From a bacterium (GTDB lineage: Bacteria; Blakebacterota; Blakebacteria; Blakebacterales; JAWOFN01): a DNA stretch of 60,775 nt. Under the pieces are notes generated by a model. That model had not been told where the DNA came from, made no database searches, and saw only the letters and a program-made list of their open reading frames with translations. Each line of letters begins with the position of its first letter. Within the stretch, counting starts at the first letter, position 1. Location of the stretch: positions 1-60,775 of the forward strand of contig JAWOFN010000125.1 of assembly GCA_046497505.1 (NCBI GenBank), given 5' to 3'. The position numbers were made by a program, and so were the translations under genes. Shown here piece after piece: positions 1-60,775 of the stretch.

Positions 1-253
1 TAGAGATTTCTCCCCCCAGGCAAGCAGTTGAAACTATTAATCCTTCTTTATATTTAGATAAAACTTCCCAGTCAATTCTTGGCTTATAATAAAATCCTTC
101 AATATGAGCAATCGAAACCAGTTTAATTAAGTTTTTATAACCTGTATTATTTTTGGCAAGCAAAAGAAGGTGATAAGAATTTTTCTCCTCACTTCTGGTT
201 ATTTTGTCATGCCTAGAATTAGGAGCGTAATATATCTCTACTCCAATTATCGG
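1..253 (-). pseudogene. dnaE: Internal fragment of DNA polymerase III alpha subunit (PHP-domain region). It is AT-rich, truncated at a composition junction and runs off the window edge.
   Basis: The minus-strand translation reads PIIGVEIYYAPNSRHDKITRSEEKNSYHLLLLAKNNTGYKNLIKLVSIAHIEGFYYKPRIDWEVLSKYKEGLIVSTACLGGEIS, which is typical of the DnaE N-terminal region. Codon usage is AT-rich, unlike everything after ~255. There is no start codon. Confidence 0.8.
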
Positions 254-533
254 CTGAGTCGGACCCCAGGAGGGTGCGGCTGACCTCGTAGAGCGTCGTG
301 AGTTCGAAGATCCTCGGGTCGGGGACTCCGGCGGGGGTTACGGTTTCTTCAGCCACAGTCCTGCGAGCGTGACAGAGGCCGCTTCCCCTGTCAAGAAAGG
401 GGGGGTAGGCTTCCAAATATGTCCATCACTACCGAAGAGGCGGACGGGGACATCCTGTTCCGGCCGGGGTCGGCGAGCGGACCGCAGACCTGCTCCGGTC
501 CCTGGGACTCGAGGAGCAGCTGACCATCCCGGC

Positions 534-3500
534 CTAGCTCCGTACGGCCCTCTCCAGTCGTCGGATGGCCGCCTCATCCAGGCTGAAGTACTCCGCCTCC
601 GGATGATGGAACACCATGGCGGAGACGCTCGCCTCGGGATCCATCATGGAATCCTCGGTGAGTTCGATCCCCGCGGCCGCCTCCACGTCCAGCACACGGA
701 AGAGGATCTCCTGGTCTTCGAGGCGGGGACATGCGGGATAGCCGAAGGAGACCCGGATCCCCCGGTAGCGGGCCTTGAAGATATCCTCCAGGGTGAGTTC
801 CGCGGGGTCCCTGATCCCCCACATCGCCCGCATCTGCTGGTGCAGCCATTCCGCGAAGGCCTCCGCGGTCTCGAGGGCCAGGGCCTGAAGGGCGTGTGAT
901 CGCAAAAAGCGCCCCTCCTTCTTCCACTCGGCGGCCTTCTCCAGCACCCCGTGTCCCACAGTCACCGCGAAAAGACCCACCGAGTCGAGTTCCCCCCGCT
1001 CCCGAGGCCTTAGGTAGTCGGCCAGGCACCGGTACGGCTCCTCGCTCTGACGCCCGAAGGTGAAGCGGGCCTCCTCCCTCCGCCCGGAGGAGTCGAGGAG
1101 GACCGCATCCTCACCCTCCCCCACCGCCCGGAAGAACCGGAAGACACCCTGGGGCCGCAGGAGCTGCTCCTCCACCGCCTCCGCCTGGAGATCGCGCACG
1201 GTCTGCCGCAGTTCCTCCGCCTTCTCGTCCCCCCGTTCCAGCAGGTCCTGGAAGCGTCCCTTCAGTCCCAGGTGACGTCCGAAGAGCATGGTGGGGTTGA
1301 TGTACCCGAAGAGATCGTCCAGGTCCACATCCCCCGGACCGAGCACGTGCGGCTTGAGATCGGGGGGCTGGGGGAGGGGGAAATCATGGTCGAGTCCGCC
1401 CCCCGGCGGCACCTCCGGCGCCTCCCCCCCCACGCTCTCCGTTCCCTCACCCCGTTCAAGGTCCGAAGCCCCCTGCCGCTGGGAGAGTTCCGCGGCCAGG
1501 GCCTCCCTGCGCTCGGGGTCCATGAGACGGTCCGCCAGGGAGAGCCCCTCCATGGCGTCCTTCGCGTAGACGGTGGGACCTTTGTAGACGGAGGCTATCC
1601 TGGTGTCGGTGTAGGTGCGGGTCAGGGCGGCACCCCCCACCAGGAGGGGAGCCGAGATACCGTGGGCGGTGAGCTCCTCCGCGGTGATGGTCATCTGCTG
1701 GGTACTCTTGACCAGCAGCCCGGAGAGGCCGATGAGGTCCGGCTCCTTCTCCTCCGACGCCCGGACGAGTTCGTGGGGAGGGACCTTGATCCCCAGGTTC
1801 ACCACCTCGTAGCCGTTGTTGCTGAGGATGATGTCCACCAGGTTCTTCCCGATGTCGTGGACGTCACCCTTGACCGTGGCCAGCAGCACCCGCCCTTTCG
1901 AGGCGGACTCCCTGCGGTCCATTCGGGGTTCCAGGTGCCGGACCGCCCTCTTCATCACCTCGGCACTCAGGAGCACCTCGGCCACGATCAGCTCGTTGTC
2001 GTTGAAGAGCCGTCCCACCTCCGCCATCCCCTCCATGAGGGGACCATTCACGATCTCCAGGGGGCGCATCCGCTCCAGGGCCTCATCCAGGTCTTCCTCC
2101 AGACCGTCACCGGACCCGTCGACGATGTAGCGGGCCAGGCGCTCCTCGAGGGGGAGGTCCTTCCTGGGACCGGGAGAGGGACGGGCCTCCTTCCCCCGGA
2201 AGTGCTCCACGAAGGCACCGAGGGGGTCCTCTCCCCGGTGGAAGAGGAGGTCCTCACACAGCCCGCGCTCGGTCTCGTCGATCTGGGTGGCCCGGAGCAG
2301 CCGCTCGGAGTTCACGATGGCCATGTCGAGGCCGTTCTGGAGACTCTTGTGGAGGAAGACGGCGTTGAGGACCTCCCGTCCCGCGGCGGGCAGACCGAAC
2401 GAGACGTTGGAGATCCCCAGGATGGTACGGCAGGCGGGGAAGGCGGCCTTCACCGCCTTCACCCCCTCGATGGTCTCCCGGGCGGAACCGATATAGTTCG
2501 CGTCCCCGGTCCCCACCGGGAAGACCAGGGGGTCGAAGACCAGGTCCCGCTCGGGCAGCCCGTACTTCCCGGTGAGGAGCTCGTGGCTGCGGCGGGCCAC
2601 GGCCAGCTTCCTTTCCCGGGTCCGGGCCATCCCCTCATGGGGGTCCTCGTCGATGCATCCCACCACCACGGCGGCCCCGTATGTCCTGACCAGGGGGACC
2701 ACCCGCTCGAAGCGCTCCTCACCGTCCTCCAGGTTGATGCTGTTCACCACGCACTTGCCTTGACAGCGCTTGAGGGCCTCCTCCAGCACCTCCGGGTCGG
2801 TGGTATCGATCATCAGCGGCACCCGCACCTTGCGTACCAGTCCGTCCAGGAAGGCGGCCATGTCCGCGGTCTCGTCCCGGTCCGGGTCGGCGAGGCAGAC
2901 ATCCAGGATGTGGGCCCCCTCCCGGACCTGTCGACGTCCGATCTCCGCCGCTCCCTCCCAGTCCCCCTCCTCCACCAGCGATCGGAAGGTCCTCGAACCG
3001 ATGACGTTGGTGCGCTCCCCCACGATGACCGGGGCGTAATCGTCCAAGGGGAGATAGTCCACACCACTCACCGCCGCCGGGACCCGGACGGAGGGGCGGC
3101 GGGGCATCGCCCCCTCCACCGCCTCGACCAGGGCTCGGATATGGTCCGGCCCGGTCCCGCAGCATCCGCCGGTGATGTTCATCCAGCCCTCTTCCGCGAA
3201 GCGCCCCACCGCCGCCGCCATCTTCTCCGGCGTCTCGTGATAGACCCCTTCATGATCGGGCAGACCCGCGTTGGGGATGACCGAGACCGGGATGTCCGCC
3301 AGGCCGGCCAGGGCCCGGAGGTGGTCGGTCATGAACTCGGGACCCGTGGCACAGTTGAGCCCGATGGCGGCGAGGCCGGCGTGCTCCAGGCTGGTGAAGG
3401 CGGCCTCGACCCCCTGTCCCGCCAGGGTGGTACCCATCGTCTCGATGGTCACCGAGACCATCACCGGCACCTCGAGGGCCATCTCCTCGAAGACCGTGCG

Positions 3501-4031
3501 GATGGCGGCCAGTCCCGCCTTCACGTTGAGGGTGTCCTGCACGGTCTCCAGAAGCAGGATGTCCGCTCCCCCCTCCAGCAGCCCCGCCGCCTGTTCCCGG
3601 TAATGGTCCACCATGCCGTCGAAGGTCACCCCGCCGGTCACCATGAGACTGCGGGTGGTGGGCCCCATGGATCCCGCCACCCAGCGTGTACGGCCGGATC
3701 CGTCGAACCCGGCGGCGGCCTCCCGGGCCAGCTCGGCGGCGGCCCGGTTGATCTCCCGGGCCTTCTCCGCCAGCCCGTACTCGGCCAGGACCAGAGGGGT
3801 GGCCCCGAAAGTGTCCGTCTCCACCACGTCCGCTCCGGCCTCCAGGTAGCTGCGGTGGATGTCGCGGATCGCATCGGGACGGGTGAGGACCAGGTGCTCG
3901 TTGCACCCCTCGTACTCCGGGCCCCCGAAGTCCTCCGGACCCAGGTCCAGGGTCTGGATACGGGTACCCATCGCCCCGTCGAAGACGAGGATGTGCTCGG
4001 TGAGGAGCTGGTCGAACGACTCGGGGTCCAA
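534..4031 (-). CDS. metH: Cobalamin-dependent methionine synthase
   Basis: All modules are present: Hcy-binding (ILVFDGAMGTRIQ), pterin-binding (VIVGERTNVIGS), the B12-binding motif (GDVHDIGKNLV) and the AdoMet activation domain. The long ORF 534..4652 overlaps gltA, so the true start is internal. A TTG at 4031 or a CTG at 4049 lies just after the GGAAGGAGA Shine-Dalgarno sequence (SD); a GTG at 4136 is also possible. Confidence 0.93.
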   Translation of the reverse strand: MDPESFDQLLTEHILVFDGAMGTRIQTLDLGPEDFGGPEYEGCNEHLVLTRPDAIRDIHRSYLEAGADVVETDTFGATPLVLAEYGLAEKAREINRAAAELAREAAAGFDGSGRTRWVAGSMGPTTRSLMVTGGVTFDGMVDHYREQAAGLLEGGADILLLETVQDTLNVKAGLAAIRTVFEEMALEVPVMVSVTIETMGTTLAGQGVEAAFTSLEHAGLAAIGLNCATGPEFMTDHLRALAGLADIPVSVIPNAGLPDHEGVYHETPEKMAAAVGRFAEEGWMNITGGCCGTGPDHIRALVEAVEGAMPRRPSVRVPAAVSGVDYLPLDDYAPVIVGERTNVIGSRTFRSLVEEGDWEGAAEIGRRQVREGAHILDVCLADPDRDETADMAAFLDGLVRKVRVPLMIDTTDPEVLEEALKRCQGKCVVNSINLEDGEERFERVVPLVRTYGAAVVVGCIDEDPHEGMARTRERKLAVARRSHELLTGKYGLPERDLVFDPLVFPVGTGDANYIGSARETIEGVKAVKAAFPACRTILGISNVSFGLPAAGREVLNAVFLHKSLQNGLDMAIVNSERLLRATQIDETERGLCEDLLFHRGEDPLGAFVEHFRGKEARPSPGPRKDLPLEERLARYIVDGSGDGLEEDLDEALERMRPLEIVNGPLMEGMAEVGRLFNDNELIVAEVLLSAEVMKRAVRHLEPRMDRRESASKGRVLLATVKGDVHDIGKNLVDIILSNNGYEVVNLGIKVPPHELVRASEEKEPDLIGLSGLLVKSTQQMTITAEELTAHGISAPLLVGGAALTRTYTDTRIASVYKGPTVYAKDAMEGLSLADRLMDPERREALAAELSQRQGASDLERGEGTESVGGEAPEVPPGGGLDHDFPLPQPPDLKPHVLGPGDVDLDDLFGYINPTMLFGRHLGLKGRFQDLLERGDEKAEELRQTVRDLQAEAVEEQLLRPQGVFRFFRAVGEGEDAVLLDSSGRREEARFTFGRQSEEPYRCLADYLRPRERGELDSVGLFAVTVGHGVLEKAAEWKKEGRFLRSHALQALALETAEAFAEWLHQQMRAMWGIRDPAELTLEDIFKARYRGIRVSFGYPACPRLEDQEILFRVLDVEAAAGIELTEDSMMDPEASVSAMVFHHPEAEYFSLDEAAIRRLERAVRS

Positions 4032-4174
4032 TCTCGGTCGGCAGTTCAGAAGGTCTCCTTCCGATGGTGGGGACTGAAGGGGTATGATAGCCGACGGCCC
4101 GGCATGGAGGCACGGAAAGATCCGCGCCGCCCACACCGGGCCGCGGCGATCGGTGAAGGAGGGTCGGCAGGCGG

Positions 4175-5452
4175 CTACGCCATGCCCACCTCCTTCTTGA
4201 TCCACTTCGTGTTCACCGACTTGGGCCGGGTGATGGGCTCCATCATGGCCCGGCTCATGATGAGCTGGCTCGTCATGCCCATGGCCCGGCTCACGCCGAA
4301 GAGGACCGTGTAATACAGCATCTCGCTGATGCCGTAGTGATAGAGGAGGGCACCCGACCCCGCGTCCACGTTGGGGTAGGGGTTGGCCGCCTTCCCGTGC
4401 TCCTTCAGGACCTCGGGGATGACCTGGAAGCCCACGTCCACGGTCTTGAAGACCGGGTCGTCCGGGAAGTGCTCCCGGCCGAACTCGTTGAAGGCCTTGA
4501 AGCGGGGGTCGGTGGCCCGGAGCACGGCGTGCCCGTAGCCGGGGATGACCCGTCCGCTGTTCAGGACGTCCCACGCGTACTCCCGCATCTGCTCCTCGCT
4601 GGGCGGCTTGCCGTCGTACTCCTCCAGGATGCCCAGGATGAACTTCAGGCATTCCTGGTTGGCCAGCCCGTGGAGGGGCCCGGCCAGGCCGGAGAGTCCG
4701 GCGGAGACCGAGTAGTAGGCGTCACTCAGCGCCGAGCCCACCACATGGCAGGTGAAGGCGCTGACATTGCCCCCCTCGTGGTCGCTGTGGAGGACGAGGT
4801 AGAGCCGCATGAGGTCGGCGAACTCATCCGACTCGATGCCCATCATGCGGGCGAAGTTATGGGACTGGTCCAGTTCCGGGTCGAAGGGAATGAGGTCTCC
4901 CTTGTCGAAGCGGATCCGGTAGACCGCCGCCGCGATGGCGGGCAGCTTGGCCAGCAGCTGGAGGCTGTCCTCCAGTGTCGGCTCCCAGTACTCCTCCTTC
5001 GGGATGCCCTCGTCGTACTTCCGGCGGAACACGGACTGCTCCTGCAGCACCGCGATCCCCGTGATGAACATGTCCATGGGATGCGCCGTCTCCGGCATGC
5101 TCCGCAGGACGTTCCAGACGTACTCGGGGACCTCCGCCCGCTTGTTGAAGTCCGCCTTCACCGAGTCGATCTCATCCCCCTCCGGCAGTTCCCCGGTACA
5201 GAGGAGGAAAAAGATCTCCTCGGGGGTCTTGTCCGTGAGTTCGATGACCGGGATGCCCCGGATGATGAGCCCCTGCTGGGGGTCCACCAGACTCGTGTCG
5301 CAGACCAGGCCCTTCACACCGCGCATTCCGCCGTAGGCCTGCTTGACCGTGACGTCTGAGATGACATGGTCGCCGTGTTCGGAGACGATCTCCCGGATCT
5401 CGTCCCGCCAGGCTGGGATCTTGGAGGCTAATTTTTCCTTCAAAGTTGGCAT
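4175..5452 (-). CDS. gltA: Citrate synthase (eukaryote-like type)
   Basis: 425-aa ORF with an ATG start. It shows citrate synthase signatures (GGMRG, HSDHEGGNVSA, PGYGHAVLR). Confidence 0.95.
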   Translation of the reverse strand: MPTLKEKLASKIPAWRDEIREIVSEHGDHVISDVTVKQAYGGMRGVKGLVCDTSLVDPQQGLIIRGIPVIELTDKTPEEIFFLLCTGELPEGDEIDSVKADFNKRAEVPEYVWNVLRSMPETAHPMDMFITGIAVLQEQSVFRRKYDEGIPKEEYWEPTLEDSLQLLAKLPAIAAAVYRIRFDKGDLIPFDPELDQSHNFARMMGIESDEFADLMRLYLVLHSDHEGGNVSAFTCHVVGSALSDAYYSVSAGLSGLAGPLHGLANQECLKFILGILEEYDGKPPSEEQMREYAWDVLNSGRVIPGYGHAVLRATDPRFKAFNEFGREHFPDDPVFKTVDVGFQVIPEVLKEHGKAANPYPNVDAGSGALLYHYGISEMLYYTVLFGVSRAMGMTSQLIMSRAMMEPITRPKSVNTKWIKKEVGMA

Positions 5453-5635
5453 GGCCGCTCTTCCTGATGTGGATCCTGGGTTGTGGTTTCCGCGGGCCTC
5501 GCCGCCGGCCGGGGGGCCGGCGGGCTCACCGAGTGCTTACCGCGTGCCGAGGGGCTTCCGCCCACCATCACTATAGAGGACCCTGGTGTCCGAATCCAGA
5601 ACCTCACGCTCCTTATCGGGGTTCCCCCTTCCTCA

Positions 5636-6322
5636 TCAGGTCCGCAGCTCCGTCAGGATCCCCGCCGGTGTCCGCTCACAACGCGCATCCCGCCCGAACA
5701 CCTCACCCAGGAGGCCGCAGAGCGACTCGAAGACCTCCGGGAGCCCTGGGCCCTCTCCCACCTCCCGGCGCAGGGTGGTCATCAGCCCGGCGTCCAGTCC
5801 GCACGGGTTGATGCGGGTGAACTCCTCCACATCACTCGAGATGTTGAGGGCGAAACCGTGGTAGGTGGTCCATCGGCGGACGGCCACACCGATGCTGGCG
5901 ATCTTCCGGACCGGCTCTCCCGCCGGGACCCAGACGCCCGTATGGGGGGGGTTCCGACCCGCCGGACAGCCCTGTTCGGCCAGGGTGCGGATGAGGAGTT
6001 CCTCGGTCCTGCGCAGGTGCAGGTGGAGGTCGCGTTCCTCTTCCTGCAGGGCGAGGATGGGGTAGCCCACCAGCTGCCCCGGACCGTGCCAGGTCACATC
6101 GCCCCCCCTCTCCACCTCCGCCACCGGGAGTTCCGCGGCGGCGGGACCGAGGTTGGAGGGGTCGGTGCCCCGACCGCAGGTGATCACCGGATCGTGCTCG
6201 CACAGCAGCAGGGTGTCCGGTCCCTCTCCTCCTGCGACCTGATCCACCAGGCGGAGCTGCAGTCGCCGGGCCGCCTCACAGCCGGTACGGCCCAGCCACC
6301 AGGTCCGGAGAGGTCGGGCCAA
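5636..6322 (-). CDS. lipB: Lipoyl(octanoyl) transferase
   Basis: Motifs: HDPVITCGRG, GGDVTWHGPGQLVGYPIL, KIASIGV. The start is a TTG. Confidence 0.9.
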   Translation of the reverse strand: MARPLRTWWLGRTGCEAARRLQLRLVDQVAGGEGPDTLLLCEHDPVITCGRGTDPSNLGPAAAELPVAEVERGGDVTWHGPGQLVGYPILALQEEERDLHLHLRRTEELLIRTLAEQGCPAGRNPPHTGVWVPAGEPVRKIASIGVAVRRWTTYHGFALNISSDVEEFTRINPCGLDAGLMTTLRREVGEGPGLPEVFESLCGLLGEVFGRDARCERTPAGILTELRT

Positions 6323-6495
6323 GGTCCTAGTGCCGCCGCCCGCAGGTACGGTCAGGCACCGAGAGCGTCGATACGCCGCTCAGGCAAGGCGCCTCGACGA
6401 CGCCATAGCGGTGCCTATGGCGAGGAGAGGAAACGCAGCCTGAGCGGATGCAGCGGCCCTCGAATGCGACCGTATCGGCGGGCGTCGGCACTACA

Positions 6496-7902
6496 CTACC
6501 GGTTGAGCTGGTGGATGGCCTTGCCCAGGGCGCCCTCGGCGGCCTCCATGACCGCCTCACCCAGGGTGGGGTGGGGATGCATGGTATAGCCCACATCCTC
6601 CATACGGGCACCCATCTCCAGGGCCAGGCACGCTTCGCTGATCAGGTCGGCGGCCCCGGGACCCACGATCTGGACCCCCAGGAGCATCCCGCTCTCCCCG
6701 TCCCCGATGACCTGCACCCAGCCGTCGGTCTCGTCCAGGGCGAGGGCGCGGCCGTTGGCCTGGAAGGGGAAGCGGCCGGTGACGACCTCGTACCCCCCCT
6801 CCTCCGCCTCCTCCTTGCCGAGGCCGACGTAGGCGATCTCCGGTTCGGTGAAGATGACCGCGGGCACCGCCCGGTAATCGTACTCCGCGGGCTCACCCGC
6901 GATGACCTCGGCGGCCACCACCCCTTCCTTGGCGGCCTTGTGGGCCAGCATCGGCTCCCCCGCCACGTCGCCGATGGCGAAGATGTGCTCCACCTCCGTG
7001 CGGCGCTGCGGGTCCACCGAGAGGAAACCCTTCTCGTCCGTCTCCAGACCCGCGGCCTCCAGGTCCAGCCCCTCGGTGTTCGGCTTGCGGCCGATGGTCA
7101 CCAGCACGCGGTCCGCCTCGAAGGTCTTCTCCTCGCCCTCCCGGTCCTCGGCGGTGAGGACGGCCTTCTCCCCCGACCTCTCGAGCCCCTTGGCCTTCGT
7201 CTTCAGGTGGATGTCCATCTCCAGCTTCTTGCAGGAGCGCTCCACCATCTTGGCCAGGCGCTTCGGCGAGCCGGGCAGGAGAGTGTCCATCATCTCCACG
7301 ACCGTGACACCGGTACCGAGCTTCGCGTAGGCGATGCCCAGCTCCAATCCGATGTAGCCCCCGCCTATGACGAGCAGCTTCTCCGGCACTTCGGCGAAGT
7401 CGAGGGCACCGCGGCTGCCCACCACCACCTCCCCGTCCGGTTCGAAGCCCTCCAGGAAGAAGGGGCGGGAGCCGGTCGCAATGACCGCCCGGTCGAAGGT
7501 GACCTCCTCCTCCCCCTCCCCGGTCTCAACGAGAACGCTGTGGGCGTCCTTGAATCGGGCGGTACCCTCCAGCGTGTCCACCTCGTTCCCCTTCAGGAGC
7601 TGGGCCACACCGCCGGTGAGCCTGCCCACCACCTCCCCTTTCCACTGCTGGGTCTTCTCGAAGTCGATGGCCTTCTCCTTCACGGAGATGCCCATGGCAT
7701 CGGAATGGTCCAGCTTGTGGTAGAGGTCGGCGGCGGAGATGAGGGCCTTGGAGGGGACGCACCCGAAGTTCAGGCAGGTACCCCCGATGGCCTCCTTCTC
7801 GATGATGAGGGTCTTCTTGCCGAGCTGGCCCAGTCGTATGGCGGCTGCGTAGCCCCCGGGGCCTGCTCCGATGACGACCGCTTCGTAGTGCTTGTCTGGC
7901 AT
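6496..7902 (-). CDS. lpdA: Dihydrolipoyl dehydrogenase (E3)
   Basis: GAGPGGY FAD motif, redox-active CLNFGCVPSK and the C-terminal HPHPTLGE interface motif. Confidence 0.95.
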   Translation of the reverse strand: MPDKHYEAVVIGAGPGGYAAAIRLGQLGKKTLIIEKEAIGGTCLNFGCVPSKALISAADLYHKLDHSDAMGISVKEKAIDFEKTQQWKGEVVGRLTGGVAQLLKGNEVDTLEGTARFKDAHSVLVETGEGEEEVTFDRAVIATGSRPFFLEGFEPDGEVVVGSRGALDFAEVPEKLLVIGGGYIGLELGIAYAKLGTGVTVVEMMDTLLPGSPKRLAKMVERSCKKLEMDIHLKTKAKGLERSGEKAVLTAEDREGEEKTFEADRVLVTIGRKPNTEGLDLEAAGLETDEKGFLSVDPQRRTEVEHIFAIGDVAGEPMLAHKAAKEGVVAAEVIAGEPAEYDYRAVPAVIFTEPEIAYVGLGKEEAEEGGYEVVTGRFPFQANGRALALDETDGWVQVIGDGESGMLLGVQIVGPGAADLISEACLALEMGARMEDVGYTMHPHPTLGEAVMEAAEGALGKAIHQLNR

Positions 7903-7906
7903 GGGA

Positions 7907-9196
7907 TCATATCTCCAGAAGGATGAGTCCCGGTTCTTCCAGGTAGGATTTGAGCGTGTTCATGAAGGCGGCACCCTCGGCCCCGTCGGTGATCCGGTGG
8001 TCGAAGGTGATACCCAGGTACATCATGGGACGTATCTCCACTTCACCGTCGACCGCCACGGGGCGTTCCTTGATCCCTCCGACCCCCAGGATGGCGGCCT
8101 CGGGGTAGTTGATGACGGGCGTGGCGAAGAGTCCGCCGATGGCACCGTAGTTGGTGATGGTGATGGTGCTCCCCCGCAGGTCGTCGGGACCGATGGACGC
8201 GTCCCGCGTGGCCTCCGCCTTATCCACCATCTCCCGGGCAAGCTCCACCGCACTCTTGCGGTCCGCATCCCGGATCACCGGGACCAGCAGCCCCCGGTCG
8301 GTGGCCACGGCCACCCCCACGTGGTAGTCGTACAGGTAGGCGATCTCCCCCGCCTCCTCGTCCAGGTAGGCGTTGAACATGGGGTATTCCCGCAGCGCGG
8401 CGATGAGGGCCTTGATGATGAAGGGGAGGTAGGTGACCTTCACGCCCTCCGGGGCCCGTTCCTTCGCAGCCTGCCGCAAAGCCACCAGCCGGGTGGCGTC
8501 GATCTCGTCCACGTGGGTCACGTGCACGGCCTTCTGCTGCGATTCGGTCAGCCGCTCGCTGATCTTCCGCCGCAGCCCCTTCAGCTTGAAGCGCTCCTCG
8601 CCCCCGCTGGGGTACTTTCTCTTCTCCCTGGCCGGAGCATCCGAGGGCTCGGCCCCCTTCGTGAAGGACGCCACGTCCTCGGCCATGACCCGGCCCGCGG
8701 GACCGCTCCCCGGGACCTGGTCGATGTCGACGTCCTTCTCGCGTGCGATCCGCCGGACGCTGGTGGCAGCCAGCTGCTTCCCCCCGGGGCGGGGCCCGGC
8801 GGCGGCGCCGGGTCCCGTTTCTCCTCCCTCCTCTTCCTGCTCCCCTTCCCTCTCTTCTACCTTGTCGGGAGCGGGGCGGGTCGCCTCCTCCTCATCCTTC
8901 AGCTCCGCCTCGGCCTCGACCACTTCGAGCTCCTCTTCCGACTCCGGGACCTCCTCCCCCTCCTCACCGATGATGACCAGGCCGGTGCCGATCTCCACCA
9001 CCGTGCCCTCCTCGACGAGGATCTCGAGGATCTGGCCCTTCCGGGGAGTGGTGATCTCCACCGTGGCCTTGTCGGTCATGACCTCGACCATCGGCTGGTC
9101 CTCGGCGACCACCTCGCCCTCCTCCACCAGCCAGTTGACGACCTCACCCTCGGCGATGCCCTCACCGATGTCGGGGAGCTTGAACTCGAGCGCCAT
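7907..9196 (-). CDS. Dihydrolipoamide acyltransferase (E2), single lipoyl domain
   Basis: Lipoyl-lysine motif VMTDKATVEI, an acidic/Pro linker, a subunit-binding domain (PSBD; VRRIAREKDVDIDQVPGSGPAGRV) and the catalytic DHRITDGA motif. GGAGG lies upstream of the ATG. Confidence 0.92.
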   Translation of the reverse strand: MALEFKLPDIGEGIAEGEVVNWLVEEGEVVAEDQPMVEVMTDKATVEITTPRKGQILEILVEEGTVVEIGTGLVIIGEEGEEVPESEEELEVVEAEAELKDEEEATRPAPDKVEEREGEQEEEGGETGPGAAAGPRPGGKQLAATSVRRIAREKDVDIDQVPGSGPAGRVMAEDVASFTKGAEPSDAPAREKRKYPSGGEERFKLKGLRRKISERLTESQQKAVHVTHVDEIDATRLVALRQAAKERAPEGVKVTYLPFIIKALIAALREYPMFNAYLDEEAGEIAYLYDYHVGVAVATDRGLLVPVIRDADRKSAVELAREMVDKAEATRDASIGPDDLRGSTITITNYGAIGGLFATPVINYPEAAILGVGGIKERPVAVDGEVEIRPMMYLGITFDHRITDGAEGAAFMNTLKSYLEEPGLILLEI

Positions 9197-9208
9197 GCCT
9201 GCGGCCTC

Positions 9209-9833
9209 CTAGAAGTCGGTTACCTGTTTGATCGCGTTCCAGACACGGTAGTCGTCCGGCATGTAGAGCCCCTCAAGAGAGTATGGGAAGGGCATGCCGG
9301 AGGTCGATCACCTCGGCGGATATCCCCGCGTCTGCCGCCCCTCCCGCTGCCCGGCCGCACACAGGGACCATGGCTCCGTAGGCGATGAGGGTCACGTCCC
9401 CGATGCCCGCCGTATGGGCGAAGTGACTCTCGATGCTCTGGCTGTGATAGTGCCCGCCCCGGGTGCCGCCGCCGAAGGGAGTACGTATCACCATCGGCAG
9501 GGTGAACATCCCGGCGGACTTGTACCGGAACTTGGTGACCTCGCTGGGTATCTGGTCGAAGGGGGGCCAGATGAAGTCGGCGAACTGGATCTCGACCACC
9601 GGGTGCAGCCCATGCAGCGCCGTCCCGAAGGCCATCCCGACGATGCCGGATTCGTTGAGGGGCGTGTCGATCACCCGCTCCTCTCCGTACGCCTCGAAGA
9701 GTCCCTGTGGGGCCCGGAAGCCCCCTCCGTTGCCCCCCACGTCCTCCCCCAGGAGGACGATCTTTTCCTCCCGTCCCATCTCGTGGGCCAGGGCGGCGTT
9801 CACCTCCTGGATCAATGTCATGGTTCTCGGCAT
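9209..9833 (-). pseudogene. Branched-chain-type 2-oxoacid dehydrogenase E1 beta, with two internal deletions and a frameshift
   Basis: The N-terminal half is normal (MTLIQEVNAAL...HSQSIESHFAHTAGI). It then jumps directly to GDVTLIAYGAMV...AEVIDLR, with about 59 aa missing. It stops at 9273. The authentic C-terminus PFPYSLEGLYMPDDYRVWNAIKQVTDF* follows in another frame and ends at 9209-9211. Confidence 0.8.
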
Positions 9834-9900
9834 GCTCGCACCTCTGTGTGGACCGGACCGCCCTCGCCGCGGCTTCGCCGGCTGATCCCCCCCGTGGGGA

Positions 9901-10554
9901 CTAGTGCCGCTGCTGCTCCAGCTGGGGGGTGAGCTCGACGTATACGTCGACGAAGAGGCTGGAGACCGGGACGGCCGGCACGGATTCCTCCTCTTCCACG
10001 ATCCCGCCCAGCTCTTCCCGGGCGCGCTCGACGGCCTGACGGGTTGCCCAGTACATGGCCAGGACGTCGTTGCCGTCCACCCGGATCCCCTCCATCCCGT
10101 ACGCCTCCGCTTTCTGGGCCAGGGTCTCCGAAGCGGTCTGCTTCTCTCCCGGCAGGCTGATGGCCCATCCGTTGTTCTGACAGACAAACACGGCAGGGGC
10201 CTTGTACACCCCGGCGAAGTTGAGACCGGTGTGGAAGTCGCTGCTGCTGGTGGCACCGTCGCCGAAGTAGGCGATGGCGATACGGTCTCCCCCGGTGGGG
10301 CGTTCCGCTACGGCCCAGCCGGTACCGTGGATGATGTGTGTCCCGATGGGACTGGAGGGGGTGACGAAGCCGATCGTGTCCAGGCCGTAGTGGTTGGGCA
10401 TCTGGCGGCCCCTGCCGGGGTCCGCCTGGTTCCCGTAGAGCTGACCCATCAGGTCCTTGAGCGGCATGCCCCGGACCAGGGCCACGCTCAGTTCACGGTA
10501 GGCGGGGAAGACGAAGTCGTCCTCCTTGATGACGCTAGTCGGCTTCTTCGCCAT
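9901..10554 (-). pseudogene. Branched-chain-type 2-oxoacid dehydrogenase E1 alpha. It is an open 217-aa ORF but lacks the N-terminal ~100 aa and ~70 internal aa.
   Basis: The TPP motif is kept (YFGDGATS...CQNNGWAIS). The ORF begins at ...KEDDFVFPAYRE and jumps from AVERAREELGG to the C-terminal SSLFVDVYVELTPQLEQQ. The intact paralog at 44046.. serves as the length reference. Confidence 0.7.
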
Positions 10555-11470
10555 CCATCCCTCCCTTGATGACGCTCTGGATGAAGAACTCCCCTGCCCG
10601 GTAAGAGGACCGCACCAGGGGACCGCTCGCCACGTACTTGAAACCCTTCTCCCTCCCCATCAGCCGGTAGGTGTCGAACTGCTCCGGGGTGACGTACTCC
10701 TCCACCGGGAGGTGCCTGCTGCTGGGTCTCAGGTACTGGCCGATCGTGAGGAAGTCCACATCGACCGCCCGCAGGTCGTCCATGGCCTCGGCCACCTCCT
10801 CCTCGCTCTCGCCCAGGCCCACCATCAGGGAGGACTTCGTCCAGAGGGGCTCGGGCCGCACCTCGGGAGCCAGGGTCTTGAGGTCGGAGAGGACCTGCAG
10901 GGTCAGGTCGTAACCGGCCCGGCTGTCCCGGACCGCCCGCGTCAGCCGTCGCACCGTCTCCTGGTTCTGCCCGACCACCTCGGGCCCCGCCGCGACCAGG
11001 GTCCTGAGGGCCTCCCGATCACCGCCGAAATCCGGGATGAGGGTCTCGAGCATCATGTCCGGGCGGAGTTTCTTGATCTCCCTGACGGTCTTCGCATAGT
11101 GGGCCGCACCCCCGTCGGGGAGATCGTCGCGGTCCACGCTGGTGATGACGACGTAGGAGAGGTTCTCGAGGCCTTCCAGGGCCCGAGCCGTGTTCACCGG
11201 TTCCAGGGGGTCGAGACGGCCTGCGGGGTCGCCGCTGTGCACGTTGCAGAAACGGCACCCGCGGGTGCAGACATCCCCCATGATCATGATGGTGGCCGTG
11301 CCCTCGCCCCAGCACTCCCCCACGTTGGGGCAGCCCGCCTCCTCGCATACGGTATGGAGGTTGAGCCCCCTGAGGGTCTGCTTGAGACCGGCGTACTCGT
11401 CGCCGCCGGGTGCCCGGACCTTGAGCCATTCCGGCTTCCGCTGGGAGGTATCTGCACTAGGTATTGGCAT
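10535..11470 (-). CDS. lipA: Lipoyl synthase
   Basis: CEEAGCPNVGEC and radical-SAM CTRGCRFC motifs; 311 aa. Confidence 0.95.
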   Translation of the reverse strand: MPIPSADTSQRKPEWLKVRAPGGDEYAGLKQTLRGLNLHTVCEEAGCPNVGECWGEGTATIMIMGDVCTRGCRFCNVHSGDPAGRLDPLEPVNTARALEGLENLSYVVITSVDRDDLPDGGAAHYAKTVREIKKLRPDMMLETLIPDFGGDREALRTLVAAGPEVVGQNQETVRRLTRAVRDSRAGYDLTLQVLSDLKTLAPEVRPEPLWTKSSLMVGLGESEEEVAEAMDDLRAVDVDFLTIGQYLRPSSRHLPVEEYVTPEQFDTYRLMGREKGFKYVASGPLVRSSYRAGEFFIQSVIKGGMDGEEAD

Positions 11471-11587
11471 AACAGGGAATGCACTATAAGTTTACGTGTC
11501 TATCCGGGCAAGGCCGACCACGCCGGACGCGACCCCTTTCACCTGCATGAACGGCCCCCTGCCGCACCAGCACTCGATGGAGGATCC

Positions 11588-12325
11588 ATGGCACGTCAGC
11601 GCACACCTGTGAAACCGTACCGCCCCGACCCCGACGCATGGGACCGGCTCACCGGGCTCTTCGATGAATGGGCCGAGAGCGGGTCCGACACGGGGATGGA
11701 GGAGAGTCACCGGCACCTGGGGGCGGCCATCGCCGCCGAGCTCCCCGCCGCCGATGACGAGACCCTGCTCGACCTCTCCTGCGGGACGGGATGGTTCGCC
11801 CGTCACCTCGCCACCGAGGTGGCCCCGGAAGGACAGGTCATCGGAGTCGACCTCTCCCCGAAGATGATCGAGACCGCCCGGGCATCGTCAGAGAATTCCG
11901 ACAACGTCCGCTTCGATGTCGCCCAGGCGGAGGAACTCCCCCTGGACGATGACAGCGTGGACCACATCGTGAGCCTGGAATCGTTCTACTACTACCCCGA
12001 CCAGGTCAGCGCGGCCCACGAGATGTTCCGTGTCCTGAAGCCCGGCGGCACCTTCTTCGTCGCCATGAACTTCTTTCTGGAGAACGCCGCCTCGCACCAC
12101 TGGCGCGACCTGATGGAAGTGACCATGCACTGCAAGGGCGCCGAACAGTACAACACCCTCTTCCGGGCCGCCGGATTCATCGATGTCGGCGACCAGCGGG
12201 TGCGGTACGAAGGGGAGGTCACCGAACCGGACGGCAAGTGGATGCGCAACCAGCAGGAGGCCCAGACGTTCTTCGAGGAGGGCGCCCTGCTCATCTCCGG
12301 CCGTAAGCCCCCGGAGGACATGTAG
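11588..12325 (+). CDS. Class I SAM-dependent methyltransferase
   Basis: SAM-binding motif LLDLSCGTGW plus VLKPGG. Only the C-terminal third of the long ORF 10526..12325 is non-overlapping and protein-like. The ATG is at 11588. Confidence 0.85.
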   Translation: MARQRTPVKPYRPDPDAWDRLTGLFDEWAESGSDTGMEESHRHLGAAIAAELPAADDETLLDLSCGTGWFARHLATEVAPEGQVIGVDLSPKMIETARASSENSDNVRFDVAQAEELPLDDDSVDHIVSLESFYYYPDQVSAAHEMFRVLKPGGTFFVAMNFFLENAASHHWRDLMEVTMHCKGAEQYNTLFRAAGFIDVGDQRVRYEGEVTEPDGKWMRNQQEAQTFFEEGALLISGRKPPEDM

Positions 12326-12398
12326 GGGAGAGAGAGTGCGGCGGGCAGGGAGAAGGCTCCGCCGACCTTTGCACATGCGCTATCGGATCCGAAACCAC

Positions 12399-12433
12399 GC
12401 GCCCGGGCCCGCCGGTCCGGGCGCCTCTGTTTG
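12399..12433 (+). terminator. Putative intrinsic terminator after the methyltransferase gene
   Basis: Stem GCGCCCGG/CCGGGCGC with a 10-nt loop, followed by CTCTGTTTG. Confidence 0.4.
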
Positions 12434-12456
12434 ACAGGGAGCGCAGGGGGACGTCC

Positions 12457-13326
12457 ATGAGTCATCGCCTCATCGACCTTCATGCTCATACCACGGCCAG
12501 TGACGGCAGTCTATCCCCCACCGGGCTGGTGGAGGCGGCCCTGGAAGCGGACCTCGCCGCGGTGGGCATCACCGACCACGACACCATCGACGGAGTGCCC
12601 GAGGCCCTGGATGCGGGCAGGAGGCTGGGGATCCGGGTGGTACCCGGGGTGGAGATCTCCTGCGAGCTGGCGGGGGGGACCCTCCATATCCTGGGGTACG
12701 GTTTCGATCCCGGGCACCCCGACCTGAACACCGGTCTCGGCCGCCTGAAGCAGGCACGGGAGGATCGCAACCCGCGGATCATCCGCCGACTCAATGAACT
12801 GGGCGTCGACATCACCCTGGAGCAGGTGGCGGAGCGGGCCGGCGGAGGCATGATCGGACGGCCCCACATCGCCCAGACCCTCAAGGATCTGGGGGCGGTG
12901 GAGACCGTCCAGGAGGCCTTCGACGAGTACCTGGGGAGCGGAGCGAAGGCGCATTTCGACAAGTTCCGCTTCCAGCCGGGGGAGGCGTTCGGGATGATCC
13001 GCTCCGCCGGGGGGATCCCGGTCATGGCCCACCCCCACCAGACCCGCCGTGAGGGGGAGGAACTGCGGACGCTCGTCGCCCGGCTCCGGCAGGCGGGGCT
13101 GGAGGGGATCGAAGTGCGCTACAGCCGGCACACCCCGGATCAGCAGGCCTTCTACCAGGGACTGGCGGAGGAGTTCGACCTGGTCCCCACCGGCGGCAGC
13201 GACTTCCACGGTCGGACCAAGCCGGACATCGAGCTGGGCCGGGGGAAGGGGGCCCTTGAGGTGCCGGCCTCCTGGCTCGAGACCATCGACGAGCGCATCG
13301 AGGCCGTACGCTCCTCGGCCGGCTGA
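12457..13326 (+). CDS. PHP-domain phosphoesterase (TrpH/YciV-like)
   Basis: IDLHAHTTASDG and ITDHDT motifs; 289 aa. Confidence 0.88.
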   Translation: MSHRLIDLHAHTTASDGSLSPTGLVEAALEADLAAVGITDHDTIDGVPEALDAGRRLGIRVVPGVEISCELAGGTLHILGYGFDPGHPDLNTGLGRLKQAREDRNPRIIRRLNELGVDITLEQVAERAGGGMIGRPHIAQTLKDLGAVETVQEAFDEYLGSGAKAHFDKFRFQPGEAFGMIRSAGGIPVMAHPHQTRREGEELRTLVARLRQAGLEGIEVRYSRHTPDQQAFYQGLAEEFDLVPTGGSDFHGRTKPDIELGRGKGALEVPASWLETIDERIEAVRSSAG

Positions 13327-13359
13327 TCCCCCCTCTCACATCAGAGGCAGGTTCCCCGG

Positions 13360-13395
13360 AAAAAAAGAGGCCCCGGTCCACCGGGGCCTCTTCGG
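13360..13395 (-). terminator. Intrinsic terminator between convergent genes
   Basis: Perfect 10-bp stem GAGGCCCCGG/CCGGGGCCTC with a 4-nt loop. The A7 run on the plus side gives a U-tract for the minus-strand lipoprotein gene. Confidence 0.6.
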
Positions 13396-13417
13396 ATCGC
13401 TGCCGTGCAGATCCCTG

Positions 13418-14158
13418 TCAGTCGGCGGTGCTCCCGATGATGTTGATCTGCACCGCCGGCAGCCCGGTGAAGGTGGAGGTACGCGTCACCGTGCTGAAGC
13501 CATCGGTGGCGTCGAAGTCGAAACTCCCATCCACCGTCCCCACGGCGTAGGTACAGCTGATACCCTGCATCGCCACATTCTGACACGCCTCGGTTTCTTC
13601 GAAGATCACGTTGGAGATGGAGAAGGTCCCGCTGGTGCTGACGTAGGTGACTTCGGGATCCTCCGTTCCATCCACGTAGAAGGCGATCGCCTCTTCACTC
13701 TCGATCACCGCGGTACCGTCCGAGAGCGCGGTATCGATGGCGTAGACCGAGATGGCCTCCTCGACGGTCTGGGCCTCCACGTCCAGACCGGCCCAGGCCG
13801 CCACGCCGGTCCAGCTCTCGTCGATGGACTCACCTTCCCACGTGCCGCTGATGTTCAGCTCGAGCGCGAAGGCCTGCCAGCCCGATGCCTGGGCCCGCTC
13901 GGCGGTGCGGGCGACAGCCTGTTCCAGCGTCCCGGTCCCCACCGTGATGTCTCCGAAGGAGACCTCACCCGGCTCGACCAGCATGGCGTAGGATCCAACG
14001 GGCCCCAGGGCGTCGTTCGCTGCAAGGGTCCCGAGCACGGCGTTGTACTCCTCGACGTTGCTGCTCGGTCCTGTGGGACCGTCGTCGTCGTCGCTGCACC
14101 CGCCCAGGGTGAGTCCGGCCATCAGGGCCAGGACCATCAGCATCTTAAGTCTTCGCAT
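13418..14158 (-). CDS. Hypothetical lipoprotein
   Basis: MRRLKMLMVLALMAGLTLGGCS signal peptide with lipobox, preceded by GGAGG. No recognisable domain. Confidence 0.7.
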   Translation of the reverse strand: MRRLKMLMVLALMAGLTLGGCSDDDDGPTGPSSNVEEYNAVLGTLAANDALGPVGSYAMLVEPGEVSFGDITVGTGTLEQAVARTAERAQASGWQAFALELNISGTWEGESIDESWTGVAAWAGLDVEAQTVEEAISVYAIDTALSDGTAVIESEEAIAFYVDGTEDPEVTYVSTSGTFSISNVIFEETEACQNVAMQGISCTYAVGTVDGSFDFDATDGFSTVTRTSTFTGLPAVQINIIGSTAD

Positions 14159-14315
14159 CGTTCCTCCCTCGGGTCGTTTCTCAGTATACGTACACCGTAA
14201 AAAGATACGGTACCTCCCCCGCCGGCCCACAAGCGGAAAGCCGGACCTCCCAGGTCCGGTCTCCCGTTCTTCACGGCTCTGGGGAAGGAGGCCCGCTGTC
14301 GACCGGTCTCTTCCC

Positions 14316-16679
14316 TCAGCGGGAAGACCGCCGGACGGTGTCGGACTGTGCAGGGAAACGATACCATACCTCCACATGCATCGCGGGGTCCACCACAACC
14401 TCGCTCCGCCGTGCCGCGGAAGGTCCGAACAGGGTTCCGGCCAGGTCGCCGGCGACGGAGGACATCAGGTGCAGGGAAAGGCCCGCCCCGGTCCGGACGC
14501 TCACCGGCAGGCGGAAGAGGTAGGTGAAGTCCGCTCCCGCGTCCATCACCACCAGCCGATGGCCGCTCCCGCTCTCCACCAGCCACCGGTCCCCGACCCG
14601 GGCGGAATCCGACGAAGCGAAAGTGAGACGGATGCCGTCGGCCAGGGCGGGCGAGGTGACCTCCACAAGCAGTTCCCCCTGGGTCCATCCTCCGCCCGTC
14701 CCCACCGTGTCGAACCGGGCCTCAGCCTGCCATCCGGTGGAGGGGGCGTCCTCCGGGACACGCAGCCGTGCCCGGGTGTCCCCTTCGATCTCCACCTCCC
14801 AGGCACTCTCCATCCCCAGGAGCCGGTCCCAGCTCCACACCGTGGCGTTGCGGGGCATCCCGTCCGCCCCGGCGTAGACGTCCACTTCCACCAGCTGGCG
14901 GAAACCGGACCGATAGGCAGGGAGCATCCAGGCGGTCAGGGACCCCGCCACGGTCAGCACCGTCAGCAGCAGGCCCACGGCGGGCCGGGAGGCCCGCAGC
15001 GCCGCGCCGGAGGGTTCGGTGCCCTCCTCGGGACGGGTCCCGCTGAGCGCGGGCCAGAGCCCTTGGAGGACCAGCGCCACCGGCCAGGCGAGCCACGCCC
15101 GGAGGGCCGCGGTGGCCAGCGGGGGTACACTCCATCCCATGAGGGTCACCGCTTCCCTGAGCACCCGGGGGCTCAGAGCGGATGCCAGGGGCCAGAAGGC
15201 GGGGATCAGCAGGACCAGGGCCGCCCATCCTCCCGTCTTCCCCGGCAGGGCCCGGACGGTGAAGAGGGCCGCCACCAGCCAGAGCGTCGCCCAGGCGAAT
15301 GGGAGGGCGCCGTCCGGTCCCACCACCACCGCCACCGCCAGCGCGTGCAGGCCCATGAGGAGGACCGCACCCCCCAGGTCCCGGTCCGGGGAACGGGGAC
15401 GGACGGAGGCGGAGAGACGGGCTGCCAGCCACGCCGCCAGCAGTCCCGAGGTCAGACCGGCCAGGGTGAAGAGGTCGGTGTGGGCCATCCAGGGGTGGAG
15501 GTAGCCGGTGAGGATCCGGTCGAGGAGGGCGGGGAGCCCGGCTCCGAAGCCGAAGGCCCCGGCGATGACCAGGCTGCGCAGTGCTCCAACCGGTCGGGGG
15601 AGGAAGCGGGTGCGCCCCAGCAGGAAGACCCCCGCCGCGGCCAGCAGACCCGCCAGGGTCCAGAGCCACAGCGTATTCCCCGACGGAAGGTAGGTGACCC
15701 AGGGTAGGGGAAGCACACCATAGAGGATATCCCCCTCCCCCGGCACCGGCATCTCCCTGTCGAAACGCAGGGCCAGCGACGCCATGAGGAGGGTCCCCTC
15801 CCCCAGGGTCCGCGGGTCCAGGTTCTCGGGCAGGTCCAGGGGCGTGTGGTACGACCAGCGCTCCATCCGGTTGCTCAGGGTCCAGGCCGGGATGCCCCGC
15901 TCCAGGAAGGGCCGGTGGTCCGCCCCGTAGGGCAGGGGCATGAGGCGGGGGAGCAGCACCCAGGCCGGGACCACGTCGAACCGTCCCAGGCCGCGGCGTC
16001 TCGCCTCATCCCGGGCCGCCTGCTGGAACCAGAGAGGGGCGGCCGTGGGCATGGGCGCCGAGAGGATGGGACCGAACCCCAGCGGGTCGGCGTTCACCAC
16101 CGCCCCCACCTCCCCCTCCTCCAGTCCCGCGGCATAGTGGGTCGCCCCGATGAGGCCGTCCTCCTCACCGGTGAAGATGACGAAGCGGATCTCGTGCCGG
16201 GTGGGGAGGTCCCTCAGCAGCCGGGCGGCCTCCAGGACGGCTGCCACCCCGCTCGCGTCGTCGTTCGCCCCCGGCGCCAGGCGGTCCACGGTGTCCATGT
16301 GGGCGCTAAGCACGATGGCCGGCCGATCCCCCGGCTTCACCGCGACCAGGTTGTGGGCACCGAGCAGGAAGCGGTCGGGGGACCAGGTGGAGCTGCTCCA
16401 CTCTCCCGGGATGTCGAGGACCCCCACCGGCTCCCGCCTCACCTCGCAGCCGAGCGCGCGGAACGTGCGTTCCGCGTAGACCATCCCCTCCGCCTCCGCC
16501 TCCGAACCGGCCGGGCGCGCACCGATCCGTCCGGCCAGCACCCTGACGTGGGTGTAGGCCGCCTCGCCCACCGGACCGGGGTCGGGCAGCTCCGGGAGGG
16601 GGGACTGCGCCCCCGCGGTGACCGGGAGGAGCAGCAGCGCGGAGAGGAGTGTCCCCGCGCCCCGGCGTGAGGTCCTCAC
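14316..16679 (-). CDS. M28-family metallopeptidase fused to a polytopic membrane domain (ERMP1-like architecture)
   Basis: Signal peptide, SAHMDTV...GANDDASG...FTGEEDGLIGA zinc-ligand motifs, then many hydrophobic segments. The GTG start overlaps the upstream stop (GTGA). Confidence 0.85.
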   Translation of the reverse strand: MRTSRRGAGTLLSALLLLPVTAGAQSPLPELPDPGPVGEAAYTHVRVLAGRIGARPAGSEAEAEGMVYAERTFRALGCEVRREPVGVLDIPGEWSSSTWSPDRFLLGAHNLVAVKPGDRPAIVLSAHMDTVDRLAPGANDDASGVAAVLEAARLLRDLPTRHEIRFVIFTGEEDGLIGATHYAAGLEEGEVGAVVNADPLGFGPILSAPMPTAAPLWFQQAARDEARRRGLGRFDVVPAWVLLPRLMPLPYGADHRPFLERGIPAWTLSNRMERWSYHTPLDLPENLDPRTLGEGTLLMASLALRFDREMPVPGEGDILYGVLPLPWVTYLPSGNTLWLWTLAGLLAAAGVFLLGRTRFLPRPVGALRSLVIAGAFGFGAGLPALLDRILTGYLHPWMAHTDLFTLAGLTSGLLAAWLAARLSASVRPRSPDRDLGGAVLLMGLHALAVAVVVGPDGALPFAWATLWLVAALFTVRALPGKTGGWAALVLLIPAFWPLASALSPRVLREAVTLMGWSVPPLATAALRAWLAWPVALVLQGLWPALSGTRPEEGTEPSGAALRASRPAVGLLLTVLTVAGSLTAWMLPAYRSGFRQLVEVDVYAGADGMPRNATVWSWDRLLGMESAWEVEIEGDTRARLRVPEDAPSTGWQAEARFDTVGTGGGWTQGELLVEVTSPALADGIRLTFASSDSARVGDRWLVESGSGHRLVVMDAGADFTYLFRLPVSVRTGAGLSLHLMSSVAGDLAGTLFGPSAARRSEVVVDPAMHVEVWYRFPAQSDTVRRSSR

Positions 16680-18652
16680 GCCTCCTCCCCGTCGGGGATG
16701 GCGTCGGCCACCAGTTCGATCACGTGCCGCACCTTGACCGGACGCTCGTCAAAGCCCTCCTGGGCCTTCAGCCCATCCTCCAGCATCGCCATGCAGAAGG
16801 GACAGGAGACGGCCAGGGTGGGGGCCCCGCTGTCCATGACCTCCCTGGCACGCTCCCAGGAGACCCGCGGCTCCTTCTCCTCCAGCCACATGTTCCCGCC
16901 TCCGGCCCCGCAGCAGAACCCCTCTTCCCGGTTCCTGCCCAGTTCCACCAGCTCGCCCCGGCTCCTCTCGACCAGCTCCCGCTGCGGGTCGTAGAGGTCG
17001 TTGTAGCGGCCGTAGAAACAGGAGTCGTGGTAGGCCACCCGGCCCGCGTCCCTTCCCTCCGTGATCCCCTGCTCAGCGACCAGCTCCCGGATGTATCCCT
17101 CGGCGCTCCGGACCCGGAAGGGGAGCTCCCGCCCCCACTCCTCGGGGAGGAAGTCCCGGTAATCCTTCTCGAACATCTGGAAGCAGTGGGGGTTGGTGAC
17201 CACGAGCTGGTGGAAGTCGAACCGGCGGAAGAGCTCGATGTTGGTCTCGGCGTTCATCTGGAAGAGGAGTTCGTTCCCCATCCTGCGGTAGTTCTCCCCG
17301 CAGCACACCTCCTCCTCCCCGATGATCCTCCAGTCCACCCCGTAGTGGTCGAGGACCTTCATCATGGCCCTCACCGTCTCGACGCTCCGGTCGTCGTAGA
17401 GACCCCAGCACCCCACCCAGAAGAGCACGTCGAACGACTCCCCCTGCTGCGCGACGGGCACCTCTCCCAGTCCCTGCACCGTCTCGGTCTTGGTGTGCGT
17501 CCCGTAGCCCCAGGGGTCGCCGCTCTGTTCCAGGTTCTTGAAGACCTGTGCGGCCCCCGGGGGGATGTCACCCTCGTCCAGGGCCTTATAACGGCGCATG
17601 TTGAGCATCATCGACATGTGGTCGATGTCCACCGGACACGCCTGTACGCATCCCAAACAGGTCGTGCACTCCCAGATGATCCGGCTGTCGATGACGTGGT
17701 CGATGAGGGGCTGCCGTTCCAGCAGATATCCCTCACCGGGACGCCCCCCATCCTCCCACTTCTCGCGGGCGGATGCCGCCTGCCTGCCGGGAGCCTGTTT
17801 CCCCGAGGCGTGGTACTTCAGGTCGACGATGAACTCCTTCGGGTTCAGCAGCTTCTCGGTGGCATAGGCGGGACACGCCTCCTGGCAGCGGCCGCACTCG
17901 ATACAAGTGATCAGGTCGAGGCGGTCCTTCCAGCTGAGGTGCTGGAGGGCGTTGGTCCCGTAGGCCTCTCCGACCTCCTCGTCCGGGATCTCCTCCAGGT
18001 CCATGAAGTCCATGATCTGGCGGTCGGTGAGCTGCTGGGTCACAGCGTTCACCGGCGCGCCCAGTATGTGGAAGTGCTTGGAGGTGGGGACGTAGGCCAG
18101 GAAGGAGAAGGCCACCATCAGGTGGGCGTATCCGGCGAACTCCCCGGCCGGAGCCCCCAGGGTCCTCTCCAGGATATGGGTGAGGGCGATCACCGCGATC
18201 AGCGCCAGCACCACACCCGACTCCCGGCTGTGGTAGGTGAGGTAGGAGGGCCGGGTCACATAACGCCGCCAGGCCAGCACGGCGATTCCCACCAGGATGG
18301 CCACCGCGAAGACGTCCACGATGACCTTGAACCAGGCGGCAGGCCCCACCAGGAAGCCCTCGCCTCCGCTCACCAGCTTCACGATGAGGTGGAGGGTGGA
18401 GACCACGAAGGCCAGGAAGCCCCAGAAGACGGCGGCATGGGCCCATCCCGCGGTCAGGCGTCTGCGCACCTTCGACTGGCCCAGGACCTCACTGAAGAAG
18501 ATCCAGACCCTCTGACCGATCCGGTCCGACCGGGATTCCGGCTTCCCCCGCATGACGAAGCGGACCTTGTCCGCCAGCAGGGCGCCGAAGACGGCCAGCG
18601 CGCCGATGAGGTAGATGCCTGCGATCAGGCGTACGATCTCATGAGGTGACAT
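16676..18652 (-). CDS. Membrane-anchored Fe-S oxidoreductase (NarI/HdrE-like TM domain + 2x[4Fe-4S] + two CCG domains; HdrD/DsrK-like)
   Basis: N-terminal His-containing TM helices, CIECGRCQEACP and CTTCLGCVQACP, and the CCG motifs VGCWG... and FCCGAGGG. Confidence 0.85.
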   Translation of the reverse strand: MSPHEIVRLIAGIYLIGALAVFGALLADKVRFVMRGKPESRSDRIGQRVWIFFSEVLGQSKVRRRLTAGWAHAAVFWGFLAFVVSTLHLIVKLVSGGEGFLVGPAAWFKVIVDVFAVAILVGIAVLAWRRYVTRPSYLTYHSRESGVVLALIAVIALTHILERTLGAPAGEFAGYAHLMVAFSFLAYVPTSKHFHILGAPVNAVTQQLTDRQIMDFMDLEEIPDEEVGEAYGTNALQHLSWKDRLDLITCIECGRCQEACPAYATEKLLNPKEFIVDLKYHASGKQAPGRQAASAREKWEDGGRPGEGYLLERQPLIDHVIDSRIIWECTTCLGCVQACPVDIDHMSMMLNMRRYKALDEGDIPPGAAQVFKNLEQSGDPWGYGTHTKTETVQGLGEVPVAQQGESFDVLFWVGCWGLYDDRSVETVRAMMKVLDHYGVDWRIIGEEEVCCGENYRRMGNELLFQMNAETNIELFRRFDFHQLVVTNPHCFQMFEKDYRDFLPEEWGRELPFRVRSAEGYIRELVAEQGITEGRDAGRVAYHDSCFYGRYNDLYDPQRELVERSRGELVELGRNREEGFCCGAGGGNMWLEEKEPRVSWERAREVMDSGAPTLAVSCPFCMAMLEDGLKAQEGFDERPVKVRHVIELVADAIPDGEEA

Positions 18653-18898
18653 GGAGCCTCCTTACGACTCGATATCTTCCAGGCCTCGAGGACCTCCTCG
18701 ACATGTACCTTCACCCGCACGTCGTACCGGGCACCGCACGCCCCCCTGCCGACCTCGTGGTCGGGATCCACCCCCAGCACCTGCGCCCCTCCCTCCCGGC
18801 GTCGGACCGGAGCTGCCTTAAGATGGACCAACCGCGGAGGACGGTGCAAGGCGGACGCGGACCCCTTCCGGCCGATCCGGACGGCGCGGGGATCATAC

Positions 18899-18926
18899 TT
18901 GACTATTTTGGTCGGGTTTCTAGTCT
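18899..18926 (+). promoter_or_regulatory. Putative sigma70-like promoter; would give a near-leaderless MBL hydrolase mRNA
   Basis: TTGACT-16 nt-TAGTCT ends 6 nt before the ATG at 18933. No SD is visible. Confidence 0.3.
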
Positions 18927-18932
18927 GCTCCC

Positions 18933-19568
18933 ATGAGCATCCATGTCGAGACCCTGACCGTCGGCCCCATGGCCGTGAACTGCTACCTCGCCGGTGACGA
19001 GGAGGGCCGGGGTGCGGTCCTGATCGATCCGGGTGAGGAACCGGAACGCATCCTCCGGGCGGTCGAAGAAGGGGAATGGCGGGTGGAACGGGTGCTCCTG
19101 ACCCATGCCCACTTCGACCACCTCCTCGCTCTGCGGGATGTCCTGGAGGTCCTGGATGTGCCCTTCCTCCTCCCCGAGGGGGAAGAGGAGATGCTCCATC
19201 GGGTACCGGAGACCGTCCGGGCCTGGATGGGGATCGAGGTCCCTCCTCCACCCGAACCGGACCGCATGGTCCGGGGGGGTGAGAGGGTGGAGATCGGCGG
19301 GGCCCCCTTCCGGGTGGCCGAGACCCCCGGACATTCCCCCGGCTCCATCACCCTGGCGGGCGAGGGGATCGCCTTCGTCGGGGATGCGGTCTTCGCCGGG
19401 AGCATCGGGAGGACCGACCTGCCGGGAGGGGACCACGAGATTCTCATGACCAGCATAAGGGAGCAGATCCTCTCCCTGCCGGACGACACCCTCCTCTATC
19501 CCGGTCACGGACCTTCCACCACGGTGGGCCGCGAGCGCCGGGACAACCCCTTCCTCAAGGGGCTGTAG
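18933..19568 (+). CDS. MBL-fold metallo-hydrolase (glyoxalase II-like)
   Basis: THAHFDH motif, TPGHSPGS and GRTDLPGG. Confidence 0.88.
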   Translation: MSIHVETLTVGPMAVNCYLAGDEEGRGAVLIDPGEEPERILRAVEEGEWRVERVLLTHAHFDHLLALRDVLEVLDVPFLLPEGEEEMLHRVPETVRAWMGIEVPPPPEPDRMVRGGERVEIGGAPFRVAETPGHSPGSITLAGEGIAFVGDAVFAGSIGRTDLPGGDHEILMTSIREQILSLPDDTLLYPGHGPSTTVGRERRDNPFLKGL

Positions 19569-20466
19569 GCGCTCTCTCCGGTTCCGCCCCGGCGGCGAGC
19601 CAGATGCCGGTCAGCACCACCACACCCCCCATCGCCCCTCCCACCGCCGGCGCCTCGCTCAGTATCCACCATGCCAGCAGACCGGAACCGACCGGTTCCA
19701 GCAGCACCGCGGTAGTGGTCAGGGTGGCGGAGACGTGCCCCAGCGCCCAGTTGAACGAGGTGTGACCGATGATCTGCGGAACCAGAGCGATCAGGACCAG
19801 GTAGAGGTAGGTGTTCGGGCCGAACCCGGTCAGGGGTGTGCGGGTCAGGAACGCGGCCAGCAGGGCGATGACCGCCGCCCCTCCATACACCAGGGACACG
19901 TAGGACACGGTGTCCATGGTCCGCCGCAGCCGCCGGCCCGCCAGGTAGTAGACCGCCACGCACCAGGCGCCGGCCAGGGCGAGCAGGTCCCCCAGGAGGG
20001 GTGCCCGACCGGCGAAGACCTCCCCGGCCCCCGCGTCGCTCCAGGCGATGATCAGGCTCCCCGCCACCGCCGCCATCACCCCTGCCCACGCCCTGGGTCC
20101 CACCGCCTCGCCCAGCACGCTGCGTGAGGCGAGCGCTACCCAGATCGGTGTGGTGGAGACCAGCACCACACTGGATACGACCGTGGTGTAGGAGAGGCTC
20201 AGGATCCAGGTCATGAAATGGAGGGCGAGCGCGGCTGCGGAGAGCCCGGCCAAAAGGAGTTCCCTCCGTCCCAGACCCCTCCAGGGCATCCCGCGGCCCC
20301 GGGCCACCTGGTAGAGCCCGAAGGCCAGGCCCCCCCCCGCCAGCCGCCAGGCGGTGACGGTCAGGGCGGGAGCGGCGGCCAGGCGGATGAGGACAGCGGC
20401 CGTGGAGACAGCCGCCACGCCGAGGGTCAGGACCAGCACCGCCGTCGGCCGCCGATCCCTGGTCAC
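19555..20466 (-). CDS. DMT-family (EamA) transporter
   Basis: About 10 hydrophobic segments in two EamA-like halves. The GTG at 20466 lies 8 nt after the upstream stop. The longer ORF reaching 20658 overlaps the upstream gene. Confidence 0.8.
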   Translation of the reverse strand: MTRDRRPTAVLVLTLGVAAVSTAAVLIRLAAAPALTVTAWRLAGGGLAFGLYQVARGRGMPWRGLGRRELLLAGLSAAALALHFMTWILSLSYTTVVSSVVLVSTTPIWVALASRSVLGEAVGPRAWAGVMAAVAGSLIIAWSDAGAGEVFAGRAPLLGDLLALAGAWCVAVYYLAGRRLRRTMDTVSYVSLVYGGAAVIALLAAFLTRTPLTGFGPNTYLYLVLIALVPQIIGHTSFNWALGHVSATLTTTAVLLEPVGSGLLAWWILSEAPAVGGAMGGVVVLTGIWLAAGAEPERAPTAP

Positions 20467-20473
20467 CGGACCC

Positions 20474-22297
20474 TCAGGAACCCGAGGCCAGGAGGTGGAA
20501 GATCCCCCACGCGCCGGGTCCCGCGTGCGCTCCCACCACCGGTCCGATCTCCGCCTCCAGCATGCGCACGGGTGCGAACCGCTTCCGGAATACCTCGGCC
20601 ACCCGGTCCGCCATCTCCGGGTTGCCCACATGGGCGGCCACGGCCAGCACCGAGGCACCCTCGGGGATCTCGTCCTCCAGTCGTGCCATGATCAGTTCCA
20701 GTCCCTTCTCGGAACTGCGCACCTTCGCGGCCGTCTCCAGCGTACCCTGCTGGAGCGTGAGGATGGGGCGCACCCCCAGCAGGTTGCCCATCAGACCCCG
20801 GATCTTGCTGATCCTGCCCCCCCGTACCACGTATTCCAAGGTCTCCAGCATGCAGTAGAGGCGGCTGTGGCGTCTCATCTCGTTCAGGCGGTGGGTGAGA
20901 CCTGTGAGGTCGTTACCCGCACGGATGCAGCGGGCCAGCTCCAGGCCCATGAGGCCCGCACTCAGGCTGAGGGTGCCCGAATCCGCAACCGTGATGCGCT
21001 CGGGATCCACCTCCTTGGCCGCCTGCACCGCCGCCTGGTAGGTGCCGCTCAGCTCCGCCGAGATGTGCACGGAGAGCACCTCCTCGTGCGTCTCCAGGGC
21101 ATGCTCGTAGGTCTCCTTGAAGTCGGCCAGGGAGGGCTGGCTGGTCTGGGGATGTTCCGGGTGGGTCTGCAGCAGCTCGTAGAAGCGGTCCAGGGGGAGT
21201 CCGTAGCGGTCGCGGTAGACGTCCTCCCCGAACCGGACGGTACAGGGCACCACGTGGATACCCTCCTCCACAGCGACCTCCAGCGGGAGGTCGCTGGCCG
21301 AGTCCAGCACGAGACCGATGGTCCGTTCCGACGTTCCCGTCAGGGTCTTCCTCCGGAGAGCGGTGATGGCCTCGGTCTGGATCTGCATGTCCTCGGCGTT
21401 CTGCTCCAGCACCGTGGCGACCTCCCCGAGGAGTCCCACCACCTCCTCCGGCTCGTTGGTGTGGATGTGGACCTTCACCAGGTCGGCGCCGCCGCTCACG
21501 ATGAGGGAATCGCCCCATCCTCCCAACCGCTCCCGCAGTTCGGCGGCACCGATCTCGAGGCGCTCGGCCAGAATCTGTGTGCAGTAGCGATAGGCGAGGT
21601 CACCAGCGTCTCCCGCCGCGTCGGGCAGCCCGGCGGGACCGGAGGCCAGGGACTCGGGACGCCGGGCGTGCACGGTCCCGGTATGCATGAACTCGCTGAT
21701 CCCCTCCAGCATGTGCACGAAACCCTGGGCCCCGGCGTCCACCACCTCGTGCTCCTGCAGCAGGCTCATCTGGTCCCGGGTGTGCTCCAGGGCCAGCCGG
21801 GCCCTCTCGAGGGCCCCGTCCAGTATGGCGGTGAGGTCGCGCAGCTCCCGTCCCAGGCCCTTCACCCCCTTCGACCACTCGCTCATGACGGTGAGGATGG
21901 TCCCCTCCACCGGTTCCACGATGGCCTCATATGCCCGCCTCACCCCCTCCTGGCAGGCCCGGACCAGTTCCTTCCGATGCATGCGCCGCACACCCTCCCC
22001 TATCCCCTCCAGGAAACCCCGGAGAAACTGGGCCAGGATGAACCCCGAGTTCCCCTTCGCCCCCACCAGCACCGCCCGCGCGAGAGCCTCTCTCACCTCG
22101 TCAAGGTCCGGGTCGTCCAGGTGTGCGATCCCGTCGGCGGCATAGGTCAGGGTGGCCGCCATGTTCGTCCCCGTATCACCGTCCGGCACCGGGAAGACGT
22201 TGATGGCGTTGAGGTGGTCGCGCCGGGCGTTGACGGCGTTCGCCCCGGCGATGAACGTGAGCTGCAGTCTCTTCCCGTCCAGATATCTGATGCTCAT
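20474..22297 (-). CDS. DAK2/DhaL-domain (FakA-like N-terminal and middle parts) fused to a DegV fatty-acid-binding domain
   Basis: N-terminus: NVFPVPDGDTGTNM, GNSGFIL, VVDAGAQGF and GDSLIVSGG..KVHIHTN. C-terminus: IGLVLDSASDLP...TSQPS...HISAELSGTYQ (DegV). Confidence 0.85.
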   Translation of the reverse strand: MSIRYLDGKRLQLTFIAGANAVNARRDHLNAINVFPVPDGDTGTNMAATLTYAADGIAHLDDPDLDEVREALARAVLVGAKGNSGFILAQFLRGFLEGIGEGVRRMHRKELVRACQEGVRRAYEAIVEPVEGTILTVMSEWSKGVKGLGRELRDLTAILDGALERARLALEHTRDQMSLLQEHEVVDAGAQGFVHMLEGISEFMHTGTVHARRPESLASGPAGLPDAAGDAGDLAYRYCTQILAERLEIGAAELRERLGGWGDSLIVSGGADLVKVHIHTNEPEEVVGLLGEVATVLEQNAEDMQIQTEAITALRRKTLTGTSERTIGLVLDSASDLPLEVAVEEGIHVVPCTVRFGEDVYRDRYGLPLDRFYELLQTHPEHPQTSQPSLADFKETYEHALETHEEVLSVHISAELSGTYQAAVQAAKEVDPERITVADSGTLSLSAGLMGLELARCIRAGNDLTGLTHRLNEMRRHSRLYCMLETLEYVVRGGRISKIRGLMGNLLGVRPILTLQQGTLETAAKVRSSEKGLELIMARLEDEIPEGASVLAVAAHVGNPEMADRVAEVFRKRFAPVRMLEAEIGPVVGAHAGPGAWGIFHLLASGS

Positions 22298-22391
22298 GGT
22301 GGCAGAGTCTATCCCTGGCGCCTACCCTGTCAAGACACGCTGTCCCGGCACCGCCGGGACGAGAGGCACGGGCTCGAACAAGGACCCCTCG

Positions 22392-23012
22392 ATGATCATC
22401 GAACCGCAGGGACTCACAGGCCGGGAGGCGTACAAGCTCATGATCAGCCTGGTGGTCCCCCGACCCATCGCCTGGGTCACCAGCATGGGCCCCGGGGGCG
22501 CGGTGAACGCCGCCCCCTTCAGCTACTTCAACGGCGTCACCAGCCGCCCCCCCATCGTGGCGGTGAGCGTGGCCCAGGGCAGGGAGGGGCCCAAGGACAC
22601 CGCCCGGAACATCGAGTCGCGGGGACGGTTCGTCGTGAACTTCGTGGACGAGGAACACGCGGAGGATATGAACCGGACCGCCACCGAATATCCCTACGGG
22701 GTGAGTGAGCCGGAGGAGGTGGGCCTGGAGCTGGTCGGGGGGGAGACGGCCGACGTACCCGGGCTGGCGGCCTCACCCGCCCGGATCGAGTGCAGCGTGG
22801 TCCGAATCATCCCCGTGGGGGATCCTCCGGCAGCCCACATCCTGGGCAGGGTGGAGGCGTTCCTCCTGGCTGAGGGGATCACCTGGGACCGGGCCAAGGG
22901 GGTGGATCCCGGCGACCTCCGCCTCATCGGGCGGATGGGGCAGAACCGCTACTGCACCACCCGCGACCTGCTGACCATCGACCGGATCCCCTACCCCCCG
23001 GACCGGACCTGA
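22392..23012 (+). CDS. Flavin reductase-like FMN-binding protein
   Basis: PRPIAWVTS...NAAPFSYFN motif. The ATG is at 22392 inside the longer ORF. Confidence 0.85.
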   Translation: MIIEPQGLTGREAYKLMISLVVPRPIAWVTSMGPGGAVNAAPFSYFNGVTSRPPIVAVSVAQGREGPKDTARNIESRGRFVVNFVDEEHAEDMNRTATEYPYGVSEPEEVGLELVGGETADVPGLAASPARIECSVVRIIPVGDPPAAHILGRVEAFLLAEGITWDRAKGVDPGDLRLIGRMGQNRYCTTRDLLTIDRIPYPPDRT

Positions 23013-23497
23013 TCCTCCGGTCCTCCGGCCAGGTGACGGAGGGCGAGGAGGGCGGGGCGGAAGCCGGGCTGCTGCTCCAGGGCCTTTCGGAAGCTCTCCG
23101 CCGCTTCGGCGATCCGCCCGAGCCGGTGCAGCGCCCTTCCCCGATGGTAGTGGGGATGGCAGTGTGACTGGCAGCGCGGGGCCTCCAGGGCCCGGTCGAG
23201 CCACGAGAGGGCCTCCTCCAGTCGCTCCTGCTCGATGAGGTAGGCCCCGATGTCGTTGTAGGGGTTGCTGAAGGATGGATCGATCTCGATGGCCTTGCGG
23301 CACTGCTCGATGGCCTCCTCCAGCCGCCCCTGGAAGGAATACGCCCACCCGAGGAAGGTGTAGGCCTCGGCGGTGGGCAGGAGTTCGAGGGACCTGCGGT
23401 AGTGGTACACCGCACGCTTCACATCCCCTGCCCGCTGGTGACGGAACGCCACCCGGAAGGCACGGACCGCCTCCCTCTTCATGGCTTCGGAAGACAT
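22991..23497 (-). CDS. Tetratricopeptide-repeat protein
   Basis: Repeated TPR-like units (AYTFLGWAYSFQGRLEEAIEQCRKAIEIDP...). The ATG is at 23497. Confidence 0.75.
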   Translation of the reverse strand: MSSEAMKREAVRAFRVAFRHQRAGDVKRAVYHYRRSLELLPTAEAYTFLGWAYSFQGRLEEAIEQCRKAIEIDPSFSNPYNDIGAYLIEQERLEEALSWLDRALEAPRCQSHCHPHYHRGRALHRLGRIAEAAESFRKALEQQPGFRPALLALRHLAGGPEDQVRSGG

Positions 23498-23557
23498 CTC
23501 CCCATCATTGTGGTGTGCGGGTGTGACAGGAGGGCTCCGGGAGACTATCCTGACCCG

Positions 23558-24277
23558 ATGATGAGCCCCGACGACCCGCATCCAGACTCCCGGCGTCCGT
23601 ATCCTCCCTCGACCGGACAGCGGCTCACCGCCCTGGCGGCCCGGGGACTCATACGCCTGCTGGGCGCCACCCTCCGCTACCGCGTGGAGGGCACCGTTCA
23701 CCTGGATGAGGCCCGCAGCCGCGGACCGGAGGGAAGGGTGGTCTTCGCCTTCTGGCACGGTCGCCAGTTCCCCCTGGTCTATCACTGGAGGGACCGGGAC
23801 GTGGCCATCCTCACCAGTCTGAGCCGGGACGGCACCCTCCAGGGTATGGTCCTCGGCGGCCTCGGGTACCATATCGTCCGAGGGTCATCGAGCCGGGGGG
23901 CCGTACGCGGACTGGTGGGCATGATCCGGGCGGTCCGTGACGGGAGGGACGCGGCCTTCGCCGTGGACGGTCCCCGGGGTCCGGCGGGTGAGGTGAAGCC
24001 GGGGATACTCTACCTGGCGGCCCGCACCGGGCTCCCCGTGCTCCCCATCACCTCCGCCGCCCGGAACGCCCGCGTCTTCGAGGACGCCTGGGACCGCTAC
24101 CTCCTCCCCCTGCCCTTCACCCGGACCGCGGTGGTCTACGGTGATCCCATCCAGGTCCCCCTGGGGACGGACGAGAGCGTGATGGAACAGATGCGCGGGG
24201 AACTGGCCCGGAGGCTGGTCCGGGTCACCCGCAGGGCGGAGGAGCTGGTCGGGGGGGGTCACTTCAGGCGGTCGTAG
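23558..24277 (+). CDS. DUF374 / lysophospholipid acyltransferase-superfamily protein
   Basis: FWHGRQF...SLSRDG...VDGPRGP pattern typical of DUF374. Confidence 0.75.
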   Translation: MMSPDDPHPDSRRPYPPSTGQRLTALAARGLIRLLGATLRYRVEGTVHLDEARSRGPEGRVVFAFWHGRQFPLVYHWRDRDVAILTSLSRDGTLQGMVLGGLGYHIVRGSSSRGAVRGLVGMIRAVRDGRDAAFAVDGPRGPAGEVKPGILYLAARTGLPVLPITSAARNARVFEDAWDRYLLPLPFTRTAVVYGDPIQVPLGTDESVMEQMRGELARRLVRVTRRAEELVGGGHFRRS

Positions 24278-24807
24278 TCCACACCCTGCTGCTGTTCCTC
24301 CAAGCGGGCCAGGAGGAAGAGCACATCGGAGAGGCGGTTGATCCACGGCTGCAGGTGGGGGCTGAGGACACCTTCCCCCTCAAAGGCGGCCAGGGCGGAG
24401 GTGCTGCGTTCCAGTCGCCGCGTCACGCTCCGGGCCAGGTCGAGGGCGGCCCCGGCGGGACATCCCCCGGGGATCACGAAGACCGGGGGGAGTTCCACCT
24501 GCGCCTCCAGTTCCTCCACCTGGGTGTCCAGTTCGACCAGATGCTCCTCTTCCAGACGTTCCTCGAGCCGGTCCAGGCGCCCGGGAGAGGTGGCCAGCTC
24601 GGAACCCACCACGAAGCAGCGGCGCTGGATCTCCCGGAGGGTCTTCCGCACCCGCGGGGAAGAGGCCAGCGCGCGGGCCAGCCCCATGGCGGAGACCGCC
24701 TCGTCCAGGTCGCCGTACGCCGCGGGACGGGGATGGTGCTTGCTCACCTCCTCGCCCGAGAAGAGCCGGGTGGTCCCGTCGTCACCCTCACGTGTCGAGA
24801 TGCTCAT
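24259..24807 (-). CDS. PduO-type ATP:cob(I)alamin adenosyltransferase
   Basis: TREGDDGTT..L..G..V.K motif and helical-bundle C-terminus. The start overlaps the moaE stop by 4 nt. Confidence 0.85.
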   Translation of the reverse strand: MSISTREGDDGTTRLFSGEEVSKHHPRPAAYGDLDEAVSAMGLARALASSPRVRKTLREIQRRCFVVGSELATSPGRLDRLEERLEEEHLVELDTQVEELEAQVELPPVFVIPGGCPAGAALDLARSVTRRLERSTSALAAFEGEGVLSPHLQPWINRLSDVLFLLARLEEQQQGVDYDRLK

Positions 24808-25271
24808 CCTGATCCCTCGTCCCTTCCTTCTCCCGGGGGGCGGAGAGGGACTTCTTCCTGCCACCGCTCCCCTCCGGGACCCGATTCCCTCTTCCAGACC
24901 GGGAGACGCTCTTTCAGCGAATCGATGATGTGACGGCAAGCCTCAAAGGCCTCGTTCCGGTGGGGGGCGGAGACCCCCGCGATCACGCTCACCCTCCCGA
25001 TCTCCATCTCCCCCAGGCTGTGACCGCCCGCCACCCGGCTCCCGGGCCAGCGCCCGGACGTCTCCCGGAGGACTTGGTCCAGCACGTCCTGCGCCATCTC
25101 ACGGTAGGCATGGTATGCCAGCCTCACCACCTCCCTCCCCTCATGGTGGTCACGGACCTGACCGGTCATGAGTACGGTGGCTCCGCAGGCGGGGTCCTGG
25201 AGCTGCTCCCACCACTCGGCGGGCTCCAGGACCTCCTCGGTGACCTCACTCCTGACCACGGGCATGTTCAC
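24804..25271 (-). CDS. moaE: Molybdopterin synthase catalytic subunit
   Basis: GATVLMTGQVRD...APHR..AFEAC...LKERLPVWK. Confidence 0.88.
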   Translation of the reverse strand: MNMPVVRSEVTEEVLEPAEWWEQLQDPACGATVLMTGQVRDHHEGREVVRLAYHAYREMAQDVLDQVLRETSGRWPGSRVAGGHSLGEMEIGRVSVIAGVSAPHRNEAFEACRHIIDSLKERLPVWKRESGPGGERWQEEVPLRPPGEGRDEGSG

Positions 25272-25513
25272 CCTCCGCTCACCGGGGGGAGCAGGGCGAT
25301 CTCCTCTCCCGGAGTCACCGCTTCACTCGACCGTACCAGTCGCCGATCCACCGCCACGGCCGACCTCTCCACAAGCTCGGCGGACTCCGGGAACCGCTCG
25401 GCCACGGCACACTTCAGATCCGCAGCAGTGGCCTCCTCCGGGAGCGCCACCTGGATCCGCTCACCGACGGCCTCCTTCAGTCCTGCGAAGAGATGGACGG
25501 TGACGGTCGGCAT
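25268..25513 (-). CDS. moaD: MoaD/ThiS-family sulfur carrier
   Basis: 81 aa ending in PPVSGG; 4-nt overlap with moaE. Confidence 0.85.
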   Translation of the reverse strand: MPTVTVHLFAGLKEAVGERIQVALPEEATAADLKCAVAERFPESAELVERSAVAVDRRLVRSSEAVTPGEEIALLPPVSGG

Positions 25514-25515
25514 GG

Positions 25516-26541
25516 TCAGTTCCCCACGAATCGGGCATAGAGGCTGCGGGCCCGATCCGGCTCCTCCGTACCCTGGATGAGGGCCCGGCCGTCAGCGAAG
25601 ACGGTCATACGGACCCCTTCGGCGTCGAACTGCAGCAGGTAGGGGTTCTTCCGCACGGTCCCCACCTGGGCGGAGAGCCTGCGGGCCAGGGCCTCCAGGT
25701 CCATCTCCCCCGCTCCCATGCGGCCCCCCGGCGGGCTGACGTGGACGCTCCCCCCCCCGCAGGGGCGCACGGCCATGCCCGGGACCTCCGCGTCCAGGAA
25801 GTCGTATCGATGCCGACCGCATGCCGGGCACTGCGGGTCCGGCTCCCCCTCCTCCAGCCTGACCAGCCTGCCGCTGCGGGGGTCCAGGTGCACCAGACCG
25901 CCGGGGGGGGGCTCTCCCATGAGGAACTGGAGGGCGGCGCTGGCCTCCAGGGAGGCGACCACCCGGACGGTGGGGGACCATACCCCCGCCGTCTCGCATG
26001 TGGCCACGCTGCCGGCCGGCGGCGGGTCGGGGAAGAGACAGCGCAGGCAGGGGGTGCGGCCGGGTCGGATGGCCGCCATGGTCCCCTCGCTCCCCAGTAC
26101 GCCGCCATAGGCCCAGGGGCGCCCGGTCTTCACCGCCACGTCGTTGATGAGGTACCGGGTCTCGTAGTTGTCCGTACCGTCCACCAGCACGTCCGCTCCA
26201 TCCAGCAGGCCGAGAGCGCTCCGAGCGTCCAGGTCGGCGACGTGCACGGTGAGTCCGATCCGGGGATCGACGGCCTCCAGGTGCCTGCGGGCGGCCTCCG
26301 CCTTGGGCAGGCGCTCCGCGACGTCCTCTTCGGTGTAGAGAGCCTGGCGCTGCAGGTTGTGGAGTTCCAGCACGTCCCGGTCGATGAGGGTGAGACGGCC
26401 CACCCCGGCCCGCACCAGCAGGTCGGCGGCGGAGGACCCGAGGGCACCCAGACCCACGACCGCCGCGTGGCCGGAGCCGATACGCTCCTGCCCTTCCCTT
26501 CCCACACCGGGCAGGACGGTCTGTCGGGAGTAGCGGTCCAT
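25516..26541 (-). CDS. moeB: MoeB/ThiF-family adenylyltransferase
   Basis: RYSRQ, GLGALGS nucleotide loop, two CxxC pairs, and a C-terminal FADGRALIQGT domain. Confidence 0.88.
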   Translation of the reverse strand: MDRYSRQTVLPGVGREGQERIGSGHAAVVGLGALGSSAADLLVRAGVGRLTLIDRDVLELHNLQRQALYTEEDVAERLPKAEAARRHLEAVDPRIGLTVHVADLDARSALGLLDGADVLVDGTDNYETRYLINDVAVKTGRPWAYGGVLGSEGTMAAIRPGRTPCLRCLFPDPPPAGSVATCETAGVWSPTVRVVASLEASAALQFLMGEPPPGGLVHLDPRSGRLVRLEEGEPDPQCPACGRHRYDFLDAEVPGMAVRPCGGGSVHVSPPGGRMGAGEMDLEALARRLSAQVGTVRKNPYLLQFDAEGVRMTVFADGRALIQGTEEPDRARSLYARFVGN

Positions 26542-26551
26542 GATCCGGTCT

Positions 26552-26656
26552 TCAAGGTTCGCGGACTACGCCTTCGACGATCAGTCCGATCCCCAGCAGG
26601 AGGTTGAGTCCAAGGAGGGCCATGTAGATGCCGAGGTGGGCCGGGGCCTCCTTCAC
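26552..26656 (-). CDS. Possible 34-aa single-TM small protein, translationally coupled to the tlpA-like gene
   Basis: The GTG overlaps the tlpA-like stop (AGTGAAGGAGG). The translation VKEAPAHLGIYMALLGLNLLLGIGLIVEGVVREP has one hydrophobic helix. It is too short for the ORF track. Confidence 0.25.
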   Translation of the reverse strand: MKEAPAHLGIYMALLGLNLLLGIGLIVEGVVREP

Positions 26657-27225
26657 TGCGCCCTTCGTTCCATGACGGTCCGCCGGATCTCCTCGCCCAG
26701 TGTGTCCTCGTACCCCTCCCAAACGGCCATGATCGTGCGGTCGGTGTCCAGGAGGACGAAGCGGGGCCAGCTCTCCACCCCGTAGCTCTCACTGATGGAT
26801 CCATCACCGTCGAGCACCGAGGGGTAGGTCATCCCGAAATCCCGGATGCCGGCCCTCGCTGTCGCCATGTCCTCCATGTAGTTGACGCCCACGATGTTGA
26901 GCGGCGGATACCCCTCGCTCATCTCCTCCCTCAGCGCTTCGAGCTGGGGGGTGGACCGCTCGCACCACTGGCACCAGGAGGCCCAGAAGTCCAGCAGCAC
27001 AAGTTCCCCCTTCAGGTCGTGGAGGTGGAACTCGCCGCCGTCGGTGGTCCGGCCGACGATGTCGGGTGCCAGCTCGCCCCGGACGATCTCCGAGTAGAGG
27101 CCCCCGGGGCCCGCGAGATAGAAGATCAAGACCACCGCGATAAGGCCGGTGAAGACCCGCCGCCGGTTCCTTCGGGAGGTGTTTTCGTTGTTCGCGCTCG
27201 CTTTCTCATCCATAGCGGTACCCAA
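26653..27225 (-). CDS. TlpA/ResA-like thioredoxin-fold thiol-disulfide oxidoreductase
   Basis: N-terminal TM anchor and LLDFWASWCQWC active site. Confidence 0.85.
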   Translation of the reverse strand: MGTAMDEKASANNENTSRRNRRRVFTGLIAVVLIFYLAGPGGLYSEIVRGELAPDIVGRTTDGGEFHLHDLKGELVLLDFWASWCQWCERSTPQLEALREEMSEGYPPLNIVGVNYMEDMATARAGIRDFGMTYPSVLDGDGSISESYGVESWPRFVLLDTDRTIMAVWEGYEDTLGEEIRRTVMERRAQ

Positions 27226-27273
27226 GGTATAGGGGGTCGAGGTCCTCGTCAGGTGGATTTGACGCCCGGGGTC

Positions 27274-28611
27274 TCAGTCGAGTTCCTCCCGCTCCGGGTC
27301 CACGCTCCGCCGGTAGTAATGGCGGAAGCGCTCCACGATGAGGGCCTCCTTCTCTTCCAGCCCCTTTTCCTCCCTCTTCAGGAGGTCGTGGAGTTCCTGC
27401 ACGGTCAGCTCCCCGAACCGGGCCATGTCCTCGGGATCGACCGGGTCCATGTTCCCTGATTCCAGGATCGAGACCACCCGGGAGAGGGGGAGGGCCTTGA
27501 ACGCCTCCACGAACGCCTGCTGGAAGTGGGTCCCGGAGTCGCTGTCGAGGATCTCCATGACCCGCTTGAACTCCATGCGGTCCCGATAGTGCCGGCGGCT
27601 CGTGATGGCGTCGAACACATCCCCCACCGCCATGATGCGGCCTGCCTCGGGGATCTCCTCCCCTGCCAGTCCCAGCGGGTACCCGTCGCCGTCCACCTTC
27701 TCGTGGTGGGTGGCGGCCATCATGGGGATCTCCTGTTTCTCCCGGTCGAAGTGGATCTTGTTGAGGATGTTGAGGGTATGCCGGGCGTGGGACTTGATGA
27801 TCTCGAACTCATCGTCGCTGAGCCGGCCGTCCTTGAAGAGCACCGACTCCGGCACCCCGATCTTGCCGATGTCGTGGAGCAGGGCCGCCACTCTTAGGAT
27901 CTCCAGCTGCTTCTCGGAGTAGCCCACCTCCTCGGCGATGGCCACCGTGTAGGCGGTGACCCGCTTGCTGTGCCCCGCGGTGATGGGGTCCCGGGCGTCC
28001 ATCGCGGTGGAGAGGGTCTCCACGAAGGAGACGAACGACTTCTTCTGCTCCTCGTAGAGCTGGGCGTTCTCCACCGCCACCGCGGCCTGACCCGCGAGGG
28101 CACAGAGCAGTTCGACGTCCTCGGAGGTGAAGGTCCCCTCTCCCTGTTTGTTCAGGACCTGCATGACCCCGACCCGCTCTCCCTTCTTGTCGTTCATGGG
28201 CACGGCCAGCACCGAGCGGGTCCGGTAGCCCGTTCGGCGATCCCACTCCTGGTTGAACCGCTCGTCCTCGTAGGCCTCCTCGATGTTCACCACCTCGCCC
28301 GTGGTGGCCACATGACCCGCCAGTCCCGCCTCCATGGGGAAGCGGATCTCGGTGAACCGGACTCCCTGGGCCACCTTCGACCAGAGCTCTTCGCTCTTCC
28401 AGTCGATGAGGAAGATGCTGGAACGGTCGGCCTCCATCACCTGGGTGGTCTTCCGTGCGATGAGGTCGAGGAGGTGGTCCAGGTCGAGGGTGCCTCCCAG
28501 GGCGCGCATGACCTCGTAGACGGCCCGGTAACGGGCCGCCTCACGGCGGAGTTCTTCCGTATCGGATCCTGCGCCGGGACCGTGACCTGCATGTGGGGCC
28601 TCTTCGGACAT
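27274..28611 (-). CDS. GAF-domain HD-GYP phosphodiesterase
   Basis: GAF region, then HDIGKIGVP and HHEKVDGDGYPLG. Confidence 0.9.
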   Translation of the reverse strand: MSEEAPHAGHGPGAGSDTEELRREAARYRAVYEVMRALGGTLDLDHLLDLIARKTTQVMEADRSSIFLIDWKSEELWSKVAQGVRFTEIRFPMEAGLAGHVATTGEVVNIEEAYEDERFNQEWDRRTGYRTRSVLAVPMNDKKGERVGVMQVLNKQGEGTFTSEDVELLCALAGQAAVAVENAQLYEEQKKSFVSFVETLSTAMDARDPITAGHSKRVTAYTVAIAEEVGYSEKQLEILRVAALLHDIGKIGVPESVLFKDGRLSDDEFEIIKSHARHTLNILNKIHFDREKQEIPMMAATHHEKVDGDGYPLGLAGEEIPEAGRIMAVGDVFDAITSRRHYRDRMEFKRVMEILDSDSGTHFQQAFVEAFKALPLSRVVSILESGNMDPVDPEDMARFGELTVQELHDLLKREEKGLEEKEALIVERFRHYYRRSVDPEREELD

Positions 28612-28661
28612 ACCTCGTGCTCCTGGGTGGGGGGTTCTCCAGCAACCGCAGGGAAGCCTGC

Positions 28662-29906
28662 CTATGCTATGGCTTCGCCGGAGCCGCCTTCAACCGAATT
28701 GTCCTTGGGGATCACCCGGTCGGTGGCCTCCCGCTCGGCCGAGCGGAGGAGCTGGAGGGTCAGCCCCGACCGGAAGAAGAGCAGCCCTCCCACCGCCAGG
28801 GCCGGGATCGCATGGCCCAGCCAGTACACGATGGAGAAGGCCGCGGCGTTGTGGTACGCCTCGGTGCCCGCACTGGCGGCTCCTGTCCCCAGCAGGGCGA
28901 ACGAGAGGACCACGGCCGCCTGGTAGGGTCCCGCGCTCCCGGGACCGGCGGGGATCAGCGTGCTGGCGTTGACCAGGATGACCAGCAGGAGGGTGGAGGC
29001 CACCGGTCCCACCCGGCTGGCTTCCTCCAGCCACCGCACCAGACCCTCGGCGTCCAGGAAGGCGTAGCAGGAATAGGCGATGAGTACCCACGAGATGGCG
29101 GAATAGAGGAAGAACTGTCCCAGGTGGGCCGGTTCGGAGGCGGGCCGCATCCCTTCCACGAAATTGTGGATCGCCCGGCGGAACCTCCCCGCCGCCCCGC
29201 TCCCCTCCCCGGAGAGGGGGAGCTGCTTGCGGAGGACGATGATGACCAGCAGGGCCCCGACGAGGACCAGGGCGAGTGCTCCCCCCGTCCAGGCCAGCCA
29301 CCGGAGGGTGGGACCCGCCAGGGCGGTGAACCCGATCAGGTAGACCACGATGGCCACCAGGGCCAGCAGGTCGGAGAGCTTTTCCAGGGCCACGCTGGCG
29401 GTGATCTTCGTCTTGCTCAGGCCGGTCCGCTCGCCGAGCACCACGATGCGGAGCACTTCGCCCGCCCGGGCCGGAAGGGCGTAGTTCCCGAAATACGCGA
29501 CGTAGGTGGTGAACACAGCGTCCCGGACGGTCACCTTCCCCTTCTCCTCCAGCAGGAAGTACCAACGGTAACCCCGGAACCAGACACCCGCGGCGAAGGT
29601 GGTCATCCCCCAGAGGAGCAGGCCCAGGTCGAGACTCCGGAGCACCTCCCACAGCCGGGCCGGTTCCACGTGCCTCAGTGCGAGGTCCAGGAAGATCACG
29701 GTCACCGCACCCTGGGCGAACTCCCCCAGGTAGGGGGCATAATGTCCCCTGCGTACCAGCACCCAGACGGTATAGATGAGGCCCCCGGCGATGAGCAGGG
29801 TGTGGATCGAGAGGGGACTGCCCCATCGCACCGCCCCGTAGGCCAGGGGTACCAGGCCGGCAAGCAGATGCAGGCTCCGGCGCCAGAGGACGGGGGCGGT
29901 CCTCAC
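28662..29906 (-). CDS. UPF0104 / lysylphosphatidylglycerol-synthase-TM-like (flippase-like) membrane protein
   Basis: Polytopic protein with the FRGYRWYFLL...FGNYALPARAGEVLR motif. Confidence 0.8.
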   Translation of the reverse strand: MRTAPVLWRRSLHLLAGLVPLAYGAVRWGSPLSIHTLLIAGGLIYTVWVLVRRGHYAPYLGEFAQGAVTVIFLDLALRHVEPARLWEVLRSLDLGLLLWGMTTFAAGVWFRGYRWYFLLEEKGKVTVRDAVFTTYVAYFGNYALPARAGEVLRIVVLGERTGLSKTKITASVALEKLSDLLALVAIVVYLIGFTALAGPTLRWLAWTGGALALVLVGALLVIIVLRKQLPLSGEGSGAAGRFRRAIHNFVEGMRPASEPAHLGQFFLYSAISWVLIAYSCYAFLDAEGLVRWLEEASRVGPVASTLLLVILVNASTLIPAGPGSAGPYQAAVVLSFALLGTGAASAGTEAYHNAAAFSIVYWLGHAIPALAVGGLLFFRSGLTLQLLRSAEREATDRVIPKDNSVEGGSGEAIA

Positions 29907-32365
29907 GGGCGGATCACCGGTACGGTCTCCATGAGATAGAAGCGTTCATCTTCTCCGAGTCTTCGCAGGGTCTCCCAGTGTGAGAGGGCCTCACGGAGGG
30001 CCCGGTCCGCACCCTCCGGCAGACCGGGACCTGACGGTCGGGGAGCGGCGAGACCGAGGAAGCGGCCCGCACTGAGCTCCTCCATCCCCGACCCATCCGC
30101 GGTGTACCGTACGACATCCGCGCTCCCCGGTTCCAGCCCTGCCTGCTCGGCGGCGATCACGGCCGCGTCCAGCAGGCCCCCCAGCCGGTCGACCAGCCCG
30201 TTCTCGACGGCCTGGGCCCCGGTCCAGACCCGGCCTCGGGCGATGCCCTCCACCTCCTGCCGGCTCATCCCCCGCCCGTCGGCCACCCGGCCCACGAACC
30301 GGTCGTACCCCTGCTGGAGGACCTCCTCGAGCCGCAGCCGCTCGGCGTCGGTGAGTCCCCGATGCATGCTGTAGGCACCCGCGAAGGCCCCCTCCTCCAC
30401 ACGCACCACGCTGTAGCCGATCTTCTCGTACAATCCCGAGAGGTCGAACTTGCCGCCGAAGATGCCGATGGACCCGGTGACGGTGCCGGCACGGGCCACG
30501 ACCTGGTCGGCTGCGCAGCTGATGTAATACCCTCCCGAGGCGGCGGCGTTCCCCATGCTCACCACCAGGGGTTTGCCACCGGCCTCGGAGACGGTCCGGT
30601 CCACCTCCCGCCAGATCATGTCGGAGGCCAGGGAGGAACCGCCGGGACTGTCCACACGGAGGACGATCGCCTTCACGAATGGGTCCTCCCGGGCCCGGCG
30701 CAGGGTCCGCACCACCGTCTCCGCCCCCATGAGGCTGCCCTGGAGGAGGTCGGTGCCGCTCTCTCCCGAGACGATGGCACCGGTGGCATAGACCACCGCG
30801 ACGCGGGGGCGCAGCGGGTCGAACCAGCGGGCGGTGCGGAGGTGCCGCCCCTCCTCCCACCGGCGACGGGAGACGATCTCCCGTCCTCGGGCCCCCTCTC
30901 CCTCACCCAGCACCTGATCGGAGTAGGCCAGGCCGTCCACCAGCCCCGCATCCAGGGCCTCCGGCCCGGTGAAGGGACCGTGATCGAACCAGGCGTCCAC
31001 ACGGCCGGGGGTGACCCCCCTGCCCCCCCGAAGCGCTCCCTTGAACTGGCCCACGTAGGAATCGAGGAGCCACCGGGTCATCTCCAGGTTCTCCTCGGAG
31101 GGAGCGGTCCGCGTGAACCGCTCCGGGGCGCTCTTGTACTCGTCGATCTTCACGAACTCCGCTTCCACACCCAGCTTCTCCAGGGTCCCTGCCAGGAACT
31201 CCAGCTCGAAGGCCAGACCGGTGAGTTCCACCGAACCGGAGGGGGGCACGAAGACCGAATCAGCTGCCGAAGCCAGGTAGAGGCCCCCCATCCCCAGCGA
31301 TTCCGCCCAGACGATGACCTCCTTCCCCGCCTCCCGCACGCTCCGCAGGCCGTCCCGTATCTCCTGGCGGGCGGCCCATCCGGTTCCCTCCCCCCCCAGA
31401 CGGAGCACCACCCCGCCCGCATCCGGGTCGTCCGCGATCCCGCGGAGGGTGATCAGGAGGTCGAGGAGCGTGTCCTCCTCGATGGGGAGGATGCCGAAGA
31501 GGGTCACCGGCTCCTCGGGGGGGATGCTGCGCAGGTCGATCAGCACGTGACGGGGCGCGGGAGGCCCCCAGAGGCTCTCATATCTCCCTCCACCCAGTCG
31601 GAGCCAGGTGAGGTGGCCCTGCTCGTCCCCCCCCTCCCGCCAGGTGCGCCGAAGCACCCCCAGCGATGTGCCGCCCAGCGCGAACTCGACCCCGGCGTAG
31701 AAGAGGTCTTCTCCCAGGACCGCCCGGAGTCCGATGCCGGAGCCGACCCGGGCCCCCAGGTGCAGAGCGGGCCGCAGCTCGTCGCCGTACTCCCGTCCGG
31801 AGGCCGGGTCACTGAAGAGCGTCCCCTCCGCTCCGATCCGCAGCGCCCCGCGAAGGAATTCCAGGGTCAGCCCCGATGTGACCCGTGGTTCCCGACCGCC
31901 CGGCTGGTTCAAGTCGGTGCCGTAGAGACCGGTGAGGAGCCAGGGCGCGATGCGGCGCACCAGCCCGGCGCTCCACACCTCCGGCCCGGCGTCCACCCAG
32001 CGATAGCTGTATCCGAGGGCCCAGCGCTCGCTCAGGCGCCATCCGGCGGCCACGGTCCAGTCGGTGCCCCGGTCCGGTCCCACCCCCCACCGTTCGGCGG
32101 AGATACCCAGAGGACCCAGCTTCAGGAAGGTACCCCAGTCCCTGCCTTCCCGACCCCGTTCGGTGTCCCATGCCCATACCAGCTCGGTCCCGGGGCTGAA
32201 CGCCAGGCCCGCGGGGTTCGCATAGATCCCCTCCACACCCACCGGCCGTGCCACAGGGGAAGAGATCCACGGGAGCACCCCCGCTCCCTGGGCCCGGACC
32301 GGTCCGGGCCGGGAGAGTGCTGCGGCGGTGATCAACAGGAGAAGTGTGCGGGCGGAGCGTCGCAT
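29903..32365 (-). CDS. sppA: Signal peptide peptidase SppA (67K, tandem ClpP-fold) with a ~265-aa N-terminal extension
   Basis: Two S49 halves (GLYLASAAD...; AASGGYYISCAAD...TGSIG). N-terminal signal peptide followed by a beta-strand-rich region containing YANPAGLA. Confidence 0.88.
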   Translation of the reverse strand: MRRSARTLLLLITAAALSRPGPVRAQGAGVLPWISSPVARPVGVEGIYANPAGLAFSPGTELVWAWDTERGREGRDWGTFLKLGPLGISAERWGVGPDRGTDWTVAAGWRLSERWALGYSYRWVDAGPEVWSAGLVRRIAPWLLTGLYGTDLNQPGGREPRVTSGLTLEFLRGALRIGAEGTLFSDPASGREYGDELRPALHLGARVGSGIGLRAVLGEDLFYAGVEFALGGTSLGVLRRTWREGGDEQGHLTWLRLGGGRYESLWGPPAPRHVLIDLRSIPPEEPVTLFGILPIEEDTLLDLLITLRGIADDPDAGGVVLRLGGEGTGWAARQEIRDGLRSVREAGKEVIVWAESLGMGGLYLASAADSVFVPPSGSVELTGLAFELEFLAGTLEKLGVEAEFVKIDEYKSAPERFTRTAPSEENLEMTRWLLDSYVGQFKGALRGGRGVTPGRVDAWFDHGPFTGPEALDAGLVDGLAYSDQVLGEGEGARGREIVSRRRWEEGRHLRTARWFDPLRPRVAVVYATGAIVSGESGTDLLQGSLMGAETVVRTLRRAREDPFVKAIVLRVDSPGGSSLASDMIWREVDRTVSEAGGKPLVVSMGNAAASGGYYISCAADQVVARAGTVTGSIGIFGGKFDLSGLYEKIGYSVVRVEEGAFAGAYSMHRGLTDAERLRLEEVLQQGYDRFVGRVADGRGMSRQEVEGIARGRVWTGAQAVENGLVDRLGGLLDAAVIAAEQAGLEPGSADVVRYTADGSGMEELSAGRFLGLAAPRPSGPGLPEGADRALREALSHWETLRRLGEDERFYLMETVPVIRP

Positions 32366-32729
32366 GGGGCCATCCTCCCTGCCGGCTCCAGGTGGTCATA
32401 GGGGGGGCAGCCCGCGGCCGCCCCGGGACGACATGGTGCTCTCCCTGAAGATAGCGTATCCGCTGACGGCTGCGTAGACGACCCTCTCGCCCCCCCCGTA
32501 CCGACAGGCCGACCCGATCCCGGATGCCCTCCGGACGGGATGTCGGGGACCTCGCTCATCCCTCGGGAGATGGGGCGTCGTCAAGATTCAGGATATTCGG
32601 GCCTGAAATACTTGACAGGACCCCTAACCTTTGTCTCATTATGCCTCGAAAGGGCCGGGAAGGGCCTTTTTCGCAGCTCTGCCCCGAGCCGAACTCTTGT
32701 TGAGAACCGAGGGAAAAAGGACGCCTCTC

Positions 32730-33266
32730 ATGACGCCGTCCAGCGCCTCCCCAGCAGCCGACGTGACCGGAACGGCTGCACCGGAAGTCGACCTGGGTCC
32801 GGTCGACCACATCCTCGAGGACCATCAGCATGATCGCACCCAGCTCATCGCCATCCTCCTCGACCTCCAGGAAGAGCTGGGATACCTCCCCGTCACAGGG
32901 CTGAAGTACGTAGCGCAGAACATGGAGGTCCCGCTCACCGAGATCTACGCGATCTCGACCTTCTACAAGTCTTTCCGCCTCACACCTCCCGGCAGGAAGC
33001 AGATCACGATCTGCCAGGGGACCGCCTGCCACGTGAGGGGGTCCGTGCAGGTCCAGCGGGAGTTCGAACGGCGGCTCGGGATCTGCGAGGGCGAGACCAC
33101 CCCGGACCTCTCGTTCGGCCTGGAGACGGTCGCCTGCGTGGGAGCCTGCGCCATCGGACCCGTCGTGATCGTGGATGATGAATATGTTGGCGAGATGACC
33201 CCCATGAAGGTCCCGGGACTCATCCGCAAGCTGGAGAAACAGATCGCATCGGAGAAGGTATCATGA
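32730..33266 (+). CDS. NuoE/HydC-like [2Fe-2S] thioredoxin-like ferredoxin subunit
   Basis: CQGTACHVRG...CVGACAIGP cluster motif. The ATG is at 32730 inside the longer ORF. Confidence 0.88.
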   Translation: MTPSSASPAADVTGTAAPEVDLGPVDHILEDHQHDRTQLIAILLDLQEELGYLPVTGLKYVAQNMEVPLTEIYAISTFYKSFRLTPPGRKQITICQGTACHVRGSVQVQREFERRLGICEGETTPDLSFGLETVACVGACAIGPVVIVDDEYVGEMTPMKVPGLIRKLEKQIASEKVS

Positions 33267-35128
33267 GTGCCGCCAGCCTGGATGTCTGGGAAGAACTCCG
33301 GGAAGCGCGGGCACACCCCCGGGACGAGGAACGCATCTGTGTGACTCTCTGTATGGGCCCCGGGTGTGTTGCCAGCGGTGCCGTGGCCGTCGAGAAGGCG
33401 TTCCAGGAGCGGCTTGCCGAAGCGGGTATCGAGGATGAAGTGGACTTCCGGAGCACGGGCTGTCACGGCTTCTGTGCCGGGGGGCCGCTTGCCACCATCG
33501 ATCCCCAGGGGGTTCTGTATCAGGGCGTGAAGGTCTCCGACGTCGGACGCATCGTGAAGCAGACGGTCGTGGAGGGGGAACTGCTTGAGGATCTGGTCTA
33601 TCACGATCCTGCGAGCGGTGACCCGGTCCCGCAGGAAGAGGAGATCCCCTTCTACCGGAACCAGAAGCGGACACTGCTCCTGGAGAACCGCCGGGTCGAT
33701 CCGGACAGCCTGGACGACTTCCTGGGTATCGGGGGCTATCATGCCCTGGCCCATACCTTTCAGTGGGTGAGTCCCCAGGGCGTAATCGACTTCGTCAGCC
33801 GCGCCGGACTCAGAGGACGCGGCGGAGCGGGCTTCCCCACCGGAAGGAAGTGGGACCTCGCCCGGAGACAGGAAGGCACACCGAAGTACATCGTATGCAA
33901 CGCGGACGAAGGTGACCCGGGGGCCTACATGGATCGGGGCATCCTGGAAGGCAATCCCCACCGTGTCATCGAGGGGATGGTCATAGGGGCCTACGCCATC
34001 GGGGCGTCCTCCGGCTTCGTATACGTGCGCCACGAGTATCCCATCGCCGTCAAGCGGATCACACGAGCCATCGAGGCGGCTGAAGAAGCAGGTCTGCTGG
34101 GTGAGGACATCCTGGGCAGCGGTTTCGATTTCGAACTCGAGGTGGTACGGGGCGCCGGGGCCTTCGTGTGCGGTGAGGAGACCGCTCTGATCGCCTCCCT
34201 GGAGGGTAAGGTGGGTGAACCGCATCAGCGCCCTCCCTTCCCCGTGGAACGCGGGTACCGGGGTCGCCCCACCGTGATCAACAACGTGGAGACCTGGGCC
34301 AACGTCCCCCACATCATCAACGAAGGACCGGAATGGTACGCATCCACCGGATCTGAGGGGAGCAAGGGGACGAAGATCTTCTCCCTTGTGGGCAAAGTCC
34401 GGAACACCGGACTCGTCGAGGTCCCCATGGGAACCACGATCCGCTCCCTCGTCTATGAGGTCGGGGGCGGGATGCCCGACGGAAGGGCCTTCAAGGCGAT
34501 CCAGACCGGAGGCCCCGCGGGGGGGTGCCTCCCCGAAGGACTCATCGACCTGCCCATCGACTTCGAGGCCCTCAAGCATGCCGGAGCCATCATGGGCTCC
34601 GGGGGCCTGATCGTGATGGACGAGACCACCTGCATGGTGGACGTCGCCAGGTACTTCACACGCTTCCTGGAAGAGGAGTCGTGCGGTAAGTGCTACTCCT
34701 GCCGCAAGGGCACCCAGAGGATGCGCGAACTCCTTGACGACATCTGTGAAGGACGTGGAACACTGGACCACCTGGACCTGCTGGAAGAGCTGGGAGAGAC
34801 GGTGAACCTGACCAGCATGTGCGGTCTGGGACAGAACGCAGCGAACCCGGTGCTCTCCACCCTGAAGTACTTCCGCGAGGAATATGAGGCGCACATCCTC
34901 GAGCACCGCTGTCCGGCAGAGGTCTGCAGCGCCCTGATCCGCTATGAGATCACGGCCGACCTGTGTGACGGTTGTCATGCCTGTGTGAAGGTGTGTCCCG
35001 CCGACGCCATCAGGGGTGAGAAGGACCACGTCCACTTCATCGAGGACGAGACCTGCATCAAGTGCGGCAGCTGTCTGGATGTGTGCGCCAAGGACGCGGT
35101 GACGGTGATCTCCGGAGGTGAGGCATGA
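33263..35128 (+). CDS. NuoF/HydB-like NADH-binding FMN Fe-S flavoprotein, with an N-terminal 2Fe-2S domain and a C-terminal 2x[4Fe-4S] domain
   Basis: CMGPGC...GCHGFCAGGP; GLRGRGGAGFPTGRKW; ESCGKCYSCRKG; CDGCHACVKVCP and CIKCGSCLDVC. ATGA overlap with the upstream gene. Confidence 0.92.
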   Translation: MSAASLDVWEELREARAHPRDEERICVTLCMGPGCVASGAVAVEKAFQERLAEAGIEDEVDFRSTGCHGFCAGGPLATIDPQGVLYQGVKVSDVGRIVKQTVVEGELLEDLVYHDPASGDPVPQEEEIPFYRNQKRTLLLENRRVDPDSLDDFLGIGGYHALAHTFQWVSPQGVIDFVSRAGLRGRGGAGFPTGRKWDLARRQEGTPKYIVCNADEGDPGAYMDRGILEGNPHRVIEGMVIGAYAIGASSGFVYVRHEYPIAVKRITRAIEAAEEAGLLGEDILGSGFDFELEVVRGAGAFVCGEETALIASLEGKVGEPHQRPPFPVERGYRGRPTVINNVETWANVPHIINEGPEWYASTGSEGSKGTKIFSLVGKVRNTGLVEVPMGTTIRSLVYEVGGGMPDGRAFKAIQTGGPAGGCLPEGLIDLPIDFEALKHAGAIMGSGGLIVMDETTCMVDVARYFTRFLEEESCGKCYSCRKGTQRMRELLDDICEGRGTLDHLDLLEELGETVNLTSMCGLGQNAANPVLSTLKYFREEYEAHILEHRCPAEVCSALIRYEITADLCDGCHACVKVCPADAIRGEKDHVHFIEDETCIKCGSCLDVCAKDAVTVISGGEA

Positions 35129-35862
35129 AACGGATACAGCTCACCATCGACGGGCTCCCGGTGCAGGTGGACGAGGGGACGACGATCCTGGAGGCCTCGC
35201 GGATGTACGGGATCGACATCCCCACCCTCTGTCACGATGACGGACTGAGTCCCTACGGGGCCTGCCGGCTCTGCATCGTGGAGGTCGGGCCGCCGCACAG
35301 TTCAAAAGTCGTCTCCTCCTGCACCTACCGGTGCGAGGAGGGACTGGAGGTGCGGACCCATTCACGGCGCGTGATCAACGCCCGGAAGGTGGTCCTGGAA
35401 CTCATGGTGGCTTCGAGTCCCGGTTCGAAGACCCTCCAGGACCTGGCTGCCGCCCACGGTGTCACGAAGATGCGGTTCCGACCCGAATCGGAGGACTGCA
35501 TCCTCTGCGGCCTCTGTGTCCGGATGTGTGAGGAGCAGATGATGGCCTCGGCTATCGGTTTCGTGGGGCGGGGACCCGACCGCCGGATCACCACCCCGTT
35601 CGACGAGCTGAGCGAGCTGTGCCGCCACTGCGGAGGATGCATGTACATCTGCCCCATCTGCGAGCTCCGCTGCATGGGACCGGCAGCGGAGACGACACTC
35701 TGCAGCGGCTGTCTCAACCTGCCCCCTTCGTGCGTCGAAGTGTACGACCATCAGCAGTGCTGGATGCCGCCCTCGTGCGGCACCTGCGTGCGTCCCGAAG
35801 GCGAGTATCTGCCCGCCGCCGGACGTGTGATCGAGATCGAGACAGACAACACTCAGGAGTAA
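35125..35862 (+). CDS. Fe-S subunit resembling only the N-terminal part of NuoG/HydA (2Fe-2S + 2x[4Fe-4S]); no catalytic domain
   Basis: GACRLCIVEV, CILCGLCVRMC, CRHCGGCMYICP and a Cys-rich tail. ATGA overlap with the nuoF-like gene. Confidence 0.85.
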   Translation: MKRIQLTIDGLPVQVDEGTTILEASRMYGIDIPTLCHDDGLSPYGACRLCIVEVGPPHSSKVVSSCTYRCEEGLEVRTHSRRVINARKVVLELMVASSPGSKTLQDLAAAHGVTKMRFRPESEDCILCGLCVRMCEEQMMASAIGFVGRGPDRRITTPFDELSELCRHCGGCMYICPICELRCMGPAAETTLCSGCLNLPPSCVEVYDHQQCWMPPSCGTCVRPEGEYLPAAGRVIEIETDNTQE

Positions 35863-35905
35863 CCCAGGCCCGGCATAGCGCGGGAACCTTTTAGGAGGAG
35901 CGGCA

Positions 35906-37486
35906 ATGTCCTTCACGCGGATCAACGCAAGCGCAGCGACCCTCTCCAAGAACCGGACCGAAGGGAGCATCACACCCATCAGCGGCATGTGCGTCACGTG
36001 TGTGGACGGATGCGTGGGCATGTGCGAGATCGGGAAGTCCGCCTATCGCGGCCCGGAGATGATCTATCCCCAGCCTTTCGGGATCATCACCACCGCCTCG
36101 GAGAAGGACTACCCGCACGACTACGGCGACCTGACCATCCTAGGTACGTGCGTGGGGGCCCACGGCATCGAGGCGGATTCCGACAAGGCGATCTTCCCGA
36201 ACGTGAAGCTGGAGCGCCAGATCGGCATCGCGAAGGAGATCACGGCCTCGCTCCCCTTCGTCATCGCCGGGATGGGCTCCACCAACGTGGCCGCCCAGAA
36301 CTGGGAAGGCCTCGCGGCCGGCGCCGCCATCTCCGGTGTCCCCATGGTCATCGGCGAGAACGTCGTGGGCATGGACATGAACTCGGTCATCGAAGACGAC
36401 CGGGTGAAGAGCAGTCCCGAACTGGAACGCCGGGTCCGTCTCTACACCGACTGGCAGATCGACGGCAGGGGGAAGATCATCCTCCAGTCCAACATCGAGG
36501 ACACCCGCCTGGGCGTTCAGGAGTTCGCCATCGAGAACCTCGGTGTCGAGGCCGTGGAGCTGAAGTGGGGCCAGGGCGCCAAGGATATCGGCGGCGAGGT
36601 GAAGATCACAAACCTGGACAAGGCCCAGGAACTCTACAGACGCGGCTATGTCGTGCTCCCCGACCCCACCGACCCGGAGGTGGTCGAGGCCTTCAAGAGT
36701 GGAGTCTTCCACGAGTTCGAACGGCACAGCCGGGTGGGCATGGTGAGCGAGGAGTCCTTCATCAAGCGGGTGGAGGAACTTCGGGCCGCAGGCGCGAAGT
36801 ACGTGACGCTCAAGACCGGTGCCTACCGTCCCGCCGACCTGGCCCGGGCCATCAAGTTCGCCTCCATCGCCGAGCTCGACCTCCTCACGGTCGACGGCGC
36901 CGGCGGCGGTACGGGCATGAGCCCCTGGCGGATGATGAACGAGTGGGGCGTCCCGGTGCTTGAGATCCACAGCCTGCTCTGGCAGATGGCCGACAAGCTG
37001 AACGGCAAGGGTGAGTACGTCCCCGACCTGGCCCTGGCCGGCGGGTTCACCTTCGAGGACCAGATCTTCAAGGGTCTGGCCCTGGGTGCCCCCTACGTGA
37101 AGCTCATCGGTATGGCCCGTGCGCCCCTGGCCGCCGCCATGGTGGGCAAGACCATCGGGAAGCACATCGACGAGGGCATGCTGCCCGTCTTCGTGAGCCG
37201 TTTCGGGGGCAGCCGGGAGGAGGTCTTCGTGACGGCCCCTGAGGTGAAGAAGCTCCTGGGGAACGAGCGCTTCACGGAGCTGCCCACCGGCGCGCTGGGT
37301 GTCTACTCCTACTTCGCCCGTCTCGCACAGGGTGTGGAGCAGCTCGCCGCCGGTTCCAGGAAGTTCAACCTGGACGAGATCGGCCGCGACGACGTGGCCT
37401 GCCTCACCCGGGAAGCCGCCGACATCACGGGCATCCCGTACGTCACCGAGGTGGACGCCGAAGAAGTGGAGCAGATCCTGGCCTGA
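35906..37486 (+). CDS. Stand-alone glutamate-synthase FMN-domain (GltB domain 2 family) oxidoreductase with an N-terminal Cys cluster
   Basis: CVTCVDGCVGMC; LKWGQGAKDIGGE; TVDGAGGGTGMSP; LAGGFTFEDQIFKGLALGA. AGGAGG lies 6 nt upstream of the ATG. Confidence 0.88.
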   Translation: MSFTRINASAATLSKNRTEGSITPISGMCVTCVDGCVGMCEIGKSAYRGPEMIYPQPFGIITTASEKDYPHDYGDLTILGTCVGAHGIEADSDKAIFPNVKLERQIGIAKEITASLPFVIAGMGSTNVAAQNWEGLAAGAAISGVPMVIGENVVGMDMNSVIEDDRVKSSPELERRVRLYTDWQIDGRGKIILQSNIEDTRLGVQEFAIENLGVEAVELKWGQGAKDIGGEVKITNLDKAQELYRRGYVVLPDPTDPEVVEAFKSGVFHEFERHSRVGMVSEESFIKRVEELRAAGAKYVTLKTGAYRPADLARAIKFASIAELDLLTVDGAGGGTGMSPWRMMNEWGVPVLEIHSLLWQMADKLNGKGEYVPDLALAGGFTFEDQIFKGLALGAPYVKLIGMARAPLAAAMVGKTIGKHIDEGMLPVFVSRFGGSREEVFVTAPEVKKLLGNERFTELPTGALGVYSYFARLAQGVEQLAAGSRKFNLDEIGRDDVACLTREAADITGIPYVTEVDAEEVEQILA

Positions 37487-37539
37487 GGCGGGATCCACAC
37501 CGTACCCCCTACGGGGCTTCCGGGCCCCTCACCCCCGGC

Positions 37540-37576
37540 GCCCTCCGCGTTCTCCCGCGGAGGGCGTCTTCTTTCC
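37540..37576 (+). terminator. Intrinsic terminator after the NuoEF/GltS-like operon
   Basis: Stem GCCCTCCGCG/CGCGGAGGGC with a 6-nt loop, followed by GTCTTCTTTCC. Confidence 0.55.
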
Positions 37577-37742
37577 ACGGACCCTCCCGACCTCTCAGGG
37601 GGGCGGCAGGGTCCCCCGTACCGCATCCTCGAACTCCCCCTTCAGGTGGATGTGCATCGGCCGCTCCCCGGAAGAGACCCTTGGGACGGACCATGATGAG
37701 TGGACCATGGCAATCCCTCTCCCTCCGCTCATCCCTCGACGG

Positions 37743-38690
37743 TCAGGACGCGGGGGGAGGATGTCTGCGCCCTCCCGCCGAAGAGGGCATCTCCCGTCCG
37801 GTCAGGTGGTAGAGGGACTCCACCAGTTCAGGATGCCGGAAGGTGTACCCCGCATCCTCCGCTTCCCGGGGTACCGCCCGGCGAGAGGCGAGGAGTTCGA
37901 TGGCGAACTCCCCCAGCATGAGACGGAGTGCGAAGGCCGGGACCGGGAAGAGCGCGGGACGCCGCAGCACCCTGCCGAGGACCCGGGTGAAGACCCGGTT
38001 CTGTACCGGGGCGGGAGCGACGGCGTTGACCGGACCGGAGAGCTCCGGCTCCCGGAGGGCGTGCTGGAAGATCCCCGTCACGTCCTCGATGTGGACCCAC
38101 GGCCAGTACTGCTCTCCGCTCCCCATCCTTCCCCCCAGACCCAGCTTGAAGAGGGGAAGGAGTTTCTCCATGGCGCCCCCCTCCTCCCCCATGACCAGGC
38201 CGATGCGGGGGTTCACCACCCGGATCCCGGCGTTCTCCGCCTTCCGGGCCTCTCTCTCCCACGCCTCACACACCTCGGAGAGGAAGATGCTGCCCGGATC
38301 GGCGTCTTCGGTGAGGAGCTCCTCTCCCCGATCTCCGTAGTAGCCCACGGCACTGGCGCTGACCAGCACCCCGGGACGTTCCTCCAGGTCGAGCATGGCA
38401 GCGACGAGGTTGCGGGTCCCCCTCACCCTGCTCTCCCTGATCTTCCGCTTCTTCTCGGCCGTCCATCGCCCGTCGACCGGTTCCCCGGCGAGGTGGATCA
38501 CGCCCTGCACGCCGCGGAAGGCCTGCTCCGGCGGAGGTCCGGTCATGGGATCCCACCGGTGGACCTCCACCCCGGGGCCCAGCGCGGGCCGGGCACGGTC
38601 CGGGTCGCGGCTGAGGGCCACCACGTCGTCGAGCCCGGCCAGGATCCGGCCCCCGATGAATCCTGTAGCACCTGTCATCAGCACTCGCAT
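37743..38690 (-). CDS. TIGR01777-type (YfcH-like) NAD-dependent epimerase/dehydratase-family protein
   Basis: MTGATGFIGG Rossmann motif and the C-terminal DUF1731-like GYTFRHPEL. Confidence 0.85.
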   Translation of the reverse strand: MRVLMTGATGFIGGRILAGLDDVVALSRDPDRARPALGPGVEVHRWDPMTGPPPEQAFRGVQGVIHLAGEPVDGRWTAEKKRKIRESRVRGTRNLVAAMLDLEERPGVLVSASAVGYYGDRGEELLTEDADPGSIFLSEVCEAWEREARKAENAGIRVVNPRIGLVMGEEGGAMEKLLPLFKLGLGGRMGSGEQYWPWVHIEDVTGIFQHALREPELSGPVNAVAPAPVQNRVFTRVLGRVLRRPALFPVPAFALRLMLGEFAIELLASRRAVPREAEDAGYTFRHPELVESLYHLTGREMPSSAGGRRHPPPAS

Positions 38691-38745
38691 AGGCGTCTCC
38701 GGCTTCGGGGGTCCCTATCGGGTCGCGTGCGCACAGGATATCCCA

Positions 38746-38773
38746 TTGTCTACTTGTTGTCAAACTTTAGAAT
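38746..38773 (+). promoter_or_regulatory. Putative promoter in the AT-richer divergent spacer
   Basis: TTGTCT-16 nt-TAGAAT, about 48 nt upstream of the ATG at 38821. Confidence 0.3.
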
Positions 38774-38820
38774 GGATATGGCTTGTACGGTCGCGTGCCG
38801 GGTGCTATCTTCCCGCCTGC

Positions 38821-39561
38821 ATGTCATCCTCACTCCCGGATATCCTCACCGAGCATCCCCGGGTGCGCGTCCGCCGCGGTGGACCTCCCGATATCGACGG
38901 TGCGGCCGTGGTGTACTGGATGCAGCGTGCCCAGCGGGCGGAGGACAATCCCGCCCTGGAAGCGACCGTCGTGGCCGCCAACGATACGGGCCGGCCCCTC
39001 CTGGTGCTCCTCCGCCTCGTCGACGACGTCCCGGGGGCCGGCGCAGCCGCCGCTCGTGAGACGCTGGAGCGATTCGTCGACGGGACCCTGGCGGTGAACT
39101 ACGTCACGCATGAACCGGACTACGACCGATGGGAGGGGCTTCCGGACTGGGGCCGCGAGACCCTGGCCAAGCACGCACGTGACGAGCGCCCTCATCTCTA
39201 TCCCCGGGAGGAACTGGAGGCCGCCGCCACCCACGACCCGCTCTGGAACGCCGGCATGCTGGAGATGAAGAAGACCGGCTTCATGCACGGCTATGTCCGG
39301 ATGTACGGGGCCAGGAAGATCCTCCACTGGAGTTCCGAACCCGAGGAGGCCCTGGCGACCGCCATCTTCCTCAACGACCGCTGGTTCCTGGATGGAAGGG
39401 ACCCGAACGGATATGCGAACATCGCCTGGGCCGTCGGAGGACTGCACGACCACCCGTGGCCCGAGCGGGAGGTCTTCGGCAACGTCCGCTCCATGACCTA
39501 CAACAGCACCTCGAAGAAGTTCGACCGTGCCTCCTACATCCAGCAGGTGGAGCGGCTGTGA
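38821..39561 (+). pseudogene. Class II CPD photolyase with a ~200+ aa in-frame internal deletion
   Basis: The N-terminus VVYWMQRAQRAEDNPAL and the C-terminus THDPLWNAGMLEMKKTGFMHGYVRMYGARKILHW...LNDRWFLDGRDPNGYANIAW are class II photolyase hallmarks. The ORF is only 246 aa, and the whole middle of the family is absent. Confidence 0.75.
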
Positions 39562-39682
39562 TCCCCATCCGCGGGCACACTCCCTGAAAGATCCGTGTCG
39601 GGACCTTACCCCCCCCGGGGACTCAAGCTGCGCAACCGCGTGTGAGGGCACCGGGTGGAACCTGATTCAGGACTCCCGGCTC

Positions 39683-39711
39683 TTGAATCGCCGTCTGCTA
39701 ATGAGTATCCT
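39683..39711 (+). promoter_or_regulatory. Putative icd promoter
   Basis: TTGAAT-17 nt-TATCCT, about 48 nt upstream of the ATG at 39759. Confidence 0.35.
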
Positions 39712-39758
39712 GCTGACGATCCTGCGCAGGCCGTCCACACCGCAACAGGAAAGAGATC

Positions 39759-41099
<1,341 letters not shown>

Positions 41100-41134
41100 C
41101 CTCCCTGCGGCACCCCTCCCCATCCGGGGACTCC

Positions 41135-41168
41135 GAGCCCCCTTCCGGCCGCCGCCGGAAGGGGGCTC
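41135..41168. terminator. Bidirectional hairpin between convergent icd and the enoyl-CoA hydratase gene
   Basis: 14-bp stem GAGCCCCCTTCCGG/CCGGAAGGGGGCTC with a 6-nt loop. Confidence 0.6.
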
Positions 41169-41170
41169 CT

Positions 41171-42007
41171 TCATATCCCTGTCGTGGACCGCCGGGACCT
41201 CTCTTCGATCTGCTCCTCGACCCTCCGTCTCCAGGCGGGTTCCCGCTTCTCCATGAAGGCGGCGATCCCTTCTCGGCAGTCGGAGTTCAGACGTCCGGCG
41301 GCGTTGATGTTGGCCGCGAAGTCGAAGGCCTCGTCGAGTCCCATGGAGGGGACCGCGGCCAGGACCTCCTTGCTCAGGGCGATGCCGGTGGTGCTGTTGA
41401 GCGCGATCTCCCGGGCCACCTCCCGGGCACGACCCATGGCCTGTCCCGATTCGCTCACCTCGTTGATGAGACCGATCCGCAGCGCCTCGGCGGCGGGGGT
41501 GTATCGGGCCGTTAGGAGCAGTTCCCGGGCGTGCTTCTCTCCCACCGACCTGAGCAGCATCACGGTGACGATGGCCGCCACGAACCCGATGGCGGCCTCG
41601 CTGTAACGGAAGCGTGCCTCCGGGTCCGCCACGACCACATCGCAGGCGGTGGCGATGCCGCATCCCCCCGCGACGCAGTAGCCGTGCACCGCCGCCACGG
41701 TGGCCTTCGGGTAGGTGTAGATGGTGCGGAAGAGACGCACCAGCTCCCTGCTGGCCGCCATGTTCTCCTCGAAGGAAGCGTCCTGGACCTGCTTCAGCTC
41801 GCCCAGGTCGGCGCCGGCACAGAAGCTGGTACCCTCCCCCCGGATGAGGAGCACCCGTGCGTCCTCCTCCCCCTCGATGAGCGCAAGCGCCTCCAGGATC
41901 TCGCCGATCATCCCCGACGTGAGGGCGTTCCGCTGCTCCGGCCGGTCCAGGACCAGCTCGGCCAGGGGGGGGCGGAGTCCGACGCGGATGCTCTCAAAGT
42001 CCCTCAT
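41171..42007 (-). CDS. Enoyl-CoA hydratase/isomerase (crotonase) family protein
   Basis: RNALT...FCAGADL oxyanion-hole motif. The ATG at 42007 avoids overlap with the upstream stop. Confidence 0.85.
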   Translation of the reverse strand: MRDFESIRVGLRPPLAELVLDRPEQRNALTSGMIGEILEALALIEGEEDARVLLIRGEGTSFCAGADLGELKQVQDASFEENMAASRELVRLFRTIYTYPKATVAAVHGYCVAGGCGIATACDVVVADPEARFRYSEAAIGFVAAIVTVMLLRSVGEKHARELLLTARYTPAAEALRIGLINEVSESGQAMGRAREVAREIALNSTTGIALSKEVLAAVPSMGLDEAFDFAANINAAGRLNSDCREGIAAFMEKREPAWRRRVEEQIEERSRRSTTGI

Positions 42008-42020
42008 CGTGTCCCCTCTC

Positions 42021-42968
42021 TCACTCCGAGGTGGGCGGAAGCGGCGGACCGCCCCCTCCACGGGTCCCCGGTCTCCCTTCCATGCGGTTGTCGTAGTAGC
42101 GGGTGGTGGGGTAGGCGAAGTCGATGTCCGCCTCCGCCGCGAACGCCTCCAGGATGGACCGCCAGATGGCCTGTTCGGTCCCCCGGCGGTGCCGGGGGTT
42201 CACCAGATAGCGGATCGTGAGCAGTACCCCGGAATCCGCCACCTCCAGGTAGACGATGGGGGTGAGCTTGCCGTAGTAGATCATGTACTTCCGGGCGGTA
42301 CGGCGGATCTGCTCCTCCGCACCCAGGCTGAACCCCCCCACCTCCTCGTGGATGACCCGGCTCAGGATCTCCTCCGCCCTCTTCCAGTCGCTCTCGAAGG
42401 TGATGAGCACGGGGATCTCGTGCCAGATGAACTGGAAGCCCTTGGTGTAGTTGGCCAGGGGCTCGCTGAGCACCTTCCCGTTGGGCACGTGCACGATCCG
42501 TCCCGTGCTCTGGTCCGCCTGCACCCAGTTGCCCGTCTCTAGCAGGCTGAACTGGAAGAGGCGGATGTCGATGACATCCCCCTTCGTCCCGGCGATCTCC
42601 ACCCGATCGCCCACCTGGAAGGGGCGGCGCCAGAGGATGAAGAGCCATCCCGCCATGTTGGCCACCGGCTGGTGGAGGGCGATGACCAGACCGGCGCTCA
42701 CCACGGCGAGGTAGTTGAGGAGGCTGGTGACCCCCCGGAACCAGACCCGTCCCACCAGGACGATGGTGACGGCCACCAGGACGTAGGTGAGGATGCGCGT
42801 CCAGTAGTAGCGCTGTCCCACATCCTGGATCCGGCGGGCCAGCACACGCCGGATGACCGCCCGGATCAGACCGACCACCAGCAGGATGAGGAGGGAGCTG
42901 AAGAGCTTCCCCTGGGTGGCCTCGGTGAGACCGGTCCATGAAGTGATGAACTCCTGGATACCTTCCAT
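42021..42968 (-). CDS. Mechanosensitive ion channel (MscS family)
   Basis: Three TM helices, then PFQVGDRVEI.G..G.V..I beta-domain motifs. Confidence 0.88.
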   Translation of the reverse strand: MEGIQEFITSWTGLTEATQGKLFSSLLILLVVGLIRAVIRRVLARRIQDVGQRYYWTRILTYVLVAVTIVLVGRVWFRGVTSLLNYLAVVSAGLVIALHQPVANMAGWLFILWRRPFQVGDRVEIAGTKGDVIDIRLFQFSLLETGNWVQADQSTGRIVHVPNGKVLSEPLANYTKGFQFIWHEIPVLITFESDWKRAEEILSRVIHEEVGGFSLGAEEQIRRTARKYMIYYGKLTPIVYLEVADSGVLLTIRYLVNPRHRRGTEQAIWRSILEAFAAEADIDFAYPTTRYYDNRMEGRPGTRGGGGPPLPPTSE

Positions 42969-43069
42969 AGGAGTGCAGTCTAGCGGGGAGGGACGACGGG
43001 TACCAAAGAGAACGACGATCCCGGCCGGGGCCGGGACCTCCGCCTCGTGCTGCCCCCTTCAGATCCTGC

Positions 43070-44062
43070 TCAGAAGCCCAGTACCTCCCGGGCCGCATTG
43101 AGGATCCGGTCCTCACCGGGGAGGTACTCCTCTTCCCGGCTGAAGAGGGGGACCTGGATGTCGTACCCGGTCACCCGGGCCACCGGGGCCTCGAGCCAGA
43201 GCAGGCACTGGTCGTTGATCCGGGCCACGATCTCCGAGCCCAACCCCAGGCTGCGGGGTGCTTCGTGCACGACCACGGCCCGGCCCGTCTTCTTCACCGA
43301 CTCGATGACCGTCCCGCTGTCCATGGGTGAGAGGGTCACCAGGTCGATGACCTCCGCGCTCACCCCGTCCTCCTCGGCCAGCGTCTCGGCCGCTTCCAGC
43401 GACCGGGGGAGCATGGCCCCGTAGGAGATGATGACGAGGTCCTCACCCTCCCGGACGATGTCCGCCTTCCCCAGCTCAGCGGGGGTGTCGGCCTCCTCGG
43501 GGACCTCCTCCTTGCCGTGGCGGTAGAGCGCCTTCGGTTCCAGGAAGATCACCGGGTCCGGGTCCCTCAGAGCAGCGAGGAGCAGGTCGTGCGCCTTCCG
43601 GGGAGAGGACGGCACCACCACCTTGATGCCGGGGGTGTGGATGTAGTAGGTCTCCCGGCTCTCGCTGTGGTGCTCCAGGGCGTGCACTCCGGCCCCATAG
43701 GGGATCCTGACCACCAGGGGGACGGTGAAGCGTCCCTGGGTCCGCTTGCGGAAGCGGGCGACATGGTTCTCGATATGATAGAAGCCGTGGTAGGAGAACC
43801 CCATGAACTGGAGCTCCGCCACGGGACGGAAGCCGGCGATGGCCAGCCCCGTCGCGGTGCCGATGATGCCCGCCTCGGCCAGGGGGGTGTCGAAGACCCG
43901 CTGGTCCCCGAACTCGTCGATGAGCCCGTCGGTGACCCGGAACACGCCCCCATCCACACCCACGTCCTCACCCATCACCAGGACCTTCTCGTTCCGGCGC
44001 ATCTCCTCGAACAGGGTGGTGTTGATGGCCTGCACCATGGTCATCTCAGGCATGGGAACCAC
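43070..44062 (-). CDS. 2-oxoacid (pyruvate/branched-chain) dehydrogenase E1 beta, intact
   Basis: Full-length 330 aa (VMGEDVG..GGVFRVT, FDTPLAE, PYGAG). The real start may be the ATG at 44053 or 44044, next to the E1 alpha stop. Confidence 0.92.
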   Translation of the reverse strand: MVPMPEMTMVQAINTTLFEEMRRNEKVLVMGEDVGVDGGVFRVTDGLIDEFGDQRVFDTPLAEAGIIGTATGLAIAGFRPVAELQFMGFSYHGFYHIENHVARFRKRTQGRFTVPLVVRIPYGAGVHALEHHSESRETYYIHTPGIKVVVPSSPRKAHDLLLAALRDPDPVIFLEPKALYRHGKEEVPEEADTPAELGKADIVREGEDLVIISYGAMLPRSLEAAETLAEEDGVSAEVIDLVTLSPMDSGTVIESVKKTGRAVVVHEAPRSLGLGSEIVARINDQCLLWLEAPVARVTGYDIQVPLFSREEEYLPGEDRILNAAREVLGF

Positions 44063-45047
44063 CCTTCGGACGGATGACGCCCTCCCCGGTCATCTCCACG
44101 CCGTTCAGGAACTCCTCACGCTGCCGGGCGGTGTAGGCGGGGAGCTCGGAGAGGGCGTAAGCGAACATGTCGGGACGATCGGCGTCCAGCTCCTCCTTCT
44201 TCTCCTCGTACCGCTTCACCGCCTCGCGGACCTCCTCCTCGACTTCTTCGGCCCATCCCTGGTCCTCCTCCTCGGTGAGATGGTCCCGGGAGATGAGGTA
44301 GTCCCTGAGCCGGGGCAGCGGGTCCCGTTCCTCCCAATCCCTCACCTCGCCCTCCTCGCGGTACTTCTTCGGGTCGTCCGCGGTGGTATGGACCGAGAGA
44401 CGGTAGGTCACCGCCTCGATGAGCGCCGGACCGTCGCCGCCCCGGGCCCGGTCCACCGCCTCCTTCGTCGCCGCGTACACGGCCAGCAGGTCGTTGCCGT
44501 CCACCTGGATTCCGGGCATCCCATAGGCGATGGCCTTCTGGGCGATGGTCTTCGCCCGGGTCTGCCGGCTGCGCGGGACGCTGATGGCGAAGTGGTTGTT
44601 CTGACAGATGAAGATGGTCGGGGTCTGGAAGACCATGGCCCAGTTCCACGCCTCGTGCAGGTCCCCTTCCGAAGTCGCCCCGTCACCGAAGTAGGTGATG
44701 GCCACCGTGTCCTCACCGGAGAGCTTCGAGGCCCATGAGAGCCCCACCGCGTGCAGGGGCTGGCTCCCGACCGGGATGGCGATGGGCAGGTCCCGGGTTC
44801 CCTCGGGGATATCGATTCCCTCCTCGTAGCCAGCGGCGTAGAGGAGGTCGTCCTCGATCTTCGCCCCCCGCCACATGGCGGCGGCGGTCTCCCGGAAGGC
44901 GGGGACGAACCAGTCGTCCTCCCGCAGGGCGTAGATGCTGCCCAGCTGGGCGGCTTCCTGACCCTTCACCGGTGCGAACGTGCCGATACGTCCCTGGCGC
45001 TGCATGCGCAGCCGGGTCTCGTCGTACCGGCGGGTCAGGAGCATCAT
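44046..45047 (-). CDS. 2-oxoacid dehydrogenase E1 alpha, intact; N-terminus probably extends further (see finding)
   Basis: TPP motif YFGDGATSEG...CQNNHFAIS. Coordinates run from the first canonical ATG. Confidence 0.9.
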   Translation of the reverse strand: MMLLTRRYDETRLRMQRQGRIGTFAPVKGQEAAQLGSIYALREDDWFVPAFRETAAAMWRGAKIEDDLLYAAGYEEGIDIPEGTRDLPIAIPVGSQPLHAVGLSWASKLSGEDTVAITYFGDGATSEGDLHEAWNWAMVFQTPTIFICQNNHFAISVPRSRQTRAKTIAQKAIAYGMPGIQVDGNDLLAVYAATKEAVDRARGGDGPALIEAVTYRLSVHTTADDPKKYREEGEVRDWEERDPLPRLRDYLISRDHLTEEEDQGWAEEVEEEVREAVKRYEEKKEELDADRPDMFAYALSELPAYTARQREEFLNGVEMTGEGVIRPKGGSHA

Positions 45048-45307
45048 CCGGTAGATCTTCCTGAGGTCCTCCTCGGGGATCTCCGGATCGAGCTCCTCGT
45101 CGAGACCGCCCTCCTCGTCCAGGATGGAGAGGTAGGTGATCTCCTGCTCAAGGTCGATGACCTCTCTGGGAATGGCGCTGCCCTCCCTGTCTGCGGATGT
45201 CGTCGTACGGGGAGACCGTGTCCGTATCCCCGCGCGGTCCCGGCCAAGTCGACCAATCTATGTCGCCGGAAGGGGGAACCCAAGTCCTTCCGACACTCCC
45301 CTGAAGA

Positions 45308-46147
45308 TCAGAAATTCAGGACCAGCGAGGTGGTGAAGAGCGTGTCCAGTTTCTCCAGCTGGACCCTGGCCGTCTCCCCGGGAGGCAGCAGCCCTTCCGG
45401 GTCGTCGACCGCCACGAAAGAGGGCCGGTTGTCGAATATCCACTTCAGGCCCACCTTCAAAGCGAGCTTCTGGCTCACCCTGACCTGCACACTGGAGTCC
45501 ATATCCGCCCGGAAATCCTCGGTCTCCTGCAGGTTCGCGTCCAGTTCCAGGACGTTCTCGAAATCGGCTGTATCGGTGAGGCGCCGGGCGTATTCCCATG
45601 AGAGGCGCGCGCCGGCGAAGGTGCTGGGTTCGGAGGAGAGCAGGTCCTCCTGCCGGGTGAAGGTGGCCGCATACTCGGTACGGAAGCGGTGACCGGGCTC
45701 CTCGAACCAGGTGGTCCCGAGACCTCCCGCCGCGATGTACCGGTTATCGAAACCGGCGAAACGATTCCGCTTCCAGGATACCCCGCCATACCAGAACATG
45801 TGCTCGGAGAGGGTCCGGCTGTAGCGGGTGCTCATCCCGTAGTTCTCGGCTGAGAGCCGGGTATCGCTCCACGTGGAGACCTCCACCGGCGGGCCGGCCG
45901 CGGTCACCACCCGGGTCTGGGTGGTGCTCTCCGCCCTGATTCCGCTGAACCGCATCTCGAACTCCGCCGAGGGCCACCTGCGCACCATCTTGTTGCTGAA
46001 CCCCAGGGTGGCGGACTGGGCGTTCCCCGCGGTCACCACGTAACTGAGTTCCGCCGTATCCGACCACCCCGTCTCCTGGGCACCCGCCGCCCCGGCCAAA
46101 GCCAGCAGACAGGCCGTCATCCCCGCGATCCTGCATGCGCTCCTCAT
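45308..46147 (-). CDS. DUF481-like outer-membrane beta-barrel protein
   Basis: Signal peptide, alternating beta-strand pattern and a C-terminal ...SLVLNF aromatic terminus. Confidence 0.75.
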   Translation of the reverse strand: MRSACRIAGMTACLLALAGAAGAQETGWSDTAELSYVVTAGNAQSATLGFSNKMVRRWPSAEFEMRFSGIRAESTTQTRVVTAAGPPVEVSTWSDTRLSAENYGMSTRYSRTLSEHMFWYGGVSWKRNRFAGFDNRYIAAGGLGTTWFEEPGHRFRTEYAATFTRQEDLLSSEPSTFAGARLSWEYARRLTDTADFENVLELDANLQETEDFRADMDSSVQVRVSQKLALKVGLKWIFDNRPSFVAVDDPEGLLPPGETARVQLEKLDTLFTTSLVLNF

Positions 46148-46220
46148 TTCCGGCGTTCTCCTCCTGATCGGTCGTCTGCCCGCCCCGCGGGACCTTCCCC
46201 CGGAGGTGGTCCTCCCGGGG

Positions 46221-47867
46221 TCAATCCCGGGGGGTCAGTCCCAGTACATCCAGACCCTGTTCGAAGGTCACGTCCACGGGGATCCCCTCGGCGGCCAGGC
46301 GGTCGAGGTCGGTCCGCAGCTGTCCGCCCATCACCCCGTAGCGTTCCATGAAGTCCTTCACCCCCTGGTAGTCGCCGTCCCCCTGGAACCGCAGGATCCG
46401 CTCCGATAGGGCGTTCATCGCCTCCCGGGTCCGCGGGAGGTCCACCCGATAGGTGCCGCTCTTCCCGTCCCGCTGGAAGGCCCCCATCTCCTTGAAGTAG
46501 TTGAACCGTGCCAGGTTGGCCCGCCCGTGTGCGCTGGATGCGCCGAAGCGGATGCTCCGGAATATGCTGGCGAAGAAGGTGATGATGTTCGACTCGATGT
46601 CCGCGCCGGGCATCTCACCCATCTCCGCCAGCTGGGTCACCATGAAGAGACCCAGCACGTCCGCCTTCCCCTCTTCGAGGGCCGAGTACTGGTCCGCCAG
46701 CGCCTCCCGCACCGTCCCCTCACCCCCCAGGGTGTGCTTGATCCCCAGCCCGTGGGCCACCTCGTGGAACATCGTGTTGGCGAAGAAGGCGTCGAAGGAG
46801 ACCTTGCCCCGCTGCTCCTCGTCGACCAGTACGCCCGCTATGGGGACCAGGATCCGGTCGAACTTGGCCCGCATGGCGTTCTTCAGCTGCAGGCGCCGGG
46901 TCCCCTTCTCCAGCTGGACCTGCTCGTCGTTGGGGAGGTTGATGGCGATGGTCTTCGAACCCGCGTTGGCGTCACCGGCATAGTAGATGGCGTCGTAGGC
47001 ACCCAGGTCCGATCCGGTGCCCGGCTCCTCCTGCTTGTACTCCGCCGGGACGGGGAGGCGCTGCTGCAGTTCGGGGAGGAGCTCGGCGTACCGGGCGAGG
47101 CGTGCGCTCCACTCCATGTCCTTCAGAAGCACGAACGCCTCATGGGCCGTCTTGAGGCCCATGAGCTGGTCCTCATAGTTCTCGATGGGGCCGACGACCA
47201 GTTCCAGCCGGTTGTCCTTCATCTCCATCCAGGCCATGTCGCTGGCCAGGTAGTCGTCGGTCCTGAGGGCCTCCGCCCGGAGCCGGAGATAGCGGGCGAG
47301 ATCCCTGCTCTCCGCCAGTGCGGCTGCTTCCTCCAGCAGCCGGGCGGCCCGAGCGGTCCATGCCGGCCACTGCTCATGGTAGGGGACGGCCGCCAGCATA
47401 CCCCTCTCATCCCGCCGGACCACCGTGTACTGACTCCGCAGGGCCTCGTCCTCCTCAGCGGCCTGCTCGAAGGCCTCCCGTGTGAGGTCAGGGGGGTAGA
47501 AGTTGGCCCCCGCCGGCTTCGGCCCCACCCCTCCGATGAAGGGCTCGTCCCCGTTCAGCCGGTCCCAGGGACCGTAGTTGATCTCCGCGAACCGGCGTAC
47601 CCGCTCGTCATCGATCGCGGCCAAGAGGGAGTCCCGGTCCCCGTAGGCCTGCTCCCAGAAGATGGCGTCCATGATCTCGGAGACCTCGATGAGGAGGGGG
47701 ATCATCTGACGCTGTGCCTGGCTCAGGTCGTCCAGCGGGACCTCGAGACGGAAGGATGTGTACTGATCCAGCCGCTCTTCGATGCTCATCTCGTCGTCTC
47801 CCGCGGTGCCGCACCCCGCCGCTGCCAGCAGCGCGGCGGCCAGCATGATGCTCACGGATCGTCTCAT
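46221..47867 (-). CDS. M49 (dipeptidyl-peptidase III) family zinc hydrolase, lipoprotein, HExxH variant
   Basis: Lipobox LAAAGCG, the HEVAHGLG pentapeptide-type zinc motif, and the second M49 motif EEGKAD. Confidence 0.75.
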   Translation of the reverse strand: MRRSVSIMLAAALLAAAGCGTAGDDEMSIEERLDQYTSFRLEVPLDDLSQAQRQMIPLLIEVSEIMDAIFWEQAYGDRDSLLAAIDDERVRRFAEINYGPWDRLNGDEPFIGGVGPKPAGANFYPPDLTREAFEQAAEEDEALRSQYTVVRRDERGMLAAVPYHEQWPAWTARAARLLEEAAALAESRDLARYLRLRAEALRTDDYLASDMAWMEMKDNRLELVVGPIENYEDQLMGLKTAHEAFVLLKDMEWSARLARYAELLPELQQRLPVPAEYKQEEPGTGSDLGAYDAIYYAGDANAGSKTIAINLPNDEQVQLEKGTRRLQLKNAMRAKFDRILVPIAGVLVDEEQRGKVSFDAFFANTMFHEVAHGLGIKHTLGGEGTVREALADQYSALEEGKADVLGLFMVTQLAEMGEMPGADIESNIITFFASIFRSIRFGASSAHGRANLARFNYFKEMGAFQRDGKSGTYRVDLPRTREAMNALSERILRFQGDGDYQGVKDFMERYGVMGGQLRTDLDRLAAEGIPVDVTFEQGLDVLGLTPRD

Positions 47868-47917
47868 GATCGGCCCCCAGGGTGTCCGGTGAAGAGGTCC
47901 TCTCTCTCCGGGACTAT

Positions 47918-47946
47918 ATAGTACCGGTGGCGGTCGGACCGACCAA
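47918..47946 (-). promoter_or_regulatory. Putative promoter of the M49 gene, overlapping an AT-rich palindrome
   Basis: On the minus strand: TTGGTC-17 nt-TACTAT. The -10 lies in the ACTATATAGT palindrome flanked by CCGG. Confidence 0.3.
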
Positions 47947-47949
47947 GAA

Positions 47950-48165
47950 TCACGGTCTCCCCCTCTCGACCCCTGCCCGCACCACCCGATCCCCCTGTCG
48001 TATGCGGTCCACCACGTCCAGGCCCTCGACCACCGACTGGAGGTCCGGCCGGTGCAGGAGACCGTCGCCCGGCCGGGTCGGCGGAGCGGGGGCCTCTCTG
48101 CCGCAGCCGACCACCGCGGCGGGGATGATGAGGAAGAGCATGTGCGCCGCGATTCGTCTCTTCAT
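47950..48165 (-). pseudogene. Remnant of a lipoprotein cyclophilin-type PPIase (signal peptide + C-terminal tail only)
   Basis: MKRRIAAHMLFLIIPAAVVGCG lipobox with a GGGAGGA SD, followed directly by ...VVEGLDVVDRIRQGDRVV, which resembles the last strands of a cyclophilin. The ~120-aa core is absent. Confidence 0.5.
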
Positions 48166-48293
48166 GGGTCCTCCCGAGGCCGCTCCGCTCCCCAACCGAC
48201 GTGTCGTTGCCAGCGGCCCGCCGAATCGGTATCTCTACACACTCTGGACCCCCTCGCCGGTACGGGACGATCCCGCAGACAACGAGGAGTCGG

Positions 48294-49718
<1,425 letters not shown>

Positions 49719-49923
49719 GTCCCCTGCCGCGGCGAGGGCCCTCCGGCGGTCGGCGTCGGCCGGCCGGGTCCGTCCGGGGACGGTTCGCACTGGCATCCGG
49801 CAGCGATGCTGGACATAGTGTGCGGAACCGCTGGCCGGTCCTTCACCGGTCGGCAGGATGATGCGTGCATATGGCCCCCAGCGGCCCGAGCGGATACGGA
49901 CCCCAGGCACGAGGTAGAACCTG

Positions 49924-51471
49924 ATGGCCGAGCAGGAACAGACCCCCACACGCGTACCCTTCATGACGCGGGCCCTGGGCGGGATCGAGCGGGTGGGCAA
50001 CGCCCTTCCGCATCCCGGGACCCTCTTCGCCCTCATGGCCCTGGCCGTGATCCTCTTCTCCTGGGTGGCCGCCCAGATGCAGGTCTCGGTGATCCATCCC
50101 GGCACGGGAGAGACCATCGTACCGGTGAACCTGCTCTCCATCGAGGGTCTGCACCGCATCCTCATCCACATGGTGGACAACTTCACCGGTTTCGCCCCCC
50201 TGGGTACGGTGCTGGTGGCCATGCTGGGCATCGGCATCGCCGAGGGGAGCGGCCTCATAGGTACCGGCCTGCGGATGCTGGTCCTCTCCGCGCCGGAGCG
50301 GCTCCTCACCTTCGTCATCGTATTCGCCGGCGTGCTCTCCAACACGGCCAGCGAGATCGGCTACGTGCTCCTGGTCCCACTGGCCGCCGTGATCTTCCTG
50401 GCCGCCGGGCGGCATCCCATCGCGGGCCTGGCCGCCGCCTTCGCCGGCGTCTCCGGGGGCTATTCCGCCAACCTGCTCCTGGGCACCGTGGACCCCCTCC
50501 TGGCGGGGCTTTCCACCGAGGCGGCCCGGATCGTGGACCCCGGTTATTTCGTCGGAGCCGAAGCGAACTACTACTTCATGTTCGCCTCCACGTTCTTCAT
50601 CGCCGCGGCGGGTACGTGGGTCACCGAGAAGATCATCGTACCCCGTCTCGGGACGTACGAAGGGGACGTGGAGGCCGAGGATATCCACGACCTCACCGAC
50701 CAGGAGAAGCGCGGGCTCCGGTTCACCCTGGTCACCTTCCTGGTCATCGTCGTGCTGCTCCTGTGGGGGACCGTCCCTGCCGAGGGTTTCCTCCGCAACC
50801 CCGAGACCCTGAGCCTGATGGACTCCCCCTTCCTGAACGGGATCGTTGCGATGATCTTCATCATCTTCGGGGCGTGCGGGGTCGCCTACGGGATCGGGGC
50901 GGGCACCTACCAGAGCGACGCGGACGTCATGAAGGGGATGGCGAAGTCGATGGAGACCCTGGCCCTCTACATGGTCCTGGTCTTCTTCGCCGCCCAGTTC
51001 GTGGCCTACTTCAAGTGGACCAACCTGGGGCTGATCATCGCCGTGGAAGGGGCGTCGTTCCTTGAGGCGCTGAACCTCGGGGTGATCCCCACCATGATCC
51101 TCTTCGTGTTCATAGCCGGGTTCGTGAACCTCTTCATGGGGAGCGCCTCGGCCAAGTGGGCCATCCTCGCGCCGGTGTTCATCCCCATGTTCATGCTGCT
51201 GGGCTACTCACCCGAGTTCACCCAGGTGGCCTACCGCATCGGGGACTCCACGACCAACGTCATCGCACCCATGATGACCTACTTCGCCCTCATCGTGGCC
51301 TTCGTGGAGAAGTACGACGAGGAGGCGGGGATCGGGACCGTCATCGCCACGATGCTCCCCTACACCGTGGCCTTCATGGCCATATGGATCGTGATGCTGG
51401 TGGTCTGGATGATCTTCGGGATCCCGGTGGGCCCCGGCGCCGCCCTCTACATCCCCACACCCGCGGGCTGA
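49924..51471 (+). CDS. abgT: AbgT-family (p-aminobenzoyl-glutamate) transporter
   Basis: 515-aa polytopic protein with AbgT-typical N-terminus ...[12 protein letters not shown] and repeated hairpin regions. Confidence 0.9.
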
Positions 51472-51667
51472 GGGCCCGAGCGTATCGAAGAAGGCTTTGG
51501 ACGGGGCCACCTTGAGGCCCGGACTGCTGCTGAGGTGCCAGTAGGCGTGGGGCGGCCCTCCCGGTAGCGGGCGAACCTATGGGACGGATCGACGCAATCC
51601 AGGTCCCGGAACACTACCTGCTCGGTGGTCGGACGCAGTGCACCAAAGGTCCGCTGGAAGCTCTGTC

Positions 51668-52063
51668 TCAGGGGGACAAGAAGAGTTCTTCCTTCAGCAG
51701 GGCCGAGTCGAAGGTGGCCAGAGCATCGCAGCCTGCCGCCCGTGCGTCTTCACGAATGAGATAATCGGCGAAATCTCCCTTACCGGCCTCGTACGCTCGC
51801 AGGGCCCGATGAAGCCGATCCGGCGCATTGAAAACAAGCTGACGCGAGGAAACCAGCTTCAAGAGGGCTTCGGCGACCTCTTTCCGGCCGAAACCGTACA
51901 CCGCACGCAGCACCCAGACGACCTCACAGAGCACGATCTCGGAGACGTGGAACCTCTCATCGCGTCTTTCGGTCTTCCGGACGAGCTGGACCCCTCTCTT
52001 GGTCTGCTCGGGATCGTCCTTTACGAGGATCCGCACGAGGACATTCGTGTCGAGCGCCGTCAC
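51668..52063 (-). CDS. vapC: PIN-domain toxin VapC
   Basis: The LDTNVL N-terminal acidic motif and later D/E residues; 4-nt overlap with the antitoxin gene. Confidence 0.85.
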   Translation of the reverse strand: MTALDTNVLVRILVKDDPEQTKRGVQLVRKTERRDERFHVSEIVLCEVVWVLRAVYGFGRKEVAEALLKLVSSRQLVFNAPDRLHRALRAYEAGKGDFADYLIREDARAAGCDALATFDSALLKEELFLSP

Positions 52064-52323
52064 CGGCGGCCCGCCTTGCAGTGTGCTCTCGCTGCCTCCT
52101 GCTCCACACCTCGTTTCATGTCTTCGACCGAAGCGTGCCGACCCTCCGGCGGGGTGAGAATGCCCACCAGGTCCAGGAGGTCCACGGTATCAGGTCTCAG
52201 TTCTACGATCCCGTCTTCCCGCACGATGAACTCCACCCGGTCTCCGGCGTCCAGCCGAAGGGCATCCCGCACTTCCTTCGGGATGGTGACCTGACCCTTC
52301 GATGAAACCGTTGAATTGGGCAT
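52060..52323 (-). CDS. vapB: AbrB/SpoVT/MazE-fold antitoxin VapB
   Basis: SSKGQVTIPKEVRDAL swapped-hairpin motif. Confidence 0.85.
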   Translation of the reverse strand: MPNSTVSSKGQVTIPKEVRDALRLDAGDRVEFIVREDGIVELRPDTVDLLDLVGILTPPEGRHASVEDMKRGVEQEAARAHCKAGRR

Positions 52324-52616
52324 CTTTACCTCCTAATAAGTCCTTTACTATAGGGTAAGGAACTTCATTCTGAGAGGCAACTACCAGAGCCTGACCTGCC
52401 ACGGCACGAGCATCGTGGCTTTCGCGCCCTTCCACACCCACACCATCCGTCTGGGCGCGGTGAAGGACTGCTCCGACTGCCACGGCAACGAGGCGGTGAC
52501 TGACCGGTTCGACTCGCTGGCACCGGAGCAGGATGGGGTCTACCCTCTTGGGTTCCCACATCCGTCCTCCTCCGCACCCTTCGGGTCCGGCGGAGAAAGC
52601 ATCATCCAGGAGGGAT

Positions 52617-53978
52617 ATGATGACCGTACGTTCGATCCTGCTGGTCCTGATCGGTGCCGGAGCCCTGGCCATGCCTCCGGCCGCCTCCGCACAGCAGAAG
52701 GAGGACCCCACCTCCCTCTCGATGGCCCTCACCGGCGATTCCATCATCACGCGTCGTCTCTCGGTCTACGAGGAGCCCGAGTTCCTGGCCATGGTCGACC
52801 TGATCCGATCTGCCGATGTGGCCTTCACCAATCTCGAGATGCTCTTCCACGACTATGAGCCCTTCCCCATGCACGAGAGCGGCGGCACCTTCATGCGCGG
52901 CGACCCCTCCCTTGCGGGGGAACTCGTGTGGGCCGGGTTCGACATGGTCTCGAGGGCGAACAACCATACCGGGGATTACGGGGTGATGGGCCAGCGTCTG
53001 ACGAGGAAGTACGCCGAAGCTGCGGGCCTGGTGCATGCGGGCACCGGCGAAGGGCTGCGGCAGGCGCGGGAGCCGCGGTTCCTGGAGACCGCCGGGGGGC
53101 GGGTGGCCCTCGTCTCGGTCGCCTCCACCTTCCCCGATCATTCCCGTGCGGGATCCACCTTCGGAGACAACCCCTCCCGGCCGGGGCTGGCCCCGCAGCG
53201 CTATTCGAGCACCCGGATCATCACGTCCGACCAGATGGAGGGCCTCCGGGAGGCCTTGATCCGCATGGATACACGGGTCCCGACGGAAGAGAGCCGGCTC
53301 CGAGCCTTCGGCAGGCGGTTCGAGGTGGGTACCGAGACGGGGACGCGCACCGAACCGCACCGGGGGGACCTGGAGGCGAATGCGGCCTCGGTCCGCAGCG
53401 GGAGTCTGCTCGCCGACTGCACCATCGTCTCGATCCACGCCCATGAGAGCGGGGAGGGACGGTCGGTACCCGCGGACTTCATCGAGACCTTCGCCCGGGC
53501 GATGATCGATGCGGGGGCGGATGTCGTGGTAGGCCATGGGCCCCACGTGCTCCGCGGGATCGAGATCTACGAAGGGAAGCCGATCTTCTACAGCCTGGGG
53601 GACTTCATCTTCCAGAACGAGACCCTGCTCCGCCTCCCGGAGGAAAACTACGGGTCCTACGGTCTGGAAAGGGACGAGGCGACGGTGGCGGAGTTCAACC
53701 TGCGCCGTTATCGAAACGACGAGCGCGGGTTCCCGGCCAACCGTGAGATCTGGGAATCGGTGGTCGCCTGGGTCGAATGGGAGGGGGACCGGCTGGCCGC
53801 CGTCCGCCTACACCCCATCACCCTGGGGTTCGGTCTGCCCCGTTCCCAGCGAGGGCGGCCGATGTTCGCTACCGGCGAGCTGGCCCGGAAGATCCTGGCG
53901 GACCTGGCGGAGCGCTCCGAGCGGTACGGGACCTCGATCCGTGTCCGCGGGGATATGGGAGAGGTCGTACTGCCCTGA
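52617..53978 (+). CDS. CapA-family (poly-gamma-glutamate synthesis-type) metallophosphatase, secreted
   Basis: Signal peptide; GDSIITRR, ADVAFTNLE, ANNHTGDYG and SIHAHE motifs. Confidence 0.85.
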   Translation: MMTVRSILLVLIGAGALAMPPAASAQQKEDPTSLSMALTGDSIITRRLSVYEEPEFLAMVDLIRSADVAFTNLEMLFHDYEPFPMHESGGTFMRGDPSLAGELVWAGFDMVSRANNHTGDYGVMGQRLTRKYAEAAGLVHAGTGEGLRQAREPRFLETAGGRVALVSVASTFPDHSRAGSTFGDNPSRPGLAPQRYSSTRIITSDQMEGLREALIRMDTRVPTEESRLRAFGRRFEVGTETGTRTEPHRGDLEANAASVRSGSLLADCTIVSIHAHESGEGRSVPADFIETFARAMIDAGADVVVGHGPHVLRGIEIYEGKPIFYSLGDFIFQNETLLRLPEENYGSYGLERDEATVAEFNLRRYRNDERGFPANREIWESVVAWVEWEGDRLAAVRLHPITLGFGLPRSQRGRPMFATGELARKILADLAERSERYGTSIRVRGDMGEVVLP

Positions 53979-54012
53979 CCCCTCCCAGCTCTCCGCGAGC
54001 CGAGGATCCGGC

Positions 54013-55146
54013 TCACCGCCAGGGATAGGGGCCCGGCATCTCCACACCCCGTGCCTCGATCAGCAGCTCCAGGATCCGCTCGAAGGAGGACCAGCTCGTC
54101 TCCCGGCGATAGACGTTGTGCGTCTTGTGGGCGATCACCAGGTCCAGGGCCGGCAGGACCGTGATCCACTGGCCCCAGGCACCCCGGGCGGTGTACGCCC
54201 CCTCGAAGGGGCCGGTGGCCCGGGGACCGTCGAAGATCCACCACATGTAGCCGTAGCCCAGGTAGCCGTCCCTCCGGCTCGCCGGGTTCATCTCCTCCAG
54301 GGGGGTCACCACGCTGACAATGCGGCGGGCCCACTCCCGGGGGACGATCTGCTCGCCCTCCCACTGTCCCTCGTGGAGCATGAGGTGGCCGATGCGCGCC
54401 ATGTCCCGCGTGGAGACCCAGATCGGGTAGGCCGGGTACCGGGAGACCGTCAGGTCGCCGGCCTTGTGCTGCATGCTGCGGTCCCAGTCCTCGAACTGCA
54501 GGGGGATGGCGAGCTGGGCCTGCAGCTCGTCGTAGATGTCGCGCCCGGTGATCTGCTCGAAAACGGCCCCCGCGGCGTTGAAGTCCCAGTTGCTGTAGAG
54601 CATGTAGGTGCCGGGCTGCTGGGAGCCGCGCTCGGGGGCGTGCCGCAGGTCGTCCCCCGAGTAGGAAGCCGGGTGATAGACGCCGGAACGGGCGGTGATG
54701 AGATTGTGTACGGTGGCCTGCTTCTCGATCGGCAGCAGACCGCCGATGTCGTCGAAGCCGAGTTTCTCAAGGGTCATGTCAAGGTCGATGATCCCGTTCT
54801 CCACCCAGTAGCCGTAGAGCATGGAGAGGATGCTCTTGCGCACCGATGCCACGTAGGAGAGTTCCTCGATGTCCCCGTACGTGAAGACCACCCGCCCCCG
54901 ATCCACCACCACCAGACCCGTGGTGTTCGACTCGTCCCGGATGAGGGCCGTCACGCTCCTGAGCGCCTGGGACGACCAGCCGTAGGCCTCCAGGTCCCGT
55001 CTTCCGACGTACTCCCACTCCTCCCCGGGGAAGACCGGGTCGGTGGCGACCTGGGCTCGGAGGAGGTCCGGCGTGCTCGTCGAGAAGACCAGCAGGAAGA
55101 GGAGGCCGAGGATCGGTTTCCAGATCGAGGTTCGAGGGTATCTCAT
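54013..55146 (-). CDS. Beta-lactamase-family serine hydrolase
   Basis: Signal peptide; SVRKS (SxxK) motif and YSNWDF (YxN). The ATG is at 55146 within the longer ORF. Confidence 0.85.
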   Translation of the reverse strand: MRYPRTSIWKPILGLLFLLVFSTSTPDLLRAQVATDPVFPGEEWEYVGRRDLEAYGWSSQALRSVTALIRDESNTTGLVVVDRGRVVFTYGDIEELSYVASVRKSILSMLYGYWVENGIIDLDMTLEKLGFDDIGGLLPIEKQATVHNLITARSGVYHPASYSGDDLRHAPERGSQQPGTYMLYSNWDFNAAGAVFEQITGRDIYDELQAQLAIPLQFEDWDRSMQHKAGDLTVSRYPAYPIWVSTRDMARIGHLMLHEGQWEGEQIVPREWARRIVSVVTPLEEMNPASRRDGYLGYGYMWWIFDGPRATGPFEGAYTARGAWGQWITVLPALDLVIAHKTHNVYRRETSWSSFERILELLIEARGVEMPGPYPWR

Positions 55147-55658
55147 GGTTGCGCTCCTGAAGGATCGCGTGGACATCGCATATCGTGCCGTCATCACGCC
55201 GATGCGGCGCGGTCCCGGCCAGGGTCCTCCGCCGAGGCCCCCGGGAGGGTGATTGTACCACGTCCGCTCGACCCGCACATCCCGCTCGGGCCCCCGGCCT
55301 TCAGCGGGGCTGCGAAGGGGATCTTCCCACGGGGGGAGGCGCTGTTCCGGCGAGCCGATCCGGCCGGCCGTGCCGCCCGCAGCACCTTCCGTCTCTACCC
55401 CATGGGGCACAACACGCCACCGCCTCAGAACGAGTACTGGCCGGATATCGAGAGGTTCCATCATGCCGGAGGGGATCCCCGGGTTGACATGCCGGCGGGC
55501 ACGCCCCATCTTCATCTTTCCATGACCGATCGAACCAGCACACGTTTCCGCCCCTGTATGTGTAACGGGAATACCGATACCGACAGGGACGGGTGTATGA
55601 TTGTTCGATCGCTCGGTCAGCACTGATCCGCACCGCCAGATAGAACCTCACCACCTGT

Positions 55659-55693
55659 CCCGCACGGCCTGGCCGTCGCGGGATTTCTTTTTT
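55659..55693 (+). terminator. Orphan intrinsic-terminator-like hairpin, 38 nt upstream of the CysK-like start (possible attenuator)
   Basis: CCCGCACGGCC-T-GGCCGT(C)GCGGG followed by ATTTCTTTTTT. No plus-strand gene lies upstream that it could terminate. Confidence 0.5.
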
Positions 55694-55730
55694 CGGGAAG
55701 CCGGGCCGCAGCGGGCCGACACAGCAGGGA

Positions 55731-56768
55731 GTGCCCGTGAACGACCCGACCAGACCGACCCGAACCGTTTCAAACGGAACCGACGTGGAGGAGGGCCCTG
55801 AAGAGGACCGGCCGGCCCTCAGACGGTACGAGGACATCCGTGGGCTCATAGGAAGCCTCGAGGACCCGACACCGTTGGTCCGGCTCGGCCGCGTCCTTCC
55901 CAGGACCGTCTGCGGTTACCTGAAACTGGAGTGGTTCAATCCCTTCGGCTCCGTCAAGGACCGGACCGCCCGTGCCCTGATCCAGGGCATGCAGGAACGG
56001 GGGGAGCTCGATGGGCGTGAACTCGTGGAGCCCACCTCCGGCAACACCGGGATCGCCCTGGCCGCCCTGGCGGTCCTGATGGATATCCCCATCCGCGTGA
56101 CCGTCCCCGAGGAGGTCCCGGAGGAGAAGAAGGTGATCCTGCGCATGCTGGGAGCCGAGGTACTCGAGGCCCCCGACGACCTGTGCCCGGCCGACCACCC
56201 CAGGGATGGTGCCATCGCCCTCGCCCGATCCCTCGCCGAGAGTCCTGCGACCCGGGACCGATACGCGATGCCCGACCAGTACAACAACCCGGATAACGTC
56301 CGGGCGCACTATGAGACCACCGGGCCCGAGATATGGAAGCAGACGGAGGGGAAGGTCCGGACGATCGTGGCTGGATACGGCACCTGCGGGACCATCACAG
56401 GCATCGGACGGTTCCTCAAGGAACAGGATCGCGGGATCCGCATCGTGGCCGTCGAACCGGAGGCCGGTCACCGCATCCCGGGGCTCAAGAACATGGAGGA
56501 GTCCCGTACGCCTTCCATCCTCGATCCCTCGGTAGTGGATGATGTCGTGCGAGTCCCCGACCGACCCGCCTACGAGATGACGAAAAGACTCTTTCGGCAG
56601 GAGACGCTCATCGTCGGTCCCTCTACCGGCGCCGTGGTGGCGGCCATGGCAGGACTCACTGGGTCCGATGGGATCGTGGTGGGCATCTCTCCCGATGCGG
56701 GCTTCAAGTACGCATCACTGTTCGCCCGGATGACGGATGGATCGCCTGTTCCACGACCATGGGCGTGA
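55731..56768 (+). CDS. PLP-dependent cysteine synthase-family enzyme (CysK/CysM/SbnA-like)
   Basis: FNPFGSVKDRTA (PLP lysine), TSGNTG and GTCGTITG. GTG start. An N-terminal ~35-aa extension leaves the start uncertain (alternative GTG at 55785). Confidence 0.88.
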   Translation: MPVNDPTRPTRTVSNGTDVEEGPEEDRPALRRYEDIRGLIGSLEDPTPLVRLGRVLPRTVCGYLKLEWFNPFGSVKDRTARALIQGMQERGELDGRELVEPTSGNTGIALAALAVLMDIPIRVTVPEEVPEEKKVILRMLGAEVLEAPDDLCPADHPRDGAIALARSLAESPATRDRYAMPDQYNNPDNVRAHYETTGPEIWKQTEGKVRTIVAGYGTCGTITGIGRFLKEQDRGIRIVAVEPEAGHRIPGLKNMEESRTPSILDPSVVDDVVRVPDRPAYEMTKRLFRQETLIVGPSTGAVVAAMAGLTGSDGIVVGISPDAGFKYASLFARMTDGSPVPRPWA

Positions 56769-56869
56769 TGGGCATCGAGGAGGAGGACCTGGTGGAGGGG
56801 ACCGAGGCCGCCGGCGCGGCAGTTCTCCTCGACTACGCTGCCGATGCTGATGTCCGCCTGTTCACCTGA
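56768..56869 (+). CDS. Possible 33-aa acidic small ORF coupled to the CysK-like gene
   Basis: The ATG overlaps the stop (TGATG). The translation is MGIEEEDLVEGTEAAGAAVLLDYAADADVRLFT, followed by an 8-bp hairpin (TACCCGGC/GCCGGGTA). No homology recognised. Confidence 0.2.
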   Translation: MGIEEEDLVEGTEAAGAAVLLDYAADADVRLFT

Positions 56870-56920
56870 GATACCCGGCCCGGCCGGGTACGCGACCGAT
56901 TGCCCCTGAAGGAGGGCGTC

Positions 56921-57964
56921 ATGACATACAGGAAGGTGGGTGTGCCGGCCCTCTACGAACCGGCACTGGATCTCACCGAGACCCTCGAGGCCGTGGATCT
57001 GGTCTGCGAGGTCTTCGAGCATCAGCTCCGGGACAGGCTGGATCTCCTCCCCGTTCCCGCTCCTCATTTCGTACGCGGCGGGACGGGGATCAACGATGAC
57101 CTGAACGGCGTCGAGCAGCCCGTGGTCTTCCGGGTCCGGGGATTGGAAGAAGCCCCCTGCGAGGTCCCGCAGTCCCTGGCCAAATGGAAGCGCCTCGCCC
57201 TCGGGGAGCTGGGATTCACGGCAGGGCGAGGCATATACACACGGATGAACGCACTGCGGCCCGATGAGCACATCGACCCGCTGCATTCCGTGTATGTGGA
57301 CCAGTGGGACTGGGAGCAGGTCATCGACCCATCCGACCGGGACCTCACCTGCCTGATGGGACTGGTGGAGGAGCTCTACGGCGCCCTCCGGGTCACCGAG
57401 CGGGAGCTGCGGAAGCGCTTCCCCTCACTCGAACCCATACTCCCCGAACGCGTTGAGTTCATGCATGCCGCGGATCTCGCCGAAGCCTATCCCGACCTGT
57501 CGCCCGACCGCAGGGAGGATCGCGCGGCCCGACAGTCGGGTGCCGTCTTCATCATCGGGGTGGGAGCACCCCTCGGGGATGGAAGACCGCACGGCGGACG
57601 CGCACCGGACTACGACGACTGGATCACCCCGAACGGCCGCGGACTGGGCCTGAACGGAGACCTGATCGTCTGGCACCGCCCCCTGGACCGGGCACTCGAA
57701 CTCTCCTCGATGGGCATCCGTGTAGATGCCCCGACTCTGCAAGAGCAGCTGCGCATCTGCGGTGTTCCTGAGCGGAGTGAGCTGGATTTCCATCGCCGGC
57801 TTCTCGAAGGGCGTCTCCCCCAGACTGCCGGCGGGGGGATCGGTCGCTCTCGTGTGTGCATGTACCTGCTGCGGAAAGCGCATATCGGGGAGGTCCAGGC
57901 CAGCGTCTGGCCCGACGCCATGCGGGCCGAATGTGCGCGCCTGGGGATACGGCTGCTCCCCTGA
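56921..57964 (+). CDS. asnA: Aspartate-ammonia ligase (asparagine synthetase A)
   Basis: HSVYVDQWDWE and GGGIGRSRVCMYLL class-II-synthetase-like motifs. GAAGGAGG lies before the ATG. Confidence 0.92.
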   Translation: MTYRKVGVPALYEPALDLTETLEAVDLVCEVFEHQLRDRLDLLPVPAPHFVRGGTGINDDLNGVEQPVVFRVRGLEEAPCEVPQSLAKWKRLALGELGFTAGRGIYTRMNALRPDEHIDPLHSVYVDQWDWEQVIDPSDRDLTCLMGLVEELYGALRVTERELRKRFPSLEPILPERVEFMHAADLAEAYPDLSPDRREDRAARQSGAVFIIGVGAPLGDGRPHGGRAPDYDDWITPNGRGLGLNGDLIVWHRPLDRALELSSMGIRVDAPTLQEQLRICGVPERSELDFHRRLLEGRLPQTAGGGIGRSRVCMYLLRKAHIGEVQASVWPDAMRAECARLGIRLLP

Positions 57965-58236
57965 ACCGGTTTCCTGCGGGCGGGCCGCAGAGCAACCTAG
58001 GACGCCTTCCGCAGAACCCCCGGCCCCTGCGGAGGTTGCGGGTGCTCGAATCTCCGGGTCGCGCCCAGGAAGAGGTCGCATGCGTCTTCGGAGGTGCTCA
58101 AGGCCGAGGGGGCCGGCTTCGGTCTGGCCCCCTGCGACGCGTACCACACCCGGCGCACCTTCAGCGTCGAGGAGGCGAAGCAGCCCCAGGCATGCCAGCC
58201 CTGGCGCTGCGCGCCATGCCTGGCACACACAAGCAA

Positions 58237-58266
58237 GAAGGGCGACGGGTCTCCCCATCGCCCTTC
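58237..58266 (-). terminator. Hairpin downstream of the DUF4382-like gene
   Basis: 9-bp stem GAAGGGCGA/TCGCCCTTC with a 12-nt loop. On the minus strand it is followed by TTGCTTGTGTGTG. Confidence 0.45.
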
Positions 58267-58297
58267 CTCATCTTCAGGACGGTTTGCCAGCCGCTGA

Positions 58298-59146
58298 TCA
58301 GCCGCCCGAAGAGGTCAGTTCGAAGTCTACATCCGGGGTGTCCTCACCGGCCGAGACCTCGATCCCCGTCTGCAGGGATTCCTCATACCCTTCCGCCTCG
58401 GCACGGATGTCATACGTGCCCGCCAGGAGGGCCTGGATCACGTACTCGCCGGTCTCATCGTCCGCCAGGGTCGTGGTCACCGTGTCGCCGGTGGCCGGAT
58501 CGAGCGCGAACAACACGGCACTGATGCCCGTGGGCGTGACGGTCCCCGAGATCGTGCCGGAGAGCACGGTCTGGACCAGCCGGATGGTGGGCCGCAGGAT
58601 ATAGTTCCCGCTGCCCGGGGGCGCCTCGTGCAGGGACTGTGCCACATCGAAGTCAACGGTGACCTCGGTGATCACGTTCGGGTCGACGTTGATGGTCCCC
58701 ACGAGCTTGATCCCCGTCTGGTCACCGCTGGGGATGAAGAGGTCCTGGGGCGTGCCGTCGATCGTGAGCGTGGCGCTCTCCAGCATGATGCGGATCTGCG
58801 TGTAGGTCCCCGCTTCCAGTTCCACCTCACCGAGGGTGGCCCAGACCCCGTTCACCAGTTCGAGCAGGTCGAAGGTGCGGGCCGCCTCGGGCAGGTCGTT
58901 CGCGAGGACCGTGAACCAGCCCTCTTCCGAGGTCTCGGCCTCTTCGGCCCGGTGCACGACCACTTCCTCGAAAACGACCTCCAGGGACTCGATCGCCTCG
59001 ATGCCGGCCGGCGCATCCACGAGGTTCACCCGCAGGGTGCCCGTGCCGTCCTCGGGTGCGGTGGAGTCGGAACAGCCCGACAGGCCTCCCGCCACCAAGC
59101 CGAACCCCAGGACCAGGGTCGTCAGATATCTGAATGCGAATCTCAT
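58298..59146 (-). CDS. DUF4382-like lipoprotein with a C-terminal carboxypeptidase-regulatory-like beta-sandwich
   Basis: Lipobox GLSGCS; LRVNLVDAP...IKL pattern; the C-terminal Ig-like segment GTYDIRAEAEGY. Confidence 0.75.
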   Translation of the reverse strand: MRFAFRYLTTLVLGFGLVAGGLSGCSDSTAPEDGTGTLRVNLVDAPAGIEAIESLEVVFEEVVVHRAEEAETSEEGWFTVLANDLPEAARTFDLLELVNGVWATLGEVELEAGTYTQIRIMLESATLTIDGTPQDLFIPSGDQTGIKLVGTINVDPNVITEVTVDFDVAQSLHEAPPGSGNYILRPTIRLVQTVLSGTISGTVTPTGISAVLFALDPATGDTVTTTLADDETGEYVIQALLAGTYDIRAEAEGYEESLQTGIEVSAGEDTPDVDFELTSSGG

Positions 59147-59182
59147 CGTGTTCGCTTCCTCCCGTTACTCCGCGCGACTGGT

Positions 59183-59206
59183 TCGGGCCGGGGATCCCCG
59201 GCCCGA
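59183..59206. repeat. Perfect 24-nt palindrome
   Basis: TCGGGCCGGGGA|TCCCCGGCCCGA lies 37 nt upstream of the DUF4382-like start and downstream of the EamA gene. Confidence 0.6.
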
Positions 59207-59438
59207 CGGTGCTGTGTGTTCACCTAGAGATAAGTGCAAACGGCGTGCCATCCGGCCCGGGACCGGCCGGACCGAGTCCGCTGGCTCCCCCCTGCAGGCA
59301 TGGATATGGGGCTGCCGGACCCATTCAACCTCTATCCGGAAGAGTGCTTCCGGAGGGCTCCCCCGAAGCCGCGGACCGACGAGGTGTACCTGTCCGTACA
59401 CTTCTCGGCGTCCCGTCGTCCTGCCCGGTACACCCCGG

Positions 59439-60323
59439 TCACGGTTCGGCGGACTCCGGGACCGGCTCCACGGCGCCCGACCGGGTGATTACCGCCACAC
59501 CCCCCAGGACCAGGAGCACCCCCGTCCCCTGGAGGAGGGAAAGGGACTCGCCGAAGATCAGGATCCCCCAGAGCAGCGTGGCGGCGGGCTGCATGAGCAG
59601 CATCACCGAGGTCTCGAGCGCCGGAAGCCGGGGGAGGGTTCGGGCGATGAGGAGCCAGCCCGCCGTCTGGGGAAGGAGAGCCAAAAGGAGCAGCCACCCG
59701 TGCTCGGGCCAGGCAGGCACCAGCGTGAATACCGGGTCGAAGCTCCCGTAGAGGAGGGCACCCGCTGCGGCACCCAGGGTGGCGTCCAGCAGGGGGCCCG
59801 CGGGAGGGGCCAGCCCCCGGTTCGAAGCCCGGAAGAAGACCAGGAAGATGGCGTACAGGGCCCCGGCCGCCGCACCCAGGAGAGCGCCCGGCACGGGGTC
59901 GGAGCCGTAGGCATCGGTCCTCCCCAGCCCGGAGATCAGGACCACCCCTGCCAGGACGGCGGGGATGGTGGCCAGGGCGGCGGCCGTGGGACGTTCCCGG
60001 TGGAGCAGCCAGGCCAGCACCCCCACCACCACCACCTGGATGTTGGCCAGCACCGTGGCCAGCCCCGCCCCGATGAGCCCGATGGAGCGGTGCCAGAGGG
60101 TGAGGTCGGTGGCGAGGATGAAGCCCGCGGCCGCTGCCATGAGATGCTGGGGCATGGTCCGACGGTCGGACGATCGCCCCGCCAGCCAGATCGCCGCCAG
60201 CACGGGGACCGCGTAGGCCATGCGGAAGAAGGCAGCGCCCGCGGGAGAGACATCCGCCAGGCGCACGAGGATGGCGGAGAAGGAGATGATGAGGATGCCC
60301 AGGAGGGCGAGGAGGTGGGTCAT
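59439..60323 (-). CDS. DMT-family (EamA) transporter
   Basis: 294 aa, 10 hydrophobic segments, duplicated EamA halves. Confidence 0.85.
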   Translation of the reverse strand: MTHLLALLGILIISFSAILVRLADVSPAGAAFFRMAYAVPVLAAIWLAGRSSDRRTMPQHLMAAAAGFILATDLTLWHRSIGLIGAGLATVLANIQVVVVGVLAWLLHRERPTAAALATIPAVLAGVVLISGLGRTDAYGSDPVPGALLGAAAGALYAIFLVFFRASNRGLAPPAGPLLDATLGAAAGALLYGSFDPVFTLVPAWPEHGWLLLLALLPQTAGWLLIARTLPRLPALETSVMLLMQPAATLLWGILIFGESLSLLQGTGVLLVLGGVAVITRSGAVEPVPESAEP

Positions 60324-60346
60324 GGCGGCCCGTGGTCCAGGGTGTC

Positions 60347-60775
60347 TCAGGGCGTGTAGTGTACGGTGAGGGCCGACATGACCTCCCTCTGATAGGTGCC
60401 TCCGACCGGCCGGTTCACCAGCGTCCCGTTCACCACGAGGGTGGAGGAACCCCCGCCGTCCAGGTTCACCGCCTCCACGCAGCCCAGGTCCCGCAGGATG
60501 AGGGCCAGCTCCCGCAGGTCCACTCCCCGGCTGGAGGGCTGGCGCCCGTCCACCACCAGCAGGATGAGGTCACCCTCCCCTGTGTATCCCGCCGCAGTCC
60601 TGGGGTGGACCTCGGGGATCGAACTCCCGAAGAAGACCTCTTCCTGGTCGCTGACCGCCGTCCTGCCCCCCTGCAGGAGCACCGGACCGGCGGAGAGGGC
60701 GTCCCGCACCGGCCAGGTGCTGCCGGTGCCGCGATCGGGCGGGTCCCCCGGCCGGCCGGGCCGGTTGGCCGGAGG
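60347..60775 (-). CDS. Phosphodiester glycosidase (DUF2233) family protein; C-terminal part only, 5' end beyond the window
   Basis: GPVLL.GG, RTAAGYT and AVNLDGGGSSTLV motifs. The frame stays open to the window end. Confidence 0.7.
   Translation of the reverse strand, partial: PPANRPGRPGDPPDRGTGSTWPVRDALSAGPVLLQGGRTAVSDQEEVFFGSSIPEVHPRTAAGYTGEGDLILLVVDGRQPSSRGVDLRELALILRDLGCVEAVNLDGGGSSTLVVNGTLVNRPVGGTYQREVMSALTVHYTP

Follow-up and report, generated by a model that had tools for sequence, protein, structure and literature searches.

Four adjacent genes in a 60.8-kb window (the whole stretch of bacterial DNA that was analysed, 60,775 nucleotides) probably encode one soluble complex of the 'Type 2' Bfu (HydABC-type) kind, in which reduction would take place at a glutamate-synthase-like FMN. 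Besides the invariant BfuB-BfuC core, Type 2 Bfu enzymes have a short BfuA without the His-ligated cluster, from which electrons go on to an additional catalytic subunit (PMC9304861, PMC12318220). The initial annotation had proposed a HydABC/Bfu-type subunit logic with a GltS-like reductase, and this proposal is supported by our analysis: Bfu subunits are the closest relatives, the cassette is conserved, and no amidotransferase, central, or GXGXG part of a glutamate synthase (GOGAT) was found within 10 kb of it. We found no publication describing the four-gene architecture.

The operon and its Bfu core

The four co-directional open reading frames and the associated signals are as follows:

32730-33266, + strand: BfuC, NuoE/HydC-like protein with a thioredoxin-like [2Fe-2S] domain (C1 cluster; Pfam 2Fe-2S_thioredx, E 1.2e-45)
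33263-35128, + strand: BfuB, HydB-like flavoprotein, 621 aa (Pfam domains and alignment to 7t2r_B)
35125-35862, + strand: short BfuA, WorA-like, 245 aa (Pfam Fer2_4 and Fer4_7)
35893-35898, + strand: AGGAGG ribosome-binding site, 7 nt 5' of the fourth-gene ATG at 35906 (read from the sequence)
35906-37486, + strand: GltSx, glutamate-synthase-like FMN TIM-barrel subunit, 526 aa (partial Pfam Glu_synthase match and AF2 model)
37537-37568, + strand: terminator-like hairpin at the operon end, 13 pairs, 11 of them G-C (consensus scan and sequence reading)

Every element of the layout described initially (four co-directional genes, two ATGA overlaps, the AGGAGG and the hairpin) was located. Genes 1 and 2 overlap at 33263-33266 (tatcATGAgtg) and genes 2 and 3 at 35125-35128 (ggcATGAaac); judged by these two overlaps, the first three genes are translationally coupled. 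A 43-nt gap separates genes 3 and 4, and a T-rich tail lies directly 3' of the GC-rich 13-bp hairpin. For the first open reading frame, an alternative TTG start at 32631, upstream of 32730, is possible.

Pfam found in proteins 1-3 the domains by which BfuB, BfuC, and BfuA are defined (PMC9304861), and all three match the corresponding subunits of solved bifurcating enzymes better than those of complex I. For BfuC, the best solved relatives are the bifurcating-hydrogenase HydC (8a6t_C, E 7e-40) and NiFe-HydC (7t2r_C), with the complex I 24-kDa subunits ranking behind. Its initial designation as a NuoE/HydC-like 2Fe-2S protein is confirmed. In the solved relatives, the [2Fe-2S] cluster of this subunit moves to and fro between the FMN and the ferredoxin arm.

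BfuB contains Complex1_51K, SLBB, NADH_4Fe-4S, and a C-terminal Fer4 dicluster, together with a weak 2Fe-2S_thioredx match at its N-terminus. The corresponding sites are an N-terminal [2Fe-2S] (B5), the FMN/NAD(H) site, the [4Fe-4S] cluster B1, the His/Cys site B2 (zinc), and a C-terminal 2x[4Fe-4S] pair (B3/B4), whose domain binds ferredoxin in solved BfuB relatives. The protein aligns with 7t2r_B over its full length (residues 25-613, E 9e-224, 748 bits), compared with about 360 bits for NuoF. This difference, the weak N-terminal match, and the C-terminal dicluster uphold the earlier assignment of the flavoprotein to the HydB rather than the NuoF type. All eight cysteines of the dicluster domain are intact, and all five B2-site residues are present: C457, C495, H544, C550, and C555 align with A. 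mobile C438, C476, H525, C531, and C536 (residue list from PMC9304861). The His/Cys site is kept in nearly all Bfu members and is missing from non-bifurcating homologues (PMC9304861).

The clusters predicted for the short BfuA are one [2Fe-2S] (A1) and two [4Fe-4S] (A2 and A4), without the His-ligated A3. Three groups of four cysteines are invariant (36, 47, 50, and 66; 125, 128, 131, and 135; 166, 169, 172, and 176). The VLELMVASSPGSKTLQ stretch contains no His or Cys, and the tail holds eight further invariant cysteines (179, 183, 193, 196, 203, 212, 218, and 221). Both the replaced cluster motif and the Cys-rich tail had been noticed initially and are present, but the replacement is no peculiarity: the best solved relative, the 247-aa WorA (9mqx_A, E 5.6e-39), lacks the same cluster, a loss that defines Type 2 BfuA subunits (PMC9304861, PMC12318220).

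A close known arrangement is that of WorABCSL from Acetomicrobium mobile (Type 2 Bfu; PDB 9mqx; PMC12318220), which shares with the window the BfuB/BfuC core (709 bits between window BfuB and WorB), a BfuA of roughly 245 aa with A1, A2, and A4 and no A3, and a Cys-containing C-terminal BfuA adaptor that recruits the added catalytic module. In WorABCSL that module is a tungstopterin aldehyde oxidoreductase, WorSL, which forms a nanowire, whereas in the window its place is taken by a single FMN/Cys4 TIM-barrel protein; four cysteines bind zinc in the tail of WorA, compared with eight invariant ones here. The bifurcating hydrogenases HydABC and NiFe-HydABCSL (7t2r, 7q4v, 8a6t, 7p5h), to which the B and C subunits are most closely related among solved enzymes, have the same domain order and BfuB His/Cys site. 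Unlike them, the window cassette has no H-cluster or NiFe module, and its BfuA ends after the ferredoxin-like domain.

The glutamate-synthase-like FMN subunit

GltSx, the presumed catalytic subunit for a third substrate, is the most conserved part of the cassette (68-81% identity, 183 of 526 residues near-invariant). Its CxxCx3Cx3C motif (C29, C32, C36, and C40), invariant in 72 of 72 sequences, presumably binds one [4Fe-4S]. The AF2 model (pTM 0.82) matches FMN TIM barrels, and two GltS motifs, K-W-G-Q-G-A-K and D-G-A-G-G-G-T-G-M-S-P (QGAK and DGxGGTGxSP), are colinear with GltB. The Pfam Glu_synthase score of 54.7 bits exceeds the curated cut-off of 20.4, with a match limited to residues 279-400 (profile positions 185-303 of 369). 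The initial description of a stand-alone GltB-domain FMN TIM barrel with an N-terminal Cys4 motif stands. Its kinship with the FMN domain of glutamate synthase is, however, distant and partial, with no more than about a third of the Pfam model aligned.

Like bacterial NADPH-glutamate synthase (GltBD) and ferredoxin-GltS, GltSx has the phosphate-binding and QGAK motifs of an FMN TIM barrel that would receive electrons from a pyridine-nucleotide flavoprotein by way of iron-sulfur clusters; most related loci also encode a GltD-like partner. It differs from them in having no glutaminase, central, or beta-helix domains and an N-terminal Cys4 motif instead of the [3Fe-4S], and its reductase is a Bfu module.

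Considerable weight, somewhat short of an even chance, goes to a reading in which the complex is the same and its substrate is unrelated to glutamate. The FMN subunit would then reduce a C=O, C=N, or C=C bond in some other compound, such as a cyclic imine, an enoate, 2-oxoglutarate (giving 2-hydroxyglutarate), or a different 2-oxo acid. In the HMM comparison with E. coli GltB, significant alignment is confined to residues 319-398, the FMN-phosphate half of the barrel, and the role of the conserved Lys may lie with the flavin and not with any one substrate. The GOGAT-type [3Fe-4S] cysteines are absent from GltSx, the PPPHHDIYSIEDL-type GltS motif is not conserved, and no NCBIfam model or solved-structure sequence matches the protein. 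Foldseek places alpha-hydroxy-acid oxidases (flavocytochrome b2, glycolate oxidase, and lactate oxidase, E about 1e-10) slightly ahead of GltS (1.8e-8). We counted the partial match, the missing cysteines, and this ranking against a glutamate-synthase reading. On the other side stand the Glu_synthase score, with no FMN_dh match reported in the Pfam scan, the colinear motifs, and the genomic context described below.

Conservation and genomic context of the cassette

The cassette is not confined to one genome. In all 82 loci examined in this and other genomes and assemblies (the window included), from about 20 phylum-level lineages, the gene immediately upstream of the GltS-like one encodes a short BfuA; a NuoF-like gene is present in all 74 loci with enough upstream DNA, and a NuoE-like match in most of these. 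Where upstream DNA suffices, the order NuoE-NuoF-BfuA-GltS-like is kept. A 44%-identical Firmicutes subfamily of GltSx retains the Cys4 motif and occurs without Bfu genes, which counts against the four-subunit complex that we favour.

In 45 of the 74 complete loci (the 'long' form), the NuoF-like subunit, BfuB, ends in a fused GltD-like NADPH/FAD module that replaces the ferredoxin-binding domain. The GltS FMN domain naturally has GltD as its reductase. Glutamate dehydrogenase genes lie no more than 10 kb away in 17 loci, which represent at least 8 phylum-level groups, and immediately downstream in 10 of these loci; together with the GltD fusion, they point to the glutamate/2-oxoglutarate node, although neighbours of this kind in only about a fifth of the loci count against a glutamate reading. 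Further links to glutamate are the NtrC/AtoC-like sigma-54 regulators encoded upstream of 27 cassettes and, in the window itself, an NADP-isocitrate dehydrogenase gene 2.3 kb downstream.

The long form resembles the NfnABC/Stn transhydrogenases (9n5u, 8oh5; PMC11829005, PMC12018979, PMC10482914) in joining a Bfu core to a GltD/NfnL-like NADPH-FAD module. In those enzymes, however, the third substrate is NADP(H) and the GltD-like domain belongs to BfuA, whereas the long form carries it on BfuB and has a further FMN subunit; the window has no GltD-like domain. Archaeal hybrid hydrogenase complexes with HydB-GltA(GltD) fusions (PMC11216029) likewise have a NuoF/HydB-like subunit with a C-terminal glutamate-synthase-small-subunit-like domain, but they include hydrogenase subunits and have no described GltS-like FMN subunit.

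The two forms are intermingled on the GltSx tree, and with the domain swap this argues that ferredoxin is dispensable for the chemistry of the fourth subunit. It thereby favours a complex of the same composition acting as a plain NADH-dependent reductase, in which BfuA would carry electrons linearly from the FMN of BfuB to that of the GltS-like subunit and the BfuB C-terminal clusters would be an optional ferredoxin entry or a vestige. NADH alone can suffice for acceptors of high potential, imines and 2-oxo acids among them, and some HydB-like enzymes are reported to be non-bifurcating, which counts against bifurcation here. We nevertheless consider such a reductase unlikely. BfuC, the N-terminal [2Fe-2S] domain, and the eight dicluster cysteines are all retained, as is the BfuB His/Cys site that non-bifurcating homologues lack (PMC9304861).

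An ordinary split glutamate synthase of the archaeal type, with the amidotransferase and GXGXG parts encoded elsewhere and Bfu genes replacing GltD, is very improbable: split GltS genes are known in Archaea (PMC8097209), but amidotransferase, central, and GXGXG homologues were found neither within 10 kb in the 82 loci nor in the 60.8-kb window, and GltSx lacks the [3Fe-4S] ligands and, over much of the domain, significant alignment with GltB. The window was searched by tblastn with GltD and the parts of GltB from E. coli (E<1e-5), and Pfam scans of most other window ORFs gave none of these parts either. Neither search produced a GltD homologue. The missing-parts claim of the initial annotation thus holds for the amidotransferase and GXGXG domains within 10 kb in all 82 loci, and for GltD in this window but not across loci, given the fusions. 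Equally improbable are two separate enzymes, a BfuABC serving a partner elsewhere and a free-standing ferredoxin-dependent FMN reductase: the stand-alone Firmicutes subfamily and the same caveat given for other predicted Bfu clusters (PMC9304861) speak for them, and against them stand the invariable adjacency in fixed order, the coupled genes with the short gap and single terminator, a BfuA that has no catalytic domain and so needs an added subunit, and the absence of hydrogenase, formate dehydrogenase, or WOR genes among the window ORFs scanned.

Proposed electron route and substrate

In the Type 2 Bfu complex that we favour, the BfuB FMN/[4Fe-4S]/BfuC site and the fourth subunit's FMN would exchange electrons by way of the BfuA clusters, the Cys-rich BfuA tail, and the Cys4 cluster; the WorA structure provides an A4-A2-A1 route from its added subunit (PMC12318220). 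The AF2 models were uninformative at the two presumed interface regions. From the homology of the subunits we infer bifurcation or confurcation: NADH and reduced ferredoxin would jointly feed a two-electron reduction at the glutamate-synthase-like FMN, with NADPH entering through the fused GltD-like module in place of ferredoxin in the long sister form.

As to the substrate, 2-oxoglutarate plus free ammonia is the likeliest candidate, though well short of an even chance, and glutamate would then arise by reduction of 2-iminoglutarate, with no glutaminase involved. With the 2-oxoglutarate+NH4+/glutamate couple near -0.1 V, this reduction would have no thermodynamic need of ferredoxin, which counts against the joint use of NADH and ferredoxin. 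If the proposal is true, the cassette would encode a glutamine-independent glutamate synthase driven by NADH and ferredoxin.

Operon layout and the Bfu core

The initial annotation had read four co-directional genes in the window as one unit with ATGA overlaps, an AGGAGG motif and a terminator hairpin, and our ORF and sequence reads bore out every part of this layout:

32730-33266, plus strand, ORF of protein 1, NuoE/HydC-type (BfuC)
33263-35128, plus strand, ORF of protein 2, NuoF/HydB-type (BfuB)
35125-35862, plus strand, ORF of protein 3, short BfuA, 245 aa
35906-37486, plus strand, ORF of protein 4, GltS-like FMN subunit, 526 aa
37537-37568, 3' of the operon, terminator-like hairpin of 13 bp, GC-rich, with a T-rich tail

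The ATGA overlaps form junctions 1 and 2 of the four-gene operon, and the start codon of the fourth gene is preceded by AGGAGG at 7 nt. Judged by codon-position GC, all four plus-strand ORFs are real genes; by the same measure a 690-aa ORF antisense to the NuoF-like gene (32963-35035, minus strand) was rejected as a high-GC artefact. A consensus scan found no sigma-70 promoter for the operon, the sigma-54 promoter pattern was absent from the window, and a riboswitch search of the window found none upstream of the operon or inside it.

The profile searches proposed with the annotation found 2Fe-2S_thioredx, Complex1_51K, NADH_4Fe-4S and Fer2_4, with Glu_synthase matched in part. BfuC, whose gene is coupled to that of BfuB by the ATGA overlap in the same operon, matches Pfam 2Fe-2S_thioredx at E 1e-45 and is thus a thioredoxin-like [2Fe-2S] protein of the NuoE/HydC type, as had been claimed. 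Among solved proteins it is matched best by HydC of bifurcating hydrogenases rather than by complex I subunits. In BfuB, the Pfam matches (Complex1_51K, 161 bits; SLBB; NADH_4Fe-4S, 114 bits; a Fer4 dicluster at 562-618) outline an N-terminal [2Fe-2S] domain, an FMN domain, SLBB, the NADH_4Fe-4S cluster and a C-terminal 2x[4Fe-4S] domain. Residues 25-613 align end to end with 7t2r_B, the HydB of the Acetomicrobium mobile NiFe bifurcating hydrogenase (E 9e-224), and further alignments were obtained with HydB of two FeFe bifurcating hydrogenases (7q4v, 8a6t), WorB and NfnB, whereas respiratory NuoF aligns over the central 400 residues only. The extra N- and C-terminal Fe-S domains and the end-to-end alignment confirm that the protein is of the HydB rather than the respiratory NuoF type. 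Five residues of the B2 site (C438, C476, H525, C531 and C536 in A. mobile numbering) were used by Schut et al. to tell bifurcating BfuB proteins from non-bifurcating homologues (PMC9304861), and later structures assigned zinc to this His/Cys site (PMC11829005). All five have counterparts in the window protein: C457, C495, H544, C550 and C555.

The third protein combines Pfam Fer2_4 and Fer4_7 and corresponds to a truncated NuoG/HydA N-terminus. Its best solved relative (E 5.6e-39) is WorA, the 247-aa short BfuA of WorABCSL, the tungsten aldehyde oxidoreductase of A. mobile. WorA carries clusters A1, A2 and A4, has no His-ligated A3, and docks the catalytic module through a C-terminal Cys-containing adaptor (PMC12318220). 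In the short BfuA, twelve invariant Cys lie at the positions expected for A1, A2 and A4, and residues 88-120 contain neither His nor Cys, so that A3 is missing as in WorA. The replaced His/Cys motif of the initial annotation is thus real, but since WorA likewise lacks A3 it is no peculiarity of this protein: Type 2 BfuA subunits are known for lacking the His-ligated A3, as well as A5, and the third-substrate site is then on an added subunit (PMC9304861), which the window's operon also has. The extra Cys-rich tail was also found, with eight more invariant Cys (179, 183, 193, 196, 203, 212, 218 and 221), whereas the tail of WorA has four. In the AF2 model this tail is at pLDDT ~40, and no grouping of the eight Cys can be read from it; four of them may build either a cluster resembling A5 or a zinc site. 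At the level of sequence, the BfuABC part agrees with the Bfu family at every point that can be tested.

The GltS-like FMN subunit

The fourth protein had been described as a stand-alone GltB-domain-2 FMN TIM barrel with an N-terminal CxxCx3Cx3C motif. The barrel and the Cys motif both stand, and the match to the glutamate synthase domain (GltS) proved partial. Against Pfam Glu_synthase (PF01645) the protein scores 54.7 bits, with a curated cut-off of 20.4, and the match covers residues 279-400 only, that is, profile positions 185-303 of 369. Comparison with E. coli GltB by hhalign gave a probability of 57% over the C-terminal part (~residues 321-498), and a family HMM of the subunit aligned with GltB at positions 319-398 only; in these profile comparisons the alignment is limited to the FMN-phosphate half. 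Pairwise alignment with GltB yielded the colinear GltS motifs ILQ...RLGV and AGGF...KGLALGA, together with the motif pairs KWGQGAK versus KVAQGAKPGEGG and DGAGGGTGMSP versus AGYDGGTGASP. The only invariant Cys residues are those of C29-x2-C32-x3-C36-x3-C40, a motif from which we infer that one [4Fe-4S] cluster is bound. The three [3Fe-4S] Cys of GltS are absent, and no Cys is found where the E. coli C-x5-C-x4-C stretch aligns.

AF2 predicted an FMN-type TIM barrel (pTM 0.82; N-terminal residues 1-67 unmodelled). Foldseek of this model against the PDB returned flavocytochrome b2, glycolate oxidase, IPP isomerase type 2 and GltS, with alpha-hydroxy-acid oxidases as the top matches (11-16% identity). 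All matches had a TM of ~0.45, and therefore the fold does not pick between GltS and the glycolate-oxidase-type subfamily. Pfam FMN_dh gave no match at E<=0.01, so that at the sequence level the subunit does not join the alpha-hydroxy-acid oxidases/dehydrogenases. The subunit matched none of the NCBIfam models, and none of the sequences of solved structures even at E<=1. Among 1.84 billion representatives, 1023 matches were found at E<=1e-3, few of them full-length. By sequence, the family is tight and separate.

We then considered whether the protein might be part of a split glutamate synthase (GOGAT). By tblastn with the E. coli GltB parts (E<1e-5), no class II glutamine amidotransferase, central or GXGXG part was found in the window, nor was there any match to these parts in 81 other loci carrying the GltS-like gene, searched with flanks of up to 10 kb. 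A GltD-type NADPH/FAD/2x[4Fe-4S] reductase is also absent from the window. The earlier statement that no amidotransferase, GXGXG or GltD part lies nearby thus holds for the window; it fails for GltD in the related loci, since 45 of the 74 complete ones have a GltD-like module fused to the NuoF-like subunit. With no partner gene in any locus over this range, a split GOGAT was rejected as the main reading. Lacking the [3Fe-4S] Cys and the amidotransferase, central and GXGXG parts, and matching the domain only in part, the subunit should not be filed as GOGAT; it may nevertheless work like the synthase half of that enzyme.

Conservation, two operon forms and gene neighbourhood

We collected 80 genome loci by similarity to the fourth protein, added loci from KSB1 assemblies and the window itself, and queried all of them with the window's proteins, the E. 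coli GltB parts and GltD. In all 82 loci, the gene immediately before that of the GltS-like subunit encodes the short BfuA. Where the contig is long enough, the NuoF-like gene always comes ahead of short BfuA, and in most of these loci there is a NuoE-like match upstream as well. The loci bear about 20 phylum-level names, most of the lineages being known from metagenomes only: Gemmatimonadota, Aminicenantes/Acidobacteriota, Firmicutes, KSB1, Planctomycetota, Zixibacteria, Latescibacterota, Acetothermia, Aerophobetes, Marinimicrobia, Desulfobacterota, Bacteroidota/Ignavibacteria, Fibrobacterota, Spirochaetota, Riflebacteria, Wallbacteria, Coatesbacteria and one Thermoplasmata MAG. The four-gene cassette is thus not confined to one genome, which settles the neighbourhood check that the annotation had called for. 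The GltS-like subunit is the most conserved component (68-81% identity, 183 of 526 positions near-invariant; closest relatives in Gemmatimonadota MAGs at 79-81%), with short BfuA at ~60%, NuoF at ~55% and NuoE at ~45%; a homologue search with it gave at least 8000 clusters at 90% identity.

Some loci carry additions. A Dethiobacter MAG (L011) has a second copy of the FMN gene, 60% identical, outside the cassette and ~5.9 kb upstream; a Wallbacteria locus (L073) has a second BfuC-BfuB-BfuA set on the minus strand, +2.3 to +5.5 kb downstream of the cassette. The NuoE and NuoF genes are separated in 14 loci by a Cys-rich ORF of 118 aa that matches no Pfam family (e.g. L025:5714-6070), and in many loci NuoE is ~280 aa long, with a Cys-rich, zinc-ribbon-like C-terminal extension (e.g. 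L018:5237-6085). The window has neither this ORF nor the extension.

The operon occurs in two forms. The short form, which is that of the window, has a BfuB with the 2x[4Fe-4S] domain at its C-terminus and accounts for 29 loci. In the long form, found in the 45 loci with the GltD fusion, a GltD-like module (Fer4_20 plus Pyr_redox_2) replaces the dicluster domain to give a protein of ~1000 aa:

L001:3512-6577, long-form BfuB
L067:4792-7674, long-form BfuB (43 more loci)

On a neighbour-joining tree of the GltS-like subunit, a quick approximate distance tree, the two forms interleave (~16 parsimony changes over 72 tips), and therefore one catalytic subunit works with either arm. HydB-GltD fusions were noted in archaeal hybrid hydrogenases (PMC11216029) and are common to both systems, but here the fusion goes with a GltS-like FMN subunit, a combination of which we found no description in the literature. 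Repeated exchange of a ferredoxin-binding domain for a GltD-like NADPH module on one scaffold amounts to a natural experiment in rewiring the low-potential arm.

A Firmicutes subfamily of the FMN protein (516 aa, 44% identity) keeps the Cys4 motif and has no adjoining Bfu genes:

L085:10001-11551, Sedimentibacter sp. MB31-C6
L086 and L087, further loci of the subfamily

The Sedimentibacter gene sits within a cluster of DUF134, NifX-like, MinD-type Fer4 ATPase and Mrp genes. We infer that the ancestral FMN protein took electrons through its own cluster from a soluble carrier, and that the cassette clade was later hard-wired to the Bfu core.

The neighbourhood of the cassette includes genes of glutamate and 2-oxoglutarate metabolism as well as regulators:

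L001:9784-11070 and L049:3666-4991, glutamate dehydrogenase (GDH)-type neighbours (15 more loci)
window 48201-49718, GDH-type ORF, 505 aa, 11 kb downstream of the operon
window 39759-41099, plus strand, NADP-isocitrate dehydrogenase, 2.3 kb downstream of the operon
L074:3212-4576 and L015:1473-3185, regulator/kinase examples (~25 more), 5.5-10 kb upstream of the FMN gene

GDH lies within 10 kb of the cassette in 17 loci from at least 8 phylum-level groups, 10 of which have it immediately downstream in the same orientation as the cassette (10 loci, not groups); the best NCBIfam models for these genes are of the GdhA/GdhB types, with scores below the cut-offs. The isocitrate dehydrogenase of the window, an enzyme whose product is 2-oxoglutarate, scores 561 bits on TIGR00183 (cut-off 567) and above the cut-off on NF005425. 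Upstream of the cassette, 27 loci encode a sigma-54-dependent NtrC/AtoC-like response regulator and 22 a GAF-HisKA sensor kinase, and sigma-54-like promoter sites (TGGCAC-N5-TTGC-like) precede NuoE in ~10 related loci; the window has neither an NtrC/AtoC-like regulator nor such sites. A GAF-HD protein is encoded in the window at 27274-28611 on the opposite strand. Near the cassette in 8 loci is a gene for a ~990-aa protein with receiver and PPDK_N (PEP/pyruvate-binding) domains, which frequently follows immediately after the FMN gene or GDH (L060:2112-5090, L001:11476-14238). Riboswitch searches of seven related loci, each taken whole, returned a single c-di-GMP-I-GGC riboswitch, in a Syntrophobacterales MAG (L072:14218-14392, plus strand; 61 bits, above the gathering score); it lies ~2.6 kb downstream and appears unrelated to the operon.

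Elsewhere in the window, two overlapping ORFs (38395-39561, plus strand, and 38830-39651, minus strand) had no Pfam match at 1e-5, the C-terminal half of the plus-strand one being photolyase-like by eye. The minus strand encodes an HdrD-like protein with two CCG domains and a 4Fe-4S dicluster (16676-18652), two 2-oxoacid dehydrogenase complexes, each as a gene set (E1/E2/E3; 6496-10554 and 43070-45047), and a B12-dependent methionine synthase (534-4652). With several peptidase genes (S49, M28, M49) also present, the gene content suggests a host that degrades proteins and has dehydrogenases of the aerobic type.

Proposed mechanism, substrate and significance

Cofactor-binding motifs, homology to solved Bfu subunits, fixed gene order and translational coupling were all seen directly, and we consider it very probable that the four proteins form one Bfu-type complex. 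That the complex is ferredoxin-coupled is a reading towards which we lean slightly. By analogy with WorABCSL and NfnABC (PMC12318220, PMC11829005), the coupling site would consist of the BfuB FMN, a BfuB [4Fe-4S] cluster and the BfuC [2Fe-2S] cluster, the last of which would carry low-potential electrons to or from the C-terminal clusters and ferredoxin; a chain made up of A1-A2-A4, the Cys-rich tail and the Cys4 cluster would link the core to the FMN of the fourth subunit. Schut et al. proposed that, where the third substrate has a high potential, NADH and reduced ferredoxin are oxidised at the same time (PMC9304861). In the direction adopted here, both would likewise be oxidised and the third substrate reduced.

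Placing the substrate at the 2-oxoglutarate/ammonia/glutamate node is the weakest step and a tentative one; it draws on the motifs shared with GltS, on how often a GltD-like module is fused to BfuB, and on the neighbouring genes for GDH and for NtrC-like regulators. Bolder still, and rather unlikely in our estimate, is a new route of ammonia assimilation: a glutamate synthase needing neither glutamine nor ATP, where NADH and low-potential ferredoxin would together drive the reductive amination of 2-oxoglutarate on a Bfu core with a stand-alone GltS-like FMN site, the fused-GltD form using NADPH instead of ferredoxin.

The Bfu family was defined in 2022, with 17 of 57 BfuB clades without an assigned function and more third substrates predicted; the modules given for it comprise hydrogenase, formate dehydrogenase, Nfn, WOR, Bam, POR, CODH, F420, rubrerythrin and Nuo, and a GltS-like module is not among them (PMC9304861). 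In the full texts covered, mainly from outside the subscription journals, we found no description of a Bfu/HydBC module with a GltS-like FMN protein and no characterised function for this architecture, a point raised in the initial annotation; nor is the cassette described in the Bfu, Stn, Nfn, WOR or genome papers or the PMC9304861 supplement. The cassette offers a specific candidate for these unassigned BfuB clades and for a further third substrate. In each of the loci studied, the Bfu core goes with the same catalytic subunit.

If the substrate is 2-oxoglutarate plus ammonia, ferredoxin/NADH energy coupling would be tied directly to nitrogen assimilation, and the annotation of glutamate metabolism in these lineages would change. 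The assimilation route, if true, would be widespread in uncultured anaerobic or facultative phyla, including Aminicenantes, Zixibacteria, KSB1, Planctomycetota, Ignavibacteria and Gemmatimonadota, and would give the Bfu family a new third substrate. If the substrate is something else, the cassette would still represent a testable, abundant orphan enzyme.
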